Shown here: positions 1 to 64,000 of the stretch, piece by piece
Layout of the letters: the number at the start of each line of letters is the position of its first letter
Position numbering within the stretch: the first letter of the stretch is position 1
Assembly: GCA_041687335.1 (NCBI GenBank)
Contig: JAWLCE010000001.1
Location: 168,619-232,618 of the forward strand
Direction: 5' to 3'
Length of the DNA stretch: 64,000 bases
From: Sumerlaeia bacterium
Lineage (GTDB): Bacteria > Sumerlaeota > Sumerlaeia > MVZB01
Program-made: the position numbers and the translations under genes
The notes under the pieces: model-generated
What the model saw: only the letters and a program-made list of their open reading frames with translations
What the model was told of the DNA's origin: nothing
The model's database searches: none

Positions 1-63
1 GCATGCGCCGCAATAGAGTCCGCAAAAAGAAACCAGCTTCGGATCGGCAACGATCGGTTTCAT
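1..63 (-). CDS. N-terminal fragment of a hypothetical protein (begins MKPIVADPKLVSFCGLYCGAC, continues past the window start)
   Basis: Reverse complement of 1-63 reads ATG AAA CCG ATC GTT GCC ... TGC GGC GCA TGC in frame; a Cys-rich CxxC-type N-terminus. Truncated by the window edge. Confidence 0.25.
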   Translation of the reverse strand, partial: MKPIVADPKLVSFCGLYCGAC

Positions 64-252
64 GGGCTTCGCCCTCCCCTTGCCCGCAGTCGATTTTGTT
101 GGATCATACTCCACCCCCGGCGGCGGATTCCAGTGCCGATCGGCGGGCCGGCGGACGGCCCTGCCGGTGAACCTTGTTGACCCGCTCGAGCGCGCCATGG
201 ATGATTTTATGAAATGAATGGCTACAAGAAATCGATGCGAGGGGGGGATGGG

Positions 253-1158
253 ATGATGGCTGGTCGCATTCGCAGGTTGATCGCTTTGTGTTCGCTGGCA
301 TTGCTGGCCATGACGGCCCACGGCGCCGAATCCGCGGACCGGATGCGCGTCGACCTGGACCTGGAGTATGCGAGCGTCGAGGGGCGGTCGCTGCGGCTCG
401 ATCTTTATCGGCCGCTTGCCGCCAATGAGGCCACCACGTTTCCCGTTGTGGTCTGGATCCACGGGGGTGGTTGGCGTTCGGGGACCCGCAAATCGGGCAC
501 GGCGCGCGCCGCGCAGTGGCTCGTCCCCGCCGGGATCGCGGTGGCGGGGGTGGAATATCGGCTCAGCGGCGAGGCGAAGTTCCCGGCGCAGATTCACGAT
601 TGCAAGGCGGCGGTGCGTTGGCTGCGCGCGCATGCGGACCAATACGACCTGGCCCCCGAGCGCATCGGCGCCTGGGGCAGCTCCGCCGGCGCGCACCTGG
701 CCGCGCTGCTGGGCGTCACCGCCGGCCATGCCGAGCTCGAAGGGGACCTGGGCCACGCCGACTTCCCCAGCCACATCAGCGCGGTCGTCGATTGGTGGGG
801 GCCGATGGACCTGCTGGAGCTCGCCGAGCTACGGCGCAATACCCCCCACCCGACGCTGATGGCACTGTTCGGGTTCCCCCCGCACGAGCAACCGGAGCGG
901 GTGAAACTCGCCAGCCCGATCCACCACGTCACCCCCGAATCCCCGCCGTTCCTGATTATGCATGGGCTGGAGGACACGGTCGTGCCGCCCTCCGAAAGCA
1001 TCGCCATGGACCGCATCCTGCGCGAGCACGGAGTCGAGAGCACACTGCATCTTTACGAAGGCGTGGGGCACGGAATCCGGGGACCCGATCTAAGCGAATG
1101 GCAAATTGACCGCAAGGTCGTGGAGTTCTTCATACAAACGCTCGGGACCACACACTGA
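253..1158 (+). CDS. secreted alpha/beta-hydrolase (fold-3 esterase/lipase family)
   Basis: Oxyanion-hole motif VVWIHGGGW and nucleophile elbow GSSAGAH are present. The N-terminus has a signal peptide (RLIALCSLALLAMTAHGAE). The ORF track starts at 214; I prefer the internal Met at 253. Confidence 0.8.
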   Translation: MMAGRIRRLIALCSLALLAMTAHGAESADRMRVDLDLEYASVEGRSLRLDLYRPLAANEATTFPVVVWIHGGGWRSGTRKSGTARAAQWLVPAGIAVAGVEYRLSGEAKFPAQIHDCKAAVRWLRAHADQYDLAPERIGAWGSSAGAHLAALLGVTAGHAELEGDLGHADFPSHISAVVDWWGPMDLLELAELRRNTPHPTLMALFGFPPHEQPERVKLASPIHHVTPESPPFLIMHGLEDTVVPPSESIAMDRILREHGVESTLHLYEGVGHGIRGPDLSEWQIDRKVVEFFIQTLGTTH

Positions 1159-1616
1159 GACCGGAGGCAGATTTTGGGGCAGCTTGAATTTGTGATTTTG
1201 CACATGCCTGAATTATTTATTCTTAGCAGGCCTGTTCGGTAGTCGCCGCCCCCGCCGGCAGCCAGCCCGCGGGGGCGTGCTGCGTTTGGGGGCTTGTTTG
1301 GCGGGCCTTTGTCCGGCTTGCCGCGATTCTATGGTGTTTTGCGGTCAATCGTTTATCGTCTTTTGCTTTTGGCCCTCAAGCGGCCTTGCCCAAAAATTGG
1401 TGCCAGAAGGCGATTCTCGTACCGCAAGTCCACAGCCGTTTCACCAAAACGCATGAACAAAGGCGAAACGCAATTAGCCGGGACGCATTTCTGACTTTCG
1501 CTTCCAGGGTCGGGATGCTTGATCCGATCCAATTCCCAAACCTCCTCGCGCTCTCCATCCATTCGCCTTCTTGAAATTAGCTGGAGGAGACACCGGCAGA
1601 GGATGTAGATTCCCAA

Positions 1617-3092
1617 ATGTGCAGCGAATTGTTAAGAGTGGGCTGTGACATGAGGTTGGATTACAAGACGCTGGAGGTCATGCAGAAGCTCAACGCGGCC
1701 TGGCGGCTGTTGCAGTCACCTCATGCGCCGCTGGTGGCCAGCTTTCTGGACCGGGTTTTTCTGGAGCCCAACGTGCGGATGATGGGGCAGGCGGACCTGA
1801 GCGAAGCTCTCGAGGACACGCTGTTCACGCTGCGCGAACAGCGGCCGGGCGCCTACCCGAGGACCGCGCTCGAATACCTCAACGACTGGGCCGATAACGA
1901 GAAAGGCTGGTTGCGCAAGTTCTACGCGGCCGGCTCGGATGAGCCGCAGTTCGACCTGACGCCGGCGGCGGAAAAGGCGCTCAGTTGGCTGGCCAGCCTC
2001 GCCGAGCGCTCCTTCGTCGGCACCGAGTCGCGCCTGTTGACGCTGTTCGAGTTGCTGCGCCAGATGTCGGAAGGCAGCGAGACCGACCCACAGGCGCGGA
2101 TCGATGAGCTGGAGCGGCGCCGCGCCGAGATCGACGCCGAGATCGAGCGGGTCAAGTCGGGCGACATCCCGCTGCTCAACGAGACGGCGGTGCGCGACCG
2201 CTTTCAGCAGTTCCTGCAGTTGGCGCGCGAGCTGCTGGGCGATTTCCGCGAGGTGGAGCACAACTTCCGCCTGCTCGACCGCCATGTGCGCGAGCGGATC
2301 GCGCTTTGGGAGGGGGGCAAGGGCGCGCTGATCGAGCAGATCCTCGGCGAGCGCGACGCCATCGCCGACTCCGACCAGGGGCGCAGCTTCCGCGCGTTCT
2401 GGGAATTCCTGATGTCGCAGAGCCGGCAGGAGGAGCTGACGCGTCTGCTGGGGCGCGTGCTGGAGCTGCCGCCGGTCGCCGAGCTGCATCCCGACGCGCG
2501 GCTGCGGCGGGTGCATTACGACTGGCTGGAGGCGGGCGAGCACACCCAGCGCACCGTCGCCCGGCTCTCGCAGCAGCTGCGCCGTTTCCTCGACGACCAG
2601 GCGTGGCTCGAAAATCGGCGGATCATCGAGATTCTGCGCAACATCGAGTCGGCCGCGCTGGCGGTGCGCGAGGCGCCGCCGGCTGGCCCCTTCATCTCGT
2701 TCCCCGAAAGCTCGGCCGAGATCGAACTGCCGATGGAGCGCCCACTTTTCACCCCGCCGATCCGGCCGGTGCTGCCCGACCTGGAGCTGGAGGCGGGCGA
2801 GGCGGAGGTCGATCTGGCCGCCCTTTACGCCCAAGTCGCGGTGGACAAGCTCGAGCTGGAGGGCAACATCCGCCGCTCGCTGCAGGCGCGCAGCCAGGTC
2901 GCGCTGACCGAATTGCTGGCCGAGCATCCGCTGCGCCACGGGCTGGCCGAGCTGGTGGTCTATCTCCACCTGGCCGCCGAGTGGCCCCATGTGGTGGTGG
3001 ATGAAGAACGCGCAGATGTGGTGGAATGGTGGTCCGACGAAGGCACGGTGCGCCGCGCGCGCCTGCCGGGAATTCTTTTTGTCAGAAGCTGA
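1617..3092 (+). CDS. jetA: Wadjet JetA (DUF3375-like; MksF/kleisin-like subunit)
   Basis: A 491-aa ORF whose N-terminus (LDYKTLEVMQKLNAAWRLLQSPHAPLVASFL) matches the DUF3375 pattern as I recall it. It is first in a four-gene co-directional cluster with JetB, JetC and JetD. Its stop overlaps the jetB start (TGATG at 3090-3094). An alternative start lies at 1650. Confidence 0.8.
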   Translation: MCSELLRVGCDMRLDYKTLEVMQKLNAAWRLLQSPHAPLVASFLDRVFLEPNVRMMGQADLSEALEDTLFTLREQRPGAYPRTALEYLNDWADNEKGWLRKFYAAGSDEPQFDLTPAAEKALSWLASLAERSFVGTESRLLTLFELLRQMSEGSETDPQARIDELERRRAEIDAEIERVKSGDIPLLNETAVRDRFQQFLQLARELLGDFREVEHNFRLLDRHVRERIALWEGGKGALIEQILGERDAIADSDQGRSFRAFWEFLMSQSRQEELTRLLGRVLELPPVAELHPDARLRRVHYDWLEAGEHTQRTVARLSQQLRRFLDDQAWLENRRIIEILRNIESAALAVREAPPAGPFISFPESSAEIELPMERPLFTPPIRPVLPDLELEAGEAEVDLAALYAQVAVDKLELEGNIRRSLQARSQVALTELLAEHPLRHGLAELVVYLHLAAEWPHVVVDEERADVVEWWSDEGTVRRARLPGILFVRS

Positions 3093-3715
3093 TGATGGAT
3101 CCGTCCTTGGAAAATTCCACGGCCACCGCGCCGCAGCTTGGGCAGGTCGTCGTGCCGCTACTCAAGGGGGTGATTTACCGGGATGCGAATCCCGAGCCGT
3201 GGAAGGCGCTGCTCGCGCTGCAGATGACGGTGCGCGAGTATGTTGCCGTGCTCGGGCTCGAACTGGAGCTGGACGAGGCCGAGGGGTATGCCTTTCTTCG
3301 CTCGCGCTCGGGGGAAGTCGCCGAGCAGCCCGAGGCGCCGCGGCTGGTGGCGCGCCGCCAACTCTCCTTCCCCGTCAGCCTGCTGCTGGCGCTGCTGCGC
3401 AAGAAGCTGGCTGAATCTGACGCCGGCGGCGGCGAGACGCGGCTGGTTCTTTCCCGCGACCAAGTCGTTGAGATGATCCGCGTCTTCCTGCCCGAGGGGA
3501 GCAACGAGGCGCGGCTGGTCGACCAGGTCGATCAGCACATCAAAAAAATAGCCGACCTGGGTTTCGTCCAGGAGTTACGCGGGCCGGAGAAGGTCTTCGA
3601 GGTGCGGCGCATCATCAAGGCCTTTGTCGACGCGCAGTGGCTTGCCGAATTTGAGCAGCGGCTGGCCGCCTATCGCGACCATGCCGCCGGCCGGAGCGAG
3701 CAGGACGATGCATGA
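3092..3715 (+). CDS. jetB: Wadjet JetB (DUF4194-like; MksE-like subunit)
   Basis: About 207 aa, acidic and helical (VVVPLLKGVIYRDANPEPWKALLALQ...). It sits between the DUF3375-like gene and the SMC-like ATPase. Its start overlaps the jetA stop and its stop overlaps the jetC start. Confidence 0.8.
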   Translation: MMDPSLENSTATAPQLGQVVVPLLKGVIYRDANPEPWKALLALQMTVREYVAVLGLELELDEAEGYAFLRSRSGEVAEQPEAPRLVARRQLSFPVSLLLALLRKKLAESDAGGGETRLVLSRDQVVEMIRVFLPEGSNEARLVDQVDQHIKKIADLGFVQELRGPEKVFEVRRIIKAFVDAQWLAEFEQRLAAYRDHAAGRSEQDDA

Positions 3716-6700
3716 ACTGGAAGAGCTGAGCCTGGATTTCATCGCCGATGATACGCAGGCCGGTTTCCGGCTGCGCCGGCTCGAGGTCTTCAACTGGGGC
3801 ACCTTCGACGGCCGCGTCTGGACGCTACGGCTGGACGGGCGCAACGGGCTCCTGACCGGCGACATCGGCTCGGGCAAGTCGACGCTGGTCGATGCGCTGA
3901 CGGTCCTGCTCGTTCCAACTCAGCGCATCACGTTCAACCGCGCAGCCGGCGCCGACACCCGCGAGCGCACGCTGCGCAGCTACGTGCTCGGCCATTACAA
4001 GTCCGAGCGTAATGATCTTTCGGGCAGCTCGCGGCCGGTTGGGCTGCGCGATCACAACAACTACTCGGTCATCCTCGGCGTGTTCCACAACGAGGGCTAC
4101 CAGCAGACGGTGACGCTGGCCGTCGTGTTTTACTGGGGCCAGAATCCGCAGGGGCAGCCCGAGCGGCTTTATGTGGCGAGCGAGGGGGACCTCTCGATTA
4201 CGAGCGAGTTCTCGCGGTTCGGTTCGATCGCCGCGCTGCGCAAGCGGCTGCGCGCCGCGGGCGCCGAGTGCCACGACAGTTATCCGCCCTACGGCGCGTG
4301 GTTCCGCCGGCGTTTCGGCATCCAGAACGAGCAGGCGCTCGACCTGTTCTACCAGACGGTCTCAATGAAATCGGTGGGCAACCTGACCGACTTCGTGCGC
4401 GGGCACATGCTCGAGCCGTTCGCCGTCGAGCCGCGCATCAAGGCGCTGATCGAGCACTTCGACGATCTCAACCGCGCGCATGAGGCAGTGCTCAAGGCCC
4501 GGCGCCAGATCGAGCTGCTCACGCCGCTGGTGAATGATTCCGTCCGGCATGCCGAACTGACCGCCGAGACCGAACGGCTGCGCGGCTGTCGCGAGGCGCT
4601 CAAGCCATGGTTCGCAGGCCTCAAGGCCCTGCTGCTCGACCGCCGGATCGAGTCACTGGCCGAGGACGCCGCCCGCCAGCAGGCGAAGAACGACCGGCTC
4701 GAGGAGCGGCAGCGAGCGCTGCGCACGCAGGCCGTCGAGTTGCAGGCCAGCATCTTCGAGCAGGGCGGCAACCGGATCGAACAGCTCGAGCGTCAGATCG
4801 CGCAGCGGGAAATCGAAAAGCGGGCGCGACTGGAGAAACATGGGAGATACGTGGAACTGGCCGGGGCCGCCGGCATCGCGCCGGCCGATGGCGACGAGGC
4901 GTTTGTCGTGCAGCGGGGCGAGATCGAGGCACTGCGCGAGGCGGCCGCCGCACGCGAAAGCGAGCTGCAAAACGAGCTGACCGAGCAGGAAGTGACCATG
5001 CGCCAGGGGCGCGAGGAGCTGCGCCTGCTGACGGTCGAAATCGACAGCCTGAAGGCGCGCCGCAGCAACATCGACTCGACCCAGGTCAAAATCCGCGAGG
5101 CCTTGTGCGCCGCGCTGGGCCTGGAAGAGCAGGACCTGCCCTTCGCGGGCGAGCTGATCCGCGTGCGCGAGGAGGAGCGTGACTGGGAGGGTGCGATCGA
5201 GCGCGTCATGCGCAACTTCGGCCTGTCGCTGCTGGTGCCCGACGAGGAATACACGCGCGTGGCCGATTGGGTCGATCGGACGCACCTCAAGGGCCTGCTG
5301 GTTTACTTCCGCGTGCGGGGCGACGGCCGCGCGCCGATCCCCACGCCGCACGCGCACGCGCTGGCGCGCAAGGTCGACATCCGCCCTGAATCGCCCTTCT
5401 ATCCATGGCTCGAGCAGCGGATCGCGCAGCGCTTCGACCACGTCTGCTGCGCGACGCAGGAGCAGTTCCGCCGCGAGAGCAAGGCGATCACACGCGCCGG
5501 CCAGATCAAGGCCCCCGGCGAGCGCCATGAAAAGGACGACCGCCACCGGATCGATGATCGCGAGCGCTACGTGCTCGGCTGGGACAACCGGGACAAGATT
5601 GAGGCGCTGGAGCAGAAGGCTCGTTTGCTTGAAGCGAGCATCGCCACGATCGGCGGGCGCATCGCTGCACTGCAAAAGGAACAGCAGGCCATCAGTGAAC
5701 GGCGCGCGGCGCTTGACAAGCTCGGTGAGTATCGCAGCTTTCAGGAGCTGGACTGGAAGCCTGTTGCACTCGAGATCGAGCAGCTCAAGGAAGAGAAACA
5801 GCGGCTCGAGGCGGCCTCGGACCTGCTCAGGGCGCTGACGGAGCGGCTGCGCGCCGTCGAGGCCGACGAGACGGAGGTCAATCGCGAGATCAAGGAACGG
5901 ATCGCGAGGCACAGCTCATTCGTTGAGAAGCGGGCGGCGGCGGAGGAGTTGCGCCGGCAGGCGCGCGAGACGCATGAGGCGGGCGGCTCGCTGACTGGCC
6001 ACTATGACGCCCTCACTGCGCTGCGCGCCGAGGCGCTCGGCGACCGGCAGCTCACCGTCGAATCCTGCGACAGCCGCGAGCAGGAGATGCGCGAATGGCT
6101 TCAGGCCCGCATCGACGCTGAGGACAAGCGCCTGCAGCGGATGCGCGACCGCATCATCGACGCGATGCGCTCCTACAAGGAAGAGTTCAAGCTGGAAACC
6201 CGCGAAGTGGACGTTGCCATCGAGGCGGCCGGCGAGTACGGCGCGATGCTCAGCGAGCTTGTGGGCAACGACCTACCCCGCTTCGAGCGGCGCTTCAAGG
6301 AATTGCTCAACGAGACCGCCATCCGCGAGATCGCCAACTTCCACGGTCAACTGGCGCGCGAGCGCGAACAGATCCGCGAGCGGATCGACCGCATCAATGC
6401 CTCGATGACACAAATCGACTTCAACCCGGGCCGTTACATCCGGCTCGAAGCCGAGCCGACACACGACACCGAGATCCGCGACTTCCTCACCGAATTGCGC
6501 TCCTGCACCGAGGGCGAGCTGACCGGCTCGACCGACGAGGAATACACCGAGAAGAAATTCCTGCAGGTCCGCAAGATCATCGAGCGCTTCCGCGGCCGCA
6601 CCGGCCTGAGCGAGATCGACCGCCGCTGGACAACCAAGGTGACCGACGTGCGCAACTGGTTCGTCTTTGCCGGCAGCGAGCGCTGGCGCGCCGACGACAC

Positions 6701-7076
6701 CGAGGATCAGCACCATTCCGATTCCAGCGGCAAGTCGGGCGGCCAGAAGGAAAAGCTCGCCTACACGGTGCTGGCGGCGAGCCTGGCCTACCAGTTCGGC
6801 CTGGAGTGGGGCGAGGTCCGCTCGCGCTCGTTCCGCTTCGTCGTGATCGACGAGGCCTTCGGCCGCGGCTCGGACGAGTCGACCCGCTATGCGCTGGAGC
6901 TTTTTGCCAGGCTCAACCTGCAACTGCTGATCATCACCCCGCTGCAGAAGATCAACGTGATCGAACCCTATGTGGCCGCGGTCGGGTTCGTTCACAATCA
7001 GGAGGGGCGTGCCTCGGTGCTGCGCAACCTGACGATCGATGAATATCGCGCCGAGAAGGCCAGGGAGGGCGCGTGA
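3708..7076 (+). CDS. jetC: Wadjet JetC (SMC/SbcC-like ATPase; MksB-like)
   Basis: The N-terminal Walker A motif is GDIGSGKSTLVDAL. A ~900-aa E/R/L/Q-rich coiled-coil region follows. The C-terminus carries the signature and Walker B/D-loop (SGGQKEKLAYTVLAASLAY...FRFVVIDEAFGRGSDEST). The start ATG at 3708 lies within ATGCATGA, overlapping the jetB stop. Confidence 0.9.
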   Translation: MHELEELSLDFIADDTQAGFRLRRLEVFNWGTFDGRVWTLRLDGRNGLLTGDIGSGKSTLVDALTVLLVPTQRITFNRAAGADTRERTLRSYVLGHYKSERNDLSGSSRPVGLRDHNNYSVILGVFHNEGYQQTVTLAVVFYWGQNPQGQPERLYVASEGDLSITSEFSRFGSIAALRKRLRAAGAECHDSYPPYGAWFRRRFGIQNEQALDLFYQTVSMKSVGNLTDFVRGHMLEPFAVEPRIKALIEHFDDLNRAHEAVLKARRQIELLTPLVNDSVRHAELTAETERLRGCREALKPWFAGLKALLLDRRIESLAEDAARQQAKNDRLEERQRALRTQAVELQASIFEQGGNRIEQLERQIAQREIEKRARLEKHGRYVELAGAAGIAPADGDEAFVVQRGEIEALREAAAARESELQNELTEQEVTMRQGREELRLLTVEIDSLKARRSNIDSTQVKIREALCAALGLEEQDLPFAGELIRVREEERDWEGAIERVMRNFGLSLLVPDEEYTRVADWVDRTHLKGLLVYFRVRGDGRAPIPTPHAHALARKVDIRPESPFYPWLEQRIAQRFDHVCCATQEQFRRESKAITRAGQIKAPGERHEKDDRHRIDDRERYVLGWDNRDKIEALEQKARLLEASIATIGGRIAALQKEQQAISERRAALDKLGEYRSFQELDWKPVALEIEQLKEEKQRLEAASDLLRALTERLRAVEADETEVNREIKERIARHSSFVEKRAAAEELRRQARETHEAGGSLTGHYDALTALRAEALGDRQLTVESCDSREQEMREWLQARIDAEDKRLQRMRDRIIDAMRSYKEEFKLETREVDVAIEAAGEYGAMLSELVGNDLPRFERRFKELLNETAIREIANFHGQLAREREQIRERIDRINASMTQIDFNPGRYIRLEAEPTHDTEIRDFLTELRSCTEGELTGSTDEEYTEKKFLQVRKIIERFRGRTGLSEIDRRWTTKVTDVRNWFVFAGSERWRADDTEDQHHSDSSGKSGGQKEKLAYTVLAASLAYQFGLEWGEVRSRSFRFVVIDEAFGRGSDESTRYALELFARLNLQLLIITPLQKINVIEPYVAAVGFVHNQEGRASVLRNLTIDEYRAEKAREGA

Positions 7077-8263
7077 GCTGGACCACTCCCGCCGACATTC
7101 GTGCGCAGGCACGCCGGTTATGGGAGAGCGGGCGGCTGCCGGCCGCGCTGGTCACGGGAGAGGAGCTCTTCCCGCGCCGGCTGGTGCTGAAGAAACCCGG
7201 CTCGGGCGAGCTGGCCGAACAGTTCGCGCGGGTGCGCGGGTGGATCGACACACTGCGCAAGGGCGAGGCGGACGGCTACCGCATCCGCTGGCGCGAGTTC
7301 AATCATCGCGTGCTCGGCGTCAACTCGTTGCCCGACGAGATCTGGATCGATTCGACCGACGATGCGCTGCGCCTGATCGGCCAGCGCACGGCCGCCGCGC
7401 GACTGCGCGAACTGGCGGATCAGGCCCGGACGCGCCGGCCCGAGTTGCTCGCCTGGCTCGCGCGCCGTCCGCTGCGCGCGCTCGAACTGGCCCCGGACTG
7501 GCCGCGCCTGCTCGACATCGTCGACTGGCTGGCCGCCCACCCGCGCCCGGCCATTTACATGCGCCAGCTCGACCTACCGGGGGTGCACACCAAGTTCATC
7601 GAAGCCCATCGCGGCGCCCTCGCCGAGATGCTCGAGCTTGTGCTGCCGGCCGAGGCCGTCGATTGCGAGGCCTCCGGCATCGGCGGCTTCTGCCGGCGCT
7701 ACGGGTTTCGCGATCGCCCCCTGCGCGTGCGCTTCCGCCTGCTCGATCCCGCGCTGGCCGTCTTTCCCGGTGGCGGGGAGCAGGATATCACCGTCAATCA
7801 GGATGTTTTTGCCGCACTCCGCTTGTCGGTCCGTCGTGTCTTCATCACCGAGAACGAGATCAACTACCTCGCCCTGCCGCCGGTTTCGGCCGGCATGGTC
7901 ATCTTCGGCGGCGGCTACGGCTTCGAGATGCTGTCTGGCGCCGATTGGCTGCACGATTGCGCGGTGCATTACTGGGGCGACATCGACACTCACGGCTTCG
8001 CGATCCTCGACCAGCTGCGCGCGCGCCTGCCGCACGCGCATTCCTTCCTGATGGACCGCGAGACCCTGCTGGAACATCGCGCCCTCTGGGGCGAGGAAAG
8101 TCGGCCCGAAAAGCGCGACCTTCACCGGCTTACGCAGCCCGAAACAGCTCTCTATGATGACCTGCGTGAGGACCATTTGGCCCCGCGCCTGCGCCTTGAA
8201 CAGGAAAAAATCAGCTTTGACTGGGTCCGTCAAACTCTCAGCGGTCTCGGATTGATCGGTTGA
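7073..8263 (+). CDS. jetD: Wadjet JetD (DUF3322 N-domain plus DUF2220/Toprim-like nuclease domain; MksG-like)
   Basis: A 396-aa ORF with a GTG start overlapping the jetC stop (GTGA). The C-terminal region has a Toprim-like acidic motif (YWGDIDTHGFAILDQLR) preceded by ENEINYL. Its position and size fit JetD. Confidence 0.85.
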   Translation: MSWTTPADIRAQARRLWESGRLPAALVTGEELFPRRLVLKKPGSGELAEQFARVRGWIDTLRKGEADGYRIRWREFNHRVLGVNSLPDEIWIDSTDDALRLIGQRTAAARLRELADQARTRRPELLAWLARRPLRALELAPDWPRLLDIVDWLAAHPRPAIYMRQLDLPGVHTKFIEAHRGALAEMLELVLPAEAVDCEASGIGGFCRRYGFRDRPLRVRFRLLDPALAVFPGGGEQDITVNQDVFAALRLSVRRVFITENEINYLALPPVSAGMVIFGGGYGFEMLSGADWLHDCAVHYWGDIDTHGFAILDQLRARLPHAHSFLMDRETLLEHRALWGEESRPEKRDLHRLTQPETALYDDLREDHLAPRLRLEQEKISFDWVRQTLSGLGLIG

Positions 8264-8514
8264 AAGTGTATAGCGGACACCTGTTGCGGAATAATCAATC
8301 CTGCCGGGGTGCTGTTGGGAGCTTCGCCATCCGCCAAGGACCCCCTGGCCCGCCGTTGCGCATCTTGCTGCCGGCATCAAGCTACTCGCAACTTGATCTA
8401 AGCGCCGGTGCATGCAAGGATGACCGCAAGTGACAAGATGGTCGCTCTGTCCGGTGGTGCGATCGCACCGTGATCGCCTGCCGATTCTGGAATGGCAGTT
8501 GCCTGGAGGGCGTG

Positions 8515-9483
8515 ATGAGTCAGCAATCATTGATGCCGGGTGCCTCTGGATCGGGGCGCGCGCCGAGCGTGCTCGCCCCCGATTGGTGGGACTACACCAC
8601 GCTCGATCGCGAGCTGTTGGCAGAAGCCGCACGCCTCAGCGCCGAGGATCTGGGCGCCCTGTCGCGGCCCGGATTTCAGGTGAAGTTTTTTGACACGCTC
8701 GAGGAGTTTTACCTGGCCGAGGCGCTCGAGTATATCCAGGCCTGGCGCCAGTCCAGTGCCGACAATCCGGTTGGGATTTGCGGCCCGATCGGCCCCACCG
8801 AGCAATTGCCGCTGGTGGCGCGGCTGGTCAACGAGCTCAATCTGTCATTGCGCGACGCCCACTTCTGGGGGATGGATGAATGGGTGGTGGACGGACGCGA
8901 GGTTCCCGAGGACCACCCCCTGTCGTTCGCAAGGGCTGACATGGAGCTGTGTTTCAACCGGATCGCCCCGGAGCTTTCGATGCCGCGCGAGAACCTGCAC
9001 TTTCCGAAGGCTGATACCACCGATTACCGTCGCAGCTGGGACGGCTCGATCCGTTGCGCGATCATGCAGGGGGGGCAGGGCGACGTGAAGCACTGGGCCT
9101 TCAATGATCCGCCGCGCCGCGAGGGTGCCTGGGTCGAATCACCACCCCCGCCCGAGGAATACCTCAAGTTGCCCACGCGCGTCGTCGACCTCCACCCGCT
9201 CACCATCATGCAAAACGCGCGCACTTCGGGGGGCGGCATGGTCGACCTGGTGCCGACGCAGGCGGTCACAGTCGGTCCGCTCGAAACCTGGCGCGCCGAG
9301 AAGGTCTCGATCTGGCACGCCGGCATGCACGACAACCCGTTCGGCCTGCGACTGACCGCACTGATGATCAGCAAGGGACTGCCCGACTCGGCGGTGCCGA
9401 TGTCGCTGCTGGCGCTGCACCCCAACGTGCAGTTCAATTACTATCGGCCCGCCATCGGCACGTGCAGCGTGGAGATGCATTGA
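8515..9483 (+). CDS. glucosamine-6-phosphate deaminase/isomerase (NagB)-family protein
   Basis: [17 protein letters not shown] aligns with the NagB TFNMDEYVGLPKEHP motif, and [11 protein letters not shown] aligns with NagB GNDGHIAFNEP. Start chosen at the internal Met at 8515. Confidence 0.6.
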
Positions 9484-9485
9484 GG

Positions 9486-10295
9486 ATGGCCACCGATCCA
9501 CGCAAGGTCGCATTTGCCGTCGCGGCGCATCCCGATGACATTGAGTTCAACATGGCCGGGACGCTGATGCTGCTCGGCCAGGCGGGTTACGAGCTGCATT
9601 ACATGAACCTTGCCGACGGCGCCTGCGGATCGCAGACGATGACTCGCCAGCAGACGATCCGGACGCGGCGAAGTGAGGCGCGGGAGGCCGCCCGGCTCAT
9701 CGGCGCGGTGCATCATCCATCGTTGGGAACTGACCTGGAGATCACCTACGAGCCGAGCCTGTTGCGCCGGCTCGGGTCGGTCATCCGCCGGGTCAATCCG
9801 ACGATCCTGCTGATTCCCGCGCTCTCGGACTACATGGAGGACCACATGATCACCGCCCGGCTGGCGGTGACGGCGGCCTTCGCCCGCGGCATGCGCAATT
9901 ACCCGGTCAGCCCCCCGGTCGCGCCGGTGGAGGGGGAGCTGGCGCTGTATCACGCCATGCCGCACGGCCTGCGCGACGGGATGCGGCGGCGCCCACGCGC
10001 CGGTCAATATGTGGACATCGCATCAGTATTGGAACGCAAGCAGCAGATGCTTGCCTGCCATCGCAGTCAGCAGGACTGGCTCGACACGAGCCAGGGGATG
10101 AATTCATATCTCCAGGCGATGACGGATCTGTCGCGGGAAGTGGGTCGGCTCTCTGGCCGTTTCAAGTATGCCGAAGGCTGGTGCCGGCACCTGCACCTGG
10201 GATTTTCGGCCAGGGAAATAGATCCGCTGGGGGAGGCTCTCGGGGCCAAAGTGATCGTGGATCAGCGATATGAAAAGTCTCTCGCCAAGTCATGA
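9486..10295 (+). CDS. PIG-L/LmbE-family N-acetylglucosaminyl deacetylase
   Basis: The AHPDDIEF zinc-binding motif typical of LmbE/PIG-L deacetylases is present. The ATG at 9486 lies 2 nt after the NagB-like stop. Confidence 0.75.
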   Translation: MATDPRKVAFAVAAHPDDIEFNMAGTLMLLGQAGYELHYMNLADGACGSQTMTRQQTIRTRRSEAREAARLIGAVHHPSLGTDLEITYEPSLLRRLGSVIRRVNPTILLIPALSDYMEDHMITARLAVTAAFARGMRNYPVSPPVAPVEGELALYHAMPHGLRDGMRRRPRAGQYVDIASVLERKQQMLACHRSQQDWLDTSQGMNSYLQAMTDLSREVGRLSGRFKYAEGWCRHLHLGFSAREIDPLGEALGAKVIVDQRYEKSLAKS

Positions 10296-10314
10296 GATAA
10301 GGAAAAGGAAAACG

Positions 10315-11841
10315 ATGGCGGTCATGGGGGTCGACATTGGCACGTCGGGCTGCAAGGCGGCCGTGTTCGATGACCGCGGCCGCCAGCTGTCGCGTGCCTA
10401 TCGGGAGTATTCGCTGATCCATGAGCAGCCGGGCTGGGCCGAGCTCGATCCGGACGAGGTCATGGACAAGTGCGTGGAAGTGATCCGCGAGGCGGCGCGG
10501 GCCGCACCCGAGCCGGTGGAGGCGCTTGCGATCTCGAGCCAGGGCGAGGCATTCACCGCCGTCGATGCACGGGGCCGCCCGCTCTGCCGGGCGATGGTCT
10601 CATCGGATGCACGCGCGGCGGATCTGGCCCGCGACTGGAGCGAGGTGTTCGGGCGGGAAAAGCTCTACCGGATCACGGGTCACACCGCCCATCCCTTGTT
10701 CACGCTTTTCAAGCTGCTCTGGCTGCGCGAGCGGCGGCCCGAAATCTGGCGCGCGGCGGCACGATTCCATTGTTTCGAGGACCTGCTGCACGCGCGGCTG
10801 GGGCTCGATCCGGCGATCGGCTGGTCGCTGGCGGGGCGCACCATGCTGTTTGACGTCAACCGGCATGAATGGAGCCGAGAGATCCTCGATGCGGTGGGCC
10901 TTGCGCCGGAGCGGCTTGCCCGCCCACTTGCCTCGGGGGCGATCGTCGGCACTTTGAGTGGGACGATGGCCGACCAGCTCGGTCTGGCTGCGGGCGCCAC
11001 GGTGGCAACGGGTGGACACGATCAACCCTGCAACGCGCTCGGCGGGGGGGGCGTGCGCGACGGCGTGGCGGTCTATGGCCTGGGCACGGTGGAGTGCATC
11101 ACCCCCGTCTTTGGGCAACCGGTGATGAGCCGCGAGCTGTTCGAGGCCAATCTGGCGACCTATGATCATGCCATTCAGGGGATGTATGCCACCGTGGCCT
11201 ACAGCCTGACCGGGGGCAATCTGCTGCGATGGTTCCGCGACCAGTTCGGCATGGAGGAGGCACGCGAGGCGGATCGCCTGGGCGTCAGCCCCTATGAGTT
11301 GCTGCTGGGGGCGATGCCGGCGGAACCGACAAATCTTCTGGTCCTGCCCTATTTCACTCCCTCGGGGACACCGTATTTCGATGCCAGCACGGCTGGGGCA
11401 GTCCTCGGGCTGCGGCTGACGACCACCCGCTGGGAACTGCTGCGCGCGCTGCTCGAGGGGGTGACGTATGAAATGCGGCTCAATCTTGAAATTCTGGGCC
11501 GGTCGGGGGTTGCGATCGACGAGCTGCGCGTCACCGGCGGGGGGGCCGTCAACCGCGCGTGGATGCAACTCAAGGCCGATATCATGAACCGTTCGATCGT
11601 GCGTCCTCGCGTGACCGAGGCAGGGTGCCTCGGAGTGGCGATGCTCGCCCGCGCCGCCCGTGACGGCGGCAACGTGCGTGAGCTTGCCGACGCCTGGGTC
11701 GAGCGGGATGAGGCGTTCCAACCCGATCCGACAAACGCCGCCCGATACGATGAGCGATTCGAGGATTACCGCAGACTTTATCGGGCTGTCAGGGACTTCG
11801 AGGCGGAGGGGCGGCGAAGCCGGCCGACAACCGGCCGTTGA
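10315..11841 (+). CDS. FGGY-family carbohydrate kinase (xylulokinase/glycerol-kinase-like)
   Basis: The N-terminus MAVMGVDIGTSGCKAAVFD (FGGY N-domain) and a C-domain with GGGA motifs are present. Roughly 500 aa. Confidence 0.8.
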   Translation: MAVMGVDIGTSGCKAAVFDDRGRQLSRAYREYSLIHEQPGWAELDPDEVMDKCVEVIREAARAAPEPVEALAISSQGEAFTAVDARGRPLCRAMVSSDARAADLARDWSEVFGREKLYRITGHTAHPLFTLFKLLWLRERRPEIWRAAARFHCFEDLLHARLGLDPAIGWSLAGRTMLFDVNRHEWSREILDAVGLAPERLARPLASGAIVGTLSGTMADQLGLAAGATVATGGHDQPCNALGGGGVRDGVAVYGLGTVECITPVFGQPVMSRELFEANLATYDHAIQGMYATVAYSLTGGNLLRWFRDQFGMEEAREADRLGVSPYELLLGAMPAEPTNLLVLPYFTPSGTPYFDASTAGAVLGLRLTTTRWELLRALLEGVTYEMRLNLEILGRSGVAIDELRVTGGGAVNRAWMQLKADIMNRSIVRPRVTEAGCLGVAMLARAARDGGNVRELADAWVERDEAFQPDPTNAARYDERFEDYRRLYRAVRDFEAEGRRSRPTTGR

Positions 11842-12198
11842 TCGTCCAGATCGTCGTGGGCAACATCGGGCGCTCGTAGTGCGCGGGCGCGAGCCGGCGG
11901 GGGAGAGCTTCTCGCCGGCGCAATACGTCATCGACCGCCCCTGCGTAGCCAGCTCGCTGATGAGCGTCGCGCATTCGCGGGTGCTCGGCTCGGAACGGCC
12001 TCTGAAACCGCCGGATGCGATGCGACACCCACAAGATGGGCAGCGGGGAATTAGGGACACCCCCTATCTTCGTGTTGGAAGACGCCCCGATAGCAAGATG
12101 AACGTTTATAAAGTCATACTTGTGTCCGAAAAGACTTTCCAATCTAGATCAATATTCCACCCACAGCGTGAAATGCAGTGGAAACGAAAGGTGAGAAG

Positions 12199-13203
12199 AT
12201 GACCAAGGTTGCGATCAATGGCATGGGACGCATCGGCCGCGCCACCTTCAAGATCCTAATGGAGCACGAGACGCTCGAGCTGGTGGCGGTCAACGACATC
12301 GTGCCACCCGACAATATCGCCTACCTGCTCAACTACGACACAGTCTACGGCCGGCTGAATCAGCCAGTCAGAGCCGAAGGCGACGCGCTCGTGCGCAATG
12401 GCTTCCGCGTCCAAATGCTGGCTGAGAAGGATCCCGCCAGACTGCCGTGGAAGGAATTGGGCATCGACGTGGTTTTCGAGTGCACGGGGATCTTCACGAA
12501 GACCGAAGACCTGAAGAAGCACCTGGAGGCGGGGGCGCAGAAGGTGATCTTGTCGGCGCCGGTCAAGGATGAAGAGACGCCGATGGTCGTGCACGGGGTC
12601 AATGACCCGAAGGAAGGGCTGCGCGTGATCAGTTGCGCGAGTTGCACGACCAACTGCATCACGCCGGTGATGGAGATCCTCGGCCGGCGGCTGGGGATTC
12701 TCAAGGCGACCATGACGACGATTCACGCCTACACCTCGACACAGCAGATTGTGGACGGGCCGAGCAGGAAGTGGCGGCGCGGCCGGGCCGGGGCGATGAA
12801 TCTGGTGCCGACCAGCACGGGCGCGGCCAATGCCACAACGAAGGCGCTGCCGCAGTTTAGCGGCAAGTTCAATGGCGTGGCGGTGCGTTGCCCGGTGCCG
12901 GTGGGTTCGGTGGCGGACATTGTGGCCGTGAGCGAGCGGGCGACCGACGTCCAGGAGGTCAACCGGATCTTTCGCGAGGAGGCAGAGAGCACACGCTACC
13001 GCGGCATCCTCGGCGTCAGTGAGGACGAGCCGGTATCATCGGACATCATCCAAGACCCGCGCGCCGCGGTGATCGACCTGGCGATGACACAGGTGGTGGA
13101 TGGGGATCTCATCAAGGTGTTTGCCTGGTACGATAACGAGTGGGGCTACGCCAGCCAGATGGTGCGCGAGGCTGCGCATCTGGCGCAGCTGCACAACGCA
13201 TAG
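12199..13203 (+). CDS. gapA: glyceraldehyde-3-phosphate dehydrogenase, type I
   Basis: NAD-binding motif VAINGMGRIGR and the active site SCTTNCITP are present. A Shine-Dalgarno-like GGTGAGAAG sits before the ATG at 12199. Confidence 0.9.
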   Translation: MTKVAINGMGRIGRATFKILMEHETLELVAVNDIVPPDNIAYLLNYDTVYGRLNQPVRAEGDALVRNGFRVQMLAEKDPARLPWKELGIDVVFECTGIFTKTEDLKKHLEAGAQKVILSAPVKDEETPMVVHGVNDPKEGLRVISCASCTTNCITPVMEILGRRLGILKATMTTIHAYTSTQQIVDGPSRKWRRGRAGAMNLVPTSTGAANATTKALPQFSGKFNGVAVRCPVPVGSVADIVAVSERATDVQEVNRIFREEAESTRYRGILGVSEDEPVSSDIIQDPRAAVIDLAMTQVVDGDLIKVFAWYDNEWGYASQMVREAAHLAQLHNA

Positions 13204-13541
13204 CTCATTTCGGCTGCAAGACAAATTTTCACCTGCTGTTGGGATTCCACCTGCATCGAGATGCGGAGCCGCTCCTTCACTGCCCCTGGTTGGGGGACAT
13301 GGGGACTCCTCATGCGTCAGAGGTGCTTTGGTTCAATACGCGCTTACCAGCCATCCAAGGTACGGATCAATCGGGGGTGCTGCAATCCATCACTCGCTGG
13401 AGCAGCATTTTGCCCGCGGCGGATAAGTCGTGGGCACCCCCTCGAGCCGCAGCACCCGAATTCCACCTTTACCTTTGCCGCAGTCATGGCCAAGATTGTT
13501 CGTACGCGGCAGACGCAAGATCCAAGTCGGAGCCATACGCG

Positions 13542-16500
13542 ATGGGAATGAAGCATTCACGAAGCTCGGGTTCCATTCATGCAGGTTGCTCAACATTTGC
13601 GCTCCTGACTCTCTACGGCCTGATCTTCTGCGCCGGTCTCTCCCTCCCTGCAAGCGCCGCCGATGAAGACCAGCTTCGCGAAGAGTTCATCCGCCCACCC
13701 GACAGCGCCAAGCCGCAAACCTGGTGGCATTGGATGAACGGCCACGTGACGCGCGAGGGGATTACGCGCGACCTGGAGGCGATGAAGCAGGCTGGCCTCG
13801 GCGGCTTTACCCTGTTCAATGTCTCCGAAGGCACGCCCGAGGGGCCGGTCGTCTACCTGAGCGACGAATGGTGGGAGCTCATGCGGCACACGATCGCCGA
13901 GGCGGAGCGGCTCGGGCTCGAAATGTCGATTGAGAATTGCCCCGGCTGGGCCACCACCGGAGGCCCATGGGTCACACCCGATCAGGCGATGCAGGAGGTC
14001 GTCTGGACCGAGACCCAGGTCACCGGACCGACGGTCTTTGAGCAGACCCTACCGATTCCGGAGCCGGCATTGGGACTCGAGCGCGACATGCGGCGCGATC
14101 CGATCGTAAACCGGCGGTACTATGTCGATCGCGAGGACGTCCGCGGATACTACCGCGACATCGCGCTAATGGCGTTCCCGACGCTGGCGAGCGACCGGGG
14201 CGAGGAGCCCTACCGGCTCGACAATTGGCGCGCCAAGGCGGGTTACGCCAAATTGACCACGGGGCATGAGCCCGATCCGCGGGAAGCCCCCGATGGTGAT
14301 GTAATCAAAATTGAAGAAATGATTGATCTGAGCGCTCACATGGACGCACAGGGGCGGTTGACCTGGAACGTGCCGCCCGGCGAGTGGACGATCCTGCGCG
14401 TCGGCTACCAGCCGACCGGGCGGCAAAACCATCCGGCCCCCCCGGCGGGGCGGGGGCTCGAGACCGATAAAATGACGGCGTCCGCGACCGACATGCATTG
14501 GGAACATGCGATTGCGCCGGTCATACGCGAGGCCGCCGGACGGGCGGGGCAGGCGTTTACCTGTGTCCTGATCGACAGCTACGAGGCGGGCCACCAGAAT
14601 TGGTGCCAAACTTTTGAGCGCGAGTTCACGCAACGGCTCGGTTACGACCTGCGCCGATACCTGCCCTCGCTGACGGGGCGCATAGTCAAGGACGTGCCGA
14701 CGACCGAGAATTTTCTCTGGGATTTCCGCAAGACGATCGGCGAGCTGATCGCGGAAAACTATTACGGCCGCTTTGCCTCGCTCTGCGAGCAAAATGGGCT
14801 GACTTTCATGTGCGAGCCCTATGGAATGTACGGCAACGCCAATGACTTTGCCGTCGCCGGCCTCGTCGATCTCCCGATGGCCGAATGGTGGGCTTTGCGC
14901 AAGTTGCCCATCTTCGACCCCACGGCCCGCCTGGCGGCATCCGCCGCACATACCTATGGCCGGACGATCGTGGGCGCGGAGGCATTCACCGGCCCGCCGG
15001 GGCGCATCTTTGAAACGCATCCCTACGCCATCAAGGCCCAAGGCGACCACTTCTTCTGCGAGGGAGTCAACCGATTCATCCTCCACACATTCGTGCATGA
15101 TCCCAATGGCCGATCACCCGGGTTTGGCCTTGGCCCCTATGGCTCACGCTTCGACACGCGCAATACATGGTGGCCCTTTGCCCACGGCTGGTTCGATTAC
15201 CTCGCGCGCTGCCAGTATCTGCTCCAGCAGGGTGAATTTGTGGCCGATATGCTTTATTTTGCCGGGGAAGATACTCCGCTGGCGGCCCGGTCGCGAGACG
15301 CGCTCGAGCCCGTTCCCCCCACCGGCTATCATTATGATTTCTGCAACCGAGAAATCCTTGAGCGACTGGAAGTACGCGATGGCCGGCTTGTCCTGCCGGG
15401 AGGGATGAGCTACCGCGTGCTGGTGCTCCCGCCCGCACGGTGGATGCGACCGGAGCTGCTGGCCCGAATTGAACGGCTCGTGCTTGCGGGCGCCACGGTG
15501 GTCGGCCCCCGGCCGCTCGGGGTGCCCGGACTCGCCGGCGGCACCGAGGCGGAAGCAGAACTGCGGAAGATCGCAGATCGGTTGTGGGCCGATTGCGATG
15601 GCCAGAACATGACGATGAAAGTTCATGGCAAGGGGCGGATTTATTGGGGACGGCCGTTGGAAGCGGTCTTAGGCGAACTGGATTTCCTGCCCGATTTTCT
15701 CGTGCCCACGGACGGTGACGGGATTGAATTCATCCACCGCCGGCTCGACGGCACTGAAATTTACTTCATTAGCAATCAGCAATCTCAATCGCGGACGATC
15801 GAGGCTCAGTTTCGGGTGAACGGCATGACGCCCGAGCTTTGGCACCCCGATAGCGGAGTCACCGAAGCCGCGCCGAATTTCAAACTCCTCCCCGACGGCC
15901 GGACGGCGGTCACACTCGAGCTCGACTCCTCGGGCTCGGGGTTTGTGGTTTTTCGGCCTTCCTTGAACGACGAAAGCGGAGTGACACCTCCAACGGTCAT
16001 GATCCCTGACGACGCGCCGCCGATTGAACTGGCCGGTCCTTGGGAAGTTTCATTCCCCCCCGGCTGGGGCGCGCCCGCGCGGGTGGAGCTGCCCAAGCTG
16101 ATTTCGTTGACCGAGCACGAGCATCCCGATGTGAAGCATTTCTCGGGGATCGCCACCTACCAGATCGAGGTGGAGCTTCCTGCGGAGCGCCTTGGCGCGG
16201 GTCGGCACCTGCGGCTCGACCTGGGAGAGGTGCAGGTCATGGCGGAGGTCGTGGTCAATGGTGAAAACCTTGGCGTGCTCTGGAAAGAGCCTTATTGCAT
16301 CGACGTGACGGCGGCGATGCGGCCCGGTCGCAATCAGTTGCAAATCCGCGTCGCCAACTTGTGGCTGAACCGCCTGATCGGCGATTGTCAGTATCCTGAT
16401 GATGGAGAGTGGACGGAAGATATCGTCAAGACCCCCGGCTCGGGCGAGGGGCTGGTGAGAATTCCTGAATGGGTCGTGAACGGCACCACCCGACCATCAG

Positions 16501-16661
16501 CAAACCGCAAGGCATATGTCACTTGGCGCTGGCCTCGCTTCGAAAATCGAAAACTTCTCCCCTCCGGCTTGATCGGACCGGTGAGATTGTTCGGTGAGGT
16601 CAAAGCGGGGGCACCGGCAGCCGGCGGCACTCAGGCAGCGATCAATTCAGATCGGTTATGA
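13542..16661 (+). CDS. large secreted glycoside hydrolase (family uncertain; GH2-sugar-binding/GH106-like architecture)
   Basis: A signal peptide (MKHSRSS...CAGLSLPASAADE) is followed by PQTWWHWMNGHVTREGITRDLEAMKQAGLGG, a motif I associate with GH106/GH2-like enzymes. The C-terminus has a galactose-binding-like region. The true start is the internal Met at 13542/13548, not the track start at 13140. Confidence 0.65.
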   Translation: MGMKHSRSSGSIHAGCSTFALLTLYGLIFCAGLSLPASAADEDQLREEFIRPPDSAKPQTWWHWMNGHVTREGITRDLEAMKQAGLGGFTLFNVSEGTPEGPVVYLSDEWWELMRHTIAEAERLGLEMSIENCPGWATTGGPWVTPDQAMQEVVWTETQVTGPTVFEQTLPIPEPALGLERDMRRDPIVNRRYYVDREDVRGYYRDIALMAFPTLASDRGEEPYRLDNWRAKAGYAKLTTGHEPDPREAPDGDVIKIEEMIDLSAHMDAQGRLTWNVPPGEWTILRVGYQPTGRQNHPAPPAGRGLETDKMTASATDMHWEHAIAPVIREAAGRAGQAFTCVLIDSYEAGHQNWCQTFEREFTQRLGYDLRRYLPSLTGRIVKDVPTTENFLWDFRKTIGELIAENYYGRFASLCEQNGLTFMCEPYGMYGNANDFAVAGLVDLPMAEWWALRKLPIFDPTARLAASAAHTYGRTIVGAEAFTGPPGRIFETHPYAIKAQGDHFFCEGVNRFILHTFVHDPNGRSPGFGLGPYGSRFDTRNTWWPFAHGWFDYLARCQYLLQQGEFVADMLYFAGEDTPLAARSRDALEPVPPTGYHYDFCNREILERLEVRDGRLVLPGGMSYRVLVLPPARWMRPELLARIERLVLAGATVVGPRPLGVPGLAGGTEAEAELRKIADRLWADCDGQNMTMKVHGKGRIYWGRPLEAVLGELDFLPDFLVPTDGDGIEFIHRRLDGTEIYFISNQQSQSRTIEAQFRVNGMTPELWHPDSGVTEAAPNFKLLPDGRTAVTLELDSSGSGFVVFRPSLNDESGVTPPTVMIPDDAPPIELAGPWEVSFPPGWGAPARVELPKLISLTEHEHPDVKHFSGIATYQIEVELPAERLGAGRHLRLDLGEVQVMAEVVVNGENLGVLWKEPYCIDVTAAMRPGRNQLQIRVANLWLNRLIGDCQYPDDGEWTEDIVKTPGSGEGLVRIPEWVVNGTTRPSANRKAYVTWRWPRFENRKLLPSGLIGPVRLFGEVKAGAPAAGGTQAAINSDRL

Positions 16662-16902
16662 CTGGTCTGGCAACCCCTCGCCGCCCCAGCCCCCTCACCC
16701 GTGTCCAACGGGATGCAGAGGCTTGGAGACGCAGAGGAAGTGCTTGGTCAACTCCGCTGCGGTGGGTTATGCTCTTGGACCGTGGCCCGGCCCGGGCGCG
16801 CCGCCAGATCTTTCTTGACCATGTCGATTGGTTTAATGAAGATTGATGAGCAGGGTGTGCGCTCGCCGCCGGCTGCAAACCCACAACCAAGGCAACCGCC
16901 CG

Positions 16903-18636
16903 ATGAGTTCCTCCCAGACCGATCAGACCCCCAGCAAAGTTGAGTTGATCAAGGCCCAGAGCGACGGGCTGGCCGGCGACATCGCCCAGATTCTCGCCGA
17001 TCCGCAGGTCTCCCACTTCGACGAGGACAACCTGCAGCTGCTCAAGTTCCACGGCAGCTATCAGCAGGACGACCGCGACCTGCGCATCCCGCGCAAGCGC
17101 GCCGGGCTCGACAAGGCCTGGATGTTCATGGTGCGCGCCCGCATCCCCGGCGGACAGTTGAGCGCCCGCCAGTTTCTCGCGATGGAGGAACTCGGCCGCC
17201 GCTACGCCAACGGCACCCTGCGCCTGACCTCGCGCCAGGGCATCCAATATCACGGCGTCGGCAAGGAGAACCTCAAGGCGATGGTCGCGGCGATCAACCA
17301 GGAGGCCGAGCTGACCACCCTTGGCGCCTGCGGCGACGTCAACCGCAACGTCATGTGCGACCCGGCGGCGCGGCTGGACTGGCGCGCGGGCCTGGCCATG
17401 CACGAGCTTTGCGAGCGCATCGCCCGCCACTTCGAGGCCCAATCCAGCTCCTATTGGGAGATCTGGTGCGACGGCGAGCGCGACGGCCAGCCGGTGCCCC
17501 ACAATCGCGAGGAGCCGATCTACGGCACCCACTACATGCCGCGCAAGTTCAAGATGGCGGTGGCGGTGCCCGAGAACAACAGCGTCCAGCTCTACAGCCA
17601 GGATATCGGCATCGAGGTGGTGCACGAGGGCGGCCGCCTCCTCGGCTATGACCTGATTGTCGGCGGCGGCATGGGCTCCTCCCACGGCAACGCCGCCACC
17701 TTCCCCCGGCTCGGGACGCGCCTCGTGCGCGCCAATCCCTCCGAGATCCTGGAGGTCGTCGAGGCGATCCTGACCATCCAGCGTGACTTCGGCGACCGCA
17801 GCGACCGCAAGCGCGCGCGCTTCAAGTATCTGGTCGAGGAGCGCGGGGCCGACTGGCTGCGCGGGGAACTCTTCCGCCGCCTCGGCCGCGAGCTGGCGCC
17901 CGCCGGGCCACTGCCCGCCTACGGCAACGACGACATGGTCGGCTGGCGCGAGACCAACGATGGCCGGCTGATGGTGGGGCTGCATGTCCTCAACGGCCGG
18001 CTGCGCAGCGAGGGGGAGAGTTCTCAGTTGGCGGGCCTGCGCCGCATCTTCGAGGCTGATCTTGCAGAGGGAGCGATGATCACCCCGTTGCAGGACCTGG
18101 TCTTGACCGGCATCGCCCCGGCCGACCGTGACGCCGTCGCGGCCATCCTCGGCGAGCACGGCCTCAGCGACGGCCAGAATATCTCGCGGCTGCGGCGGCT
18201 GTCGATGGCCTGCGTGGCGCTGCCCACCTGCGGCCTGGCGCTGGCCGAGAGTGAACGCTACCTGCCGACGCTGGTCGGCGAGCTGGAGGCGCTCGGCGAC
18301 GGCGATGCCCCCGTCCAGATCCTGATGACCGGCTGCCCCAACGCCTGCATCCGCACCCCGCTGGGCGAGCTGGCTCTGGTCGGGCGCGGGCCGGGCAAGT
18401 ATGCGCTCTCAGCCGGCGGCAGCCAGCAGGGCACGAGGCTCACCTTCCCCGTGCTGGAAAAGGTGGACGATGCCCAACTGGCGGGTATAATCCATCGGTT
18501 GATCGGCGCCTGGCGCGAAGAGACGCGCCAGGGCGTTCCATTTGGCGACTGGGCCGCGGCCCAGGGCGCCGAGGCGCTGCGCCGGCTGGCGGGTGAAGGA
18601 AACCAAGACTCCCATGAGCCCCTTCCAAATCCCTGA
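16903..18636 (+). CDS. cysI: assimilatory sulfite/nitrite reductase hemoprotein (CysI/Sir family)
   Basis: The N-terminal ferredoxin-like half-domain (LKFHGSYQQDDRDLR...RQGIQYHGV) and the siroheme/4Fe-4S Cys cluster (MACVALPTCGLA ... TGCPNACIRTP) are present. The antisense 505-aa ORF is a shadow. Confidence 0.8.
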   Translation: MSSSQTDQTPSKVELIKAQSDGLAGDIAQILADPQVSHFDEDNLQLLKFHGSYQQDDRDLRIPRKRAGLDKAWMFMVRARIPGGQLSARQFLAMEELGRRYANGTLRLTSRQGIQYHGVGKENLKAMVAAINQEAELTTLGACGDVNRNVMCDPAARLDWRAGLAMHELCERIARHFEAQSSSYWEIWCDGERDGQPVPHNREEPIYGTHYMPRKFKMAVAVPENNSVQLYSQDIGIEVVHEGGRLLGYDLIVGGGMGSSHGNAATFPRLGTRLVRANPSEILEVVEAILTIQRDFGDRSDRKRARFKYLVEERGADWLRGELFRRLGRELAPAGPLPAYGNDDMVGWRETNDGRLMVGLHVLNGRLRSEGESSQLAGLRRIFEADLAEGAMITPLQDLVLTGIAPADRDAVAAILGEHGLSDGQNISRLRRLSMACVALPTCGLALAESERYLPTLVGELEALGDGDAPVQILMTGCPNACIRTPLGELALVGRGPGKYALSAGGSQQGTRLTFPVLEKVDDAQLAGIIHRLIGAWREETRQGVPFGDWAAAQGAEALRRLAGEGNQDSHEPLPNP

Positions 18637-18661
18637 AGGCCCTTACGAGATCGATCAGGTC

Positions 18662-19759
18662 ATGGGGGAGATCCGCCGGCAGATCGTGGAGCCGGAGGGG
18701 TCTCCCCCCTCGGCTTTGGCTGACGCCGCGCCCGCCCCCCGCATCGATGACGGCAGCACGCGCGGGCGACTGGCCGCGTCGCTGGCCGACCTGAACCGCC
18801 AAGCCCCGCTGCACGCGCCCTACCGCGTGCGGTCGCACCGCCGTTGGTTGCGTGTCCTCATCGACCCGATCAAGCGCCTGCTCCACTGGGGCGCGAGCCC
18901 CTACACCGAGCTGGTCCGCGAGCGGCAGGCCGAGTTCAACCTGACGCTGGCGCAGGCGCTCACCCTCATGACCCGCCGCTTCGAGGAGATCGAGCAGACT
19001 CAGCAGCGGCTGCTCGGTCGCCACGACCTGGGCCCCTTCTTCAATTCCATTCAACCCGACGAGCGCCTCGCGGCCATCGATGTCACGCGCGGCACCTATG
19101 CGGACATTCAGGGGCGCCAGGAACGCTATGCCGATCTTTTCGTGGGCGCCCCCGGCCAGGTGCTCGACATCGGCTGCGGCCGCGGCGAGCTGCTGATGCG
19201 GCTGCGCCACCGCGGCATCGAGTGCTGGGGCGCCGAAATCGATCCCTTGATGATCGAGCAGGCCAGCCGGAACGGAACCCTAGTCCTGCAACTCGATGCT
19301 CTCGCGGCGCTGCGCTCGGTTGAGGATGCCCGGCCGCTGGGCGGGCTCTTTGCCGCCCAGGTCATCGAGCACCTTTTCCCCGGCGAACTGCTCGAGCTGC
19401 TGCGGCTGGCCCGCCAGAAGCTCGCCCCCGGCGCCCTGGTCATCCTGGAGTCGGTCAATGCCGGCTCGCTCGGCGCCATGGCCAAGTCCTTCTGGCGCGA
19501 CATCGACCACAAGCAGCCGCTCCACCCTGAGTATCTCAAGTTGCTGCTCGAGCTGGCGGGCTTTGAGCAGGTCGAGCTGGAATATCACGGCCCGTTCAAC
19601 CCCGAGGAGCGGCTGGCCGGCCTGCCCTCCGCCCGCGAGCTGCGCCTCTCGATCCCCGCCCGCGCGGCTCTCGAGCGTCTGGTCAACGATCTCAACGACC
19701 GCCTCTGGGGGATGCAGGATTATAGCGTCTACGCCAGGCAGCCCAGCAATCGCCCATGA
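18662..19759 (+). CDS. class I SAM-dependent methyltransferase with ~170-aa N-terminal extension
   Basis: SAM-binding motif I is VLDIGCGRGELL, followed by an acidic motif II (EHLFPGE) and LVILESVN. The start is ambiguous: 18614 overlaps cysI, 18662 follows it. Confidence 0.6.
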   Translation: MGEIRRQIVEPEGSPPSALADAAPAPRIDDGSTRGRLAASLADLNRQAPLHAPYRVRSHRRWLRVLIDPIKRLLHWGASPYTELVRERQAEFNLTLAQALTLMTRRFEEIEQTQQRLLGRHDLGPFFNSIQPDERLAAIDVTRGTYADIQGRQERYADLFVGAPGQVLDIGCGRGELLMRLRHRGIECWGAEIDPLMIEQASRNGTLVLQLDALAALRSVEDARPLGGLFAAQVIEHLFPGELLELLRLARQKLAPGALVILESVNAGSLGAMAKSFWRDIDHKQPLHPEYLKLLLELAGFEQVELEYHGPFNPEERLAGLPSARELRLSIPARAALERLVNDLNDRLWGMQDYSVYARQPSNRP

Positions 19760-22044
19760 AGATCGCCCTTGTCGCACCCACTCCCGTTCCGCCCGCCTAT
19801 GGCGGCATGGACCGCCTGCTCGATGGCCTGCGCGCCGCGCTGGCCGAGCGCCACCCCACCGACCTCGTCACCGTCGCCGTCGATGAGCGTTCCGCCGAGG
19901 GCGTCCTGCACGGCTACTACGACTTCCACCACCTGGACCTGTCGGCCTACGACCTGGCGATCAGCACCAAGGGCCCTTCCTATATGATTCGCCACCCCGC
20001 CCAGGTGGCCTACCTCAACCACCGCATGCGGGTGTTCTACGACCTCTATCAGCCGCGCGGAGTCGAACACGCGCGCCTGCGCCGGTTGATCCACTGGCTC
20101 GACGGCTGGGGACTGTCCTCCGAGCGCGTGCCATTCATCTTCTGCGTCGGCACGACGGTCCAGCGCCGCCTCCTGCGCTGGGGCGGACACGCGGCGACGG
20201 TGCTGCGGCATCCCTCGACCTTCCAGCCGGCCCCGCCCGCGCGCGGCGAACACCTGCTGGCCGTCGGCCGGCTTCATGAACTCAAGCGCTTTGACCTCAT
20301 CATCCGGGCCCTGCGCGCCAGCCGCGCCGACCTGCCGCTCAAGATCGTCGGCACCGGCCCGGCCGAGCCGGCGCTGCGCGAGCTGGCGGGCAACGACCCG
20401 CGCATCGAATTCCTCGGCCACGTCGGTGAGGAGCCGCTGCGCGAGCTTTACGCCCGCGCGCTGATCTCGGTCTTCACCCCGGTCAATGAGGACCTGGGCC
20501 TCGTCACGCTCGAATCCTTCGCCGCCGGCAAGCCGGTGCTGACCTTGAGCGACGCCGGTGAGCCCGCCGAGATCGTCCAGCCCGGCCGCACCGGTTTCAT
20601 CGTCGCCCCCGAGCCCGCCGCCCTCGCCGAGCGCTACGAATGGGTCGCCGCTCATCGCGCCGAGACCGAGGCGATGGGCGAGGCCTGCCTGGCCGCCGCC
20701 GCCGAGGTCACCTGGGCGCGGCTCGTCGACGCGCTGCTGGGGGCGGGCGAGAAAATCCGCACCCTGCGCCGTTCAGCCCCGGGCAGCGCCCCCCACCGCG
20801 ACCGCCGCATCCACCTGCTCGTCACCGACAACCAGATGATCGATCCCCCCGTCGGCGGCGGTCGCCTGCGCATCTTCGAGCTCTACCGCAACCTGCCCGA
20901 GGGCTTCACCACGACCTTCCTCGGCACGCATGACCACCCCGGCCCCCAGTTCCGCGACCAGTGGCTGACCCCCAACTTCCGCGAGATCGTCATGCCGCTG
21001 ACGATGAAGCATTTCAAGTTCCACGAAATCTGGCGGCGCCTGACCGGCGGCGATGCCACGATCGACGTCACGATCCCGCTGCTGCTGGGCAAGGCCTCGC
21101 CGCGCTACCACGCCCTGCTGGCCGAACTGCTGCCCGCCGCCGACGTCCTCGTCACCGCCCATCCATGGATGATGCCCTTCCTGCCGGGCCGCAATGGCGC
21201 GCACCCGCCGCTGCCGCTGGTCTACGACTCGCAGAACTGCGAGGCCGCCGTCAAGACCCCGCTGCTGCGCCGCACGCTGGCCGGGCGCTACCTCGCCCGC
21301 AACGTCGAGCGGGTCGAGCGCCGCGCCGTCAGCGAGAGCGACCTGGTGCTCGCCTGCAGCCCCGCCGACATCGACCAGTTCCAGTCGCGCTACGGCGCCC
21401 CGGCCGATAAGATCGAGCTGATCGCCAACGGGGTCGACTGCCGCCGCATCCGGCCCGGCGCGGCGGCCGCACGGCCCGCCCTGCGCCGCGAGCTGCACCT
21501 GCCCGAGCGCCCGCTGGCCGTCTTCGTCGCCAGCCCCTATGGACCCAACAATGACGCCACCGACTGGCTGATCAGCGAGCTGGCGCCGCGCCTGCCCGGC
21601 GTGACGATCGGCATCATCGGCGGCGCCGGCCCCGCCTGGCGCGAGCGCCACCCCGGCCGCGAGACCCCGCCGAACGTTCACATCTTCGGCACGGTCGCGC
21701 ACGAGCAGTTGCCGCTGATTTATGCCGCCGCCGACTTGGGCCTCAACCCGGTCTGCCACGGCTCCGGCACCAACATCAAGATGCTCGACTACATGGCAGC
21801 CGGCTTGGCGATGGTCTCCACCGATACCGGCGCGCGCGGCATCGACGGCCGCCCCGGCGAGCACTGGATCGCCGCCCCCACCGATCGCTTCGCCACCGAG
21901 GTCGAGGCGCTGCTGGCCGCCCCCGAACGCATGGCCTCCCTCGGCGCCGCCGCCCGCGCCCTCGCCGAGCGGCACTACGATTGGCCCGTCATCTCCGCCC
22001 GCCTCGCGGTCGCGCTCGAGCGCCTCGTGCGCTCCCGGGCCTGA
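19756..22044 (+). CDS. tandem double glycosyltransferase (two GT4/GT1-type domains fused)
   Basis: Domain 1 has the E-x7-E-like region EPLRELYARALISVFTPVNEDLGLVTLESFAAGKPVL. Domain 2 has EQLPLIYAAADLGLNPVCHGSGTNIKMLDYMAAGLAMV. The ATG at 19756 overlaps the upstream stop (ATGA). Confidence 0.75.
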   Translation: MKIALVAPTPVPPAYGGMDRLLDGLRAALAERHPTDLVTVAVDERSAEGVLHGYYDFHHLDLSAYDLAISTKGPSYMIRHPAQVAYLNHRMRVFYDLYQPRGVEHARLRRLIHWLDGWGLSSERVPFIFCVGTTVQRRLLRWGGHAATVLRHPSTFQPAPPARGEHLLAVGRLHELKRFDLIIRALRASRADLPLKIVGTGPAEPALRELAGNDPRIEFLGHVGEEPLRELYARALISVFTPVNEDLGLVTLESFAAGKPVLTLSDAGEPAEIVQPGRTGFIVAPEPAALAERYEWVAAHRAETEAMGEACLAAAAEVTWARLVDALLGAGEKIRTLRRSAPGSAPHRDRRIHLLVTDNQMIDPPVGGGRLRIFELYRNLPEGFTTTFLGTHDHPGPQFRDQWLTPNFREIVMPLTMKHFKFHEIWRRLTGGDATIDVTIPLLLGKASPRYHALLAELLPAADVLVTAHPWMMPFLPGRNGAHPPLPLVYDSQNCEAAVKTPLLRRTLAGRYLARNVERVERRAVSESDLVLACSPADIDQFQSRYGAPADKIELIANGVDCRRIRPGAAAARPALRRELHLPERPLAVFVASPYGPNNDATDWLISELAPRLPGVTIGIIGGAGPAWRERHPGRETPPNVHIFGTVAHEQLPLIYAAADLGLNPVCHGSGTNIKMLDYMAAGLAMVSTDTGARGIDGRPGEHWIAAPTDRFATEVEALLAAPERMASLGAAARALAERHYDWPVISARLAVALERLVRSRA

Positions 22045-22096
22045 ACCCAGCAGCCGAAGCATGACCCGCGCCCGCGGTTTCTGTTAGCATGAAACC

Positions 22097-23290
22097 ATGA
22101 GCCGCAAACTCGAGCAGCGCCCCCTCGCGCCAAGCCCGGTGGACACCCCCCAGTTCCGCCGCACGCTGGAATACCTGATGGCCCAGCCCTGCCACGAGGG
22201 CAACCGCGTCAGCGAACTGATCAATGGCGACCGGATTTTTCCGGCCATGCTCGCTGCCATCGCCGCCGCCCGCCAAACCATCAACCTGGAGACGTTCATC
22301 TACTGGTCGGGCCGGATCGGCCGAGAATTTACCGAGTTGCTCACCGCCAAGGCCGCCGAGGGAGTTCATGTTCGCGTGCTGCTGGACTGGATCGGCAGCA
22401 ACGAGATTGACATGGAAGAGATCGAGACGATGCGGCGCGCCGGGGCGACGGTGCTGCGCTACCATCAGCCGCACTGGTATCAGCTCGACCGCATCAACAA
22501 TCGCACTCACCGCAAAATTCTCGTCGTGGATGGCCGCGTGGGCTTCACCGGCGGGGTCGGCATCGCTGATCCGTGGCTGGGCGACGCCGAGGCCAGCGGC
22601 CGCTGGCGCGATACCCATTTTAAGGTCGAAGGGCCGGCGGTGGCCTCCATGCAGGGCGCCTTCATGGACAACTGGCTCACCTCGCAGGACGAGGTGCCGC
22701 TGGGCCCCGAGGACTTCCCACCCCTGGAGCCGGTCGGCCACCTGCCGGTCCAGGTCATTAAAAGCTCGCCGCGCGGGGGCAGCGAATCGATGCACCTGAT
22801 GCTGATGCTGGCCATCAGCGCCGCGCGCGAAAGCATCCGCCTGGCTTCCGCCTATCTGATTCCAGATGCCCTCGCCAGCGCCGCGTTGATCGATGCCTGC
22901 CGCCGCGGCGTCAAAGTGAGCATCATCGTGCCCGGCCCCGAGATCGACCATCGCATCGTGCGCCAGTCCTCGATGGCCCGCTGGGGACCGCTGCTGCAGG
23001 CCGGCATCCAGATCCACGAATTCATGCCGACGATGTTTCACTGCAAGCTGCTGATCATCGATGGGCGCTGGGTGTCGGTCGGCTCGGCCAACTTCGACAA
23101 CCGCTCCTTCCGGCTTAACGACGAGATGAACATCAACATATTCGATCCGGACTTCGCGCGCCGTCAGGCCGAGATTTTCGACCACGACCTGACCCGCACC
23201 CGACCCGTCACCTTTGAATCATGGAAACGCCGCCCGCTGCGCGTCAAGCTCGTCAACCATGCGGCCAACCTGGTGGGCCGGCAGCTTTGA
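22097..23290 (+). CDS. phospholipase D-family protein (cardiolipin synthase ClsB-like)
   Basis: Two HKD motifs are present: HRKILVVDGRVGFTGGVGI and HCKLLIIDGRWVSVGSANFDNRS. Confidence 0.8.
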   Translation: MSRKLEQRPLAPSPVDTPQFRRTLEYLMAQPCHEGNRVSELINGDRIFPAMLAAIAAARQTINLETFIYWSGRIGREFTELLTAKAAEGVHVRVLLDWIGSNEIDMEEIETMRRAGATVLRYHQPHWYQLDRINNRTHRKILVVDGRVGFTGGVGIADPWLGDAEASGRWRDTHFKVEGPAVASMQGAFMDNWLTSQDEVPLGPEDFPPLEPVGHLPVQVIKSSPRGGSESMHLMLMLAISAARESIRLASAYLIPDALASAALIDACRRGVKVSIIVPGPEIDHRIVRQSSMARWGPLLQAGIQIHEFMPTMFHCKLLIIDGRWVSVGSANFDNRSFRLNDEMNINIFDPDFARRQAEIFDHDLTRTRPVTFESWKRRPLRVKLVNHAANLVGRQL

Positions 23291-23297
23291 CGTCTGC

Positions 23298-24383
23298 TCA
23301 CTCGCCGCCCAGCCCAACCTGCTCGCCCTCGGCCAGACCGCTGATCACCTCGCGCCAGCCATCGATGACCGACTCGCCCAGCTTGACGTAACGCCGCGTC
23401 GGCGGCCCCTCGGCGGGCACCACCCAGACGAACTGATACTGGCCGATCTGCCGGATCGCCCCCACCGGCGCGAGCAACCGCCGCTCCTGGCCCGAGGGGA
23501 TCATCAGCCGCCCGAACATCCCCGGATATAAATCCGCCCGCTCGGGCAGCGCGACCTTGACCATCATCGAGCGCGAGCCCGGCTCGGCCTGCGGCACGAT
23601 CTCCTCGACGCGCCCCTGCACCGTCGTCGAGATCGCGTCCATGTGCACCGCCAGCGTCATCCCCGGCCGCAGCCCCGCCGCCAGCGATTCACGCACATAC
23701 GCCTCCAGCCGCATGCGCGCCGGGTCGTAAAGCTTGAGGATCGGGGTCCCCGGCATCGCCATGTCGCCGGGCTCAGCATAGCGATCGACGATCCGCCCAT
23801 CAAACGGCGCTTCGATGACCGCATAGCTGGCTCCGGCGCGCGATTCATCCAGCGCCTGCTCGGCGCGGCGCGCCTCGGCCCGGGCCGTCTGCAGCGCCGC
23901 CTCGGCGGCATCGAACTGGGCGCGCGGGATGACCTGTTCAGCGACCAGCGTGCGCATACGCTCGAACTCCCGCTCCGTCTCGGTCAGCCGCGCGCGCGCC
24001 GCCGCCAGCACCTGGCCCGCCTGCTGCTCGCGCGCCGCCAGGTCGCGACTGTCCAGCCGCGCCAGCACCTGCCCGCGCTCGACCCGATCCCCCGAGGCCA
24101 CCTCGATCTCGCCGATCATCGCCATGATGCGCGGGCTGACCAACGCCTCGCGCACCGCCGAGACCGTCCCCGGCGCGCGCTCGACCACCTGCTGCTCGAC
24201 CGCCCGCACGGCCACGACCTCCTCGAACGCGGGCGTCTCCGGCGCCGCCGCCTCAACCCTCCCCGGCTGCGTCTTGTCGGTAAAGTAACCCGCCAGCAGC
24301 GCGAGGATCAGCACCAGCAGGACCGCGCCGCCCAGCCAGAGGGCCAGAGTTTTAACGATGTTGAGGAGCTTCTCGGCTTTCAT
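23298..24383 (-). CDS. efflux transporter periplasmic adaptor (HlyD/membrane fusion protein family)
   Basis: An N-terminal TM anchor is followed by a coiled-coil (LAAREQQAGQVLAAARARLTETEREFERMR) and beta-barrel regions. A strong RBS AAGGAGA precedes the ATG at 24383. Confidence 0.75.
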   Translation of the reverse strand: MKAEKLLNIVKTLALWLGGAVLLVLILALLAGYFTDKTQPGRVEAAAPETPAFEEVVAVRAVEQQVVERAPGTVSAVREALVSPRIMAMIGEIEVASGDRVERGQVLARLDSRDLAAREQQAGQVLAAARARLTETEREFERMRTLVAEQVIPRAQFDAAEAALQTARAEARRAEQALDESRAGASYAVIEAPFDGRIVDRYAEPGDMAMPGTPILKLYDPARMRLEAYVRESLAAGLRPGMTLAVHMDAISTTVQGRVEEIVPQAEPGSRSMMVKVALPERADLYPGMFGRLMIPSGQERRLLAPVGAIRQIGQYQFVWVVPAEGPPTRRYVKLGESVIDGWREVISGLAEGEQVGLGGE

Positions 24384-24485
24384 TTCTGTCGTTCTCCTTG
24401 AGCGAGCGGATGGCGGGGTGGATACATGCGCAATGCCCGCCAGTTTGATATTATTCACGGCCTGTTTAACATTGTTAAAATCCGC

Positions 24486-24514
24486 TTGACTTTCATTTTG
24501 TTGAGTCATATTTT
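24486..24514 (+). promoter_or_regulatory. putative sigma70 promoter (TTGACT-N17-TATTTT) in AT-rich patch upstream of DUF2089-like gene
   Basis: TTGACT at 24486-24491 and TATTTT at 24509-24514 sit in a locally AT-rich intergenic stretch, ~20 nt upstream of the RBS AGGAGCG. Confidence 0.3.
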
Positions 24515-24539
24515 CATATTATTGAACCAGGAGCGTAAC

Positions 24540-24848
24540 ATGATTGATGGCATGCCAAGCTGGCTGACTGAATTGAACGAGGAGGAACTGAACTTCATCA
24601 AACGATTCCTCCTGCTGTCCGGTTCCTTGAAAAGCCTTGCCGCGGAATATGGGGTGAGCTACCCGACGGTGCGAGTCCGGCTGGACCGGCTGATCGAGAA
24701 GGTACGTGTACTGGATGAGCCGGCGCCGAAATCCCACATCCACCGCAGGCTGAAGCTGTTGGTCGCCGAAGGACGCATTGATACCGCGACGGCGCGCGCC
24801 ATCCTGCGCGCCCACGAAAAGACGCTTGCTGAGGAGACCGGGAAATGA
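24540..24848 (+). CDS. DUF2089-like helix-turn-helix protein (lacks the N-terminal Zn-ribbon)
   Basis: LTELNEEELNFIKRFLLLSGSLKSLAAEYGVSYPTVRVRLDRLIEKV resembles the DUF2089 HTH core as I recall it. RBS AGGAGCG before the ATG at 24540. Confidence 0.5.
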   Translation: MIDGMPSWLTELNEEELNFIKRFLLLSGSLKSLAAEYGVSYPTVRVRLDRLIEKVRVLDEPAPKSHIHRRLKLLVAEGRIDTATARAILRAHEKTLAEETGK

Positions 24849-25060
24849 ATGGCATTCTCATGCTTACCTGCGCCGTTATTGCGATGAAGTGGGCGATGGA
24901 GCTTGGCTTCGGCCAACTGCGCCAGATCCTTTGGGGTATTGGCGGCTTGATTCTGGGTCCCTTGGTACTGCTGATCCTTTACGTCCGAATGCTCTACAAG
25001 CAGATTAAACAGCGTCGCAGCGAGAAGGAACTGACAAGGTCGCTCGCCGAGGATTTGTAA
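24845..25060 (+). CDS. small two-TM membrane protein (DUF2089 partner)
   Basis: A 71-aa hydrophobic ORF. Its ATG overlaps the upstream stop (ATGA), a typical arrangement for the small membrane partner of DUF2089 proteins. Confidence 0.4.
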   Translation: MNGILMLTCAVIAMKWAMELGFGQLRQILWGIGGLILGPLVLLILYVRMLYKQIKQRRSEKELTRSLAEDL

Positions 25061-25112
25061 TGGTTTTGTCTCCTCGCGCCCTTGGCTCACTTTGCGTTTT
25101 TGCGTGAACTCC

Positions 25113-28100
25113 TCATTCCTCCCGCTCCTTCGGCAGCCCGTGCCGCGGGTCGCGCGCGTAGACCAAATTGTAGGCCACCGGGATCACGCCCAGCGTGAAC
25201 AGCGTCGAGGCCGCCACGCCAAAGATGATCGACCACGCCAGCCCGCTGAAGATCGGGTCCAGCGTGATGACGATGTTGCCCAGCAGCGTCGTCCCCGCCG
25301 TCAGGAAGATCGGCCGCGTGCGGATCGCCCCCGACTGCACCAGCGCCTCCTCCAGCGCCATCCCCTGGCGCAGCGCATCGTGGATGAACTCGACCAGGAT
25401 GACCGAATTGCGCACGACGATCCCCGCCAGCGCGATCATGCCGATCATCGCCGTCGCCGTGAAGAAGGTCGGGTTGGGCAGCCCGGCGACGCTCCCCTCG
25501 CCCAGGTTGTTGAGCAGCCAGAACCCCGGCATGATCCCGATCATCACCAGCGGGATCGAGGTGATCATGATCCCCGACAGCACCGCCGACCCCGTCTGGA
25601 TCAGCAGCACGAAGAAGATGCCGATCACCGCCGCCCCGAACGCCAGCCCCAGGTCGCGGAAGACATCGATCGTGATCTTCCACTCGCCCTCACCGGCCCA
25701 GTTGACGCTTGTGCCGGCCGGCAGGCTCCAGGGGATGCCGCCGCCGGGCGCGAAGTAGGTGCGGCCCGCAACCGGTCGCGGGTCCGCCGCCACACCCGGC
25801 TTCAGGTCGGCCCCCACGTCCAGCACCACGTCGGCCGGCGCCCGCCCCGCCGTGTCGGCAAACACATACGCCACCCGCCGCAGGTTCTTGTGATAGATCG
25901 TCTGGTCCACCGTGCTCATCTCAAACGAGCCGATCTCGCCCAGTTGGACCATCGGCTGGGGCGCGTCGCGCAGCTGGCCACCCTCGCGCAGCTTCAGGAT
26001 CCCCGGCCGCCCCTTGACGAACAGCGCCCCCAGCGAGTCCGCATCCGAGCGCAGCGGCCGCGCCAGCCGCAGCACGATCGGCAGCGGGTGCGCCTCGGTC
26101 GCCAGGTTGAGCGTCGTCGCCGGCAGCCCCGCCACCGCCAGCGCCAGCGTCTGCGCAATCTCCTCGGTCCCCACCCCCGACAGCGCCGCCTTCTCCTTGT
26201 CGGCCGAAAAGACCAGCCGCGCCTGATCAGCCTCCACCGAGCTGTCGACATCGACCACCAGCGGCTCGGCGCGCAGCCGCTCGGCCGCCGTCAGCGCCGC
26301 CTGCTGCAGCGTCTCATAGGGCAGATCGTCGCGGCCGTAGACCTCGCCGGTCAGCGTCGCGATCACCGGCGGCCCCGGCGGCAGCTCGACCAATTGAATC
26401 GACGCCCCGTGCGCCGCCGCCACGGCCTCCAACTCGCCGCGGATGCGCAGCAGCAGCTCGTGCGACTGCTGGGCGCGCCGGCTCTTGTGCAGCAGATTGA
26501 CGCGCAGGTCGGCGACGTTGGACCCCTCGCGCAGGAAGTAATGGCGCACCATGCCGTTGAAGTCCATCGGAGACGAAAGCCCGACGAACGCCGTGAAATG
26601 CGTTACCTCGGGCACCCTGCGCAGCCGGTCCCCCAGCGCCCGCGCCACCGCTTCGGTGCGCTCCAGCGTCGTCCCCTCCGGCATGTCGATGATGACTTGG
26701 AACTCGTTCTTGTTGTCGAAGGGCAGCATCTTGAGCGGCACCAGACGGAAGGCCACCAGCGCCAGCGCGACCACGAACAGCAGTCCGATCACTCCAAGAA
26801 ACGCCCACCCGGCCGCCCGCCGGCGCAGCAGCGGCCGCAGCAGGAAATCATAGATCCGATAGATCGGCGCCTGCCGAATGTCCGGCTCCTGCTCGCCCGC
26901 CACCGGCGGCTCGAGCGCCAGCCGCGCCACGAACGGCGTCACGCAGAACGCCACGACCGTGCTGATCATGACCGCGATCGGCACGTTGAGCGCCATCGGC
27001 CGCATGTAGGGCCCCATCATCCCGGTGATGAAGAACATCGGCGAGAACGAGAGCACGATCGCCACCGTCGACATGATCAGCGCCCAGCGGATCTCATAAA
27101 TCGCACGCACGATCGAACGCCGCGGCGTCCACTTGCCGATCCGGTAATACCGCATGATGTTCTCGAGGTGCGTGATCGGATCATCCACCAGCAGGCCCAG
27201 CGAGAGGATCAGCGCGAACAGCGTCACCCGGTTGATCGTGTAGCCCGCCACCAGGTTGACCAGCAGCGTCGCCCCATAGGTCACCGGCACCGCCAGCGCA
27301 ATCACCAGCGCCGCCCGCCAGCCCAGCACCAGGCCGATGAAGATCACCACCGTCAGGACCGCCACGCCCAGCGAGCCGACCAGCTCGTCGACCTTCTCAT
27401 TGGCGGTCTCGCCATAGTTGCGCGTGATCGTGATGTGCACGCCCGCCGGCAACAACTCCCGCGTCGCCTCGGCCAGCTTCGCCTCCACGTCGCGCGCCAC
27501 CCAGACCGCATTGGTCCCGCGCTTTTTCGCCACCGCCAGCGAGACGGCCGGATAATATTCCGGGTCTGCCGGCTCCTGCCGCCCACCCGGCCCCCAACCG
27601 ATCCAGGTATAGTTCACCGGCTCGTCGGGCCCGTCGATCACCCGCGCCACGTCGCGCAGGTAAACCGGGATGCCATCGACAACGTTGACCACCAGGTTCT
27701 CAAGCTGGCGCACGCCAGACAGAAACGTACCGGCCTCCAGCCTTATCTCGCGATCGGCCCCCTCGATCGCCCCCGCCGGCAACTGCACGTTGTGCACCCC
27801 CAGCGCCCAGGCAACCTCCAGCGGCGCCGTCCGGCGGGCCGCCAGCGCATCGGGGATCAGCTCGATGCGCACGACGCGCGGCCGCCCCCCGTGGATGGTC
27901 ACTCGATTGGTGTTGGGGATCGCCTGCAGCTCGATCTCGAGTTCCTCGGCCAGCCGCCTCAGTTCATGGTCACCCAGCCGTTCCGGCTCCTCGCTCCACA
28001 GCGTCGCCACCACGATCGGCACGTCATCGATCTCAACCGGCTTGACCACCCACGAAGCCACCGACGGCGGCACCTGGTCTCGATGCGACTCCAGCTTGCC

Positions 28101-28493
28101 GAAAATCTTAACCAAACTGTCTTCGCGGTTCTCGCCGACATGGAACCGCACCGTAACGATCGCCCCCCCCGACCGCGACATCGAATAGACATATTCGACG
28201 CCGTCAATCTGGTAGAGCAGCTTTTCTAGGGGAATGGTCACCTGCCGCTCGACCTGGCGCGCCGACAGCCCCGGCGCGTCGATCAGCACGTCCGCCAGCG
28301 GCACGACGATCTGCGGCTCCTCCTCGCGCGGGGTCAGCCACAGCGCCGCCACCCCCGCCAGCAGCGAAAAAACGATGATCAGCAGCGGCAAAGGCCCATC
28401 AAGGAAGGCCTCAACGATCCGCACGCTCACCCCCGTGGGCTCCGGCCCCGCAGGGTCATTCTCGCGCGGATCTTCTGGCGGGCTCATCGGCAT
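25113..28493 (-). CDS. RND-family efflux transporter permease (AcrB/CzcA-like)
   Basis: 1126 aa with twelve TM segments and two large periplasmic loops, matching the characteristic RND architecture and repeated halves. The antisense 1045-aa ORF is an R/H/Q-rich shadow. Confidence 0.9.
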   Translation of the reverse strand: MPMSPPEDPRENDPAGPEPTGVSVRIVEAFLDGPLPLLIIVFSLLAGVAALWLTPREEEPQIVVPLADVLIDAPGLSARQVERQVTIPLEKLLYQIDGVEYVYSMSRSGGAIVTVRFHVGENREDSLVKIFGKLESHRDQVPPSVASWVVKPVEIDDVPIVVATLWSEEPERLGDHELRRLAEELEIELQAIPNTNRVTIHGGRPRVVRIELIPDALAARRTAPLEVAWALGVHNVQLPAGAIEGADREIRLEAGTFLSGVRQLENLVVNVVDGIPVYLRDVARVIDGPDEPVNYTWIGWGPGGRQEPADPEYYPAVSLAVAKKRGTNAVWVARDVEAKLAEATRELLPAGVHITITRNYGETANEKVDELVGSLGVAVLTVVIFIGLVLGWRAALVIALAVPVTYGATLLVNLVAGYTINRVTLFALILSLGLLVDDPITHLENIMRYYRIGKWTPRRSIVRAIYEIRWALIMSTVAIVLSFSPMFFITGMMGPYMRPMALNVPIAVMISTVVAFCVTPFVARLALEPPVAGEQEPDIRQAPIYRIYDFLLRPLLRRRAAGWAFLGVIGLLFVVALALVAFRLVPLKMLPFDNKNEFQVIIDMPEGTTLERTEAVARALGDRLRRVPEVTHFTAFVGLSSPMDFNGMVRHYFLREGSNVADLRVNLLHKSRRAQQSHELLLRIRGELEAVAAAHGASIQLVELPPGPPVIATLTGEVYGRDDLPYETLQQAALTAAERLRAEPLVVDVDSSVEADQARLVFSADKEKAALSGVGTEEIAQTLALAVAGLPATTLNLATEAHPLPIVLRLARPLRSDADSLGALFVKGRPGILKLREGGQLRDAPQPMVQLGEIGSFEMSTVDQTIYHKNLRRVAYVFADTAGRAPADVVLDVGADLKPGVAADPRPVAGRTYFAPGGGIPWSLPAGTSVNWAGEGEWKITIDVFRDLGLAFGAAVIGIFFVLLIQTGSAVLSGIMITSIPLVMIGIMPGFWLLNNLGEGSVAGLPNPTFFTATAMIGMIALAGIVVRNSVILVEFIHDALRQGMALEEALVQSGAIRTRPIFLTAGTTLLGNIVITLDPIFSGLAWSIIFGVAASTLFTLGVIPVAYNLVYARDPRHGLPKEREE

Positions 28494-28657
28494 GTTCCTG
28501 CGGCGGGATCAACGAACGGAAAGGGCGCCACCCATTCCGGATATTTGGACGCTCCAGACTGATTATCCTGACATCCGGCTTGGGGAACCAGAAATTTTCC
28601 CCCTTGCTCTCGCCGCTCTACTATAATTCAGCGCAACCATTTTGAGGTGAATGGCCG

Positions 28658-29224
28658 ATGGAACTCCCTCCGCAGTCGGAAAAAGAAAAGATGCTCGCCG
28701 GCGAACTCTACATCGCCGCCGATCCCGAGCTGGCCGCCGAACGCCTGCGCGCCCGCGAGTTGCTGGCGCAATACAACGCCAGTCCGCCTGCCGACCCCGC
28801 CCTGCGCCGCGCCCTGCTCGACCAACTGCTCGGCGGTCACGGCGAGCGCATCGAAATCGAGCCGCCTTTTTACTGCGACTACGGCTCCCACATCTTCGCC
28901 GGCGATAATCTCTACATGAACTTCGGCTGCGTCGTGCTCGATTGCAACCGCATCACCCTCGGCCGCAACGTCTTCTGCGGTCCCGGCGTTCAGCTCCTGG
29001 CCGCCCACCACCCGCTCGACCCGCGCCAGCGCACCGCGGGGCCCGAGCTCGCCTCGCCCATTTCCATTGGCTCGGATGTCTGGCTCGGCGGCGGGGTGAT
29101 CGTCTGCCCCGGCGTGACCATCGGCGAGGGCACGACCATCGGCGCCGGCAGCGTCGTCACGCGCGACATCCCGCCCCGCGTGCTCGCCGCCGGCAACCCT
29201 TGCCGCGTCATCCGCCAGCTCTGA
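28658..29224 (+). CDS. sugar O-acetyltransferase (Maa/LacA hexapeptide-repeat family)
   Basis: The N-terminus LAGELYIAADPELAAERLRARELLAQYN and a left-handed beta-helix hexapeptide region (GDNLYMNFGCVVLD...IGSDVWLGGGVIVCPGVTIGEGTTIGAGSVV) are present. Confidence 0.8.
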   Translation: MELPPQSEKEKMLAGELYIAADPELAAERLRARELLAQYNASPPADPALRRALLDQLLGGHGERIEIEPPFYCDYGSHIFAGDNLYMNFGCVVLDCNRITLGRNVFCGPGVQLLAAHHPLDPRQRTAGPELASPISIGSDVWLGGGVIVCPGVTIGEGTTIGAGSVVTRDIPPRVLAAGNPCRVIRQL

Positions 29225-29309
29225 TGCCAACTCAGAATAAACGTGGTGTGGCGCATGACATTTCTGCAACATCAACGATCGGCGGTGCGTCTTCTAGTGA
29301 AGGCGAGGC

Positions 29310-30011
29310 TTGAACGCGATGGAATCTCAAAACGAATGGCTGCTTGACCCGGCCGACCCGGCCTACCGGCGAGAGATCTGGTGGTGGCGGCTGACGCTTC
29401 TTCTGCTGTGGTTTGGTCTCACGATCATGCTCTTCTACTTGTTGGACCACCCAGCCTGGCTGGAGCTGGGGATCTTTCCCCTGTCGCTGTTCCTGATGCT
29501 CATCATCACGCATCACATCCATACTCGCCGGCGCGGCCGCGTTCGATTCGATGATGAGCTGATCGAGGACAGGCACGGGACACAACTGGAATGGGCGGAA
29601 ATCGAGGATGTCATTTTTCGGAACGGGGTATTACGCCTGCGAGGAAAAGAAGGCCGCGAGATCAGGTTCAGAATCATGTTTGTGGCAAATTACGAAACAC
29701 GTTTTTATCGAGAGCTGCAGCGGCGGCTGGATATTTACTTCGATCTCACCCCGCCCGGCCAGCGTCGGGATCTCTCCACGCCAAAAGCATGGCTGCGTTT
29801 TGCTTGCGAGATGATGCTGTTGGTGCTTTGGGTGGGTGGGTGCTACAGCCTGCTTTTCCTGCTGATCAAATTTGATTATGGGAGGGAATGGTGGACGGAG
29901 CCAGTGATATTTCTCTCCGTGGGTATTTTGCCGCTGGCTCCGGGAGTCCTGTTGATCATCCGGCGGGCGCGCTGGAAACCCCGCCGGCGGCCGGTGCCGC
30001 TGACGGAATAA
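29310..30011 (+). CDS. hypothetical membrane protein (two TM pairs flanking a PH-like soluble insert)
   Basis: Hydrophobic segments occur at both ends; a central charged domain (RRRGRVRFDDELIEDRHGTQLEWAEIEDVIFRNGVLRLRGKEGREIRFRI) is reminiscent of bacterial PH (bPH) domains. Confidence 0.4.
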   Translation: MNAMESQNEWLLDPADPAYRREIWWWRLTLLLLWFGLTIMLFYLLDHPAWLELGIFPLSLFLMLIITHHIHTRRRGRVRFDDELIEDRHGTQLEWAEIEDVIFRNGVLRLRGKEGREIRFRIMFVANYETRFYRELQRRLDIYFDLTPPGQRRDLSTPKAWLRFACEMMLLVLWVGGCYSLLFLLIKFDYGREWWTEPVIFLSVGILPLAPGVLLIIRRARWKPRRRPVPLTE

Positions 30012-30072
30012 AACAAGGGCGGGATTGAACCCGCCCCTGCTGGAGAACCATCCATTATCGGGGCCACGCCCG

Positions 30073-30891
30073 TCACTTCTTCTTCTTGAGCACTTCCTTC
30101 GTCGCCGCCTGGGCCCGCATCTCCATCCGCTTGTAACGCTCGTGCGTGCGCGACTGGCGGTCGATGATATCGCGAATCTCCTCGGGCGAGTCCGTCACGT
30201 TGAACAGCGCCAGATCCTCAGGGCTGATCATGCCGTCGGCCAGCATCCGCCCGCGCGTCCAGTCAAGCAGCCCCTGCCAATATTCGCTGCCGTAGAGGAT
30301 GATCGGGAAGTTCTGCATCTTGGCGGTCTGGACCAGCGTGAGCGCCTCGTAAAGCTCGTCCAGCGTCCCGAAGCCGCCCGGGAAGATCACGAATCCGCAG
30401 GCATACTTCACGAACATCATCTTGCGGATGAAGAAATAGTGGTGATTGACGATGATGTCGCAGTAGGGATTGGTCCCCTGTTCGAAGGGCAACTCGATGT
30501 TGAGCCCCACCGAGGTCGCCCCCGCCTCGCGCGCGCCCTTGTTGACCGCCTCCATGATCCCGGGCCCGCCCCCGGTGATGATCGACCAGCCATCCTTACC
30601 CAGCAGCCGGGCCGTCTCCACCGCCGCCTCGTAGAACGGAGAATCCGGCGTCACGCGGGCCGATCCGAAGAAGGTGATCGCCGGCCCGAGTTTGGCCAGC
30701 GTCTCAAAGCCCTCGACGAACTCGCCCATGATGCGGAAGACGCGCCAGGTGTCGGTCTCGGTGAAGGGCACCTGCCCGTCACCGGTGGTCAACAACTGCT
30801 CGTCGGCGGTCGGCCGACGCAGCCGCTGGTTGAGGTTAAGCTCGGGGTTGGGAAGCATCTTCCCGTTGAAATCCTTTTTCTTTGCGGTCAT
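30073..30891 (-). CDS. LOG-family cytokinin riboside 5'-monophosphate phosphoribohydrolase-like (TIGR00730-type Rossmann protein)
   Basis: The GGGPGIMEAVNKGA and PGGFGTLDELYEALTLVQT motifs are present. Start chosen at MTAKKK (30891), not the upstream track start. Confidence 0.8.
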   Translation of the reverse strand: MTAKKKDFNGKMLPNPELNLNQRLRRPTADEQLLTTGDGQVPFTETDTWRVFRIMGEFVEGFETLAKLGPAITFFGSARVTPDSPFYEAAVETARLLGKDGWSIITGGGPGIMEAVNKGAREAGATSVGLNIELPFEQGTNPYCDIIVNHHYFFIRKMMFVKYACGFVIFPGGFGTLDELYEALTLVQTAKMQNFPIILYGSEYWQGLLDWTRGRMLADGMISPEDLALFNVTDSPEEIRDIIDRQSRTHERYKRMEMRAQAATKEVLKKKK

Positions 30892-30917
30892 CGGTTCAGG
30901 TTCGCTCCATGGTTGGT

Positions 30918-31802
30918 TCAGGAATTTCGATCGGCATCGCCCGTGGGGCGATTGCCATTGGCGCGCGCGGCATGGCGCGCCTCGTGGCTGTGATAGGCAT
31001 GGAAGCCGTCCCAGTATAGCGCGCTGCCCTGCTCGTCCACCGTCGGCGGCCGCTTGCGGAAGCGCATCAGCCGCCGCTCGACGGTGAATGGCCCCGCCTT
31101 CGCCTCGCACACCGATCCCGGCTGGGCCCGGTGCTCGAGCGGCTCAAGCCCCCACCAGCGCAGCGTCGTCTCCAGCGCCCGCCGATTGAAGAACGTGCAC
31201 GAGGTCTTCTCGTAGGGGCTGTTCTCCACCGGGCAATAAAGCAGCTCGCTCTGTTCGGTCTCCGGCGTGTCCACCAGCATCGCCGACTCGATCACCAGCT
31301 CCCCGTCCATCGCCAGGCAATCGATCAGCGTGCGCAGGCCCCGGTAGGGATAGCGCAGGTGATAGAGCACGCCAAAGAACAGGATCAGGTCGTAGGGCGC
31401 CTGGGCCGCCGGGTCCAGGTCATACATGTTGAGTCGGCGCATCTGCACGCGCGACTTGAAATGCGGGATCAGCAGTTCCAGCGCTCCGCGCGAGAGGTCA
31501 TTGTCGATCGCGTCGACAGAGGCCGCGCCGCGCCGCTCCGCCTCAAAGCTGAACATCCCATCGCGGCACCCCACGTCCAGCACGCGCCGGCCGCGAAAGT
31601 TGACCCCCTCAAGCCCCGCCTTGATGAACGCCCAGCTGTCGGCGAACCCGCCGAATTCCGAACGCGTGCGCACCCCCGGCTCCAGCTCGATCTCGTGATA
31701 CCAGACATACTGGTCCACCCGTGCCTGAAGCTCGCGCTGGGCCTCGTTCAACACAAGCGGGGACGTTTTATCGGCCCGCCATTTCCGTAGCCATTTGATC
31801 AT
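30918..31802 (-). CDS. class I SAM-dependent methyltransferase
   Basis: Motif I is RRVLDVGCRDGMFSFEAERRGA and motif II/III is DLILFFGVLYHLRYP. Start chosen at MIKWLRKW. Confidence 0.65.
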   Translation of the reverse strand: MIKWLRKWRADKTSPLVLNEAQRELQARVDQYVWYHEIELEPGVRTRSEFGGFADSWAFIKAGLEGVNFRGRRVLDVGCRDGMFSFEAERRGAASVDAIDNDLSRGALELLIPHFKSRVQMRRLNMYDLDPAAQAPYDLILFFGVLYHLRYPYRGLRTLIDCLAMDGELVIESAMLVDTPETEQSELLYCPVENSPYEKTSCTFFNRRALETTLRWWGLEPLEHRAQPGSVCEAKAGPFTVERRLMRFRKRPPTVDEQGSALYWDGFHAYHSHEARHAARANGNRPTGDADRNS

Positions 31803-32080
31803 CAGCCTGGTCTTCTCCGCCGGTGGCTCTCTTGCGGCCCGTGCCGCCCCGCGACAGTCAGCTCCCATTATCGGCAACCCCACCAGTCCGCGCCAGTCGA
31901 AAGCGGCTGGCAACCGCGCCCCTTCGATCCTTCAGCCACCCGCCCAGCATCGCCTTCTCGTCTCTGCGGCCTTCGCGACAACAATGAAGAAGCCCGCCCA
32001 TCCAATGGACGCCTCGCCCGATCCACGCCGTCAGGACCTTTTTCACCGCTTGGATGTGATGATGTGGGAATGGTGCCCGC

Positions 32081-32809
32081 TCATTCGTGATTCATCGGCA
32101 CCAGGTGGGTGTGAACATGCTTGGGCTGAGCTGTTTCAGCAAGCCGGGTCAGGTCGGCGATCTGCCCGATAAACCGCCAGTGCCACGCCAGCCCGGCGAG
32201 CACAAAAAAATGGAACACCTCGTGGGACCGAAGGATGGCCGGCGCCGGGAACGGCAGCCGCACAAAGTCAATCATTGCTCCGGCCGTATAGGCCAGTGCC
32301 CCCCACAGCAGCGGGCGGATGAATACTGGCCCATGGAGGCGCGCGATGTGATAACCGGAGGCCAGTCCTGTCCAGCCCATCCCGAGGTAAAACCCCACCC
32401 CCAACCACTCGGGGATCAGCTCGAAATACGCCAGCTTGAGCGCGATCCCGATTGCCGCCAGCGTCCAGATCAGCGTCAGCATCCCCCAGCGCCACGCCCC
32501 CCGGAACAGCAGCGCGTGGATCGGCGTGAATGTGCCGGCGATCAGCGTAAAAATGGCCGCATGGTCGAGCCGTCGCAACAGCTCGCGTGTGGCCCCCGCC
32601 GCCTGGCTGTGATAGCCCGCGCTCAGCGCCAGCACCAGCAGCGCCGTCACCAAAAAAATGCCCAGCGACAGTGTCCGTCCGCCACCCCCGCCGCCACGCC
32701 GCAGCAGCCGTCCCGCCCCGGCCAGCACCGCCAGCGCCCCGATCAGGTGCGTCAGGCAGCTGAGCGGCTCGTTCAATCCCAGGAGTGGTGCCACGGCTGG
32801 CTCTGTCAC
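32081..32809 (-). CDS. hemolysin III/PAQR-family membrane protein
   Basis: Seven predicted TM segments. The C-terminal motif is HEVFHFFVLAGLAWHW and the upstream motif is HAAIFTLIAGTFTP. Confidence 0.7.
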   Translation of the reverse strand: MTEPAVAPLLGLNEPLSCLTHLIGALAVLAGAGRLLRRGGGGGGRTLSLGIFLVTALLVLALSAGYHSQAAGATRELLRRLDHAAIFTLIAGTFTPIHALLFRGAWRWGMLTLIWTLAAIGIALKLAYFELIPEWLGVGFYLGMGWTGLASGYHIARLHGPVFIRPLLWGALAYTAGAMIDFVRLPFPAPAILRSHEVFHFFVLAGLAWHWRFIGQIADLTRLAETAQPKHVHTHLVPMNHE

Positions 32810-32925
32810 GGCAAGCGACCACCTATCTCTCGATTTTGACCGGGAAAGAAATATTCTGGCTCATCCGCGCACGAAGTGTCAACCTGTGGCAAGATACTAT
32901 CCGGCCAAGGACCATAGCCCTAACC

Positions 32926-33831
32926 ATGACCAACTTCCCCACGCCCTCCTTTCTTCAGCTGCAGATGCGGCTCAAGGAATTCCACCAGAGCCGCCGGCTG
33001 GGCCAGCACTTCCTCGTCGACGCGGCGCTGCTCAACCGCATCGCCGACGCCCTCGGCTCCGGTCCCGATTCAGCGGTGATCGAGATCGGCCCGGGCCCGG
33101 GCACGCTCACCTCGGCGCTGGCCGCCCGAGCGGGCGCGGTGACGGCCGTTGAATTCGACCAGCGCCTTTGCCCGCTCCATGCCGACGCCTTCGGCACCTT
33201 CAACCAGGTGCGATTCATTTATGAGGATGCCCTGCACGTGGACCTGGCCGGGCTCGCCCGCTCCCGCATGACAGAGGCGGCCCTCACGCGCGCCCAGTTG
33301 ACCGGCAACCTGCCGTTCCAGATCACCTCGCCGCTGCTGTTCGCCCAATGCGCCCCCGACCTGCCCTGGTCGCGCATGGTCTTCATGGTCCAGCGCGAGG
33401 TCGCCGACCGCATCCTCAGCCCCCCCGGGCCTAAGGACTATGGCGTGCTGTCGGTCAAGCTGGCGCTGTGGTGGCGTGTGCGTCGGCTGATGGACGTGGC
33501 CGCCGGCCGGTTCGTCCCGCCCCCCCGCGTCGATGCCACCGTTCTGGTCTTCGAGCCCCTCCCCGCTGCCGAGCAGCCCCCCGCCGAGCAGTGGAAGGGC
33601 CTCTCCATGCTGATCGACGCATGCTTCAATCAACGCCGCAAGAAGCTGGTCAACTCGCTGACGGCGCGCTGGCCGACCCTGGCGGACAAGGACAAGGTAG
33701 TCGCGGCGCTGGCGGAACTGGGTTACGACGGCAACACCCGCGCCGAGGTCCTCGCCCCCCCCCTGTTTCGCACGCTCTACGAGCGGCTGGCCGTCCCGGC
33801 CCGACCGCCGGAGAATCATCACGGCGATTGA
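32926..33831 (+). CDS. rsmA: 16S rRNA (adenine1518/1519-N6)-dimethyltransferase
   Basis: LGQHFLVD and EIGPGPGTLTSALA are KsgA/RsmA hallmark motifs. Start at the internal Met at 32926. Confidence 0.8.
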   Translation: MTNFPTPSFLQLQMRLKEFHQSRRLGQHFLVDAALLNRIADALGSGPDSAVIEIGPGPGTLTSALAARAGAVTAVEFDQRLCPLHADAFGTFNQVRFIYEDALHVDLAGLARSRMTEAALTRAQLTGNLPFQITSPLLFAQCAPDLPWSRMVFMVQREVADRILSPPGPKDYGVLSVKLALWWRVRRLMDVAAGRFVPPPRVDATVLVFEPLPAAEQPPAEQWKGLSMLIDACFNQRRKKLVNSLTARWPTLADKDKVVAALAELGYDGNTRAEVLAPPLFRTLYERLAVPARPPENHHGD

Positions 33832-33909
33832 CAGCGGCGCTCCGCAGTCGGGATCATGATTCCCAGCCGCCCCGCCGCAAGCGGCCAACTCACCCAAGGC
33901 AGGCTTGAG

Positions 33910-34938
33910 ATGAACACCCCATCGCACCTTCGCCCCATTTTTTCGGTGCTGATCCTTGCCATACTGGCCATCGGCCATCTCGGCTGCCGCCGCGGCCCCG
34001 AGCTGCGCGACCACGTCTGGACGACGGCCCCGACCGAGACCACCCCCGCCCCGCCGGCGGCCTGGACGCCAGCTCCAACCCCGACCCCCACGCCGCGGCC
34101 GACACCGGCTCCGACCCCGCGGCCCACACCGGCGCCGACACCAGTCCCGACCCCCGCGTCCACTCCCGCGCCGCCCCCGGCCCCGGTTGAGACGCCCGAA
34201 GAATTTCCGATGATCTACCCGCGCAGCATGCCAACCCCGGCGCCGCCCCCCGCACCCACGCCCGCTCAGACGCCAACCCTTGGCCCGACGGCCACCCCCC
34301 CGGCCGCGGCCTCATCGACGCGTCCCTACCCGCGCGTGCGCGTCGGGGTGGCCAATAACTCCGCGAGTGATCCCGCCTTCGCCGCATTCCGCCGTCAGCT
34401 CGAGGAGATTGTCGCCCGCCGCGACCTGAACGCCCTCATGCCGCTGGTCGATGCCGAACGCATCGGCCACAGCCAGTTCCTCGAGCGCTGGCAGCTGACC
34501 TACAACCCCCGCCAGAGCCCCCTCTGGGACGAGCTGGCCCAGCTCCTCCGGCTCGGCGCGCGCCCCGATAGCAACGGGTGGACGATGCCCGCGCTCGACT
34601 TTTCGACCCCCGGCGCCGACCGCGTCCTTGAGGAGCACATCCCCCCCGCCGAGCGCGGCATCATCATCGGCACCATGGTCAACGTCCGCGCCGAGCCCGG
34701 CACCCGCGCCGACCTGATCGACCAGCTCGCCTGGGAGGTCGTGCGCCTGGATGGACCGCCCGACCCCGCCACCAGCATGCGCATCGGCGAGGAGACGCAC
34801 CCCTGGCAGCGCATCGTGCTGCATTCGGGTCAGACCGGCTGGGTCTGGGGCAAGTATATCCGCCCGTGGAACGGCACTCGCGCCATGATCGAGCGCAGCG
34901 GCAGCGAGTTCAAGCTGACGCGTTTCGAATCACAGTAG
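33910..34938 (+). CDS. Pro/Thr-rich envelope protein with C-terminal SH3b-like domain
   Basis: An N-terminal membrane anchor or lipoprotein-like signal (ILAILAIGHLGC) is followed by a ~130-aa PTPAPTPRPT low-complexity linker. The C-terminus has the SH3b-like WQRIVLHSGQTGWVWGKYI. Confidence 0.45.
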   Translation: MNTPSHLRPIFSVLILAILAIGHLGCRRGPELRDHVWTTAPTETTPAPPAAWTPAPTPTPTPRPTPAPTPRPTPAPTPVPTPASTPAPPPAPVETPEEFPMIYPRSMPTPAPPPAPTPAQTPTLGPTATPPAAASSTRPYPRVRVGVANNSASDPAFAAFRRQLEEIVARRDLNALMPLVDAERIGHSQFLERWQLTYNPRQSPLWDELAQLLRLGARPDSNGWTMPALDFSTPGADRVLEEHIPPAERGIIIGTMVNVRAEPGTRADLIDQLAWEVVRLDGPPDPATSMRIGEETHPWQRIVLHSGQTGWVWGKYIRPWNGTRAMIERSGSEFKLTRFESQ

Positions 34939-35054
34939 CCCGCGTCAACACCTGAGGGGCGTTGGCGGGATTGACATCATTTCGGGTTTGCCAGCCTTGG
35001 TCTCCGCCCGATATGATCCGCCATGTATGGGTTCGGCCAAGGAAGGAACGGTTC

Positions 35055-35945
35055 ATGGGGAATGTCTGGATCGCGCTGGGTCTGACTTTATTTGCCGGCA
35101 TGGCAACCGGGATTGGCAGCATCATTGCCTTCACGGCCCAGCGCACCAACTTTCGCTATTTATCGGTGGCTACCGGGTTCTCGGCCGGCGTCATGCTATA
35201 CGTCTCGTTCGTGGAGATCTTCTTCAAGGGTAACGAGGCGCTGGTTATAAGCTTCGGCGACCCCTGGGGACACTGGATCAATGTTGCATCCTTTTTCGGC
35301 GGTATGTTGCTGATTGGCCTGATCGACAATCTCATCCCCACCGCCGAGAATCCACACGAGGTCCATTCGGAGACAGAACGACGGCCGCTGCATGACATAT
35401 CGGCACCAGAACCGGATTTCAAGGCGGTCGATAATCATCAGCCCAATCTGCACGATCATAGCCCGCATCATCGCAAGCTGATGCGAATGGGGCTGTTCAC
35501 CGCGCTGGCCATCGGCATTCATAACTTTCCTGAGGGGCTGGCGACATTTCTCGCGGCGCTGCACGACCCGGCGCTTGGCGTGGCCATTGCCCTGGCGATC
35601 GCGCTGCACAACATCCCCGAAGGCATCAGCGTTTCGATACCAATCTACTACGCCACTGGAAATCGCAAGCAGGCCTTCCTCTACTCCGCGATCAGCGGTC
35701 TGGCGGAGCCAGTCGGCGCCATGATCGGATACCTCGTCATCAGCATCTTCTTGAGCGGCGATACCAACGGGATACCCCCGCAGGTGATGGGGATCCTCTT
35801 CGGCGGCGTGGCGGGCATCATGGTCTACATCAGCCTGGACGAATTGCTCCCCACCAGCAAGGCCTACGGCAAGGGCCATGACAGCCTTTACGGCCTGGTC
35901 TCGGGCATGATGGTGATGGCCTTGAGCCTGCTGCTGATGCGATGA
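35055..35945 (+). CDS. zupT: ZIP-family zinc transporter ZupT
   Basis: [10 protein letters not shown] and [18 protein letters not shown] metal-binding motifs are present, with eight TM segments. RBS GGAAGGAACGG. Confidence 0.8.
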
Positions 35946-36027
35946 AAAAGAACAGGCCTCCTCATGCAGGAGGCCGCAGTGACCGGCAAATCCATTCCCA
36001 ACCCTACAAAGAAAGGCAGTCCGACTT

Positions 36028-36798
36028 ATGAGCCAGCCCGTCTCGATCATGCCATGCCTCGACATGCAGAACGGCCGCGTCGTCAAGGGGGTCCACTTCG
36101 TCGACATCCGCGACGCAGGCGATCCGGTCGAATGTGCCCGAGCCTATTGCCAGGCCGGCGCCGACGAGCTGGCGCTGCTCGACATCACGGCGACGGTCGA
36201 GGGCCGCGCAACGATGCTCGAGGTGGTGCGCCGGGTGGCCGGGGCGGTCACGGTGCCCTTCACCGTCGGCGGCGGCATCAGCGACCTCAAGGTCGCTTCG
36301 GCCGTCATCGAGGCCGGCGCCGACAAGGTCTCCATCAGCAGCGCCGCCTTCCGCAACCCCGAGTTGGTCGGCGAGCTGGTGCGCGAGCTGGGGGGGGAGC
36401 GCGTGACCGTCGCCATTGACGTCGATCGCAACCCGGCGCTGCCGTCAGGCTATGAGGTCTACATCGACGGGGGCCGCACCGCCACCGGCGCCGATGCCGT
36501 AGAATTCGCGCGTAAAATCGATTCCTTTGGCGCCGCCACGATCCTGCCCACCAGCAAGGCCGGCGACGGCGCCCGCACCGGTTATGACCTGCCGATCATC
36601 CGTGCCATCGCCGCCGCCACCGGCGCCCGCGTCGTCGCCTCGGGCGGGGCCGGCACCCTCGAGCACTTCCATGAGGCCGTCGAGGCCGGCGCGACGATCC
36701 TGCTCGCCGCATCGGTGTTCCACTTCCACATCATCGACATCCCGCAACTGAAGGCCTACCTGCAGCAGCGCGGCGTGGAGGTCCTCGCCCCCCGCTGA
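36028..36798 (+). CDS. hisF: imidazole glycerol phosphate synthase cyclase subunit HisF
   Basis: Full-length TIM-barrel HisF (IMPCLDMQNGRVVKGVHF ... VGGGISD ... ASGGAGTLEHF). Confidence 0.9.
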   Translation: MSQPVSIMPCLDMQNGRVVKGVHFVDIRDAGDPVECARAYCQAGADELALLDITATVEGRATMLEVVRRVAGAVTVPFTVGGGISDLKVASAVIEAGADKVSISSAAFRNPELVGELVRELGGERVTVAIDVDRNPALPSGYEVYIDGGRTATGADAVEFARKIDSFGAATILPTSKAGDGARTGYDLPIIRAIAAATGARVVASGGAGTLEHFHEAVEAGATILLAASVFHFHIIDIPQLKAYLQQRGVEVLAPR

Positions 36799-36892
36799 CA
36801 CGCTCAAGTGCTGGCCCGAATGCAAAGACGCCGGGGGTGCCAATCGCCCCCGGCGTTATCTTTCATCATCGGCGGCGGGCGCCGCGCCCGCT

Positions 36893-37111
36893 CTATTTTC
36901 GCAAAAACAGGTTGAGCAGGATCGTCAGGATGAGGCTCACCAGCAGCATCGTCACAATCGGGATAGAAACACTCCAGCGCCGCCCCTCCAGGTGGATGTC
37001 GCCCGGCAGCCGCCCCAGCGGCAGGCCCAGCCGCCCGGCAAGCCAGAGCCCCCCGCCCACCACGATCAGGACCACCCCCAGCACCATCAGGCCGACGGCC
37101 AGGTCGCGCAT
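36893..37111 (-). CDS. DUF2905-like small membrane protein
   Basis: A 72-aa two-TM protein with the LPGDIHLEGRRWSVSIPI motif characteristic of DUF2905 as I recall it. Confidence 0.45.
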   Translation of the reverse strand: MRDLAVGLMVLGVVLIVVGGGLWLAGRLGLPLGRLPGDIHLEGRRWSVSIPIVTMLLVSLILTILLNLFLRK

Positions 37112-37123
37112 CTGCGGCCCTCC

Positions 37124-38557
37124 CTATTCCACGCCCGGGGCAAGGTTGACGAACTGGGTGAACTCGCCCTGGAACAGCATCTCGAAGTCGCCCACCGGAC
37201 CGTTACGCTGCTTGCCGATGCGCAGGGTGGCCAGTTCGGGCGGGGGCGGCCCGTCGTGGGGCGTCATGTCGCGCTCGCGGTGGATGAACATCACAAGGTC
37301 CGCGTCCTGCTCGATCGCGCCCGATTCGCGCAGGTCCGACAGGCGCGGCATCTTGTCCTTGGTGCCGCGCCGCTGCTCGCTCTGGCGGCTGAGCTGGCTG
37401 AGCGCGATGATTGGAATCTCCAGCTCGCGCGCCAGCCCCTTGATCGAGCGGCTGATCTCGGTGACTTCCTGTTGGCGGTTGTCATAGCGCGCCCCGCCGC
37501 CGTTCATCAGTTGCAGGTAGTCGACGATGATCAGCGCCAGCTCCGGGCAGCGCGACTTGAGGCGCCGCGCGCGCGCGCGCATCTCGAGCGCCGTCAGGCT
37601 GGAGCTGTCATCGATATGCAGCGGGGCCGCATCCAGCCGCCCGCCCGTTTCATGCAGCAGGTCCAGCTCGGCGCGCCGCAGCGGCTTGCCCCCCAGCACC
37701 CGCCCCATCGGAACGTGCGCCTCCGAGCAGAGAATACGCGTCGTCAGTTCCCCCGCCGACATTTCCAGAGAAAAAATCCCCACCGCCTTGCCGCGCCGCA
37801 GCGCCACGTGCGAGGCAATGTTGAGCGCGAACGCCGTCTTGCCCATCGAGGGACGCGCCGCCAAAATGATCAGGTTGCTCGGCCGCAGGCCGCCGGTCAT
37901 CTGGTCCAGCCTCTCAAAGCCCGTCTCCAGGCCCGGCAGACCGCCGCCGCTGCGCGTGCGCTCCTCGATCTCGGTCAGCTGCTGCGCCAGCACCGTGCCG
38001 ATGTCGACAAAATCCTGCTGGCGCTGGTCTTGCGCGATCGCGAAGATGCTCTGCTCGGCGCGCTCGACCAGCGTTTCCACCCCGGCATCGGTGTGGGCCG
38101 CCTGTTCGGCGATCGACTGCGCCGCCCGGATCAGTCGCCTTAGCCGCCACTTTTCGACCACGATCTTCGCATACTCGGGCACATGCCCCAGCGAGAAGAT
38201 GTCTTCCTCCAGCCCCGCCAGCGCCGCCGGCCCCCCGACCGCCTCCAGCTGCCCGCGCATCAGCAGCCGCTCCGCGACCGTCGTCAGGTCGATCGCCCCG
38301 CCCGACTCATACAGCTCGACGATCGCCCCGAAGATCTGCTGGTGGGCCTGGCTGAAGAACAGCGGCTCCTCGCTGGACCCCCGCCGGCGGCCGCTCTCGC
38401 CCGCCGTGCGCGCCTCGGCCACCGCCGCCGGCGGCAACTGTTCGAGCGCCACGTCGATCTTGCGCGGGTCGAGCACCAGCCCGCCCAGCAGCGCACGCTC
38501 GGCCTCAAGGTTATGGGGCAGTTGCGCCCCGCGCGGCTCCAGTATCGCCTCAGCCAT
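37124..38557 (-). CDS. dnaB: replicative DNA helicase DnaB
   Basis: The N-terminus has PHNLEAERALLGG. Walker A is ARPSMGKTAFALN, followed by H2/H3/H4 motifs (IVDYLQLM, SQLSRQSEQR). Confidence 0.9.
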   Translation of the reverse strand: MAEAILEPRGAQLPHNLEAERALLGGLVLDPRKIDVALEQLPPAAVAEARTAGESGRRRGSSEEPLFFSQAHQQIFGAIVELYESGGAIDLTTVAERLLMRGQLEAVGGPAALAGLEEDIFSLGHVPEYAKIVVEKWRLRRLIRAAQSIAEQAAHTDAGVETLVERAEQSIFAIAQDQRQQDFVDIGTVLAQQLTEIEERTRSGGGLPGLETGFERLDQMTGGLRPSNLIILAARPSMGKTAFALNIASHVALRRGKAVGIFSLEMSAGELTTRILCSEAHVPMGRVLGGKPLRRAELDLLHETGGRLDAAPLHIDDSSSLTALEMRARARRLKSRCPELALIIVDYLQLMNGGGARYDNRQQEVTEISRSIKGLARELEIPIIALSQLSRQSEQRRGTKDKMPRLSDLRESGAIEQDADLVMFIHRERDMTPHDGPPPPELATLRIGKQRNGPVGDFEMLFQGEFTQFVNLAPGVE

Positions 38558-38690
38558 GGCCCAACCGCCCGAAATCATTCAGCATTTTATTCACAGCTTG
38601 TTCACAGGGTCCCGTCATTTCGTTGCCTCTTTGAGCGGGGGCAGATCATAACGCAAACCCGCCGCCTCCGCAACCGTGGCTGTTTGGCCC

Positions 38691-38719
38691 TTGCAAATCG
38701 TTCCGGATCTGGCTTAATA
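38691..38719 (+). promoter_or_regulatory. putative sigma70 promoter TTGCAA-N17-TTAATA upstream of rpe-coaD
   Basis: TTGCAA at 38691-38696 and TTAATA at 38714-38719 are separated by exactly 17 nt. The site lies in the divergent dnaB/rpe intergenic region. Confidence 0.3.
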
Positions 38720-38890
38720 GGACGCTGGCACCGCCGCGGGAGGTCCGATGAATACCCCCCCGCGCCCGCGCCGCCCGCTCCGCTCCACCAGGAAAAGAGA
38801 ACCCTTGCCGTGCCCAAAACCCTCCCCGCGCCCTCCGCGCCCAATGATATTTTCAAGCCCTATCCCACCGACGGCGGCAAGCGCCCCGCG

Positions 38891-39568
38891 GTGGAGATCG
38901 CCCCCTCGATGCTCAGCAGCAACTTCGCCCGTGCCGACCGCGAGCTGGCCCTGTGCCGCCGCGCGCGGGCACGCTGGATCCACATCGATGTCATGGACGG
39001 CCACTTCGTTCCCAACCTGACGCTCGGGCCGCCGATCCTGCGCAAGTGGTCCGCCGCCGAGCCCGAACTCTTCTACGACACCCATCTGATGATTGAAAAC
39101 CCGCTGGCGCTTGCCGAGGAATTCGTCAAGGCCGGCTCCGGCATCCTCACACTGCACATCGAGACCCTCGCCAACCCCCGCCGCGACCTGCGCGCGGTGC
39201 GTCGGCTTGGCGTGCGCGTCGGCATCACGCTCAAGCCCAAGACCCCCGTGCGCGAGATCCTCCCGCTGCTGGGCGAGGTCGACATGGTGCTGGTCATGAC
39301 CGTCGAGCCCGGCTTCGGCGGCCAGCAGATCATCCCCAAGGCCCTCAACAAGGTCCGCGAGCTGGATCTTGAGCGCCGCAAGGGGGGCCACCGCTTCCGC
39401 CTCCAGGTCGACGGCGGCATCAATCTGGAGACCGCCCCAATGGCGGTGGCGGCCGGAGCCGACGTGCTCGTCGCCGGCAACGCCGTCTTCAGCGGCCATG
39501 TCGGCGACAACATCAAGGGCCTGCGCGCGGCCGCCGCCCACGCCATCCGTCCGGCCAACGGCGGCTGA
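38891..39568 (+). CDS. rpe: ribulose-phosphate 3-epimerase
   Basis: VEIAPSMLSSNFARAD...DVMDGHFVPNLTLGP...MTVEPGFGGQ is canonical Rpe. The likely GTG start at 38891 gives (M)EIAPSML; the first ATG is at 38909. Confidence 0.8.
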   Translation: MEIAPSMLSSNFARADRELALCRRARARWIHIDVMDGHFVPNLTLGPPILRKWSAAEPELFYDTHLMIENPLALAEEFVKAGSGILTLHIETLANPRRDLRAVRRLGVRVGITLKPKTPVREILPLLGEVDMVLVMTVEPGFGGQQIIPKALNKVRELDLERRKGGHRFRLQVDGGINLETAPMAVAAGADVLVAGNAVFSGHVGDNIKGLRAAAAHAIRPANGG

Positions 39569-39569
39569 C

Positions 39570-40085
39570 ATGATCAAGCCCAAGCAGAAGAAGCACATTG
39601 CCCTCTACCCGGGCTCCTTCGACGGGCTGACCTTCGGCCATCTCGACATCATCGAGCGCGGGGCAAACCTGTTCGACCGCCTGCTGGTGGCCGTGGCCAC
39701 CAACGAGGCCAAAAACCCCATCTTCACGGTCGAGGAGCGCCTCGAGATCCTGCGCGCCGAAACCGGCCATCTGGCCAATGTCGAAATCCACAGCTTCGAC
39801 GGCCTGACGATGGATTACGCCGAGCGGATGGGCGCCAATTACGTCATCCGCGGCATCCGCGTCGTCTCGGACTTCGAGTATGAATTGCAGATGGCCCTGA
39901 TGAACCGCGCGCTCAACCCCCGCGTGGAAACCCTCTTCATGGTGCCCGCCGCCGAACAGCTCTACGTCAGCAGCTCGCTCATCAAGGAGGTGCTGGTGCT
40001 TGGCGGCGACGTCCGCCGCTTCGTCCCCGAGACCACCGAGCGTTTCCTGCGCCGGAAATTCAATATTCCCCACCCCGCCGTCTGA
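39570..40085 (+). CDS. coaD: phosphopantetheine adenylyltransferase
   Basis: ALYPGSFDGLTFGHLDIIERG (the T/HxGH nucleotidyltransferase motif) and SSSLIKEV are present. The ATG lies 2 nt after the rpe stop. Confidence 0.85.
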   Translation: MIKPKQKKHIALYPGSFDGLTFGHLDIIERGANLFDRLLVAVATNEAKNPIFTVEERLEILRAETGHLANVEIHSFDGLTMDYAERMGANYVIRGIRVVSDFEYELQMALMNRALNPRVETLFMVPAAEQLYVSSSLIKEVLVLGGDVRRFVPETTERFLRRKFNIPHPAV

Positions 40086-40158
40086 TCCGCCCTTGCGCCC
40101 GCGCCGCCGCGACGGGATAATGCCAACAGCGGTCCGTCCGCGCGGAGGCACAGGTTCC

Positions 40159-40425
40159 ATGTCCGCTCGCTTCGCCTGCCTGACCCGCCCCGAGGGGGCC
40201 CGTCCGCCCCTGATCCGCGTGGTGCAGATGCCGCCCCCGGCGATCCAATACCTGACCGCCCACGTCGAGGCCAGCGATGGCATCGGCCTGGTGCGCACGC
40301 TCGACGAGAGCCGGGGCATCATTGAATGCTGGATCATGCCCGATTTCGAGGCTGAATACGTGGCCCTGCTGGATTGGCTGGCTCAGGAATGGCCGATCCA
40401 GGCGCTGGGCCGGGAGTTTGAATAA
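40159..40425 (+). CDS. hypothetical small protein (88 aa)
   Basis: ORF with RBS GGAGG about 10 nt upstream. I recognise no motif. It ends 5 nt before the Wzy_C/TPR gene. Confidence 0.3.
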   Translation: MSARFACLTRPEGARPPLIRVVQMPPPAIQYLTAHVEASDGIGLVRTLDESRGIIECWIMPDFEAEYVALLDWLAQEWPIQALGREFE

Positions 40426-40429
40426 ACCC

Positions 40430-43066
40430 ATGGCCCTGCCCTCTCACCGTCCCCGGACGAACCCCGCGCCTGAGACCGCCCCCGAAGCCGCGCCCGATGC
40501 TCTCGCCGGCCGGCAGCGGACCGCCATCGCGCTCCTGCTCGGCGCCCATGCCTTCATCCTGGCGCTGATCGTCCTGGCGATGACGCCGCTGACCCACAAT
40601 TTGGACGACATCAAGATCCTGCTCTTCCTCGGGCTGGGGCCGCTGCTGGCGCTGGGCTCACTGGCCTGCCTCGGGCTGGGGGCCGCCCCACCGCCGCCGC
40701 GACTGGTCGCCATCGGCCTGGGCGGTTATCTGCTGGTGGTCGCGCTCTCGACGGCGCTCAGCGAATTCAGTTGGATCGGCAAATTTTATATTCAGTTTTA
40801 TTGGGTGGCGGCCGGGTTTTTTCTCTCGGCGATGTGTCTGGGCTCGCGCCGCTGGAGCCTGGAGATCTTCCTGCGCTTCCTGCTGGTCATGGTGCTGGCG
40901 ACCAACCTCATCGGCCTCTTCATGTACGACTTGACCGGCCATGGCTCGGGCGTGCGCCTGCTTTACTGGCTGTTCTATGGCGACGCCACCGCGCCCCCCA
41001 CTCACATGCAGCGCCTGCTCAACACCCTGCAAAGCGCCGAGGGCAACATGCAGGCCACCATCCTCAACCGCGACTTTTACGCTGCCTTTTGTCTGCTCTA
41101 CCTGCCGTTCGCCATCCTGATGCTGGTCGATCCCGGCCCCGGCCGCCGCCCCAACCTCTGGCGCGGGCTGGGCGCCCTGACGATGGTTCTCACGCTGGTC
41201 TCGATCTTCCTCTGCAAGAGCAAGGGCGAATATCTCGTGGCGGTGGTGGTGCTCGCCTTCTGCGGCGCGATGTATGCCCTGCGCGGCCGCGTGCGCGGCA
41301 TCCGCCCCCAGCATATGCTGGCTCTAATGGTCGGGCTGACGATGCTGCTGGGCACGCTGGCCATCATGCGCTCGCCCACGATCCTTAACCAGCTCAAGGG
41401 CCTCGATGTCAGCGTCCAATCGCGCGAGATCATCTGGACCGGCTCCTACAAAATATTTCAGGATCACCCGGTCATCGGCGGCGGCCCCGGCACCTTCCGC
41501 ATCCTCTTCCCGGAATACCGCCGCGCTGATTACTTCAACCACGAAATCTCCAACGTCACGATCTTCTCTCACAATATCTTTCTGGACCTGCTCGCCGAAA
41601 CCGGTCTGCTCGGCTTCGGCTTCTTCATGCTGATGCTCGGCTCGATCTGGCTGGGGGGCTTCTACTATGCCCTGCGCCATCCCGACCCGCGCCTGCGCAA
41701 CATCATGATCGCCTGCCTGACCGCCCTGCTCGGCATCTACGGCAGCAACCTGAGCAGCCCCAACGGGCGCTGGGTCATCGGGGCTGTCGGCCTCTGGACG
41801 GTCATGGGCCTGACCTGCGGCGTGCTGCTGCTGGCGCGGGTCCCGGGCCAAAAAACCCCCATCGCGGCCGCCGCCGGTCCGCCCCGCAAGCCGGTCGCCG
41901 TCGCAGCCATCGCACTGCTGGCGCTGGGCCTGGTCATGGGCGGCTTCGGCGCCCGCACCGGACTGAACTACTTCAACTCCGCCCGCACCTACGCCGCGGG
42001 TCTGGCCTACATGGAGGAGGGGCTGAAAGCCGTCGAGCGGGGGCTCATTCAGGATGAGCAGGTGCGCGAGCGGGTGATCGACTACCTGCGCACCAGCTAT
42101 CCGCTGCTGGAGAGTTCGATCAAGACCGATCCCAATAACCTCTCGGCCTATTACAAGCTCGGCTCGGTCTATACGACGCTCTATCAGCTCGTCCGCGAAA
42201 AGGCCATTTCTGCCGCCAACCGCCAGCGCGCCGACCAGGAAGCGGAATTCCGCCAACTCTCGGGGATCTATCTCAAGCTGGCCCGCGCCCGCTTCGATCA
42301 GCTCGCAGCGCTGAGCCCCAATTACGCTGAGATCCATTACAACCTCGGCCTGGTCAACAAGTTCTACGCCAGCTACCTCGAGGAAGAAGCCGCTCGCACC
42401 ACGCCCGAGAAGGCCGCTGAGATGCAGGCCGAAGCCGAGCGCTCGCGCAAGGCCGCGCGGGCAGCCCTCGACAAGATGGCGCAGATGTCGCAAAAGCCCG
42501 AGGTCGCGCTGATCCGTGGCCGGCAATACGATGAGATGGGCCTGTCCGAGCAGGCGATCCAGATCTTTCGCGAGGCCACCGCCCTCTATCCCGACCATCG
42601 CGACCTGGCCATCGGTTTTTATCAGGCGGCCGCGGCGATCGAAGACCCGCGGGCCCAAGCCGAGGCTCTCGAGCTGGTCTGGCGCCAATCCCCCAACGAG
42701 GCCGAGGTCCTCTCGATGCTGCTGCGCCTCGCCCTCGAGGGCGACCATCAGGACCTGATCGAGCGAACCCTGGCCCGCCTGGAGGAGCTCAATCCCATCG
42801 ACCCGCGCCTGTTCGAGGTCCGCATGGTGCAGGCCGAACGCGCCGGCGATCAGGAACGCTACATCACTCTGGCGGAGCAATACCTCAACGCCGGCGGCAA
42901 CGCACCCGAGTTCGTCGTCACGGCCCAGCGGATGGCTCTCGCTTTGGGTCAGGATGCGCGCGCCTCCCGCCTGCGGACCGCGGCCGAGGCCATGGGTGCC
43001 GAATTCTTCGACAGCCCGACCACCTTCACTCAGCCCGCGGCCGAAGCCGGTGGCGTCCAACAATGA
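40430..43066 (+). CDS. O-antigen ligase (Wzy_C)-like polytopic membrane protein with C-terminal TPR array
   Basis: About 10-12 TM segments. A Wzy_C-type loop (SREIIWTGSYKIFQDHPVIGGGPGTF...SHNIFLDLLAETGLLGFGFF) is followed by ~370 aa of TPR-like repeats. Its stop overlaps the MoxR gene start (ATGA at 43063-43066). Confidence 0.7.
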   Translation: MALPSHRPRTNPAPETAPEAAPDALAGRQRTAIALLLGAHAFILALIVLAMTPLTHNLDDIKILLFLGLGPLLALGSLACLGLGAAPPPPRLVAIGLGGYLLVVALSTALSEFSWIGKFYIQFYWVAAGFFLSAMCLGSRRWSLEIFLRFLLVMVLATNLIGLFMYDLTGHGSGVRLLYWLFYGDATAPPTHMQRLLNTLQSAEGNMQATILNRDFYAAFCLLYLPFAILMLVDPGPGRRPNLWRGLGALTMVLTLVSIFLCKSKGEYLVAVVVLAFCGAMYALRGRVRGIRPQHMLALMVGLTMLLGTLAIMRSPTILNQLKGLDVSVQSREIIWTGSYKIFQDHPVIGGGPGTFRILFPEYRRADYFNHEISNVTIFSHNIFLDLLAETGLLGFGFFMLMLGSIWLGGFYYALRHPDPRLRNIMIACLTALLGIYGSNLSSPNGRWVIGAVGLWTVMGLTCGVLLLARVPGQKTPIAAAAGPPRKPVAVAAIALLALGLVMGGFGARTGLNYFNSARTYAAGLAYMEEGLKAVERGLIQDEQVRERVIDYLRTSYPLLESSIKTDPNNLSAYYKLGSVYTTLYQLVREKAISAANRQRADQEAEFRQLSGIYLKLARARFDQLAALSPNYAEIHYNLGLVNKFYASYLEEEAARTTPEKAAEMQAEAERSRKAARAALDKMAQMSQKPEVALIRGRQYDEMGLSEQAIQIFREATALYPDHRDLAIGFYQAAAAIEDPRAQAEALELVWRQSPNEAEVLSMLLRLALEGDHQDLIERTLARLEELNPIDPRLFEVRMVQAERAGDQERYITLAEQYLNAGGNAPEFVVTAQRMALALGQDARASRLRTAAEAMGAEFFDSPTTFTQPAAEAGGVQQ

Positions 43067-44076
43067 GCGATCTCAGCACGGGTGAACGCACGATGAAGAA
43101 CCCTCAAGATACCGCCCGCGCGCGCAAGGTCCGCATCGAGGAAGTCGATCTGCTGCTGGCCCACCCCGATCGCATTGAGCTGCGCTGGATCGGCAATGCA
43201 CCGCTGCGCGACCAGTTGCTGGCGGCCTGGATGGTCCTCGGTCCGGGGGACCTGCCGCTCAACCCGCGCCTGATCGGCCGCCCCGGCATCGGCAAGACCA
43301 CCCTGGGCTATGCCGTCGCCACCGAGATGGGCCACGACGTCTACATCGTCCAGTGCACGATGGATACCCGCCCCGAGGACCTGCTGATCATGCCCGTGGT
43401 CTCCGAGGGCGGCCGCATCGCCTACCACGCCAGCGGGCTGGTCACCGCGATGCTGCGCGGGGGAGTCTGCATCCTCGACGAGGCCAATCGCATGAGCGAG
43501 AAGAGCTGGGCCAGCCTTGCCCCGCTGCTGGACCGCCGCCGCTACGTGGAGTCGATCGTCGCCGGCCTGAAGCTGCACGCCCACCCCCAGTTCCGCCTCT
43601 GCTGCACGATGAATGACGACGCCTCGACCTACGACGTGCCCGAATACATTCAGTCGCGCCTGCAGCCGCAGATCGAGATCACCTTCCCCTCGCGCGAGGA
43701 GGAGCGGCAGATTCTCAAGTATAATGTGCCGCTGGCCCCCGACGAGCTGATTGAGCTTGGCCTGGCCCTCCTGCAGCGCGCCCACCAGTTCGACCTGGGC
43801 ATCACCCCCCGCGACGGCATCCATATCCTGCGCTATTGCCTGAAGATGGGCGCCTGTAAAAACGGCGACCCCGAGAAATTTTTCGATGAATCGGTGCAGG
43901 CGATTCTGGGCCAGGATGGCGCCGATCTGCTCAGTGGCATCATCCCCGCCAGCGCTCGCCCCACTCCGATCCTCGACCCCGACGCCACGCTTGGCTTTGG
44001 CGAGGACGATGATGATGACGACGAAGATGACGATGACGACGAGGGTGATGACGATCTGGACCAGCGCTGGCGCTGA
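43063..44076 (+). CDS. MoxR/CbbQ-type AAA+ ATPase (AAA_5) with poly-acidic C-terminal tail
   Basis: Walker A is LIGRPGIGKTTLGYAV and Walker B is VCILDEANR. The C-terminus is an Asp/Glu-rich tail encoded by GAT/GAC triplet repeats (43995-44050). Confidence 0.75.
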   Translation: MSDLSTGERTMKNPQDTARARKVRIEEVDLLLAHPDRIELRWIGNAPLRDQLLAAWMVLGPGDLPLNPRLIGRPGIGKTTLGYAVATEMGHDVYIVQCTMDTRPEDLLIMPVVSEGGRIAYHASGLVTAMLRGGVCILDEANRMSEKSWASLAPLLDRRRYVESIVAGLKLHAHPQFRLCCTMNDDASTYDVPEYIQSRLQPQIEITFPSREEERQILKYNVPLAPDELIELGLALLQRAHQFDLGITPRDGIHILRYCLKMGACKNGDPEKFFDESVQAILGQDGADLLSGIIPASARPTPILDPDATLGFGEDDDDDDEDDDDDEGDDDLDQRWR

Positions 44077-44097
44077 CGCGCCGGGGTTGCCGCCCGC

Positions 44098-45675
44098 TCA
44101 GTTGTGCGCCGGCCGGCGCCAGATGATCGTCGAGCCGATCTGGTCCACCGGCTCATAGCCAGCCTCAACCAGCAGGCTCTCATAATAAAATCGGCCGCGC
44201 CCCGACTCACGCCCAGTCCAGATCCCCGCCACCACCAGTTCATAGTCGCCGCCGCGGATCGCCGCCTCAAGCTCGGCCTCGGTCATCAGGCCCAACCGTC
44301 GCGATTGCTCCGCCGAATCCAGCCGCTCGACCATCCCGGCAAAGTGATTGTGCAGACCCCCGACAATCTCGGCTCGAGTGCCGATCAAATATCCTGGCCA
44401 CCAGCTCATGACCGGCGCCCCCGGCGGGGCCAGCTCGTCGATCCGCCGCCCGACCCAACGCACCACCCCCGGCCGCAGGTCGTATTCCGTGACTTCCAGC
44501 CAGAATTCGCGGCTCTCCTCGACCTCGCCCCCGCGCCAGTAACGCTGGAACGAGCCGTGGGCCGAGACGGCGGCCACCAGCAGCAAAATCGCCAGCGCCC
44601 CAACACGCAGTCCGGTCCGGCGCAGCCCGCGCCAGGCCTCGGCCGCCGCCGGCGCCGCCAATAGCAGCAGCCACGGCGTCGCCAGCGCCAGGTATTGCAG
44701 GAACGGCCGCACCCCGATCGAGGCCGTCCCGACGAGCGCCGCCAGCGCCAGCACGAGGAACCCGTCCTCGATCCGCCACGCAGGCCACCGCCGCCACGCC
44801 CGCCACAGCGTCAGCGCCACGGCCAGCACCCAGGCCGGCTGTTCGATGAACTGGCGACTCAGTGCCGGCAGGTTGGTCATCAACCGTCGCGCCAGCGAGG
44901 CATCGGCCCCCAGTTGGTGAATCCACCAATTGCCATACATGAAAGATTCGGGCGCCTGCGCGTGAAACCAGCCGAGCAGCAGCAGCGGCGGAATCCAACC
45001 GGCGACAAAGCACAGCGCCGGTCGCCAGCTCACCCACCGCCGCGGCCAGCCCTGCGCCAGCAGCGCCAGTGCCATCAGCATCGGCAACGGCGCCACCGTC
45101 AGCCGCGTCAGGATCGCCAGCCCCGCCAGCACGCCCCCCAGCCAAAGCCGCCACCAAGATCGCGCCTCGCCATCAGGCCGCGCCAGCGCCCACGCCCCCA
45201 ACAGCATCAGCGTCGCCAGCCCATAGACCTTGACCGTGATCCCCCAGGCAAAGCCGATATCGGCGCTCAGGTAGATCGCCAACCACGCCGCCGCAACACC
45301 CAGCGAACCCCCGCGCCGCCAGCAGAGCCAGCCAAAAATCAGCGCCCCCGCCCACGCCACCAGCGCCGCCATCGCGCGCGCCTGAATCCAGTCCACCCCG
45401 CCCGCCAGCCAGCCGGTCCCCCCCCACAGCAGCGGCACCAGCGGCATTTGCGGAAAGAAGAAATCGCGGTAAAGCACGCCGCCCTCACTCACCAGGCGGG
45501 CGGCATAGAGGTAATAGGCCTCGTCGGCATCCACGCGACGGGTTGCAGCCAGTCCAAGCAGCCACGCCCCGCTGGCCGCCGCCATCAGCAGCACCGCAAG
45601 CGCCCGGCCCCGTCCCCACGCCGCTAGTGTCCGATCCTCCCGCAAGCCATTTCCCCTTTCGACGGGCATCATCAT
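44098..45675 (-). CDS. GT39/ArnT-PMT-like GT-C membrane glycosyltransferase
   Basis: Multiple TM segments and a first-loop DE motif (VDADEAYYLYAARLV) typical of GT-C (PMT_2/ArnT-like) enzymes. The C-terminal ~120 aa are soluble. The track start at 45699 is TTG; I prefer the ATG at 45675. Confidence 0.6.
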   Translation of the reverse strand: MMMPVERGNGLREDRTLAAWGRGRALAVLLMAAASGAWLLGLAATRRVDADEAYYLYAARLVSEGGVLYRDFFFPQMPLVPLLWGGTGWLAGGVDWIQARAMAALVAWAGALIFGWLCWRRGGSLGVAAAWLAIYLSADIGFAWGITVKVYGLATLMLLGAWALARPDGEARSWWRLWLGGVLAGLAILTRLTVAPLPMLMALALLAQGWPRRWVSWRPALCFVAGWIPPLLLLGWFHAQAPESFMYGNWWIHQLGADASLARRLMTNLPALSRQFIEQPAWVLAVALTLWRAWRRWPAWRIEDGFLVLALAALVGTASIGVRPFLQYLALATPWLLLLAAPAAAEAWRGLRRTGLRVGALAILLLVAAVSAHGSFQRYWRGGEVEESREFWLEVTEYDLRPGVVRWVGRRIDELAPPGAPVMSWWPGYLIGTRAEIVGGLHNHFAGMVERLDSAEQSRRLGLMTEAELEAAIRGGDYELVVAGIWTGRESGRGRFYYESLLVEAGYEPVDQIGSTIIWRRPAHN

Positions 45676-45710
45676 AATGCCCCGCCGCCACCAACGCAAT
45701 CTTGCGGGTC

Positions 45711-45789
45711 CGGACCGAAGTGGCAGGTGGGGTCTTCAACTCGACGTGGCATCCAGTGTCGGCTCGAAGAGCCGACCTGCCTTGCCCGC
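45711..45789. repeat. intergenic repeat element copy A (~80 nt, contains perfect hairpin GTCGGCTC-GAA-GAGCCGAC at 45757-45775)
   Basis: It aligns at ~80% identity with 58860-58938 (cggacc..tggcaggt.gggtct..aac.cgac..gg..cagtgtcggctcgaagagccgacct.cc.t.cccgc). Confidence 0.55.
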
Positions 45790-45791
45790 AT

Positions 45792-45844
45792 GAAAAACAA
45801 AGGGGCGGCCGATGCGCCTGGGTTCATCGCGCATCGCCCGCCCC
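45792..45844 (-). terminator. Rho-independent terminator downstream of phoA-like gene
   Basis: On the minus strand, a 16-bp GC-rich stem (GGGGCGGGCGATGCGC ... GCGCATCGGCCGCCCC, one mismatch, 11-nt loop) is followed by TTTGTTTTTC. It lies 20 nt after the phoA-like stop. Confidence 0.55.
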
Positions 45845-45864
45845 GGTTTCTGGCTTGAGCCGGC

Positions 45865-47112
45865 TTACTTGGCCTCGGAGACGACCGCCGTGGCCTCACC
45901 GGCCAACCAGGCAGCGAACGCCGCCCGATATTCCTCCTGGACCGGGCCCGCCAGGTCGCGGCCCATCGCGCGCGCCAAGCGCCGCGCCACTTCCGTGTTG
46001 TCCATCATGCCGGCAAACGCCTCGGCGCCCGGCCCCTCTGCAAAGATCGGAACGCTGGCGGCCGAATGCGACCCGCTCGACCAGGTCATCATTTCGATCA
46101 GTTTCTCACCGCGCGTCTGTGCAATCTTTCCCTTCCCGGGCAGCGTCAGCGCGCCGGTCTCGTGATCGGCTGTCACCACAATCAGCGTCTGCTCGCCGAC
46201 CAACTCGCGTGCGCGCGCCACAGCGTTGTCCAGGGCGATCACTTCACGCACGAGCCGCGCCCCATCATTGGCATGCCCGGCATGGTCGATCCGTCCCGCC
46301 TCGACCATCAGGAAGTAGCCCTTGCCGCGCCCCTCGAGCGCGCGAATCGCAAACTCAACCATCTCGGCCAGCGACGGCTCCTCCTGCGTCCGATCCAGCT
46401 CATAGCTCATGTGGTCGGCGTGAAACAGGCCCACCACCCGCTGGTCGGCAGCCTTCGGGTCGAGCGCCAGCAGCTCCGTGCGCGAGCCGACCATGGTCCA
46501 ACCCGCCTGCGTCAGCTCGTCCACCAGGTCACGGTTGTCCTTCCGCTTGCCGGTGGTGCTGGTCGCCTCATCCCGCCAGTTTGCCCCACGGAAAAAGGCC
46601 TTTCCGCCGCCCAGCAGCAGCGTCAGCTCCGAGCCCGCCACCTGTTCGGCGATCTCCGTCTCCAGACCGCGCGAGCTTGAGTAGGCATAAAAACAGGCCG
46701 GGGTGGCATGCGTGACCCGCGCCGTTGAGATCACCCCCACCGCTCGCCCCTGCGACCGCGCCAGGTCCGTCAACCGCTCCAGCGGCCGCGCCTGCCCGCT
46801 GGGGTCAATCCGCGGGTCGGTCATTGAAATTGTGCCGTTGTTGGTCTTGGCCCCGCAGGCCAGGGCGGTGCCGGCCGCCGCCGAATCGGTCACAAAATCG
46901 CTGGTGCTCCAGGTGCGCGTCATGCCCACCACCGGCATCCGCTCCATTGCCAACTCGCCGGCCGAGCCATGCGCAAACAAACGCCCCGCATCCACCTGCG
47001 CCGGCCCCATGCCGTCGCCGATGAACAGGATTACATTGCGGGTCTCTGCCCGCCCCTGCGGCGCCCACGCCAGCGCCAGCAGCATGATCAAACAAACCCT
47101 ATGCATCTTCAT
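45865..47112 (-). CDS. alkaline phosphatase (PhoA family), secreted
   Basis: A signal peptide (MKMHRVCLIMLLALAWAPQGRA) precedes the metal and nucleophile region ILFIGDGMGPAQV...TDSAAAGTALACGAKT. The track start at 47220 is too far upstream; I place the start at MKMH (47112). Confidence 0.85.
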   Translation of the reverse strand: MKMHRVCLIMLLALAWAPQGRAETRNVILFIGDGMGPAQVDAGRLFAHGSAGELAMERMPVVGMTRTWSTSDFVTDSAAAGTALACGAKTNNGTISMTDPRIDPSGQARPLERLTDLARSQGRAVGVISTARVTHATPACFYAYSSSRGLETEIAEQVAGSELTLLLGGGKAFFRGANWRDEATSTTGKRKDNRDLVDELTQAGWTMVGSRTELLALDPKAADQRVVGLFHADHMSYELDRTQEEPSLAEMVEFAIRALEGRGKGYFLMVEAGRIDHAGHANDGARLVREVIALDNAVARARELVGEQTLIVVTADHETGALTLPGKGKIAQTRGEKLIEMMTWSSGSHSAASVPIFAEGPGAEAFAGMMDNTEVARRLARAMGRDLAGPVQEEYRAAFAAWLAGEATAVVSEAK

Positions 47113-47139
47113 TCTATGGTCCCTTCGAAAGCATTTTTG

Positions 47140-47180
47140 ACAGCAGATTATAACCGAACGCGGAATGAGAGGAAAAGTGA
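47140..47180 (-). promoter_or_regulatory. putative phoA promoter: perfect -10 TATAAT (47147-47152, minus strand) with CTGTCA Pho-box-like half-site just downstream
   Basis: On the minus strand the sequence reads GGTTATAATCTGCTGTCAAAAATG, about 30 nt upstream of the RBS GAAGGGA and the ATG. Confidence 0.3.
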
Positions 47181-47381
47181 GGAATTGACGAGAATGGGCA
47201 CGTTTTAATTCGTGGCTCAACGCGAACCCACGGATGCGCTGCTCACCAAGCCCCGACGGGGCGGCCGCAAGTAGCCGTGGGTGACCGCGGGGAACCCACG
47301 GTCAATCGCCTAACAAACCGAGCCCCGAAGGGGCGATTGATTGTTGCGGAGATTGAATTCCACCAAAGATCGGCCGCCGGC

Positions 47382-49490
47382 TCAACCGACCGCCGCGCCC
47401 GCCACCAGCAAACGCGGGGCTTCTTCCACCAGCAGGTTCAGCTCCGCCCAGACGCGCTCGGCCTCGATCAGCGCCACTTCATGGTTGGCCGCCAGCCCGC
47501 GCTTCTCCTCAGGCGTCAGGTCCATCATGCAGGCGCGCAGCGTGCGGTGGATCGGCCGCCCCCAGCGATCGCGCCAGCGCCGCTCATCCATCGGCCCGTA
47601 AAGCGTCAGGCTCGGCACGTCCAGCGCGTGGGCCAGGTGCTGCGGCCCCGCGTCGACCGTCGTGATCGCGCGGCAGTGCGCCATCCAGGCAATCAGCTCG
47701 CTCAGCGGCGCCTGGCGCAGCAAGTGAATCCGGTCCGGGCAGGCGTCGGCCAGCGCGTCGAGCGGGTTCTGCTCGCCGATCGCATTGACCACGATCCGCC
47801 AGTCGGTCTGCTCCATGATCATCGCCGCCAGCCGTTGCCAGCCCTCGGCGGTCCAATATTTATAAGGCGTCCCGGCGTCGGTGTTGAACATCACCAGCGG
47901 CGGGCCTTCGAGCCCCTCGGCCAGCCAGCCATGCTGGCGCACCCGCCCGACCGTCGCCGGCTCGGGCGCCAGCCGCGCCGGCTCGGGCCGGCACTTGAGC
48001 CCAGCCACCTCGAACAGCCGGCACAGATTCTCGCTCTCGTGCAGCGCCAGGTTCTTGTGGACGCGCACACCCAGCCGCTTGATCCGCCACTGCCGCCGCA
48101 GCCCATGATCGTTGCCGAAGCCGATGATCGGCCGCGGCGGCCGCCGCAGCCCCGTCACCGTCCGGCCCCACGGCTCGTGCAGCCAGGGGGCGGTGATCGC
48201 GTCCGGGTTGACCTGCTCCAGCCAGCGCTGCATCCACGCCCGCGCCTCGGGCGAATCCGGGTCCAGTTCGGGCAGCACCGTCAGGTTGAGCCGATGCACC
48301 CCCCCCAGCGCCGTCCGCGCCGACGCCGGCGCCAACACGTAAAGGCCCAATCGGGGATTCGACCGCATCAGCCCGCGCAGCACCGACTGCAGGATCACCA
48401 GATCCCCCAGGTAACCCAGCGCGATGACCGCGATCCGCTCCACCCGCAGCGCCTGCGGCTTGACCGGCCGCGATCCCAACCACGGCCCCGCCAGCTCGCG
48501 CGCCATCGCCTTGAAAATTGCGAAGTCATGCCGCGTCGCCGCCGCCGCCAGCGCCGGCTGAAGCGCCAGCCACGGCAAGCTCGCCCCTCCGGTCAGGTGT
48601 CGCTCCGCCAGCGCCGCCAGCGCGTGCCCGTGGCGCTGGCGCGTCAGGCGGTGATAGTGCCAGTGCGCCCGCCGCGTCTCGGGCTGCTCCCAGATCGCCG
48701 CCACCTGCGCGGCCAGCTGCCGATACCACTGCGTCGCCAGCGGCGCGATGTCCTCGCGCCGACCCTGCCGCGCCGCCCAGGCCTGCCCGTCCAGCGCCGC
48801 CCGCCGCGACAGGTAGCGCAGGTCCAGCCGCATCGGGTCGATGGCGTGGCTGACCATCAGCAGCGGGTCGAATTTCGTCGCATAACCGTTCACGCGCAGG
48901 TTCTGCCACCACTGCGCGTCCTCGCGCCCGGTCAGGTAGCGCGCGCGCTCGTCCGCTCCCAGCCGCCCGCCGATCTCCTGGAATGGCAGCTGCCGACAGG
49001 CCTCGGCGCGCGCAAACAGGTTCGCCGTGAAGGGATAATGATACCGCCCCGCCTCCGGCCCCATTTGGCCCGGCACGCTGAGGCCCACCATCCAGCCCAT
49101 CTCCGGGTGCCACCATTCGGGCCAGCTCTCGATCCCATGCGGCTGCACGAGTCCGCCGACCGCATCGGCCCCCGCCAGCGCCGCCCGCCCGCGCGCCACC
49201 CAATCCTCGGCCGGCAGGCAATCGTCATCCAGGAACGCCACCAGCTCGCCGCGCGCCTGCGCCACGCCGAAGTTGCGCATCTCGGCCCAGCTGCCGTGTC
49301 CCTGCCACGTGATGTAGCGCAGCGCCGGGTGCGACCAGGTGCGAAAATAATTGGGGGTCCCGTCGGTCGACCCCGTGTCGATCAGCACGACCTCATCGCC
49401 GCCCTCCAGCTGGGGCAACAGGCGCTCCAGCCCGCGCAGCAGTCGCCCAAGCCGGTTGCAGGTCAGGATAATGATCGATAGGCTCGCCAT
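47382..49490 (-). CDS. bifunctional glycosyltransferase: N-terminal GT2 domain fused to C-terminal GT9 (heptosyltransferase-like) domain
   Basis: The N-terminus (SIIILTCNRLGRL...VVLIDTGSTDGT...AFLDDDC) is GT2 (DxD). The C-terminal half (RIAVIALGYLGDLVILQSVLRGL ... GVHRLNLT ... DAGPQHLAHALDVPSLTLYGP) is GT9/RfaF-like. Confidence 0.7.
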   Translation of the reverse strand: MASLSIIILTCNRLGRLLRGLERLLPQLEGGDEVVLIDTGSTDGTPNYFRTWSHPALRYITWQGHGSWAEMRNFGVAQARGELVAFLDDDCLPAEDWVARGRAALAGADAVGGLVQPHGIESWPEWWHPEMGWMVGLSVPGQMGPEAGRYHYPFTANLFARAEACRQLPFQEIGGRLGADERARYLTGREDAQWWQNLRVNGYATKFDPLLMVSHAIDPMRLDLRYLSRRAALDGQAWAARQGRREDIAPLATQWYRQLAAQVAAIWEQPETRRAHWHYHRLTRQRHGHALAALAERHLTGGASLPWLALQPALAAAATRHDFAIFKAMARELAGPWLGSRPVKPQALRVERIAVIALGYLGDLVILQSVLRGLMRSNPRLGLYVLAPASARTALGGVHRLNLTVLPELDPDSPEARAWMQRWLEQVNPDAITAPWLHEPWGRTVTGLRRPPRPIIGFGNDHGLRRQWRIKRLGVRVHKNLALHESENLCRLFEVAGLKCRPEPARLAPEPATVGRVRQHGWLAEGLEGPPLVMFNTDAGTPYKYWTAEGWQRLAAMIMEQTDWRIVVNAIGEQNPLDALADACPDRIHLLRQAPLSELIAWMAHCRAITTVDAGPQHLAHALDVPSLTLYGPMDERRWRDRWGRPIHRTLRACMMDLTPEEKRGLAANHEVALIEAERVWAELNLLVEEAPRLLVAGAAVG

Positions 49491-49748
49491 ACGTGATCAG
49501 ACTCCCCGAAAATCAACCAGGTTTGGGTCCCCGCGCCCTCGGGCGCAACCCCTCCCCAGAGTTTGCCCCAGCCCGCCCGCTCAGGCAAGCGGTAAGGCCC
49601 TTTCCTATGCTTATCGCCTCAATTCTTCGCCTCCTGCAGACTGAAAAACCCGAATCAATAACAAGTTGCCGGGGTCGCAGAGTCGGCGCCAAATAGATTT
49701 CTCTGCGATTCCTTTGCGCTCTTGGCATCTTGCGATTTAATCTTCCGC

Positions 49749-51035
49749 TCAAGTCGGCATCTCGGGCAGGTCGCACGCCGCCGGTTGCGAGTCCAACAGC
49801 CGCAGGTGCGGCAACCGCCGCCCGAAAAGCAGCCCCGCCCCCAGACAGCAGGTCCCCCCCAGCGCCAGCGTCGCCGGCGCCCCGATCAGATCCGCCAGCG
49901 CCCCAGCCACCAGGCTCCCGAACGGCGCCACCCCGATCAGCGCCATGATGTAAAGGCTCATCACCCGCCCGCGCATCCGATCCTCAACAATCGTCTGCAG
50001 GATTGTATTGCTCGAGGCCAGTTGCAGAATCAGCCCGAACCCCGCCACCCCCAGGAACAGCAGCGATAACCAGGTCACCCGCGACAGCGAGAACGCGATC
50101 AGCCCCGCCCCGAACAGGATTGCCGCCAACGCGACTGCCTTATCCAGCCCGCGCACCCCGCGCCGGGCTGCCAGCCAGATCGCCCCGCACAGCGCACCCA
50201 CCCCCGGCGCCGCCGCCAGAAATCCAAACAGGCTTGCCTCCCCGCCCAGCACCTTGGATGCAAAGACCGGCAGCAGCACCGTGTAGGGCATTCCCATCAG
50301 GCTGGTCAGCGCCACCAGCAGCAGCAGCGCCCGGATCGGGGCCGAGCGCCCCGCATACAGCAGCCCATCGCGCACCCCGCCCAGGAACGAGCCATCCTGC
50401 GCCGCCGGCTGCCGCGCCGCCAGCCGCATCGCCAGCAGCGCCCCGATCACCGCGATATAGCTGACCCCGTTGATTAAAAAGCAGACCTGCTCGCCCCACC
50501 TCGCGATCAGCAGCCCCGCCAGCGACGGCCCCACCAGCCGCGAGCCGTTGACCATCGATGAATTGAGCGCGATCGCGTTGGCCAAGTCCTCGCGGTCCCC
50601 GATCATGTCCACAAAGAAAGACTGGCGCGCCGGCAGGTCAAAGGCGTTGATGCACCCCAGCAGCAGCGCCAGCGGGATGACGTGCCAGACCGTGACCACC
50701 CCCGCATACACCAGCCCCGCCAGCGTCAGCGCCTGCGCCATTGCCAGCGCCTGGGTCAGCAGCAGGATGCGGTGGCGATTGAAGCGATCCGCGACCACCC
50801 CCGCCGCCGGCGTCAGCACCAGCGAGGGGATCTGCGTGCAGAAGCCGACGATCCCCAGCATCAGCGGCGACCCCGTCAGCCGATAGACCAGCCACCCCAT
50901 CGCCACGTGCTGCATCCAGGTGCCCGTCAGTGAAATGATTTGGCCGAAAAAAAAGAGCCTGAAATTGCGATGTCCCAGCGCGCGGACGATAAACGGCCAG
51001 CCTCGGCGTTGGGCGGCCGCCGGTGGAGTGCTCAT
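49749..51035 (-). CDS. MFS transporter
   Basis: Twelve TM segments and the MFS signature region (GVVADRFNRHRILLLTQ, the G-x3-D-R/K-x-G-R-like motif between TM2 and TM3). Confidence 0.8.
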   Translation of the reverse strand: MSTPPAAAQRRGWPFIVRALGHRNFRLFFFGQIISLTGTWMQHVAMGWLVYRLTGSPLMLGIVGFCTQIPSLVLTPAAGVVADRFNRHRILLLTQALAMAQALTLAGLVYAGVVTVWHVIPLALLLGCINAFDLPARQSFFVDMIGDREDLANAIALNSSMVNGSRLVGPSLAGLLIARWGEQVCFLINGVSYIAVIGALLAMRLAARQPAAQDGSFLGGVRDGLLYAGRSAPIRALLLLVALTSLMGMPYTVLLPVFASKVLGGEASLFGFLAAAPGVGALCGAIWLAARRGVRGLDKAVALAAILFGAGLIAFSLSRVTWLSLLFLGVAGFGLILQLASSNTILQTIVEDRMRGRVMSLYIMALIGVAPFGSLVAGALADLIGAPATLALGGTCCLGAGLLFGRRLPHLRLLDSQPAACDLPEMPT

Positions 51036-51167
51036 CGAGGGTTGGCTTTCATGACACGAAACATCCTGCCGAGCCGTCCCCCTATGGCGGAAGACCAGCT
51101 TTGCCCCAAATCATACCAACCCCAGCCCCCCGCTTTCGACGAAAAACCCGAAAATCATGGTTTGGCG

Positions 51168-52184
51168 TTATTCTTCTTCGGCGGGGGCGGTGAGCCAGCT
51201 CTCTAGCGCGGCCGGCCACCTCTCCGGCCAGGCGACGTCGAGCACGGCGGCCATATCGGGCGGCGGGCTGGAGAAAAATGTAAGTGGCTCTCCGGTAAGA
51301 GGGTGCTCGAAGCTCAGCCGGGCCGCGTGAAGCATCTGGCGCTCGGGCCAGACCGGCCCCAGCCCGTTCTTGACCGCCGTGTTGAGCGCCTGCGCAACCC
51401 GCTGGCGCGTCCAGCCATACTCCGGATCGCCCAGAATCGGTCGGCCGATCGACTGCAGGTGGACGCGAATCTGGTGCGTGCGGCCGGTGTGGAGCGTCAG
51501 TCCCAGCAGCGCCAGCCCCCCCGACTGCAGCAGCAGCCGCCAATCGGTGCGGGCCTCGCGTCCCTGACCCGGCCGTGCAATCCCAATTTTCTTGCGGTCG
51601 GTGGCGCGGCGGATCAGCGGGCGGTCGATCGTGCCGTCATTCTCGCCCATCTGCCCACTGACGATCCCCAGGTAACGGCGCCCGATGCGCCGCTCGGCCA
51701 TTGCGTCGATCAGCGCCAGGTAGGCCTGCTGGGTCTTGGCCGCGACCAGCAGGCCGCTGGTCAGCCCATCAAGCCGATGGACAATTCCCCAACGACCCTC
51801 CCCGCCCACGCCCGCCAGCCCCGGCCCACAGTGGGCCAGCAGGGCGTTGGCCAGCGTGCCGCCGGGATGGCCCGGCGCCGGATGGACAACGAGCCCGGCC
51901 GGCTTGTTAATGACGATGACCTGCTCATCCTCGTGCACGATCGCCAGCGGGATGGACTCGGGGCGCAGGCGCTCGGTGTCGGGGGTGGGAATGCTGTATT
52001 CAATGCGGTCGCCGGCGCGCACCTTGTAGCGGGCTAGCTGGAGCGCCCCATTGACGAGCACGCAGCCCGCCTCCAGGTCATGCTGAATCTGGTTGCGCGC
52101 GCGCTCGGGCAGGCGGTCGCTCAGCCAGCGGTCCAGCCGCAGCCCCGCATCCTCGGCGACGATGAAAAATTGGTTGGTGGTCAT
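51168..52184 (-). CDS. rluD: RluA-family 23S rRNA pseudouridine synthase (RluD-like)
   Basis: An S4-like N-domain and the catalytic motif HRLDGLTSGLLVAAKT (the HRLD-x-x-TSG family signature) are present. Confidence 0.8.
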   Translation of the reverse strand: MTTNQFFIVAEDAGLRLDRWLSDRLPERARNQIQHDLEAGCVLVNGALQLARYKVRAGDRIEYSIPTPDTERLRPESIPLAIVHEDEQVIVINKPAGLVVHPAPGHPGGTLANALLAHCGPGLAGVGGEGRWGIVHRLDGLTSGLLVAAKTQQAYLALIDAMAERRIGRRYLGIVSGQMGENDGTIDRPLIRRATDRKKIGIARPGQGREARTDWRLLLQSGGLALLGLTLHTGRTHQIRVHLQSIGRPILGDPEYGWTRQRVAQALNTAVKNGLGPVWPERQMLHAARLSFEHPLTGEPLTFFSSPPPDMAAVLDVAWPERWPAALESWLTAPAEEE

Positions 52185-52223
52185 GATGGGAACGAGACCG
52201 GCCGTGGCCGGTGCCGGCAAGGA

Positions 52224-52589
52224 TCAATCCTCCTGCTCGGCGTCATCCTCATCCTCGAAGCTCGGGTCGAGGTCATGCTCCTCATCGACGAGGATCTGGC
52301 CATCGTAGTCCTCGCCGTCATTGATGAGCTGCCGGAAACTTTTGCCCGGTTTGAAGGTGGCGATCAGCTTGGGGGGAATCTGGATGCGATCGCCGGTGCG
52401 CGGGTTGCGACCGTTGCGGGCCTTCTTGTGCTTGACGTAGAAGGTCCCAAAGCCGACCAGCGATATTTTCTCGCCCTGCTTGAGCCCATCCTTGATCGAA
52501 CCCAGGAAGATTTCGAGGGCGCAGATGGCGTCCTTGCGGCTCATCCCCGTGTTGTGGGCGACGCGGTTGACAATTTCGGCCTTCGTCAT
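52224..52589 (-). CDS. HU-family DNA-binding protein with acidic C-terminal extension
   Basis: MTKAEIVNRVA...GFGTFYVKHKKARNGRNPRTGDRIQIPP is the canonical HU arm. About 30 extra C-terminal residues are D/E-rich. The track ORF extends upstream to 52910, but the HU core starts at 52589. Confidence 0.85.
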   Translation of the reverse strand: MTKAEIVNRVAHNTGMSRKDAICALEIFLGSIKDGLKQGEKISLVGFGTFYVKHKKARNGRNPRTGDRIQIPPKLIATFKPGKSFRQLINDGEDYDGQILVDEEHDLDPSFEDEDDAEQED

Positions 52590-52908
52590 GATCGGTTCCT
52601 TTTCTGATGGGGCGGCGCAACAGGGCCGGCCGATGCCGGCGCATGATCCGCGCCCGGACAACGCCGACCTGCCTGCCTGCCCGCGCTGCCATCGTTCCCC
52701 GCCATGCTGGTCAAAATGAAGGCATGAGTCAAGAAAATCCCGCCACTCGTGCTCGTGCGCGATCCGCAGGCCATGGGCCGCCGCCACCGCCCCCACTGAG
52801 GGGTGGATTTTTTGGACCCCTTCCAGCATCATGAGGGGAGTTTCCCTGACCGCCGGATCGGGGATGTTTGGATCCGGCCCATTCTCTGCCACCGACAGGC
52901 TTTGTCGC

Positions 52909-55500
52909 ATGATTCACCCGACCCTCCTCCGGTTGCCAGTTGCCTTCCTGCTCGCCATTCTGCTGCTGCCGGCCTGGGCCACCGCCCAGCCGACTGCCCC
53001 CAGCGAGCCCCCCGACCGCATCGAGCGCTATCATTCCGACAACATGACCGGCGGTCTGGGTCTGGAACTGTCGCGACCACTGGCGGTGCGGGTCATGGGC
53101 AAGGAACGCCTGACGATGTTCGGCTCACGCCAGCGCCGGCCGGTGGGCCAAGCTCCGGTGCGCTTCCGGCTTGACCCCCAGGCCGCCGGCTGGGGCGCGC
53201 GCCTGCTCAGTGACAGCAGCTTGACCGATGCCGGCGGCATCGCCCGGGTTGGCTTGGTGCTGGGCAAGGTTCCCGGTCGCTATCTCATCCACGCCGAGGC
53301 CTTGGGAGCCGATGGCCAGCCGGCGGCCAAGACCACGCTGGCCGTCGTCGGCGGCGTCATCATCAGCGGCGGTGGCCAGGACGCCCGCAGCGGTGAGACT
53401 GTCGCCGAGCCGCTCAAGGTGATGGTCGAACGCGCCCCGGGGGAGCCGTTGGTGGGTGCCGAAGTCGCCCTGATCATCACCGAGGCTGCCGGCAAGGCGC
53501 GTGTGTCACCCGATACGGCCAGCACCAATGCCGATGGCGAGGCAGTCTTTCAGGTCACACCCGGCACTGAAAACGGCCGGACGACCCTGCACGTCAACGT
53601 CCAGCGTCCGATGGAGGACGCCTCCGGCCACAGGATCATGCTGGCCGAGGTCCCCGTCTCCTTCTACACGATCGCCCCGCTCAGCCTGTTCATCCTGATC
53701 GGCGGCGGACTGGCCATCTTCATTTTCGGCATGACCCAGCTTTCCGAAGCCCTCACGATGATTGCCGGTGAGAACCTGCGCCATTGGCTGAACCTGCTGA
53801 CGCGCAACCGGGTCCTGGGGCTGGCTGCCGGGGCGATCATCACCGGGCTGCTCCAATCCAGCTCGACCACCTCAGTGATGGTCATCGGCTTTGTCAATGC
53901 CGGCCTGTTCCAGCTACGCCAGGCTATCAGCGTCATCTTTGGCGCCAATATCGGCACCACCGTCACCGCGCAGATGATCTCGTTCAACCTGACCCACCTG
54001 GCATTACCCGCCATCGCGGCCGGCGTCATCATGCTGTTGGTCACGGCGCGGGAGCGGCCCCGCCACTGGGGCGTGGCACTGGTGGGCTTCGGCCTCATCT
54101 TTCTCGGCTTGGGCATGATGAGCTCCCCCCTCAAGGAGCTGCGCGACAGCCACCTGATGCAGAGCTTCTTTACCGGACTCTCCTGCGCCCCCATCGATGG
54201 TCAAATCCCACTGGGCCCGGTGCTCAAGTGCATCCTCATCGGCGCGGTGACGACAGCGGTCGTCCAAAGTTCCTCCGCCGCCATCGGCCTGCTGCTGACG
54301 CTGGTCGGCAGCGGCCTGCTCGACGTCTGGACCGCCTTCCCGATCCTGCTGGGCGACAACATCGGCACCACCGTGACGGCCATGCTCGCCTCAATCGGGA
54401 CCAACCGCACCTCGCGCCGGCTGGCGGTCAGCCACGTCCTCTTCAACGTGCTGGGCGTGATGGTGATGGTCCTGCTGTTGCTGGTGCCTTGGCACGGCCG
54501 GCCCATCTTCATGGAATTTATTAATTATATCACCCCCGGCGACGCCTTCATGGGCGAGAACGTCGAGCGCTGGCTGGCCAATGCCCACACCATGTTCAAC
54601 ATCAGCGCGGCGCTGATCTTCCTGCCCTTCATCGGCGCCTTCGCATGGGTCTCGACCGCGCTGGTGCGCAAGTCCAGCGAAGAGGGCGAGGAAGAGCGGA
54701 TCACCTACCTTGAACCGCACCTGCTGGCCACTCCGGTGCTGGCGATGGCACAGGTTTACCGTGAGCTCGGTTACATGAGCACCCAGGGGCGGCGCGCCCT
54801 GCGAATCGCCTCCGAAATCCTGGAGTCGGGCCCCAACTCCGCCTTCGAGCGCCAATACGAGCGGATTCACCGGCGCGAGGCGCGGCTGGACCGGCTACAG
54901 GACGAAATCCTGAATTACATCGAGCAGATCAGCCGGCGCCACCTGAGCGAGAACGAGAGCCGGTTGATCCCCCGACTCATTCACGCCGTCAACGACGCCG
55001 AGCGCATTGGCGACCGTTGCGTCGCGATCCTGAAGCTGCTGCGCCGGATCCATCGGCGCCAGATGGCCTTCGACCCCGCCACGGCCCAGGAGATTGGTGT
55101 GCTGTTCAACGCCGTGCTGCAGATGTATGACCATGTCGTGCGGGCACTCGAGGAAGGCGACCGCCGCTCGCTCGAACGCGCCCTCGCCCAGCGCAAGCAG
55201 GTCGGACTGATGGTCAAGGACCTGCGCAAGGCCCACCTGACCCGGCTCGAGGGTCGCCCTGACGAGCTGCGTTCCGGGATGACCTTCATCGAGATGATGA
55301 CCCACCTCGAGGAGGTCGCCGTCGCCCTCAGCAGCATCATCGCCGCCTATCAGGCCACCTTCGCCTGGGTCAGCCCCGAGCGCCCCATCCAGCCGCGCCT
55401 GCAGGAGCCGTCGGCCCAGCGCCCGCAACTGGATCACGCTGAGGATGAGGATTTCGATGAGGATGAACTGGTCGGCGCGACGGCCGATGATGAGACATGA
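52909..55500 (+). CDS. Na+/phosphate cotransporter-family protein (NptA-like) with N-terminal periplasmic Ig-like extension and C-terminal PhoU-like domain
   Basis: A signal peptide is followed by ~270 aa with beta-rich Ig/invasin-like repeats. Two Na/Pi-cotransporter repeats follow (GAIITGLLQSSSTTSVMVIGF; GAVTTAVVQSSSAAIGLLLTL). The C-terminus is a helical PhoU-like region. Confidence 0.75.
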   Translation: MIHPTLLRLPVAFLLAILLLPAWATAQPTAPSEPPDRIERYHSDNMTGGLGLELSRPLAVRVMGKERLTMFGSRQRRPVGQAPVRFRLDPQAAGWGARLLSDSSLTDAGGIARVGLVLGKVPGRYLIHAEALGADGQPAAKTTLAVVGGVIISGGGQDARSGETVAEPLKVMVERAPGEPLVGAEVALIITEAAGKARVSPDTASTNADGEAVFQVTPGTENGRTTLHVNVQRPMEDASGHRIMLAEVPVSFYTIAPLSLFILIGGGLAIFIFGMTQLSEALTMIAGENLRHWLNLLTRNRVLGLAAGAIITGLLQSSSTTSVMVIGFVNAGLFQLRQAISVIFGANIGTTVTAQMISFNLTHLALPAIAAGVIMLLVTARERPRHWGVALVGFGLIFLGLGMMSSPLKELRDSHLMQSFFTGLSCAPIDGQIPLGPVLKCILIGAVTTAVVQSSSAAIGLLLTLVGSGLLDVWTAFPILLGDNIGTTVTAMLASIGTNRTSRRLAVSHVLFNVLGVMVMVLLLLVPWHGRPIFMEFINYITPGDAFMGENVERWLANAHTMFNISAALIFLPFIGAFAWVSTALVRKSSEEGEEERITYLEPHLLATPVLAMAQVYRELGYMSTQGRRALRIASEILESGPNSAFERQYERIHRREARLDRLQDEILNYIEQISRRHLSENESRLIPRLIHAVNDAERIGDRCVAILKLLRRIHRRQMAFDPATAQEIGVLFNAVLQMYDHVVRALEEGDRRSLERALAQRKQVGLMVKDLRKAHLTRLEGRPDELRSGMTFIEMMTHLEEVAVALSSIIAAYQATFAWVSPERPIQPRLQEPSAQRPQLDHAEDEDFDEDELVGATADDET

Positions 55501-55551
55501 GGGGGCCGATTGGCCCCCTCGGCAATCACTCTGGACCTGATGCAATCAACG

Positions 55552-57108
55552 TTATCGCCGGGCGTGCAGCGCATTCCCCGTGACCGGAATCCGGGCGCCG
55601 TGGAGCGCTTGGGCCGCCAGCGCGTCGCTGGCCCCCAGCAGCGAGACCCCATGGGCTGAGATCTCGGTGGCGCGCCGCCGCGTCAGCGGGTCCTCCAGCT
55701 CAAACCAGAACTGCACCGGACCCGCCTGCTCCAGTCGATAGACAATCCGCGCGACCGTGCCGCCCGGGTAGTTGATCGGCCCGCCCAGCGATCCCACCCC
55801 ATAATCGATCAGCCCCTGGTCGGCCACAACCTGGTTGGCTTCAAAACGGTCAAACGGGAAGCTGTCGTGAAAGTCGCCATCAAAAATATTCACGCCCAGC
55901 CGGATATAATTGTCCTCGTCGGCATCCAGGATGCTGATCCGCTCGGGCTGGTAGCGGATGCGGAAGCGCAGCCGGTCGAAGGCCGCCGAGGCGGGGTTGA
56001 GCAGCACCACGTCGGCCGTGCCGATCTCGCCCGGAGCCAGCTCGCCATGATTGGGAATGATGGCCAACCGCACGCGCTGCAGCGGGTCCAGTTCAGTCAG
56101 CTCCTGGCTGGCGCGCAGGTCCGCGACAAAGCGCGAGCCATACTGCTCGACCTGCTGCGGTTCGATGCGCAGCACCATCCGCATGGCGGCGACTCCATCG
56201 AGCAGGCGACTGTCGAGGATGTTGCGCTCGCCGACGTAGGCCCCCACCTCGGCCTCGGCCGGCGCGGACATATCCAAAGCCGACTGGACGGTCGCCTCAT
56301 GCGCCCGCCAGTGAATCTGCGCCAGCGGCTGGATCGCCTCGCGCATCGGCTCGCCCAGCCGGGCCACGATCTGCACAAGCCCCTCCTCACGCCAGACGCG
56401 CGTCTGGACCGGCTCGGCCGCCTGGGCCTCCAGCCACTGGGTATCAACCCAGTCGGGCTCAAGGATGCGGGGATTGTAGCGCACCCACAGCTCGACCCGC
56501 TCGACCGGTTCGGTCTCGCGATTGTAAAGGGTCAGGGTCGATGCAAAACGGTCGCCGACCTGGCCCTCGAAGGAGCTGGGTTCGAAAAATATCGCATTGG
56601 AACGGGCGTCGGCAGGGATCGTCAGCCCCGGCAGTTTCTCGGCGGGGGCGCCCCGGCGGGCAACGGCGCCGCCGGCGGGAGCCTGCCGGGTGATGGTGAC
56701 CCGCTCCTCGCCGGCGCGCGCGCGCTCGGCGCCCTCAGCGGCCGCCTGCGGGGGCGGCTGGCCCGGTCGAATCCCTTCCATCGTCCCATAGGCCGACGAG
56801 CCGCGCGTGCGACGCGAGGTGGCCCTGTCGCGGGTGGAGCGACTGGCTGTCTGGCCCGCCCGGCGATCGCGCAGCGACGAAGTGCGAGCCCGCGAGCCGG
56901 GTTCCATCTGGCCGAAGCTCGACCCGCCGAGACCACCCGGTCTGCCGCGGTCGCCCAAGCGCGACTCCCGCACCCCCGCGCCATTGGTCGGCTGTTCGTC
57001 CTGGGCCGGCAGCGAGCCCGAAAAGGTGGCCAACAGCGCCAGCCCTGCCGCCGGCAGCAGTCGCCGCAGCCGCGAAATGACGGTCATTCGATTGATTTTC
57101 CGCATCAC
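55552..57108 (-). CDS. secreted hypothetical protein, Arg/Gly/Ser-rich linker plus two cohesin-like beta domains
   Basis: A signal peptide (MTVISRLRRLLPAAGLALLATFSGSLPAQDE) and a low-complexity R/G/S region precede C-terminal repeated ~100-aa beta-rich units. The fold assignment is a guess. Confidence 0.4.
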   Translation of the reverse strand: MMRKINRMTVISRLRRLLPAAGLALLATFSGSLPAQDEQPTNGAGVRESRLGDRGRPGGLGGSSFGQMEPGSRARTSSLRDRRAGQTASRSTRDRATSRRTRGSSAYGTMEGIRPGQPPPQAAAEGAERARAGEERVTITRQAPAGGAVARRGAPAEKLPGLTIPADARSNAIFFEPSSFEGQVGDRFASTLTLYNRETEPVERVELWVRYNPRILEPDWVDTQWLEAQAAEPVQTRVWREEGLVQIVARLGEPMREAIQPLAQIHWRAHEATVQSALDMSAPAEAEVGAYVGERNILDSRLLDGVAAMRMVLRIEPQQVEQYGSRFVADLRASQELTELDPLQRVRLAIIPNHGELAPGEIGTADVVLLNPASAAFDRLRFRIRYQPERISILDADEDNYIRLGVNIFDGDFHDSFPFDRFEANQVVADQGLIDYGVGSLGGPINYPGGTVARIVYRLEQAGPVQFWFELEDPLTRRRATEISAHGVSLLGASDALAAQALHGARIPVTGNALHARR

Positions 57109-57117
57109 GTCACACCT

Positions 57118-58722
57118 TCATGGATTGACATAATCCATCTGCTGGGAGTGATTCCACGAGCTCGGATCAGGGGCGTCGGCCAGGTAATGGCAACCGCGGC
57201 TGGTGCGGTTCTGCAGCGCCGCATAAAGCACCGCCAACGCCGCCTGGACCCCATTTCGCAGGCCGATCAGGTCGTCGTCCAGTGCCGTGCGCCCATAGAA
57301 GGCCTCGATCTCCTGTTGCAGCTCCCGCAGGATCCGGTTGGCCCGTTGCATGCGCCGCTGGGTCCGGGTCAGGCCGACGTAGTTCCACATCGTGTACCTG
57401 ATGGTCATCCAGTCTTGCAAGATCAGTGCCGGATCGGCCGGCTCGCGCTCGGGCACCCACGGGTCGATTGGCGGCCAAGAGGGCGCCGACTGCTTGCGCC
57501 GGTCCATGATCGCCCCGGCCGCCCGCAACCCGAAGACCAGCCCCTCCAGCAGCGAGGTTGAGGCCAGCCGGTTCGCACCGTGCATCCCATTGCAGGCCAC
57601 CTCGCCCACCGCCCAGAGCCGGTCGATCGAAGTGCGGCCCTCCAGGTCGGTCATCACCCCGCCGCAGGAGTAATGCGCCGCCGGCACCACCGGGATCGGC
57701 TCGCTGGAGATATCGATGCCCAGCTTCAGGCACTGCGCGTGGATCGTCGGGAATCGCTCACGCACCCAGCGCGTCGGCTTGTGGCTGATGTCGAGCCAGA
57801 CGCAGGGCTCGCCGGTCTCGAGCATCTCCTGGTGGATGGCGCGCGCGACCACGTCGCGTGGCGCGAGCGACCCCAGCGGATGATGGCGCGCCATGAACTC
57901 ACTGCCGTCGCGCCGCACCAGCCGGCCGCCCTCCCCGCGCATCGACTCGCTGACCAGGAATCGCGGGGCATGAGGGTGATAAAGCGCCGTCGGGTGGAAC
58001 TGGACATACTCCACGTTCAGCAGTCGCGCCCCCGCGCGATAGGCCATCGCGATCCCGTCCCCGCGCGCCCCGTCCGGATTGGTGGTGTGCAGGAAAAGCT
58101 GGCCCAGTCCCCCCGTGGCCAGCACCGTGTGGCGGGCCATGATCGTCTCGACGCGGCAGGCATCGCGGTCGAGCACATAGGCCCCCACGCAGGTGTTGGG
58201 CTGATAAATGTCCAGCGGGCGGCGCGAGTGGTGCGAAAGGGTCAGAAGATCCACCGCCACCCAAGGCCGCAGCAATGTGATGCGGGGCTCCTCGTCGACG
58301 GCCCGCCACAGCGCCTCATGGATGCGCTGCCCCGTCCGATCCTCGCAATGCAGGATCCGCGGCACCGAATGGGCGCCCTCCTCGGTCACGTCATACTCGC
58401 CGTCGGGGCGGCGGTTGAAGTCGATGCCCAGCTCCTCGATCAGGACGCGCCGGACCGCCTCGGGACCCTCTTCGGCCAGCACCCTGGCCGCCGGTGGCCA
58501 GCTCAGCCCCGCCCCCGCCGTCACGATATCGCGCTCGAGCAGCTCGGGACTGTCGCCCGGCCCGGTATAGATGATGCCCCCCTGGGCCCAGCGCGTATTG
58601 GTGCGCTCGACGTCATGGCTGCGGTGCAGCATCAGCACCCGCGCGCCCGCCTGCGCCGCCTTGAGCGCCGTGATCGCCCCTGCAATCCCGCCTCCAATGA
58701 CGAGGACGTCTGTCTCGAGCAT
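57118..58722 (-). CDS. nadB: L-aspartate oxidase
   Basis: The N-terminus has FAD-binding DVLVIGGGIAGA. The active-site region (RPDGEYDVTEEGAHSVPR, HPTA) and typical length (~530 aa) are consistent with NadB rather than SdhA. Confidence 0.85.
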   Translation of the reverse strand: MLETDVLVIGGGIAGAITALKAAQAGARVLMLHRSHDVERTNTRWAQGGIIYTGPGDSPELLERDIVTAGAGLSWPPAARVLAEEGPEAVRRVLIEELGIDFNRRPDGEYDVTEEGAHSVPRILHCEDRTGQRIHEALWRAVDEEPRITLLRPWVAVDLLTLSHHSRRPLDIYQPNTCVGAYVLDRDACRVETIMARHTVLATGGLGQLFLHTTNPDGARGDGIAMAYRAGARLLNVEYVQFHPTALYHPHAPRFLVSESMRGEGGRLVRRDGSEFMARHHPLGSLAPRDVVARAIHQEMLETGEPCVWLDISHKPTRWVRERFPTIHAQCLKLGIDISSEPIPVVPAAHYSCGGVMTDLEGRTSIDRLWAVGEVACNGMHGANRLASTSLLEGLVFGLRAAGAIMDRRKQSAPSWPPIDPWVPEREPADPALILQDWMTIRYTMWNYVGLTRTQRRMQRANRILRELQQEIEAFYGRTALDDDLIGLRNGVQAALAVLYAALQNRTSRGCHYLADAPDPSSWNHSQQMDYVNP

Positions 58723-58859
58723 CGCCTGCCCCTCTTTTGCTGGTCCCCTCGCACTAGCCGTTCTGGCCCGGCCAGATCGCTAGATTATAGCGCTCCACAG
58801 GCGGATGTATAGTGTTTCAACCCCACCACGCGGCGCCCGGGCGCAGCTTGATTCCGATT

Positions 58860-58938
58860 CGGACCACAATTGGCAGGTCGGGTCTGTAACCCGACAGGGG
58901 CTTCAGTGTCGGCTCGAAGAGCCGACCTACCCTCCCCG
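58860..58938. repeat. intergenic repeat element copy B (hairpin GTCGGCTC-GAA-GAGCCGAC at 58897-58915; second hairpin TCGGG-tctgtaa-CCCGA)
   Basis: Paralogous to 45711-45789. It lies between nadB (minus strand) and the tandem array (plus strand). Confidence 0.55.
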
Positions 58939-58959
58939 CTTACGAATCATTCACGTGGG

Positions 58960-58989
58960 GTTGACAACTTGGCCGCCGCGCTTGTCTAT
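58960..58989 (+). promoter_or_regulatory. putative promoter (TTGACA at 58960-58965, -10-like TCTATT ~18 nt downstream), duplicated at 60080-60109
   Basis: A perfect -35 hexamer is embedded in the duplicated leader. It is followed by the strong SD GAGGTGGGGG and an ATG 40 nt downstream. Confidence 0.3.
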
Positions 58990-59028
58990 TTATGGCTGGA
59001 AACGTGCGGCAGATGAGGTGGGGGACGA

Positions 59029-59709
59029 ATGAAATTCAGCCCGGCTCAAGAAAAAATCGTGCAGAGGGCAGGTCTCCTCATGATCCCGATGCTATTCATC
59101 GGCTGGGTCCTGTATTTTTTTCTCCTTCGCAAAATTCAATCCGCAGATGCCGATCTGCCGCTTGAGACCGCAATTTTCTGGATACGGGAATCCATCGTCT
59201 GGAGGAGACTTTTCATCCCTCTGCTGACGCTCAACCTGATCGGCATTTTTTGCACTCTGCTGGCCTTGTCCTCCGAGTCCCTCACTCAATTGAGACGGAC
59301 CTTTCTGAGCATGATCATGGCCCTTGGAATCTTGGTGTTACTCGCTTCTGTCTCACTCATGAATTTTCTAATTCAACACAGTATTCCTGAGGCCATCAGC
59401 AGCGTCTGGGATAATAACAGGGCCGTCAGTCTTGCGATCTATGAATACCACATGATCCACGGCAAGTATCCAGACTCCATTGATGATGTGGTGCCCTATT
59501 TAGATGAATATTTCAGCATTTACGATGCATTTACTGGTGGTCGCGAAAAACTCTGGATCGGTCATACGCCCCAATATGTTGGGCTTTTCAGCGTCGGGCC
59601 CGACATGGAGCGCACCAACGAAAAGGGAGCCGTGCCGACCATACACTATGATCCAACCAACGGCACATACAGCAGCGGCGATCTTGTGACCCGTATATCT
59701 GAGGATTGA
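59029..59709 (+). CDS. membrane-anchored pseudopilin-like protein, paralog 1 (3 TM + GspG-like C-terminal domain)
   Basis: Three hydrophobic helices are followed by SLAIYEYHMIHGKYPDSIDDVVPYL ... SVGPDMERTNEKGAVP ... DPTNGTYSSGDLV. This resembles the globular domain of type II secretion pseudopilins (GspG) but has no class III prepilin leader. Confidence 0.6.
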   Translation: MKFSPAQEKIVQRAGLLMIPMLFIGWVLYFFLLRKIQSADADLPLETAIFWIRESIVWRRLFIPLLTLNLIGIFCTLLALSSESLTQLRRTFLSMIMALGILVLLASVSLMNFLIQHSIPEAISSVWDNNRAVSLAIYEYHMIHGKYPDSIDDVVPYLDEYFSIYDAFTGGREKLWIGHTPQYVGLFSVGPDMERTNEKGAVPTIHYDPTNGTYSSGDLVTRISED

Positions 59710-59755
59710 CCATCCAGAACATTATCAGCAATCAGCCGGAGTGGAGTTCGTCATC

Positions 59756-59990
59756 ATGCGCGCAATCTGGATGATATGTCTGACGTCGGCGGTCATCGCG
59801 CTCGGGCCGGATTGCCTGGCGACAGTGCTGGGAGTTACAACGCCGGAGAGGTATCCTTGGCTATATGGCGATTGTCATGAATCCCTTTACTTGCGTTTGG
59901 GCCCCAAGCTGCGGACTTTTGTGTCGCCCGCAGCTTAAATGGCGCCCAACCGCGGCTGCCCGGCTCGAACAGATCCACCTAGGTGGTGCC
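59756..59990 (+). pseudogene. decayed 5' fragment of GH5 gene (copy 1 of duplication)
   Basis: MRAIWMICLTSAVIALGPDCL matches the signal peptide of the intact GH5 (MLRAIWMIGLTSAVMALGPGCL). Downstream, PTAAARLEQIHLGG matches PAATARLEAIQLDEDG but in a shifted frame. Similarity is then lost. Confidence 0.55.
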
Positions 59991-60147
59991 GACCCACCCT
60001 CCCCGCCCCGTGCTGCGGTCGCACGCGACGACGGATCAATTTCATGGTTTCATTCTCCATACGAATCATTCACGTGGGGTTGACAACTTGGCCGCAGCGC
60101 TTGACTATTTATTGGTGGAAACGTGCGGCAGATGAGGTGGGGGACGA

Positions 60148-60849
60148 ATGAAATTCAGCCCGGCTCAAGAAAAAATCGTGCAGACGGCAGGTCTCCTCAT
60201 GATCCCGATGCTATTCATCGGCTGGGTCCTGTATTATTGTCTCATTGGCATTATTCAAAACGCGAACGCCGATCTGCCGCTTGCGAACGCACATTTCTGG
60301 ATACGGGAATCCATGGTCTTGAGGAAACTATACATCCCCTTGCTGGCGATTTGCGTGATCGGCATTTTTGGCGCTAATCTGTCATTATCCTCTGATTCCA
60401 TCACCGAATCGAGACGGACCGTGCTGGACATGATCATAACGCTTGGGATTTTTTTGTTGCTCGGTTCTCTTTGGTTCATAAATGGACGGATTGAATCCAA
60501 CATCTATGAGGCCATCGGCTGCGTCGGGAATAATCACAGGGGCGTCAGTCTTGCGATCTATGAATATCACATAATCCATGGCAAGTACCCAGACACCATT
60601 GATGACGTGGTGCCCTATTTAGATGAAAATTTCAGCATTTACGATGCTTTTACCGGCGGTCGCGAAAAACTCTGGATCGATCAAACGCCCCAACATGTCG
60701 GGCTTTTCAGCGTCGGACCCGACATGGAGCGCACCAACGTAGAGGGAGCCGTGCCGATCATAGACTATGATCCAACCAACGGCACTTTCAGCAGCGGCGA
60801 TCTTGTGACCCGTATTGAGAACCCAGCAACTTGGCGGCATCAGCCGTAG
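60148..60849 (+). CDS. membrane-anchored pseudopilin-like protein, paralog 2
   Basis: Versus paralog 1, the N-terminal 30 aa are ~97% identical, the C-terminal domain ~85-90%, and the central TM2-TM3 region only ~55%. Confidence 0.6.
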   Translation: MKFSPAQEKIVQTAGLLMIPMLFIGWVLYYCLIGIIQNANADLPLANAHFWIRESMVLRKLYIPLLAICVIGIFGANLSLSSDSITESRRTVLDMIITLGIFLLLGSLWFINGRIESNIYEAIGCVGNNHRGVSLAIYEYHIIHGKYPDTIDDVVPYLDENFSIYDAFTGGREKLWIDQTPQHVGLFSVGPDMERTNVEGAVPIIDYDPTNGTFSSGDLVTRIENPATWRHQP

Positions 60850-60860
60850 TGGAGTTCCTC

Positions 60861-62006
60861 ATGCTGCGCGCAATCTGGATGATAGGTCTGACGTCGGCAG
60901 TCATGGCGCTCGGGCCGGGTTGCCTCGGGACGGGCGCTGCCCTCGGCCGATCGCCGGCCGCGACCGCCCGACTCGAAGCGATCCAACTGGATGAGGATGG
61001 GCTGCATTTCATCCGGTCCGGTTCGCGGGAGCGGTTCTTTGTCTGGGGGGTCAACTATGACCGCGACGATGCGGGGCGGCTGCTCGAGGATTATTGGATC
61101 GGGGAGTGGGCCACCGTCGAGGAGGACTTTCGCGAGATCGTTGCGCTGGGGGCGAATGTCGTCCGGATCCACCTGCAGCTGGGCCGGTTCATGGCGCAAC
61201 CCAACGCGCCCGATCCGCTGGCCCTGGCGCAACTGGCGCGCCTTGTGAGGCTGGCCGAGCAGACCGGGCTCTACCTCAACATCACCGGCTTGGGATGCTA
61301 TCACCGTCAGGACGTGCCCGACTGGTACGACGGCTTGCCGGAAGCGGACCGCTGGGCCGTGCAGGCCCGCTTCTGGGCAGCCATCGCCAGGACCTGCGCC
61401 GGCAGTCCCGCCATCATGTGTTACAACCTGATGAACGAACCGATCCTGCCCGGGCGAGACCCCGAATCCGATTGGCTGGCGGGCGATCTGGCGGGGAAGC
61501 ATTACGTCCAGCGGATCGCGCTGGACCTCGCCGGCCGCACCCGGGAGCAAGTCGCCCAGGCGTGGATCGACCGGCTGGTCGAGGCGATCCGCGAGCATGA
61601 CAGCCGGACCCTGATCACCGTCGGCGCCATACCCTGGGCCATGGTCTGGCCCAAGGCCAAGCCGATCTTCTATGACCCGGAGGTGGCGCGGAACCTGGAC
61701 TTCGTCAGCGTCCACATCTATCCCAAGGAGGGCGAGGTTGAGCAGGCGCTCGCCGCGCTCGCCGTCTACAAACTGGAGAAGCCCCTGGTCATCGAGGAGA
61801 TCTTCCCGCTCAATTGCAGCATCGAGCAGATCGAAACATTCATCGGCCGCTCCCGCGACCGGGTCGACGGCTATATCAGCTTTTATTGGGGAAAAACAAT
61901 CGAGGAATACGCGCAGGAAGAGGGGCTCACTGCCGCGATCATGCACAGCTGGCTGACATGGTTCCGCGAGCATGCCACAGCTACAGGCCCCGGTCTGGAT
62001 GGCTGA
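60861..62006 (+). CDS. glycoside hydrolase family 5 (cellulase-superfamily) lipoprotein/secreted enzyme
   Basis: A signal peptide with LGPGC is present. The GH5 catalytic acid/base region is CYNLMNEPILPG (NEP motif) and a nucleophile-region candidate is PLVIEEIFPL. Confidence 0.75.
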   Translation: MLRAIWMIGLTSAVMALGPGCLGTGAALGRSPAATARLEAIQLDEDGLHFIRSGSRERFFVWGVNYDRDDAGRLLEDYWIGEWATVEEDFREIVALGANVVRIHLQLGRFMAQPNAPDPLALAQLARLVRLAEQTGLYLNITGLGCYHRQDVPDWYDGLPEADRWAVQARFWAAIARTCAGSPAIMCYNLMNEPILPGRDPESDWLAGDLAGKHYVQRIALDLAGRTREQVAQAWIDRLVEAIREHDSRTLITVGAIPWAMVWPKAKPIFYDPEVARNLDFVSVHIYPKEGEVEQALAALAVYKLEKPLVIEEIFPLNCSIEQIETFIGRSRDRVDGYISFYWGKTIEEYAQEEGLTAAIMHSWLTWFREHATATGPGLDG

Positions 62007-62304
62007 AATCGTGCTGAAGCGCGGCTGACCTTGATTCTCATTCATTTCGCAACGGTCGCGGAGAACTCAGGAAAAGAACTCAAAGGGTACGTGACATCAT
62101 GAACAGCGTATTGGGTCTGGGAAATCATGATTCAATTCCTGCCTTTGCGACCTTTGGTCATTTCCTCTGCGCCTTTGCGATAAAAAACATGAAGGTTCAG
62201 TTGGACTGAAAAATGGACACGTCTCTGCTTGACAGCCTGCGGCCGCGCTTCCAGACTCGTTCGATGCCCGCGCCTGCGCCGGCCATGCCACCAGGGAGCT
62301 TCAG

Positions 62305-63201
62305 ATGTCCGATCCCATCCGATTCGTGCAACGAGTCATCGGCCGGCTGACCGGCAAGCGAGAGCTGTTCGCCTTCACCCCGGCATACTGGGGGGCCGAG
62401 GGGATCGAGGTCGTGCCACTGCGCGAACAACAGTCGCGGCTGGGGCGCATCTTCGGCACGCGCTGGTTCTCGCGCGCCTACCCGGGCGTCGTTGGCCGCG
62501 TGCACATCCACGACACGATGCTGCTGAGCGATTCGCCCGAGGAAATCGCGCACTACATCAAAGTCGGCCAGTCGGCGATGGAGAACATCGAGGCGACGCT
62601 GGCGGCGGGCGGTCGCTCGCTGGAGGATGTCGGCGCCTGCCTCGACATGGCCTGCGGCTATGGCCGCGTACTGCGGCTGCTCCAGACGCGCATCGCGCCG
62701 GGGCGCATCACCGCCTGCGAACTCGAGGAGGAGGCGGTCCGGTTCCTGGCCGCCGAGTTCGGCGTCCGGCCGCTGATCTCCCAGAAGGACCTGTCGCGGC
62801 TCGAGTTCCCGGAGACTTACGACCTGATCTGGGTCGGCTCGCTGTTCACCCACCTGTCGCAGCCGGACGGCTTCGCGCTGCTCGAGAAGCTGGTCGGCCA
62901 GCTCAACCCGCGCGGGCTGCTCGTTTTCTCGACCCAGGGGGCGAGCTGCCTGGAGCATTTTGCCCAATATGGCTGGATGTTCGTGCCGCGCGAGGCGTAT
63001 TACCGCCACCAGCTCGCCACGGCCGGCTGGGCCTACTCCGATTATTACGAGAAGGACCCCGGCTATGGCATCACGATGTATCGCGAGGACGCGCTGGCTG
63101 GGATGATGGCCGAACAATTTGGCGACCGCCTGCGGCAGGTTTACATCCGCCATCGCGGCTGGGACGATCATCAGGACATCTGGGGCTACCAGCGCTTGTG
63201 A
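62305..63201 (+). CDS. class I SAM-dependent methyltransferase
   Basis: Motif I is LDMACGYGRVLRLL and the post-I acidic residue is CELEEE. RBS AGGGAG. It lies between the intact GH5 and a GH5 3' fragment. Confidence 0.65.
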   Translation: MSDPIRFVQRVIGRLTGKRELFAFTPAYWGAEGIEVVPLREQQSRLGRIFGTRWFSRAYPGVVGRVHIHDTMLLSDSPEEIAHYIKVGQSAMENIEATLAAGGRSLEDVGACLDMACGYGRVLRLLQTRIAPGRITACELEEEAVRFLAAEFGVRPLISQKDLSRLEFPETYDLIWVGSLFTHLSQPDGFALLEKLVGQLNPRGLLVFSTQGASCLEHFAQYGWMFVPREAYYRHQLATAGWAYSDYYEKDPGYGITMYREDALAGMMAEQFGDRLRQVYIRHRGWDDHQDIWGYQRL

Positions 63202-63246
63202 GGTGCAGGCCGGCGGCAGATTGGACCACGCCCGGTGCCCGCCGCG

Positions 63247-63310
63247 GCGATCCTGAGCAGCTGGCTGACATGGTTTTGCGAGCATGCAATGGCCACCGGC
63301 ACTGGCCTTT
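63247..63310 (+). pseudogene. orphan 3' fragment of GH5 gene
   Basis: GCGATCCTGAGCAGCTGGCTGACATGGTTTTGCGAGCATGCAATGGCCACCGGCACTGGCCTTTGA encodes ..SWLTWFCEHAMATGTGL*. This matches the GH5 C-terminus SWLTWFREHATATGPGLDG* at 61938-62006 at ~80% nucleotide identity. Confidence 0.5.
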
Positions 63311-63339
63311 GAATATACCGCCGCATGGGCAATTTATTT

Positions 63340-63714
63340 TTAATTGAGATCCACAATTGATTTAACTGGATCGCCTCCCGAGTTGCCAACAAGGATGACA
63401 CAATCATTTTTCAGAACCATCACAACCAAGTGGTCTTTTCCTTGCTGAAAATATGTTATTTCAGAGTTCGGCACGCCAAGATCTCCCATTTCCAGCACGC
63501 GCGCATAAAATTCATCCGGTGATGGGAGATCCCCATTAGTATTAACATACTGCTGTATATCATTCTTGATGGCATCGAGATATATCAAAGCATGTATTCT
63601 ACGGCAGTGATGAGATGTTCCCCTTGACACATGTCCACACGGATGCTTCACCGTGCACGAAGTCGTGAAACATGTAAAGATGAGAACGATTAAAACGCTG
63701 GGTATTCTTTTCAT
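63340..63714 (-). CDS. hypothetical lipoprotein encoded by an AT-rich (~40% GC) gene
   Basis: A lipoprotein signal (LIVLIFTCFTTSC) is present. GC content drops sharply relative to the ~67% flanks. The start overlaps the stop of the upstream sensor kinase (ATGA at 63711-63714). Confidence 0.5.
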   Translation of the reverse strand: MKRIPSVLIVLIFTCFTTSCTVKHPCGHVSRGTSHHCRRIHALIYLDAIKNDIQQYVNTNGDLPSPDEFYARVLEMGDLGVPNSEITYFQQGKDHLVVMVLKNDCVILVGNSGGDPVKSIVDLN

Positions 63715-64000
63715 CTCATTCCCACCTCGGCTGGCGCCGGCTTGGGGGGCGGGAAGGTGATCCGGAAGCAGGCACCGCCCTCAAGGGTGTTCTCCGCCAC
63801 GATCGTGCCCTCGTGCAGGTCCTGCACGATCGTGCGCACCCAGTTGAGGCCCAGCCCCTCCCCGCGCGACTCGTCGCGCCGATTCGTGTAACCCAGCTCG
63901 AAAATCTTCTCGATCTCATGGGGCAGCGCCCGGCTGCCGTCGGGGTTCAAAATCCCGGCGCCGCTGTCGCTGACCATGATGAGCAGCCCGCCATCCTCCC
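63711..64000 (-). CDS. sensor histidine kinase, C-terminal HATPase_c domain (partial, continues past the window end)
   Basis: G1/G2-box region GGLLIMVSDSGAGI ... GEGLGLNWVRTIVQDLHEGTIVAENTLEGGACFRITFP. Confidence 0.7.
   Translation of the reverse strand, partial: EDGGLLIMVSDSGAGILNPDGSRALPHEIEKIFELGYTNRRDESRGEGLGLNWVRTIVQDLHEGTIVAENTLEGGACFRITFPPPKPAPAEVGMR

What the first reader, a model, noticed from the sequence alone, without database searches (positions are those of the whole stretch)
1617..8263. Complete type I-like Wadjet (jetABCD) anti-plasmid condensin operon with fully overlapping gene junctions
Four co-directional genes of the sizes and order expected for Wadjet are present: JetA DUF3375-like (491 aa), JetB DUF4194-like (~207 aa), JetC SMC/SbcC-like ATPase (1122 aa), and JetD (396 aa). 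JetC has an N-terminal Walker A (GSGKST), ~900 aa of coiled-coil-rich sequence and a C-terminal Walker B/D-loop (VVIDEAFGRGSDEST). JetD has a Toprim-like WGDIDTHGFAIL motif. Every junction overlaps (TGATG, ATGCATGA, GTGA), which implies translational coupling and fixed stoichiometry. From established knowledge, Wadjet restricts circular plasmid DNA by loop-extruding JetABC and JetD cleavage. The system is described, but it is the only clear defence system in the window and sits in a housekeeping and catabolic context rather than an obvious mobile island.
Basis: partly seen in the sequence, partly recalled or inferred. Interest (0 to 1): 0.55.

Follow-up and report, generated by a model that had tools for sequence, protein, structure and literature searches.

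The report
Ordinary type I Wadjet anti-plasmid operon
This is an intact four-gene Wadjet (jetABCD) system, a well-described bacterial defence that cuts incoming circular plasmids.

Summary
All four proteins match the type I Wadjet models end to end: JetA1 E=3e-218, JetB1 5e-91, JetC1 1589 bits, JetD1 8e-155. They also match the expected Pfam families and the solved JetA, JetB, JetC and JetD/MksG structures.

- **JetC:** it keeps the Walker A, signature and Walker B motifs.
- **JetD:** it keeps the Toprim metal-binding residues E260, D303 and D305. A confident model (pLDDT 91.7) superposes on the MksG nuclease (Foldseek E=1e-20, TM 0.70-0.75).

Minor corrections:
- jetA most likely starts at 1650, giving 480 aa rather than 491.
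- Overlapping junctions are the rule in this Wadjet clade: B/C overlaps by 8 nt in 56 of 70 loci and C/D by 4 nt in 52 of 61.
- Gene overlap does not fix the stoichiometry.

The surroundings are chromosomal housekeeping and sugar-catabolism genes. I saw no integrase or transposase and found no other defence system. Operon GC and codon usage match the host genes. The nearest relatives are only 65-73% identical and lie in other phyla, which points to old horizontal transfer.

Verdict: a new member of a known kind, low interest.

The parts
1159..1649 (+). Intergenic region upstream of jetA, the presumed promoter and leader of the operon
   Evidence: 491 bp with GC 0.54 against 0.655 for the window. 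No sigma-70 consensus was found, no Rfam match, and no Pfam hit for the 87-aa antisense ORF at 1353-1616. The promoter role is inferred from position only.
1650..3092 (+). jetA, the kleisin subunit (MukF-like, DUF3375), 480 aa; the longest ORF starts at 1617 (491 aa)
   Evidence: Pfam DUF3375 E=6e-160, profile positions 6-474 of 474. PADLOC JetA1 PDLC00457 E=3e-218, 1-478 of 480. Solved JetA 8dk1_A E=1e-20 and 8q72_E E=6e-18. The 480-aa form is the one in the public collection.
3092..3715 (+). jetB, the KITE subunit (MukE-like, DUF4194), 207 aa; its start shares 1 nt with the jetA stop
   Evidence: Pfam DUF4194 E=4e-47 and MksE E=7e-18. PADLOC JetB1 PDLC00474 E=5e-91, 8-202 of 207. Solved JetB 8dk1_E E=3e-12. 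It aligns to chain residues 50-218, so it lacks the roughly 40-aa N-terminal extension of the solved 250-aa JetBs.
3708..7076 (+). jetC, the SMC/MukB-like ABC ATPase, 1122 aa; its start overlaps jetB by 8 nt
   Evidence: Pfam AAA_29 (residues 22-82) and SbcC_Walker_B (977-1067). PADLOC JetC1 PDLC00512, 1589 bits, 4-1120 of 1123. A single end-to-end alignment to solved JetC 8dk2_C, residues 19-1115 against 30-1108, E=9e-58. Walker A G54-SGKST-59, signature S1010-GGQ-1013, Walker B F1044-VVIDE-1049.
7073..8263 (+). jetD, the nuclease subunit (N-terminal arm/CAP-like DUF3322 plus C-terminal Toprim), 396 aa, GTG start overlapping jetC by 4 nt
   Evidence: Pfam DUF3322 E=2e-58 and JetD_C E=2e-59. 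PADLOC JetD1 PDLC00530 E=8e-155. Solved MksG 8b7f E=2e-19 and E. coli JetD(E248A) 8q72_M E=3e-10; the mutated E248 position aligns with E260 here. E260, Y282, D303 and D305 are invariant in 34 homologues. AF2 model pLDDT 91.7. Foldseek against 8b7f E=1e-20, TM 0.70/0.75.

Best explanation
This is an intact chromosomal type I Wadjet (JetABCD, also called MksBEFG or EptABCD) defence operon.

**How it most likely works.** The steps below are inferred from homology to the characterised E. coli GF4-3, P. aeruginosa PA14, Bacillus and C. glutamicum systems.
1. JetA (kleisin), JetB (KITE) and JetC (SMC ATPase) assemble into a dimer-of-dimers DNA motor.
2. The motor loads on DNA and extrudes loops using ATP.
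3. On a small circular molecule the two motor units run into each other once the whole circle has been extruded.
4. This stalled state recruits or activates a JetD dimer.
5. The Toprim sites of JetD (here E260, D303, D305, with Y282 nearby) cut the bent DNA and linearise the plasmid. The chromosome, very large replicons and linear DNA are spared.

**Expression.** The four genes are probably transcribed as one unit from the 491-bp upstream spacer. Their overlapping junctions probably couple translation.

**Shown here:** gene order, family membership of all four subunits, intact ATPase and nuclease motifs, and the JetD fold.

**Inferred:** expression, complex assembly, and anti-plasmid activity in this organism.
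For: - **Family membership.** All four proteins give full-length, very high-scoring matches to the Pfam Wadjet families and to the PADLOC type I models.
- **Solved relatives.** All four find solved Jet subunits by sequence.
- **JetC.** The Walker A, signature and Walker B motifs are intact.
- **JetD catalytic residues.** E260 aligns with the E248 position of E. coli JetD, whose E248A mutant does not cleave DNA. D303 and D305 align with the second pair of Mg2+-binding residues, D290 and D292 (paper 10.1101/2022.10.04.510915). E260 and D303 also correspond to MksG E236 and D279, whose alanine mutants lose nuclease activity (PMC10123090). These residues are invariant in 34 homologues.
- **JetD fold.** The model (pLDDT 91.7) matches MksG and P. 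aeruginosa JetD over its whole length.
- **Conserved architecture.** The same ABCD order and the same 8-nt and 4-nt overlaps occur in most of 80 related loci and in the two closest relatives.
- **Replicon distribution.** Relatives in the plasmid collection are rare (50 of 72,556 records). The twelve records listed are all 0.48-2 Mb replicons, which fits the published size limit of about 100 kb for restriction (abstract of 10.1101/2022.10.04.510915).
Against: - Nothing found here contradicts this reading.
- No experiment exists on this locus or its subclade.
- JetD is only 22-24% identical to the solved JetD/MksG proteins.
- JetB lacks the N-terminal extension of the solved JetBs.
- No promoter or terminator consensus was detected, so expression is unproven.
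- The coiled-coil arms and hinge of JetC were not modelled. They are inferred from the end-to-end alignment with solved JetC.
Confidence: 0.9

Rival explanations
1. The complex serves mainly as a chromosome-organising condensin, like MksBEF or MukBEF, and plasmid defence is a secondary or lost role.
For: The operon sits among housekeeping genes with no mobile-element genes seen. Its GC content and codon usage match the host (r=0.98), so it looks long-resident. [quoted passage not shown]
Against: JetD is present and full length, with every Toprim catalytic residue conserved. Per the same review, the condensin derivatives are the ones that lost JetD. All four proteins score best on Wadjet type I defence models. 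The nearest relatives are scattered across unrelated phyla at 65-73% identity and sit next to transposases. That is the pattern of a mobile defence system, not of a vertically inherited condensin.
Confidence: 0.04
2. The locus is a decaying or inactive remnant of Wadjet that no longer functions.
For: There is no recognisable sigma-70 promoter or intrinsic terminator. The locus is a singleton at 90% identity in a 15-billion-protein collection. Activity has not been tested.
Against: All four reading frames are intact and of the same length as the family models. The coding-type GC3 signal is strong, 0.80-0.88. All ATPase and nuclease motifs are kept. The coupled junctions are preserved exactly as in relatives. 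The promoter scan covers only the E. coli-type consensus, which may not apply to this phylum.
Confidence: 0.04
3. The large ATPase is a generic SbcC/Rad50/RecF-type repair protein, or a Lamassu LmuB, whose neighbours merely resemble Wadjet genes by coincidence.
For: The Pfam domains on JetC carry SbcC-type names (AAA_29, SbcC_Walker_B). There is a weak partial PADLOC hit to LmuB at E=2e-10.
Against: JetC1 scores 1589 bits over 1117 of 1123 profile positions, against 39 bits for LmuB. Rad50 NCBIfam scores 18 bits against a cut-off of 700. No SbcD/Mre11 or LmuA partner is present. Instead the JetA, JetB and JetD partners are all there at high score.
Confidence: 0.01

Closest known systems
Type I Wadjet JetABCD of E. 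coli GF4-3 (PDB 8as8, 8bfn, 8q72, 9qx*) and P. aeruginosa PA14 (PDB 8dk1-3, 7til)
   Same: The four subunits occur in the same order. JetC aligns end to end (E=9e-58 and 4e-55). JetA, JetB and JetD are all detected by plain sequence search. The Toprim E/DxD residues and ABC ATPase motifs are conserved.
   Different: The sequences are distant: JetD is 22-23% identical in the structural alignment. JetB is about 40 residues shorter at the N-terminus (207 against about 250 aa), and JetA is about 20-35 residues shorter. This locus belongs to a different type I subclade, whose best PADLOC models are PDLC00457/474/512/530.
MksBEFG of Corynebacterium glutamicum (MksG nuclease, PDB 8b7f)
   Same: MksG is the best structural and sequence match for JetD (phmmer E=2e-19, Foldseek E=1e-20, TM 0.70/0.75). 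E236, Y258 and D279 of MksG correspond to E260, Y282 and D303 here, with identical spacing.
   Different: Identity is 24%. The hosts belong to different phyla.
Uncharacterised type I Wadjet loci in Desulfobacterota, Chlorobia, Methylococcales, Burkholderiales and other groups (L001-L080, L084, L086)
   Same: JetA is 65-73% identical and JetD 58-66% identical. Gene order is ABCD, and the 8-nt B/C and 4-nt C/D overlaps are the same.
   Different: The flanking genes differ. The two closest relatives have DDE transposases beside the operon, while none was seen here. None of the top hits is from Armatimonadota, the probable host phylum of this window.
MukBEF / MksBEF chromosomal condensins
   Same: They share the SMC-kleisin-KITE core. 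JetB also matches Pfam MksE.
   Different: Those systems have no JetD/MksG nuclease gene. Here jetD is present and translationally overlapped with jetC.

Membership tests
Wadjet type I (JetABCD) | Four co-directional adjacent genes in the order jetA-jetB-jetC-jetD | tested here: met
   ORF map and junction sequences. The same order is seen in 60 of 80 related loci, the others mostly cut by contig ends.
Wadjet type I (JetABCD) | JetA: MukF-like kleisin with DUF3375 | tested here: met
   PF11855 E=6e-160, full profile. JetA1 E=3e-218. Solved JetA hits.
Wadjet type I (JetABCD) | JetB: MukE-like KITE with DUF4194 | tested here: met
   PF13835 E=4e-47 and PF21980 MksE. JetB1 E=5e-91. Solved JetB hits.
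Wadjet type I (JetABCD) | JetC: MukB-like SMC ATPase with Walker A, signature motif and Walker B split by a long arm and hinge | tested here: met
   Motifs at residues 54-59, 1010-1013 and 1044-1049. JetC1 1589 bits over the whole model. Single end-to-end alignment with solved JetC. The arm and hinge geometry was not modelled separately.
Wadjet type I (JetABCD) | JetD: DUF3322 arm/CAP-like domain plus Toprim domain with the conserved Glu and DxD metal site | tested here: met
   PF11795 and PF09983. E260, D303 and D305 are aligned to the catalytic residues and invariant. The model matches MksG and JetD structures.
Wadjet type I (JetABCD) | Type I rather than type II or III by sequence similarity | tested here: met
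   The best models for all four proteins are the type I Jet models. Type II/III models reach only E=4e-4 (JetB2), 5e-7 (JetC2) and 3e-4 (JetD3).
Wadjet type I (JetABCD) | Restricts small circular plasmids by ATP-dependent loop extrusion and JetD cleavage | not testable with these tools
   This needs transformation or conjugation assays or in vitro cleavage. It is known for homologues (papers).
MukBEF/MksBEF condensin | Three-gene SMC-kleisin-KITE system without a nuclease subunit | tested here: not met
   A full-length, catalytically intact jetD overlaps the end of jetC.
SbcCD / Rad50-Mre11 | Rad50/SbcC ATPase scoring above the family cut-off, with an adjacent SbcD/Mre11 phosphoesterase | tested here: not met
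   NCBIfam Rad50 scores 18.4 bits against a cut-off of 700. The neighbours are JetB and JetD, not a phosphoesterase.
Lamassu (LmuABC) | LmuB SMC-like ATPase with LmuA effector and LmuC | tested here: not met
   There is only a partial LmuB hit (E=2e-10, residues 610-1049), far below JetC1. No LmuA or LmuC matches were found among the neighbours.

The most novel reading that the evidence does not exclude
This locus belongs to a large, experimentally untouched subclade of type I Wadjet. It has a short JetB without the N-terminal extension and only about 22-25% identity to the solved JetD proteins. It sits in a native-looking chromosomal position in an Armatimonadota genome. That subclade might differ from the E. 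coli and Pseudomonas paradigms in substrate choice or regulation, or might have taken on a partial chromosome-organising role.
Probability: 0.05. Interest if true: 0.4.

Novelty: new member of a known kind. Interest (0 to 1): 0.12.

Why it matters
It matters mainly as annotation. The organism, probably an uncultured Armatimonadota, carries an intact anti-plasmid system. That predicts poor uptake of small circular plasmids, so anyone trying to make this lineage or a relative genetically tractable should delete or evade it. Deleting Wadjet has improved plasmid transfer in other non-model bacteria (for example Clostridium cellulovorans, PMC12287153). The wide phyletic scatter of relatives at 65-73% identity adds one more example of horizontal spread of Wadjet. 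It raises no new mechanistic question.

Tried and rejected
1. **Insertion test.** I searched homologues of the downstream neighbour (8515-9483) and read the context of two close ones. Gene order around that gene is not conserved at 76-79% identity, so presence or absence of Wadjet at this site could not be scored. The window's own contig could not be retrieved.
2. **Island boundaries.** I looked for flanking direct or inverted repeats, tRNA genes and Rfam elements and found none.
3. **Promoter and terminator scan.** There were no promoter-like sites, and terminator-like sites were no more frequent than in shuffled sequence. This is uninformative for a non-model phylum.
4. **Compositional evidence of recent transfer.** The operon GC is 0.667 against 0.655 for the window, and codon usage correlates at r=0.98 with the other genes. 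So there is no such evidence.
5. **Other defence systems.** PADLOC on 20 further ORFs gave only generic PLD-domain hits to DrmC and SAM-methyltransferase hits to mad2. I rejected these as defence systems because no partner genes are present.
6. **Rad50/SbcC and Lamassu readings of JetC.** Both were rejected on score and partner genes.
7. **Structure of JetC.** I did not model it. The end-to-end alignment with solved JetC made it unnecessary.
Full report
**Observation.** The + strand between 1617 and 8263 carries four consecutive ORFs: 1617-3092, 3092-3715 (in-frame ATG within the longer ORF 3026-3715), 3708-7076 (in-frame ATG within 3624-7076) and 7073-8263 (GTG start).

The junctions were read directly from the sequence:
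- TGA(3090-3092)/ATG(3092-3094) share 1 nt.
- ATG(3708-3710) lies 8 nt inside jetB, whose stop is TGA 3713-3715.
- GTG(7073-7075) overlaps the jetC stop TGA 7074-7076 by 4 nt.

- JetC Walker A G54-SGKST-59, signature S1010-GGQ-1013, Walker B F1044-VVIDE-1049 followed by AFGRGSDEST.
- JetD W301-GDIDTHGFAIL-312.

All four frames show a strong coding signal, with GC3 of 0.80-0.88.

The one correction concerns the jetA start. The protein held in the public collection for this exact sequence is the 480-aa form beginning at 1650, and the 491-aa form is absent. The best JetA model aligns from residue 14 of the long form. JetA in the two closest related loci is 483 aa.

**What it is.**
- **Pfam:** DUF3375 (E=6e-160, full profile) for protein 1; DUF4194 (4e-47) plus MksE for protein 2; AAA_29 and SbcC_Walker_B at the two ends of protein 3; DUF3322 plus JetD_C (both about 1e-58) for protein 4.
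- **PADLOC:** JetA1 (3e-218), JetB1 (5e-91), JetC1 (1589 bits, 1117 of 1123 profile positions) and JetD1 (8e-155). Type II and III models score only at E=1e-4 to 1e-7, so this is type I.
- **Solved structures by sequence:** each protein finds the corresponding subunit. JetA matches 8dk1 and 8q72, JetB matches 8dk1 and 8as8, JetC matches 8dk2 and 8as8 in one alignment from residue 19 to 1115, and JetD matches MksG 8b7f, E. coli JetD 8q72 and P. aeruginosa JetD 7til.
- **NCBIfam:** only an 18-bit Rad50 hit against a cut-off of 700, which rules out a generic Rad50/SbcC reading.

**Is the nuclease intact and Toprim-folded?**
- In the alignment with E. coli JetD(E248A), the mutated position falls on E260 of the ITENE motif, and the WGDMD motif falls on W301-GDID-305.
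- The E. coli paper names E248, D290 and D292 as the Mg2+-binding Toprim residues and shows that E248A abolishes cleavage (10.1101/2022.10.04.510915).
- In MksG, the E236A and D279A mutants have drastically impaired nuclease activity, and Y258 is the proposed catalytic tyrosine (PMC10123090). The 43- and 22-residue spacings are identical here (E260, D303, Y282).
- All of these residues are invariant in an alignment of 34 homologues.
- An AlphaFold2 model built on that alignment has mean pLDDT 91.7. Foldseek against the PDB returns MksG (E=1e-20, TM 0.70/0.75 over the whole chain), then P. aeruginosa and E. coli JetD, and nothing else significant.

**Mechanism (inferred from homologues).**
- In the characterised type I systems, JetABC forms a dimer-of-dimers SMC motor and JetD is the nuclease. 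[quoted passage not shown]
- Cleavage happens when the two motors collide after extruding the whole circle, and JetD binds the bent DNA (10.1101/2023.11.03.565488; PMC10889018).
- Given the intact motifs, I assign the same mechanism here, at about 0.85 for the activity and 0.95 for family membership.
- Nothing about expression or activity was or could be tested.

**Overlapping junctions.**
- Across the 80 related loci fetched with JetA, B/C overlaps by exactly 8 nt in 56 of 70 loci and C/D by 4 nt in 52 of 61. A/B is either overlapping (-4 or -1) or separated by only 2-5 nt in most.
- The two closest relatives have overlaps of 4 or 1, 8 and 4 nt.
- The feature is real but is a clade-wide property, not something special to this locus.
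- It supports translational coupling, which is an inference. It cannot by itself fix stoichiometry, because the solved complex has a JetA dimer with two JetB dimers and two JetC dimers.

**Context and origin.**
- *Host.* The downstream neighbour (8515-9483) has its best hits, at 75-79% identity, in proteins that sources name glucosamine-6-phosphate isomerase from Armatimonadota. The host is therefore probably of that phylum.
- *Near neighbours.* Upstream is a BD-FAE esterase. Downstream are a PIG-L deacetylase, an FGGY kinase, GAPDH, a GH106 rhamnosidase and a sulfite reductase.
- *Rest of the window.* It holds DnaB, HisF, KsgA, HU, a pseudouridine synthase, NadB, an AcrB/HlyD efflux pair, glycosyltransferases and transporters.
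- *Mobile-element signals.* No integrase, transposase, tRNA or Rfam element was seen. No repeats flank the operon.
- *Other defence systems.* PADLOC on 20 other ORFs gave only generic domain hits.
- *Composition.* Operon GC (0.667) and codon usage (r=0.98) match the other genes.
- *Relatives.* All four proteins are singletons at 90% identity. The nearest JetA and JetD are 65-73% identical and lie in Desulfobacterota, Chlorobia, Methylococcales, Burkholderiales, Victivallales, Clostridia and Acidobacteriota. The two closest loci sit next to DDE transposases.
- *Reading.* The simplest reading is an old horizontal acquisition that has since been ameliorated.
- *Insertion test.* A direct test failed because local gene order is not conserved in the available relatives.
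- *Plasmids.* In the plasmid collection, relatives occur on only 50 of 72,556 records. The twelve listed are 0.48-2 Mb replicons, in line with the known size limit.

**Caveat noticed.** Third-position GC skew is near zero for all ten genes at 0.2-16.7 kb (Wadjet, the esterase and the sugar operon). It is strongly negative on the + strand for nearly all genes at 16.8-51 kb, whatever their orientation. The block holding Wadjet thus differs in strand bias from its neighbour. This could be a skew switch, an old rearrangement or acquisition of the whole 17-kb block, or noise. It does not change the identification.

**Verdict.** It is a new sequence-level member in a little-studied phylum, with no unusual architecture. 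Interest is low.

Noticed in passing
window 200-16700 versus 16800-51000: Third-codon-position GC skew, read on the + strand, is about zero (-0.14 to +0.13) for all ten genes in the first 16.7 kb: esterase, jetABCD, nagB-like, PIG-L, FGGY, GAPDH and GH106. It is -0.10 to -0.48 for almost every gene from 16.8 to 51 kb, regardless of orientation, and weak again at 51-63 kb. The boundary lies near 16661/16843. It could be a replication-skew switch, an old inversion, an acquired block, or noise.
   Followed up: partly
window 59000-61000: This is a low-GC patch (0.52-0.53 against 0.655 for the window). It holds two ORFs, 59029-59709 (226 aa) and 60148-60849 (233 aa), with no Pfam or PADLOC match. 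It may be foreign DNA.
   Followed up: partly
window 8515-16661: Directly downstream of jetD is a co-directional sugar-catabolism cluster: a nagB-like gene that sources name glucosamine-6-P isomerase but that has no Pfam hit, a PIG-L deacetylase, an FGGY kinase, GAPDH and a GH106 alpha-L-rhamnosidase. Taking the longest ORFs, two of its junctions also overlap (9462/9483 and 10270/10295).
   Followed up: partly
window 1159-1649: The 491-bp spacer before jetA has GC 0.54. It contains an 87-aa antisense ORF (1353-1616) with no Pfam hit, and no sigma-70-type promoter. How the operon is regulated is unknown.
   Followed up: partly
window 22097-23290: This two-PLD-domain protein gives weak PADLOC hits to DrmC and MkoB (best E=2e-15) through the generic PLD domain only. 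It sits next to a methyltransferase and a double GT4 glycosyltransferase, with no DISARM partners. It is probably a lipid or envelope enzyme, not a defence gene.
   Followed up: partly
window 44098-45699 and 55552-57108 (- strand): These are two long ORFs (533 and 518 aa). The first has a strong coding-type GC3 skew. Neither has any Pfam or PADLOC match.
   Followed up: no
L084 1-464 and L086 7354-8331: The two closest Wadjet relatives (JetD 65-66% identical) are flanked by DDE transposase genes (DDE_Tnp_1 and IS240). L084 also has a weak Phage_portal hit upstream. In those genomes the operon therefore sits in a mobile context, unlike in this window.
   Followed up: no

Follow-up and report, generated by a model that had tools for sequence, protein, structure and literature searches.

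Two intergenic copies of an inverted pair of GTAG-tagged palindromes, probably a REPIN-type element, in a 64-kb bacterial genome window

Two copies of an intergenic element and the genes around them

The window analysed here is a stretch of 64 kb of bacterial DNA with a GC content of 65.5%, and it contains two extragenic regions, both between ORFs, that share a short conserved element in the same orientation. Copy A spans positions 45711-45789 (plus strand), exactly as given in the first-pass annotation that reported the element, and copy B spans 58860-58939 (plus strand), which is one nucleotide longer than reported, the result of a 1-nt indel between the two. The whole conserved unit, as seen in copy A, comprises a doublet of REPs with conserved sequence on either side of it, ca. 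12 nt to the left and 9 nt to the right. In a pairwise alignment the copies are identical at 77% of the columns inside the element, and their flanks are unrelated. Since the similarity ends at the borders of the element and the flanks cannot be aligned, we exclude that the resemblance stems from a longer duplicated segment including coding sequence, a reading that had been considered when the element was first described. The core 25-mer CAGTGTCGGCTCGAAGAGCCGACCT, said to be identical in both copies, is indeed an exact match at 45754 and 58904; these are its only two occurrences in the window, both on the plus strand, and none of 100 dinucleotide-preserving shuffles contained a match, even with 3 mismatches tolerated.

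A search of the 64 kb with nhmmer, using a profile built from copies A and B, found no further full copy, and the window holds two full copies and one relic. A generic scan of the window for other GTAG-tagged palindromes gave seven matches, to be compared with 2.4 +/- 1.5 in shuffles, and three of the seven are the already known arms of copies A and B. There is no direct repeat or target-site duplication in the immediate flanks of either copy. Furthermore, no T-run lies 3' of either hairpin on either strand, in agreement with the reported lack of a U-tract, and therefore the element does not have the makings of an intrinsic terminator.

Copy A is preceded, in the direction of transcription, by an alkaline-phosphatase-like gene (45865-47220, minus strand; Pfam Alk_phosphatase). 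The intrinsic terminator of this gene (45793-45844, minus strand) is a GC-rich hairpin followed by UUUGUUUUU, which folds at -41.9 kcal/mol (z = -3.75), and copy A starts just past it. On the other side lies the gene of a 525-aa membrane protein (44098-45675, minus strand), with 35 nt between its ATG at 45675 and copy A. This start is confirmed by a 525-aa NCBI protein (P0001) that matches the entire ORF with 100% identity. That identical protein is also the sole close relative of the ORF in the databases. The name GT39 previously given to the gene is acceptable only in a loose sense: the ORF itself has no Pfam match at E<=0.001, and PF13231 (PMT_2) is carried by its distant homologues, at 28-43% identity. 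We thus refer to it as a distant PMT_2/ArnT-like homologue. The loci of these distant homologues contain no copy of the element.

Copy B lies between divergent genes: nadB, encoding L-aspartate oxidase (57118-58722, minus strand), and a 226-aa ORF (59029-59709, plus strand). It is 138 nt upstream of the nadB start, and the interval includes a promoter-like site for nadB (58811-58784, minus strand), a consensus match whose function is putative. Both placements, copy A between a terminator and a gene start and copy B between nadB and a duplicated cassette, are as originally described. The cassette is duplicated in tandem, with a first copy at 58941-59823 (plus strand) that begins 1-2 nt past the end of copy B and a second copy at 60060-60931 that is 84.6% identical to the first. 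The relic (59961-60006, plus strand) precedes the second cassette copy by 53 nt; it is a decayed partial third copy of the element corresponding to the right-arm REP. It consists of CGGCTCGAA, an 18-nt insert and GCCGACCCACCCTCCCCGC, and its last part (59988-60006) is 95% identical to 58921-58939 of copy B. The insert itself contains a palindrome, CCACCTAGGTGG. Copy B before the first cassette copy occupies the place equivalent to that of the relic before the second. The relic would go back either to a duplicated unit that once took in some of the doublet or to another REP standing at this place. The suggestion that the element is linked to the duplication gains some support from the boundary just past copy B and from the REP relic before the second cassette, and a causal role of the REP in the rearrangement of the cassette is possible.

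Anatomy and folding of the doublet

In each copy, two 23-nt palindromes stand in inverted orientation on either side of a conserved 12-nt spacer. The consensus of each palindrome is an unpaired G(T/C)AG on the outer end, followed by GTYGGNTC-loop-GANCCGAC. The first-pass annotation had described a single perfect 8-bp hairpin with the stem GTCGGCTC/GAGCCGAC; this stem is real, but it makes up only half of the unit, and a second hairpin in the 5' half had been overlooked. In copy A, the left REP (45723-45745, plus strand), recognised from the sequence and the family alignment, is of the G-type and decayed. Its GCAG is followed by GTGGGGTC-TTC-AACTCGAC, and the stem includes one G-G mismatch, a C-A mismatch at the loop-closing pair and one G-T pair. 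Because of this decay, copy A may be immobile. Then come the 12-nt spacer GTGGCATCCAGT (45746-45757) and the right REP (45758-45780, minus strand), which is of the C-type, with GCAG followed by GTCGGCTC-TTC-GAGCCGAC in a perfect 8-bp stem. In copy B, the left REP (58873-58895, plus strand) is of the G-type, with GCAG followed by GTCGGGT-CTGTA-ACCCGAC in a perfect 7-bp stem; the 12-nt spacer AGGGGCTTCAGT occupies 58896-58907; and the right REP (58908-58930, minus strand), of the C-type, has the canonical GTAG before GTCGGCTC-TTC-GAGCCGAC and is the same sequence as the commonest 23-mer of the metagenomic family described below. The CAGT adjoining the right REP in the spacer is kept in both copies. 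Across the window, the tag is GCAG in three of the four arms and GTAG only in the right arm of copy B, and the C-type and G-type arms are distinguished by complementary pairs in stem position 6 (C:G vs G:C).

The 61-nt doublet folds either as a single long imperfect hairpin or as two small hairpins. Folded as RNA and compared with shuffles, it gives z = -5.0 to -5.7 in three of the four combinations of strand and copy, and z = -2.9 for the plus strand of copy B; as DNA, the doublets give z = -3.6 to -4.5. Covariation across copies, which had been proposed as a check, is found in the family: among 19 distinct units, the sixth pair of the stem is G-C in 12, C-G in five and T-A in two. The stem cells are paired in 95% of cases, vs 16-48% in slid controls, a percentage inflated by the pre-selection of units for at least 7 of 8 pairs, which cannot, however, create three pair types at one position. 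This is compensatory change in the REP stem.

These traits can be set against those of known repeats. GTAG-tagged REPs have been grouped in a superfamily of 24 families in 8 phyla (Di Nocera, De Gregorio & Rocco 2013, PMC3733652). According to that paper, their units have 20-40 bp, with stems of 6-13 bp and short loops; the GTAG degenerates to GYAG in some families; and complementary residues in the stem set the sub-families apart. The members of a dimer are separated by 1-100 bp, the HH arrangement (tags outside) being the commonest and heterodimers being frequent, and the units are preferentially extragenic, are known to form tandem clusters and typically reach tens to hundreds of copies. 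With its 23-nt units, 7-8-bp stems, 3-5-nt loops and unpaired GTAG/GYAG end tag, the element is like the superfamily in stem, loop, tag, GYAG decay, HH heterodimers, spacing, extragenic location and tandem clusters. Against this stands the position of copy B between divergent genes, a less usual one, since the REPs of PMC3733652 favour unidirectional and convergent gene pairs. The sequences GTAGGTCGG, GTAGGTTGG, GTCGGCTC, GAGCCGAC and GTCGGGTC have no occurrence in five text supplementary files of PMC3733652, and its abstract and three of its sections do not name Sumerlaeota/BRC1 as a REP host.

REPINs are inverted REP doublets that form hairpins and constitute a replicative unit, sometimes in tandem arrays (Bertels & Rainey 2011, PMC3116915). 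The element has the two inverted REPs, the short spacer (12 nt) and the predicted single long hairpin, in ssDNA or RNA, that characterise the REPINs of Pseudomonas fluorescens SBW25; its conserved unit is likewise the whole doublet with spacer and short flanks, and arrays are present in relatives. In contrast to the REPINs and RAYTs of SBW25, a cognate RAYT was not found among the loci searched here. A 5' GTAG at the foot of the hairpin is bound in a base-specific manner by TnpA-REP and is needed for cleavage (Messing et al. 2012, PMC3479197). The element shares such a 5' tetranucleotide at the foot of a hairpin with the REP/BIME of E. coli, as well as the BIME-like alternation of orientation within arrays, but the sequences are unrelated and the E. 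coli stems are longer, imperfect and bulged, whereas those described here are short and perfect. Finally, an analogy may be drawn with the subterminal hairpins of IS200/IS605, which would extend to the hairpin with a 5' tetranucleotide guide, to ssDNA recognition of the HUH Y1 type and to the lack of target-site duplications. There are differences from IS200/IS605, since no transposase gene lies between the arms here and the arms are near-identical inverted copies and not distinct left and right ends.

The family in metagenomes and RAYT genes in related genomes

The 19-nt hairpin was found in 81 contigs of JGI/ENA metagenomes, representing 67 distinct sequence contexts. GTAG stands exactly 5' of the hairpin in 28 of these 67 contexts, where ca. 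0.26 would be expected by chance, and at least 11 of the 28 have an inverted G-type partner, GTAGGTTGGGTC...GACCCGAC, at a distance of 2-81 nt, in the same tags-outward heterodimer as in the window. Single arms occur as well, and in some contigs the doublet forms tandem arrays with periods of 86-90 nt, e.g., four tandem doublets with an 86-nt period in L138 (2678-3027) and an array with a 90-nt period in L119 (125-498). The array in L138 directly adjoins a tRNA-Leu(GAG) gene (3032-3118, minus strand), the 3' end of which is no more than ca. 5 nt away. A CRISPR-like reading of the arrays was rejected because their "spacers" are conserved and their units are alternating inverted REPs. More than 20 contigs of another Sumerlaeota-type metagenomic population carry the REP family. 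An exact scan of 185k GTDB representative genomes, a set without the source genome or species, did not find the 21-mer core, and viral contigs scanned with the hairpin and with the 5' half of the element gave no match.

Other repeats were seen in the same material. The 19-nt hairpin is present, without the GTAG tag, within another conserved element, GTCGGCTCTTCGAGCCGAC-CGGACAGCCGAGGGCGGCTGTCCCCACA, found in contigs with a GC content of 57-60% (L081, L092, L101, L153, L108, L115, L132, L137 and L155), where it lies upstream of the start of a conserved gene; it gives the impression of a distinct family of repeats or regulatory elements. A further type of GTAG palindrome, GTAGGGTGGGTCTTGACCCACC, occurs in pairs in L151 (9915-9990) and L109 (10515-10610), which belong to the same metagenomic population. 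An unrelated 93-nt tandem repeat (TGTCATTTCGAAGGAGCGCAACGACTGAGAAATC...) is present in L119 (4767-5126) in ca. 3.9 copies with 91% identity, and a sequence similar to it comes after a REP in L117 and L122.

The nearest relatives of the window's nadB are unclassified MAGs (79% and 72%), followed by Candidatus Sumerlaeota MAGs (68% at most). The main metagenomic carrier of the family, represented by the Ga0116193/Ga0208826 contigs and the MAG GCA_964529205.1, has a GC content of ca. 55%. Among the listed homologues of its AspRS, all those named beyond "bacterium" are Candidatus Sumerlaeota, Sumerlaeia or Sumerlaeaceae. A fragment of its nadB is only ca. 51% identical to that of the window, and the carrier has no nucleotide similarity to the window outside the REPs. 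Judging from these two marker proteins, the REP family appears to be common to diverged members of one candidate phylum.

We then compared orthologous sites. In all 80 nadB loci of relatives, including one at 79% amino acid identity, the region upstream of the gene lacks the element; in the locus of the closest nadB relative (L001), this region holds another gene and a terminator, and the synteny differs from that of the window. In the carrier MAG, a doublet is located between the rhomboid and rmuC genes (L172, 13635-13722); in L166, at 81% AspRS identity, the gap between these two genes is 50 nt long and has no REP. As far as can be told from sequences, this pattern of presence and absence would fit a mobile element and not a conserved regulatory RNA, in genomes so distant that gain and loss are indistinguishable.

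RAYTs are thought to mobilise REPs. The window has no RAYT detectable with an HUH-motif regular expression, tblastn or phmmer, and the same searches over all the fetched loci and the window gave only two Y1 genes, one in L119 and one in L093/L112. The gene in L119 (7871-8476) matches NCBIfam REP_Tyr_transpos with 81.5 bits (cutoff 80), and also Pfam Y1_Tnp. It encodes 201 aa, and the region around it (L119, 7829-8590) is the same as 11900-12640 of L172-L174. This RAYT is inserted between aspS and the rhomboid gene, is missing in L166 and L171 (81-85% AspRS identity), and is flanked by a different GTAG REP, GTAGTGTGGCCTTCAGGCCATAAG, of which one flank has a single copy and the other has two. 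The second Y1_Tnp gene (176 aa, in the region 5400-6260 of L093) has copies of a third repeat, GCAGTAGCCCGAGCGTRAGCGAGGGA, on either side, inverted relative to each other. A homologue of the L119 RAYT in a BRC1 MAG is flanked by yet another inverted repeat. The search for homologues of the L119 RAYT returned no protein from the window's contig. RAYT genes do occur in Sumerlaeota, and none of those among the loci searched is flanked by REPs of the GTAGGTCGG family, the RAYTs of related contigs being flanked by other repeat families. In L093 there is also a hybrid dimer (4495-4550), in which a C-type REP is joined to a different GTAG palindrome, GTAGGTCCTCCCCGCCGAGGAGGAC; together with the third repeat, it indicates that the carrier organism holds several REP families.

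A probably mobile doublet and its alternatives

We consider it likely that each copy is a REP doublet, i.e., a REPIN-type non-autonomous mobile element of the GTAG-tagged superfamily in the form of an HH heterodimer. It would thereby be a new member of an already known class of small selfish bacterial repeats, found in a lineage that has received little study; it does not represent a novel type. The expression "REP/MITE-like dispersed repeat" used in the first-pass annotation can be retained in its first part, strongly supported by the inverted GTAG-tagged palindromes, and is very improbable in its second.

The other possibility raised at that time, a small structured RNA, may be extended to a cis-regulatory leader, for instance a 5'-UTR element shared by nadB and the PMT_2-like gene. 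Both copies are indeed upstream of minus-strand genes, 35 nt and 138 nt before their ATGs; on either strand, shuffled sequences fold significantly less well than the element; and some stems include G-T pairs. However, a number of arguments make such an RNA unlikely. First, Rfam 15 has no match at the gathering level in the whole window and no relevant match at E<=10 at the two loci, where the overlaps have E>1 and are at chance level. Second, there is no orthologous conservation, as illustrated by the 80 relatives that lack the element upstream of nadB. Third, copy B lies between divergent genes and upstream of the promoter-like site of nadB, which, if functional, puts the element outside the nadB mRNA. 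Fourth, the same sequence family stands beside dozens of unrelated genes and in tandem arrays. Fifth, the tags have a symmetric arrangement on the two strands, an argument for recognition of the DNA itself.

The element could also be a MITE derived from an IS with a DDE transposase, in which case the outer inverted repeats of ca. 10 bp, GGCAGGTCGG / CCGACCT(G/A)CC, would be the terminal inverted repeats. Inverted-repeat ends, a size of ca. 60-80 nt and an extragenic site all fit this description, yet we hold it to be very improbable: neither copy has the flanking target-site duplication of a MITE, the arms are palindromes in their own right and carry GTAG-type tags, and the single arms and head-to-head tandem arrays of the family are the behaviour of REPs and BIMEs. 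Palindromes are also typical of protein-binding sites, and an operator-type site for a host DNA-binding protein has to be weighed. Gyrase binds E. coli REPs. E. coli REPs are also reported to bind IHF (PMC3479197). The presence of the family in so many unrelated genomic contexts and organisms is nevertheless unexpected for a gene-specific operator, and we give this explanation very little credit. Binding by a host protein could be a secondary property of REPs, in which case it does not compete with the REP assignment. It is just as improbable that the element is left over by chance from a local segmental duplication: copy B does adjoin a duplication, but the flanks of the two copies are unrelated.

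If each copy is a REPIN-type doublet, its mobility could be modelled, by analogy, on the TnpA-REP of E. coli and the REPINs of Pseudomonas. On ssDNA, each REP would form a hairpin of 7-8 bp, at the 5' foot of which the G(T/C)AG stays unpaired; the other option would be one long imperfect hairpin made of the entire 61-nt doublet. Recognition of the hairpin and the GTAG on ssDNA would fall to a HUH/Y1 transposase (RAYT) whose gene would be present as a single copy in another part of the genome; this enzyme would cut and rejoin the strand, so that the doublet would spread into extragenic DNA without target-site duplications. We infer this RAYT-driven mobilisation from the analogy, and with it a presumably high copy number in this genome and putative effects at the level of the host, such as the protection of mRNA ends, insulation or recombination between copies.

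The near-invariant 23-nt unit GTAGGTCGGCTCTTCGAGCCGAC and its constant G-type partner appear to be common to deeply diverged Sumerlaeota-type genomes. A tentative interpretation, which we would not press, is that they reflect either a very long co-persistence of REPIN and RAYT throughout a candidate phylum or horizontal spread, and that a REP arm may have seeded the duplication of the cassette. With its REP relic, the boundary of the duplication illustrates on a small scale how repeats mark local rearrangements and possibly mediate them. For genome annotation, the consequence is that intergenic hairpins of this kind should not be taken for riboswitches, sRNAs or terminators. Our analysis flags a REP/REPIN population in an uncultured lineage apparently related to Sumerlaeota, and, if the family and its cognate RAYT turn out to be phylum-wide, they would offer one more case in which to test the long-term vertical persistence that has been proposed for REPIN-RAYT systems.

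Follow-up and report, generated by a model that had tools for sequence, protein, structure and literature searches.

Bacteria are well known to acquire tandem duplications through illegitimate recombination, which may or may not involve microhomology (PMC11111574). Those described in Salmonella, E. coli and Acinetobacter (PMC11111574) resemble the locus reported here in that the copies lie head to tail around a novel end-to-start junction, and in that one breakpoint lies in a gene, which leaves a truncated extra 5' fragment, and the other in a palindromic intergenic repeat. However, duplications seen in the laboratory tend to be large, recent and unstable, whereas the present one is about 1 kb long, fixed and old, with copies that have evolved separately (15.6% divergence). 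In Salmonella, REP elements have reportedly been found at the join points of duplications (Shyamala et al. 1990, EMBO J).

In this work, we analysed a stretch of 64,000 nt from a Sumerlaeia bacterium, hereafter called the window, to which all positions refer; the features of the locus are collected in Table 1. The locus contains an old, diverged duplication of the ordinary kind, i.e. an ordinary bacterial paralogy event, and it is probably best explained as an old tandem duplication of a ~1.0-1.07-kb unit by illegitimate recombination.

Table 1. Features of the duplicated locus and its surroundings
Feature	Position	Strand	Description
Ex	45702-45790	.	second full copy of E0, between an alkaline phosphatase gene and the next gene
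nadB	57118-58722	-	L-aspartate oxidase, divergent upstream neighbour; TIGR00551, E=8e-148
E0	58852-58940	.	~88-nt imperfectly palindromic intergenic repeat, REP-like
Leader, copy 1	58941-59028	+	TTGACA at 58961-58966; GAGGTGGGGG ribosome-binding site before ATG
m1	59029-59709	+	ORF of 226 aa; three hydrophobic helices, then a GspG-like, predicted periplasmic domain
GH5 5' fragment	59756-59985	+	signal peptide (59756-59824), extra sequence, out-of-frame trace (59950-59980)
E'	59988-60006	+	19-nt copy (18/19) of the E0 3' end, 58921-58939
53-nt segment	60007-60059	+	only before copy 2; indel relative to copy 1 (alignment)
Leader, copy 2	60060-60147	+	TTGACA at 60080-60085
m2	60148-60849	+	ORF of 233 aa, paralog of m1; stop 11 nt before the GH5 ATG
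GH5	60861-62006	+	intact, 381 aa; signal peptide ends in LGPGC; PF00150, E=4.8e-14
Methyltransferase	62305-63201	+	class I SAM-dependent; downstream, outside the repeat; PF13649, E=4.7e-11
GH5 3'-end remnant	63244-63308	+	AAILSSWLTWFCEHAMATGTGL, then stop; 42 nt past the methyltransferase stop, same frame

Extent of the tandem repeat

When the region is compared with itself by BLASTN, a direct repeat appears as one joined alignment (58941-59823 versus 60060-60931; 883 columns, 84.6% identity, spacing 1119 nt). This comparison was the check proposed with the original prediction of a tandem segmental duplication, and the extended nucleotide identity of two head-to-tail copies upholds that prediction. 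A repeat search reports two blocks of 89% identity each, 58941-59240/60060-60359 (300 nt, spacing 1119) and 59731-59823/60839-60931 (93 nt, spacing 1108). Similarity sets in sharply at TACGAATCATT (58941/60060), and the 60 columns before this point are unrelated.

In full, the duplicated unit, which occurs twice head to tail, takes in the leader, the gene for a small membrane protein (m) and ~43 codons from the start of a GH5 gene. Copy 1 of this unit spans ~1,067 nt (58921-59987) and copy 2 ~1,003 nt, and indels account for the difference; these values replace the earlier figure of ~1.12 kb, and the contiguous repeat is 883 nt. As had been noted, each copy carries a membrane-protein ORF, and both ORFs are intact and encode proteins that are 72% identical (28% differ), with no indel over 223 aligned codons. 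The right end of the duplication had also been placed inside GH5, with only the second GH5 intact, and this placement is reinforced by the join point at GH5 codon ~43 that is described below.

A tandem arrangement, taken alone, could also come from an assembly that wrongly expanded a single unit into two. Such an artefact is so unlikely that it can almost be dismissed, because collapsed or expanded repeats consist of near-identical copies, whereas those found here are 85% identical with both frames open. In particular, 138 of the 885 aligned columns differ between the copies (12 of these are gaps), the proteins differ in length (226 versus 233 aa) and in the positions of their stops, and there is a 53-nt indel. 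Furthermore, dN/dS is below 1 in the C-terminal domain of the proteins, misassembly of one locus does not produce 15% divergence, and a chimera of two strains would not put both versions in tandem with a clean junction.

The join point and the truncated GH5 fragment

The palindromic repeat E0, just upstream of copy 1, consists of two hairpins, GTCGGGT..ACCCGAC and GTCGGCTC-GAA-GAGCCGAC, with a fold z of about -2. It is 81% identical to 45711-45789 over 80 nt, and nhmmer finds two full copies, each of which also matches itself on the opposite strand; with one further 19-nt fragment, these are the only copies of this palindromic, intergenic element within 64 kb. When the 19-mer is used as a search pattern, matches are obtained at 58921, 59988 and 45771 (the last with 3 mismatches), the chance expectation being 0.14 when 3 mismatches are allowed. 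The 25-nt core of E0 has 0 exact matches in the metagenome collection. A structured RNA or tRNA fragment at the hairpins 5' of unit 1 was considered and rejected: ARAGORN finds no tRNA in the window, and an Rfam search of 56000-64000 at E<=1, leaders included, gives no match.

What remains of GH5 in copy 1 is recognizable in two places. The first 24 codons of the intact GH5 recur at 59753-59824 (75% aa identity, E=3.6e-6, tblastn), and local alignment detects a second trace, 59950-59980 versus 60958-60988 (25/31 nt), with a score that is reached in 0 of 1000 shuffles. This 31-nt trace reads 'ARLEQIHL' in a different reading frame, and for this reason the 'frame-shifted stretch' reported earlier for the first GH5 is correct. 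Between the two places, within 59825-59949, there is a net ~97 nt of extra unrelated sequence. The fragment contains a 60-codon ORF that is not annotated in the protein set of the source genome.

The GH5-like trace reaches ~59985 and is followed at once by E', the 19-mer that matches the sequence just 5' of copy 1. E' is the join point of the tandem duplication, at which the end of the unit meets its start; on the left, the unit breaks at the 3' end of E0. Since the GH5 trace abuts E' in this end-joined-to-start junction, the short GH5 copy was incomplete when it arose, and similarity to GH5 is lost at ~59985 because the junction lies there, not through decay. The earlier account of an interrupted GH5 that underwent pseudogenisation should be revised in this sense: the fragment was born truncated and only later gained the ~97-nt insertion or a frameshift. 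The junction has drifted past the point where the exact crossover can be read, and shows a GA(A/T)GAG microhomology at most.

These observations suggest the following course of events. Illegitimate recombination with little or no homology would have copied a ~1.0-1.07-kb unit that extended from the 3' hairpin of the REP-like repeat through the leader and m to about codon 43 of GH5. The product would have been E0, then leader-m1-GH5 codons 1-43, then E'-leader-m2-GH5 codons 1-43 followed without a break by the remainder of GH5, so that the upstream GH5 piece would have lacked its 3' part from the outset and drifted afterwards (the extra sequence and the frameshift), and the downstream GH5 would have remained intact. 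Both m copies would then have been retained by selection, diverging above all in transmembrane helices two and three and in the loops, and the leader and first 30 codons would have been kept or made nearly identical.

Alternatively, a mobile m cassette might have inserted twice, independently, beside GH5-like targets, with no duplication in place. The atypical GC3 of m (0.60 versus 0.80-0.87 in neighbouring genes), the flanking palindromic repeat and the near absence of relatives of the m family would agree with such a cassette, but we regard this course as very improbable. On one side the repeat takes in the 3' end of E0, and on the other 24-43 codons of GH5, a GC-rich and widely conserved gene; as both are host sequence, it fits the copying of a chromosomal segment and not a discrete element. 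In addition, a transposase, an integrase, terminal inverted repeats and a target-site duplication were looked for, and none was seen.

The intact GH5, its 3' remnant and the neighbouring genes

The intact GH5 is a typical full-length member of the 'cellulase family glycosylhydrolase' group found in Planctomycetota, Verrucomicrobiota and Sumerlaeota MAGs. Its N192-E193-P194 (NEP) and E312-E313 (EE pair) are invariant across 20 relatives, and there are >4,000 relatives at ~60-66% identity, mostly from Planctomycetota MAGs. The family differs from the present case in its surroundings: the loci of 86 relatives have no m-like gene, nadB or counterpart of this methyltransferase within 6-8 kb, and the operon of GH5 with m is specific to the present genome. 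On the upstream side, nadB indicates where the conserved backbone of the chromosome lies; nadB relatives retain the nadB-p518 synteny, and the side that faces m1 here is variable and occupied by other genes. Among the nadB sequences retrieved, the nearest shares 79% identity (GCA_021372575.1).

Downstream of the methyltransferase, a remnant of the GH5 3' end shows 78% nucleotide identity to 61932-61996. Its 22 aa are 77% identical to GH5 residues 358-379 (E=6e-6) and contain a C-terminal motif that is conserved across the GH5 family. A single duplication with the breakpoints given above does not predict this remnant, and therefore at least one further rearrangement is needed.

The remnant also bears on another explanation, in which a 3.25-kb block (59986-63233) from a paralogous or foreign copy of the locus replaced the interior of the GH5 gene (GH5a) in an E-leader-m1-GH5a arrangement. 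The block would consist of E', the 53 nt, the leader, m2, the intact GH5 (GH5b), the spacer and the methyltransferase, and its insertion would leave the remnants 59756-59985 and 63244-63308. Remnants of both ends do exist and bracket exactly that block, they are similarly diverged from GH5b (81-87% identity for the 5' end, 78% for the 3' end), and the m genes are compositionally foreign, as their GC3 indicates. Nevertheless, we consider the insertion unlikely. The donor must already have had the E-leader-m-GH5 arrangement, which would itself require an earlier duplication; the collections searched yielded neither a second locus nor a donor; and the left junction is exactly as a plain tandem duplication predicts. 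Moreover, both C-terminal tails share SWLTWF.EHA.ATG.GL, which is lineage-specific and unseen in other GH5 relatives, and therefore the source of such an insertion would not be distant.

Searches for related loci found no related genome with the same locus in the genome, metagenome or protein collections covered. In particular, the exact proteins were not found in the contig index, a search of genome contigs with m2 found nothing, and a metagenome scan with a 26-nt leader word gave 0 matches.

Age and mosaic divergence of the copies

If we return to the tandem duplication, the copies turn out to be far apart in sequence. Over the whole repeat they differ by 15.6% at the nucleotide level; between m1 and m2, pS is 0.215 and dS is about 0.25 overall and 0.37-0.49 in the middle part. 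With these values and the amino acid difference given above, the duplication is not 'recent', as had been supposed. Indels in the repeat are confined to the non-coding parts, with 8-11 gap columns in 59661-59750.

The divergence is mosaic. The leader and codons 1-30 together show 5 differences in 178 nt (97% identity) versus 15.6% difference overall (P(<=5) = 3e-8). Codons 1-30 of the two genes are 97.8% identical, with 0 synonymous changes at 18.8 synonymous sites (dS = 0), for which the probability is ~0.005 at the pS of the rest of the gene (0.245). Further downstream, nucleotides 91-390, which encode the transmembrane middle, are 74% identical (about 50% aa identity in residues 31-130), and nucleotides 391-669, which encode the C-terminal domain, are 91% identical, with dN/dS of 0.29 in this domain (Fisher p=0.011). 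Both m ORFs are intact and under selection. A strongly diverged transmembrane part in two copies that are both under selection does not accord with the proposed doubling of the dosage of the membrane protein; the pattern looks like divergence of function.

Salmonella tufA/tufB are an example of gene conversion, or concerted evolution, between bacterial paralogs, which may be tandem or dispersed. The locus resembles this type of case in having a sharply bounded tract of near-identity inside otherwise diverged paralogs, and differs from it in that the tract covers only the non-coding leader and the first 30 codons. Judged from two sequences only, gene conversion between the tandem copies is the most likely cause of the near-identical 5' tract; as an alternative, the tract suggests a regulatory constraint at the nucleotide level.

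Leaders

The leaders had been described as nearly identical, and they agree at 84 of 88 positions (95.5%). They had also been credited with a TTGACA promoter each: the hexamer is indeed conserved in both, but an acceptable -10 element is lacking 16-18 nt downstream, and a consensus promoter scan at the TTGACA sites calls no sigma-70 promoter. Both leaders may have promoter activity.

Two further candidates were rejected. A structured leader RNA is disfavoured by fold z-scores of -1.5 and -0.6, which are not significant, and by the different folds of the two copies. A third, decayed leader 5' of the methyltransferase (TTGACA at 62229, then GCGGCCGCGCTT) has an alignment score of 24, which is not significant; other parts of the window score as high or higher, as do 6 of 1000 shuffles for copy 1 and 101 of 1000 for copy 2.

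The membrane proteins m1 and m2

The hydropathy profile of m1 has peaks near residues 24, 70 and 102. Among 5.8 billion proteins, the only full-length matches to m are the two copies themselves, and elsewhere one marginal match of similar build is the sole exception; in the NCBI protein set, m2 is a singleton cluster. A search of 1.84 billion representatives yields relatives for m residues ~91-226 only, and these relatives carry PF08334 T2SSG or N_methyl. Since m1 and m2 alone match no Pfam family at threshold (and not N_methyl), the homology to the T2SSG domain is remote and is seen through a profile only. The profile that includes the remote relatives matches seven GspG PDB sequences (top five, E=4e-4 to 1.6e-2; range to 2e-2), and the structures matched include 2kep, 1t92, 5wda and 3g20. 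The original label 'pseudopilin-like' is accordingly valid for the C-terminal ~140 residues, and not for the rest of the protein.

In m, as in GspG, a hydrophobic helix leads into an amphipathic one (..AVSLAIYEYHMIHGKYPDSIDD..), and a small beta domain comes next; the S-V-G-P-D motif of this domain aligns to SLG(A/P)DG of GspG. Unlike in GspG, two membrane helices come before the pilin-like one in m, which lies behind an N-terminal extension of ~90 residues. An AF2 model of residues 88-233 (pLDDT 75.5) has a long helix and a beta-sheet in a pilin-like topology, for which Foldseek matches to pilins are weak and not significant alone (best E=0.19). The full-length model built from the two paralogs alone has a pLDDT of 47.5 and is unusable.

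The G-F-T-L-I-E prepilin cleavage/methylation motif is absent from m1 and m2, whose N-terminus is MKFSPAQEKIV. The pilin-like helix starts at about residue 90 (RRT-FLSMIM in m1, RRT-VLDMII in m2), where Gly at -1 and Glu at +5 are both missing. On the basis of these features, m is predicted to be polytopic in the inner membrane and to owe its third helix and its C-terminal domain to a GspG-type pseudopilin, and it is probably not cleaved by prepilin peptidase. The neighbours of m are nadB, GH5, the methyltransferase, transporters and glycosyltransferases. The 64-kb window lacks T2SS and pilus genes, and the ORFs scanned in 40-64 kb include no gene for a secretin, an assembly ATPase or a platform protein.

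A low-GC ORF of 124 aa at 63340-63714 was examined as a further member of the m family and rejected (hhalign probability 0.7%). As a separate observation, GspG-type modules are abundant, and mostly uncharacterised, in the lineage near Sumerlaeota and Planctomycetota.

There may be a functional link between m and GH5. In a more far-reaching view, to which we give little credence, m1 and m2 would found a new class of pseudopilin-like proteins that are anchored in the membrane, polytopic and uncleaved. They would be translated together with a GH5 that is secreted or lipid-anchored and would act on it, e.g. as a tether or by displaying it at the envelope. The two copies would then be kept for differing transmembrane specificities, and the 178-nt tract would be a selected shared regulatory element and not a product of gene conversion.

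Significance

The duplication opens no new question and overturns nothing. Its value, which is modest, lies in offering a cleanly readable natural case of a bacterial operon that gained a paralog by a ~1-kb tandem duplication, and of the later fate of such a paralog: both copies have been retained and have diverged, and their 5' end has probably been homogenised. It also provides a case in which a three-helix membrane protein appears to have taken over a GspG-type pseudopilin module for its periplasmic domain.

Extent and breakpoints of the tandem duplication

The repeat search of the window detects two direct repeat pairs, 58941-59240/60060-60359 (300 nt, 89%) and 59731-59823/60839-60931 (93 nt, 89%), which blastn fuses into a single alignment of 883 columns at 84.6% identity. 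The predicted tandem repeat is therefore present, and a duplication through an operon is right in kind: unit 2 enters the intact glycoside hydrolase gene (GH5), and unit 1 holds a 5' piece of it (59756-59985). Each unit also carries one of two paralogous small membrane-protein genes, m1 and m2 (m for either), which are 72% identical and gap-free across 223 codons. An assembly artefact is very unlikely to be the source of the two units, because the copies diverge by 15.6% with both frames preserved.

In a MAFFT alignment, similarity between the copies begins abruptly at TACGAATCATT (58941/60060), and the preceding 60 columns are unrelated. If a segment a..b is duplicated in tandem, b should be joined to a between the copies. 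Directly after a 31-nt trace of GH5 lies a 19-nt piece, E' (59988-60006, GCCGACCCACCCTCCCCGC), which matches at 18/19 positions the bases immediately preceding unit 1 (58921-58939); this abutment therefore sets the unit boundaries. The crossover is not readable to the base, with at most a GA(A/T)GAG microhomology visible, and a perfect 12-nt palindrome, CCACCTAGGTGG (59975-59986), lies exactly at the join, between the trace and E'. That illegitimate recombination produces tandem duplications in bacteria, whether or not microhomology is involved, is well documented (PMC11111574).

The left breakpoint lies within the second hairpin of an imperfectly palindromic, two-hairpin intergenic repeat of about 88 nt. 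Its two full copies (58852-58940 and 45702-45790) are 81% identical, and both match themselves on the opposite strand. The repeat may represent a REP-like family; no exact copy of the 25-nt core turned up in the metagenome collection. Each copy is located upstream of a minus-strand gene, namely nadB and an ORF ending at 45699, respectively.

Features of the duplicated locus (positions in the window)
Feature	Position	Size or product	Remarks
Unit, copy 1	about 58921 to about 59987	1,067 nt	
Unit, copy 2	59988 to about 60990	about 1,003 nt	
Indel between units	60007-60059	53 nt	
Indel between units	end of m	10 nt	
Extra stretch between units	within GH5 fragment	about 97 nt net	unrelated sequence between the codon-24 stretch and the 31-nt trace
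nadB			upstream neighbour of m1, opposite strand
m1	59029-59709	226 aa	intact ORF
m2	60148-60849	233 aa	intact ORF
GH5, intact	60861-62006		entered by unit 2; PF00150, E=4.8e-14
Methyltransferase	62305-63201		downstream of GH5
GH5 3'-end remnant	63244-63308	AAILSSWLTWFCEHAMATGTGL, own stop	42 nt past the methyltransferase stop, same frame

GH5 and its fragments

Unit 1 retains a recognisable version of the first 24 GH5 codons at 59753-59824 (75% amino acid identity, E=3.6e-6). The 31-nt trace (59950-59980 against 60958-60988) agrees at 25/31 positions, a score reached in 0/1000 shuffles, and reads ARLEQIHL in a shifted frame, the intact counterpart being ARLEAIQL. Similarity ends at about 59990 because the breakpoint is there; since b is joined to a directly after the trace, the short copy was never a whole gene. 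Pseudogenisation, as proposed in the original prediction, is thus not the origin of this fragment, which was truncated from the outset and whose decay consists only of an indel and a frameshift.

The 3' remnant shares 78% of its nucleotides with the GH5 3' end (61932-61996), and its 22 residues, part of the conserved C-terminal helix of the family, are 77% identical to GH5 residues 358-379. With the 5' fragment in unit 1 and this remnant past the methyltransferase, the block E'-m2-GH5-spacer-methyltransferase is flanked by GH5 remnants on both sides, which could reflect insertion of the whole 3.25-kb block into an earlier GH5 copy, a reading that we consider unlikely. The 3' remnant is not predicted by a single tandem duplication and shows further rearrangement in the locus; we prefer a separate, probably older rearrangement, which would have left it behind.

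Over 4,000 relatives of GH5, most of them in Planctomycetota MAGs, are about 60-66% identical to it, and the N-E-P motif and E-E pair are invariant in the alignment. In one relative (L002, 4472-7155; L004, 173-2856), a neutral/alkaline ceramidase gene (PF04734) has a 64% identical ortholog as its immediate downstream neighbour, and the window GH5 faintly matches endoglycoceramidase in NCBIfam (E=0.044). These two observations hint that this conserved family may have glycolipids as its substrate rather than being a cellulase.

Divergence between the copies

The duplication had been described as recent, which the overall dS and the 15.6% nucleotide divergence do not support: the copies are not recent. 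Indels are confined to sequence outside the m ORFs, and amino acid identity, 28/30 over residues 1-30, drops to about 50% over residues 31-130 and is 81/93 over residues 131-223. The gap-free ORFs and the divergence figures show both m genes to be real and maintained by selection; most of their divergence is found in membrane helices 2 and 3 and in the loops.

Divergence by segment (dS and dN/dS are Nei-Gojobori estimates for m1 against m2)
Segment	Identity	dS	dN/dS
Leader	95.5%		
m codons 1-30	97.8%	0	
m nt 91-390	74%		
m nt 391-669	91%		
m codons 31-130		0.37	0.83
m codons 131-218		0.20	0.29 (Fisher p=0.011)
m all codons		0.25	
m stop to GH5 ATG	65.5%, 8 gap columns		
GH5 signal peptide	87%		

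The 178-nt 5' tract (leader and m codons 1-30) contains 5 differences against about 28 expected (P=3e-8) and 0 synonymous changes at 18.8 synonymous sites, the probability of which is about 0.005 under the synonymous divergence of the remaining gene. Selection on the protein cannot account for this near-identity. We favour gene conversion between the tandem copies, which would have homogenised the tract. The alternative is a regulatory constraint at the nucleotide level, against which stands the fact that Rfam and folding of the leaders gave no sign of conserved RNA structure.

The leaders had also been credited with a TTGACA promoter each. The hexamer is indeed conserved (58961 and 60080), but the hexamers 17-18 nt downstream are poor (GTCTAT/TCTATT in copy 1, GACTAT/ACTATT in copy 2) and a consensus promoter scan called nothing at either site. 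Across the window TTGACA occurs just 14 times, close to the composition-based expectation. Promoter activity at these sites is thus putative and unproven, as is a doubled dosage of m.

The m protein

No Pfam or NCBIfam family was found for m1 or m2, and a word-indexed search of 5.8 billion proteins returned only m1 and m2 themselves, both on one NCBI contig (340,709 bp). When 1.84 billion representatives were searched exhaustively by HMMER with the two-sequence profile, 103 proteins were found, nearly all of which, the window's own m1 aside, cover only residues of about 91-226. The relatives checked contain PF08334 (T2SSG) or the prepilin motif N_methyl and include both canonical pseudopilins (MKAFTLIELL...) and fusions with BlaR1/M56 peptidases; a YSVGPD...YDPTNGTxSxGD signature is common to the C-domain relatives. 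The C-domain profile matches the GspG structures 2kep, 1t92, 5wda, 29jd and 3g20 (E=4e-4 to 1.6e-2), and its top seven structure matches are all GspG. For residues 88-233, an AlphaFold model based on the relatives' alignment (pLDDT 75.5) has a helix of 56 residues leading into a small beta-sheet; the top Foldseek matches are type IV pilins, at a non-significant E>=0.19.

The hydropathy profile places the centres of three membrane helices around residues 24, 70 and 102. The third is the counterpart of the pilin N-terminal helix but, unlike it, does not have Gly-1, Phe+1 and Glu+5. The label "pseudopilin-like" thus holds for the C-terminal 60% of m; the defining prepilin motif is missing, and no T2SS or pilus genes are found among the neighbours in the scanned ORFs of the window.

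A metagenomic protein of 210 aa (P0217) has the same three-helix and GspG-like layout (E=6.5e-4). Five remote matches (P0126, P0129, P0130, P0140 and P0142) have a GspG-like domain at the C-terminus of proteins of about 1,000 aa; the two that were Pfam-scanned, P0126 and P0129, are BlaR1/M56-peptidase membrane proteins. To judge from these fusions and the P0217 layout, polytopic membrane proteins of these phyla seem to have reused pseudopilin modules as their periplasmic domains.

Genomic context

The m genes have a GC content of 49% and a GC3 of 0.60, against a GC3 of 0.80-0.87 in neighbouring genes, among them nadB, GH5 and the methyltransferase, which suggests that m is a foreign or young gene, duplicated after arrival. 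The closest nadB relatives are from an unclassified MAG (79% identical) and Candidatus Sumerlaeota MAGs (64-70%); the pair of nadB and its adjoining gene p518 is kept in them, and the m side differs. Among 86 GH5 loci from other genomes, not one has an m-like gene, nadB or this methyltransferase close by, and the arrangement is confined to this genome. Genome-contig and metagenome searches gave no relative with this locus for copy-number comparison.

In the genome of the closest nadB relative (GCA_021372575.1), a canonical prepilin-type GspG-like gene (L087, 7155-7811; 218 aa, MKRGFTLIELL..., C-terminus YDPTNGTNSNGDVYKLKQ) immediately precedes nadB in the same orientation. Note that its deposited call begins at 7320 (163 aa) and misses the prepilin N-terminus. 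On the minus strand of the window, a 124-aa ORF (63340-63714) has a very low GC content of 42% (GC3 0.42), against 66% for the genome. The beginning of the protein is Cys-rich, with a hydrophobic segment at the N-terminus, and the ORF overlaps at its start with the stop of a histidine-kinase C-terminus (63711-63977). Pfam gave no match for it, and the protein collection does not contain it; as a candidate relative of the m C-domain it was rejected (hhalign probability 0.7%).

Overall, the locus is an ordinary, if well documented, example of gene duplication followed by divergence of the paralogs in a bacterium. Side points of modest interest are the membrane protein, an atypical derivative of GspG, and the 5' tract of near-identity with its sharp limits.

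Follow-up and report, generated by a model that had tools for sequence, protein, structure and literature searches.

Genes A and B are tandem paralogs of a rare pseudopilin derivative, and the similarity between them is distributed as a mosaic along the gene. In the most probable reading (about 0.65), this mosaic arose by a tandem duplication followed by evolution in three regimes, namely a constrained C-terminal domain, a membrane anchor changing at a near-neutral rate, and a 5' block homogenised by gene conversion. The two genes lie in a 64,000-nucleotide stretch of DNA (hereafter the window), which is placed in Candidatus Sumerlaeota by the relatives of its nadB gene, the best match being 79% identical and the following ones coming from Sumerlaeota MAGs. 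Striking as the mosaic is, it needs no exotic mechanism beyond a difference in constraint along the protein and one short homogenised tract, and tests on silent sites can tell these two apart.

Comparison of the copies delimited the duplicated units to 58941-59823 (copy 1) and 60060-60931 (copy 2), each unit comprising 88 nt of upstream DNA, the whole pseudopilin-domain gene, and the ribosome-binding site and first ~24 codons of the GH5 gene (Table 1). The 3' edge of the duplicated unit is marked by the GH5 relic, which reads IMRAIWMICLTSAVIALGPDCLAT in translation beside the MLRAIWMIGLTSAVMALGPGCLGT of the intact GH5 start. The similarity of the spacer between the units (59824-60059) to both flanks is not significant, with alignment scores within the shuffled range, except for a 19-nt motif, GCCGACCYACCCTCCCCGC, at 59988-60006. 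This motif matches 58921-58939, and it precedes the 5' block by 1 nt in copy 1 and by 53 nt in copy 2. The coding sequences align without a gap through codon 223, and the indels in the A/B alignment, one of 10 nt and three of a single base, all fall just past this codon. The 10-nt indel gives A and B their differing tails and leaves 12 nt between the stop codon of B and the downstream GH5 ATG; B and the GH5 gene are probably co-transcribed.

Table 1. Positions of the paralogs, their neighbours and the segments compared (numbering of the window)
Feature	Position	Strand	Description	Basis
Gene A	59029-59709	+	226 aa; three hydrophobic helices, then GspG-type pseudopilin globular domain	ORF, hydropathy, AF2, hhalign
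Gene B	60148-60849	+	233 aa; tandem paralog of A, 72% aa identity	ORF, alignment
nadB	57118-58722	-	transcribed divergently from A; A and B sit between nadB and the GH5 gene	
GH5 (cellulase-family) gene	60861-62006	+	signal peptide; same orientation as B	Pfam PF00150, E 5e-14
Near-identical 5' block, copy 1	58941-59115	+	88 nt upstream and codons 1-29 of A	
Near-identical 5' block, copy 2	60060-60234	+		alignment
Diverged central segment of A	59116-59424	+	codons 30-132; end of TM1, loop 1, TM2, loop 2, TM3, start of alpha1C	
Diverged central segment of B	60235-60543	+	codons 30-132	
TM3 of A	59296-59373	+	residues 90-115; former prepilin alpha1N helix	hhalign
Conserved pseudopilin globular domain of A	59425-59697	+	codons 133-223; motifs FSVGPD, YDPTNGTxSSGD	
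Conserved pseudopilin globular domain of B	60544-60816	+	codons 133-223	
Relic of duplicated GH5 5' end, behind copy A	59731-59823	+	ribosome-binding site and signal-peptide codons; 89% identical to 60839-60931	
Junction/spacer between the units	59824-60059	.	236 nt	

The preliminary description of the locus put the amino-acid identity of the two proteins at ~97% near the N-terminus, ~55% in the middle and 85-90% over the C-terminal domain, with the reading frames as placed here, and the measured values agree with it. Residues 1-28 are 96.4% identical in amino acids and 98.8% in nucleotides, residues 29-130 are 52.9% and 74.2% identical, and residues 131-222 are 87.0% and 92.0% identical. It had also described the promoters and 5' UTRs as nearly identical, and the 88 nt upstream of the two start codons (58941-59028 vs 60060-60147) are 95.5% identical. 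A maximum chi-square scan for two breakpoints over the 754-nt ungapped alignment located them at 59115 (codon 30) and 59423 (codon 132), with a difference rate of 25.9% between them and 5.8% outside. The chi-square of 60.7 compares with a maximum of 27.5 in 200 permutations, bearing out the claim of non-uniform divergence, and the heterogeneity is far beyond chance. Across the 309 nt of the central segment 80 substitutions and no indels were counted, which excludes a frameshift as the cause of the central divergence; the whole 754 nt is free of indels, and the segment is still 74% identical in frame at the nucleotide level.

Substitution rates were obtained from Nei-Gojobori counts and from a purpose-written pairwise likelihood model of the Goldman-Yang type, and the two methods agreed; with only two sequences and no outgroup, the changes are unpolarised and site-wise positive selection lies outside the scope of the model. 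The C-terminal domain (codons 133-223) has a dS of 0.21, a dN of 0.055 and an omega of 0.27, which is below 1 (p=0.0035), and the central segment (codons 30-132) has a dS of 0.37, a dN of 0.33 and an omega of 0.90, which does not differ from 1 (p=0.72). Equality of omega between the two was rejected (p=0.022), and the difference in synonymous rate (0.37 vs 0.21) was not significant (p=0.15). Among codons with identical residues, a synonymous change was found in 0 of 24 in the 5' block, 11 of 52 in the central segment and 11 of 78 in the C-terminal domain, the last two proportions not differing significantly (p=0.34). Since omega differs and equal dS is not rejected, what sets the central segment apart from the C-terminal domain is protein-level constraint and not age or recombination history.

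The C-terminal domains have stayed similar through purifying selection, the pseudopilin domain being a conserved one. Replacements between A and B in this domain fall on columns that are variable in the family (entropy 2.94 vs 1.91, p=6e-4), and the 3' breakpoint (codon 132/133) lies where the domain conserved across the family begins, residue R131 being invariant. The central segment looks like a loosely constrained membrane anchor evolving at about the neutral rate, for which the divergence seen is expected at a dS of ~0.25-0.35, and its omega of 0.90 could conceal a mixture of constrained and positively selected sites. Loops and all helices in this segment have diverged about equally, with 41-64% identity between A and B in the sub-zones, and the most diverged parts are the TM3 helix and the adjoining linker (41-46%).

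Gene conversion had also been suggested to have homogenised the ends of the gene, and on such a reading the central segment would show the true, older age of the duplication. The rise of dS from 0 in the 5' block through 0.21 in the C-terminal domain to 0.37 in the central segment follows this order, and the 3' flank is only 11.6% diverged; should the nominally higher central dS become significant with more data, it would speak for a central segment of greater age or for an additional, earlier conversion over the C-terminal domain. This explanation is nevertheless unlikely, as equal dS in the central segment and the C-terminal domain is rejected neither by the rates nor by the codon counts given above. 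The low divergence of the C-terminal domain is mainly an effect on dN (0.055 vs 0.33), with replacements avoiding the family-conserved columns, and the 3' breakpoint falls on the boundary of a domain, which is what constraint would produce. The homogenisation suggested for the 3' end thus gives way to purifying selection acting on a domain with ordinary silent divergence.

Diversifying selection on TM2-TM3 as a partner- or ligand-specificity module, another proposal of the preliminary description, is quite improbable. Some 30-codon windows have a nominal omega of 1.1-1.9 (codons 11-70), and several replacements are radical (R34G, K35I, I49H, L77N, F113G, L114R and W127G), but these windows rest on only 2.5-4 synonymous changes, and the dN/dS above 1 that is the hallmark of diversifying selection was not found in the variable region as a whole. 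Moreover, divergence is even over loops and helices, and distant relatives of the same architecture are almost unconserved in the TM part. The most diverged stretch corresponds to a degenerate former prepilin helix, and the idea of a variable specificity region in a membrane-embedded receptor found no support.

Recombination into the central segment, by which one copy would have received it from a diverged allele or a third paralog, is very improbable: both divergence transitions are sharp, but no third paralog is present in the window, searches of 5.8 billion and of 1.84 billion proteins revealed no closer relative, GC3 of the segment is 0.612 in each copy, and its dS is not significantly raised. 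There is just as little to be said for an assembly chimera of strain variants or a compensated frameshift, for although the contig is probably a metagenome assembly, its closest relatives are all MAGs and repeats of 85% identity can be mis-joined, the alignment is free of indels, the differing flanks, GH5 relic, 236-nt unique spacer and differing 3' tails are unexpected from a collapsed or duplicated assembly, and both ORFs are intact with a C-terminal domain under purifying selection.

At the 5' end, the suggestion of a homogenised tract holds as the best reading. The block carries 5 differences in 175-176 nt (2.8% diverged), with 4 differences among its 88 non-coding bases. Codons 1-29 have a dS of 0 and a dN of 0.015, with no synonymous change in 24 degenerate codons, against a dS of 0.29 in the remainder of the gene (p=0.002 for the difference). 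When neutral-type sites were compared, 4 of 100 differed in the 5' block vs 12 of 65 four-fold sites elsewhere (p=0.003). The edge of the block is abrupt, with 1 difference in the 120 nt from 58997 to 59116 followed by 11 within the next 32 nt, and the breakpoint (59116/59117, codon 29/30) cuts through TM1 and is not a domain or structural boundary. Low silent and non-coding divergence and sharp edges off functional boundaries, the marks of gene conversion, are thus combined in this block, and a short non-allelic gene-conversion tract of ~175 nt is probably its best explanation.

Part of the 5' identity may be due to selection acting on a promoter, on the region of translation initiation and on a signal-anchor. 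Copy 1 of the block contains TTGACA at 58961 and a GAGGTG Shine-Dalgarno sequence; a scan of the conserved upstream block for a sigma-70 consensus promoter found no site. An Rfam scan of the 5' block gave no family match, and RNA folding gave an unremarkable structure (z +1.0 and +0.7).

The pseudopilin relationship that had been proposed for A and B is upheld by remote homology and by the predicted fold. Direct scans of both proteins with Pfam, NCBIfam, PHROGs and PADLOC gave nothing meaningful, with no direct Pfam match to PF08334 (T2SSG) or PF07963, and a word-seeded search of 5.8 billion proteins returned A and B themselves only. Pairwise BLAST to the pseudopilin of a neighbouring genome matched the YDPTNGT motif only, so that profile comparison was needed. 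Searching 1.84 billion representatives exhaustively with phmmer yielded 98 matches, 97 of which cover residues ~130-224, the exception (P0008) being a repetitive membrane-segment match; a few extend N-terminally to ~residue 100, and P0060 reaches residue 37. The motifs YS[VI]GPD and YDPTNGTxSxGD are common to the matches, and PF08334 is present in some of them. A profile of the C-terminal domain gathered 1,828 proteins, many of which carry PF07963 and PF08334, are named GspG and often come from Candidatus Sumerlaeota, and against the PDB this profile matched solved GspG/PulG structures (E 9e-5).

Alignment of A and B by hhalign with 18 canonical prepilin-type members gave a probability of 98.5% (E 2e-15) over residues 90-221. 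The register is colinear from mature position +1, setting RTFLSMIMALGILVLLASVSLMNFL of A/B against FTLIELLIVVAIIAILAAIAVPNFL, the canonical mature N-terminus, and TM3 of A pairs residue for residue with this canonical segment. G(-1) corresponds in this register to R89, position +1 to R90, and E(+5) to S94 in A and D94 in B, demonstrating that the prepilin peptidase site is gone. No class III signal peptide (short basic leader, G-1, hydrophobic +1, E+5, PF07963) was found, and ~88 residues with two TM helices precede the mature position. The long continuous N-terminal alpha-helix is retained, residues 86-144 being modelled by AF2 as a single helix (pLDDT 70-96) that is colinear with canonical alpha1. 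The AF2 model from a 48-sequence alignment reached a pLDDT of 80, with helices at 5-38, 45-79 and 86-144 followed by a small sheet, while a two-sequence alignment gave a pLDDT of only 53. Hydropathy peaks at ~13-36, 56-83 and 88-117 correspond to three membrane helices in both copies. A and B are pseudopilin derivatives: the place of the class III signal peptide is taken by two additional TM helices, and what used to be the assembly helix has become TM3. A role in filament assembly and packing has presumably been lost, and the concentration of divergence in TM3 and its linker, the reverse of the classical pilin pattern, fits this loss.

The three-TM architecture is very sparsely distributed. 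A full-architecture profile run against 5.8 billion proteins retrieved A, B, P0060, P0087 and P0214 only, and P0082 is another member. A scan of genome and metagenome contig collections with the A/B alignment found no relatives, and orthologs of A, B or the GH5 gene were found at none of 80 related nadB-syntenic loci. In the closest relative locus, nadB is adjoined by a gene of the family that includes A and B, in its canonical prepilin-type form. Among relatives the domain also occurs fused, frequently as tandem copies, to other membrane proteins such as BlaR1-type M56 peptidases. Within the window, no T2SS or T4P machinery (GspD/E/F/O, PilB/C/D/Q) was found in the 31 ORFs scanned with Pfam besides A and B. 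Type IV pilus genes have been reported in all of the Sumerlaeota MAGs analysed and GH5 cellulases in some (PMC8092238). A search of the literature turned up nothing linking Sumerlaeota with pseudopilins, nor anything on conversion between pseudopilin paralogs.

The base composition of A and B (GC 0.49, GC3 0.60) departs from that of nadB, the GH5 gene and a methyltransferase gene (GC3 0.83-0.87, ~0.85), the GH5 gene itself being host-like at 0.83. The low GC3 suggests a foreign origin, or at least an atypical composition. The flanks of this low-GC island contained no tRNA genes and no meaningful inverted or terminal repeats.

These results suggest the following history for the locus. A tandem duplication of roughly 0.9-1.1 kb would have copied the upstream region, the whole pseudopilin-domain gene and the first ~70 nt of the GH5 gene, and the copies would since have diverged to a dS of ~0.25 in a Candidatus Sumerlaeota chromosome. 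Purifying selection would have kept the C-terminal domain (codons 133-223) at 87% identity with silent sites diverging normally, and the central segment (codons 30-132), serving as a membrane anchor only, would have changed at a near-neutral rate. Its TM3 would be the former prepilin assembly helix, preceded by two extra TM helices, from which the peptidase site and, in all likelihood, the filament-packing role have disappeared. The 5' block would have been homogenised recently, most likely by short non-allelic gene conversion over ~175 nt ending inside TM1.

The evolutionary pattern is ordinary, and the non-cleavable pseudopilin architecture with three TMs is a rare form of a known kind and a modest curiosity; neither positive selection nor the import of a foreign segment nor a role in specificity is supported, and all three are improbable on the two sequences compared. 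For pilin biology, the interest lies in the N-terminal assembly helix, usually the most conserved element, which here stands without its processing motif behind two added TMs and evolves at a near-neutral rate. In A and B, nature provides a case of a pseudopilin domain taken over as a fixed module anchored in the membrane, and the fusions of this domain to other membrane proteins suggest that it has roles beyond filaments in Sumerlaeota-like bacteria. A bolder proposal, and a long shot, would make the three-TM proteins a distinct, very rare class of pilin derivatives that never leave the membrane and there dock onto or regulate either a pilus- or T2SS-like machine or the exported, probably co-transcribed GH5 glycanase; the fast-evolving TM2-TM3 segment would set partner specificity, and the duplication would have yielded two functionally distinct anchors.

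Among known systems, the major pseudopilin of the T2SS, GspG/PulG/EpsG (PF08334 with PF07963; PDB 1t92, 5o2y and 4lw9), differs from A and B in having a class III signal peptide, in place of which A and B carry the ~88 residues and two additional TM helices before the helix. A and B also possess the extra motif YDPTNGTxSxGD and lack T2SS/T4P machinery among the window ORFs scanned. A second comparison is with a prepilin-type 'YDPTNGT' GspG-like family (for example L001:5155-5811, P0165, P0172, P0193 and P0212), whose globular-domain signature (SxGPD ... YDPTNGTxSxGD) recurs in A and B, the alpha1 helices being colinear, and in which Candidatus Sumerlaeota is the sole phylum among the matches with a source name. 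Its members keep K/R-G-FTLIELL, measure 140-220 aa and have one TM, whereas in A and B the motif is degenerate and the TMs number three. The L001 gene and A/B are not positional orthologs, their orientation relative to nadB being opposite.

The uncharacterised metagenomic proteins P0060, P0214, P0087 and P0082 resemble A and B in their three-TM architecture, length (197-244 aa) and colinear alignment. Their identity to A and B is 20-24% over the full length and ~33% over the C-terminal domain alone, and the TM part is barely conserved. P0060 and P0214 have no second copy on the visible parts of their contigs (5.2 and 7.9 kb, with the gene near one end), and their neighbours, an HDOD/HD protein and an FG-GAP protein, are unrelated to those of A and B.

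The type IV pilins pilE/pilS of Neisseria are likewise pilin-fold paralogs with mosaic similarity, to which non-reciprocal recombination between copies has contributed in part. In classical pilins, the N-terminal helix is conserved and the C-terminal globular part is variable; in A and B this polarity is inverted, and the locus has no silent cassettes, with neither programmed variation nor positive selection in evidence. Conversion of part of one bacterial paralog by another is known, for example, from tufA/tufB and the rRNA operons. The candidate tract in A and B differs from these in being a single one of ~175 nt that covers the upstream region and 29 codons, as judged from two sequences only, and it shares with them the form of a short, sharp-edged stretch of near-identity within diverged duplicates.

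In the closest related genome (locus L001), whose nadB is 79% identical to the nadB transcribed divergently from copy A, a canonical prepilin-type pseudopilin gene of the YDPTNGT family (GspG-like proteins with that motif) lies immediately upstream of nadB (L001:5155-5811). A local GC dip also surrounds this gene. Most remote protein homologues of the two tandem copies (P0003-P0099) are proteins of 580-690 aa that carry two tandem C-terminal pseudopilin-like domains, and in others the domain is fused to a BlaR1-type M56 peptidase (P0005, 1037 aa). Because of these tandem-copy and M56-peptidase fusion architectures, the pseudopilin-like domain, beyond its place in true pseudopilins, apparently serves widely as a reused extracytoplasmic module.

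Features of the window discussed here
Feature	Position	Strand	Details
Wadjet-type (JetABCD) anti-plasmid system	1617-8263		DUF3375, SbcC/AAA_29, DUF3322 and JetD_C matches
518-aa protein	55552-57108	-	low-complexity R/S/G-rich N-terminus
7-bp hairpin GTCGGCT…AGCCGAC	58908-58926		upstream of copy A; read directly from sequence
Relic of duplicated GH5 5' end	59756-59938		behind copy A; GGAG and ATG retained, frame open for ~60 codons
Perfect 12-nt palindrome CCACCTAGGTGG	59976-59987		upstream of copy B; read directly from sequence
ORFan, 124 aa	63340-63714	-	GC 0.42, GC3 0.42

The palindrome of copy B occupies the place corresponding to the hairpin of copy A, and a 19-nt motif common to both copies, GCCGACCYACCCTCCCCGC, adjoins the two elements alike. 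The frame of the relic left by the glycoside hydrolase (GH5) gene starts with the signal-peptide sequence MRAIWMICLTSAVIALGPDC…, and translation of the relic could yield a small exported peptide. The 518-aa protein, in which no Pfam domain was found, is conserved, with 39-44% identity, downstream of nadB at four related loci that are Sumerlaeota-like.

The ORFan has the lowest GC in the window and carries a lipoprotein-like signal at its N-terminus (…LIFTCFTTSC); it is directly preceded by a histidine-kinase gene (HATPase_c), which it overlaps by ATGA. Scans with Pfam, NCBIfam, PHROGs and PADLOC gave no match for it. More short low-GC patches, defined by GC below 52% in 300-nt windows versus 65.5% for the whole stretch, were located at 1351-1650, 12051-12350, 24251-24750, and 61951-62250.

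The Wadjet-type anti-plasmid system has a JetA (DUF3375, E 6e-160), a 1150-aa JetC of the SbcC/AAA_29 type, and a JetD, which combines DUF3322 with JetD_C.
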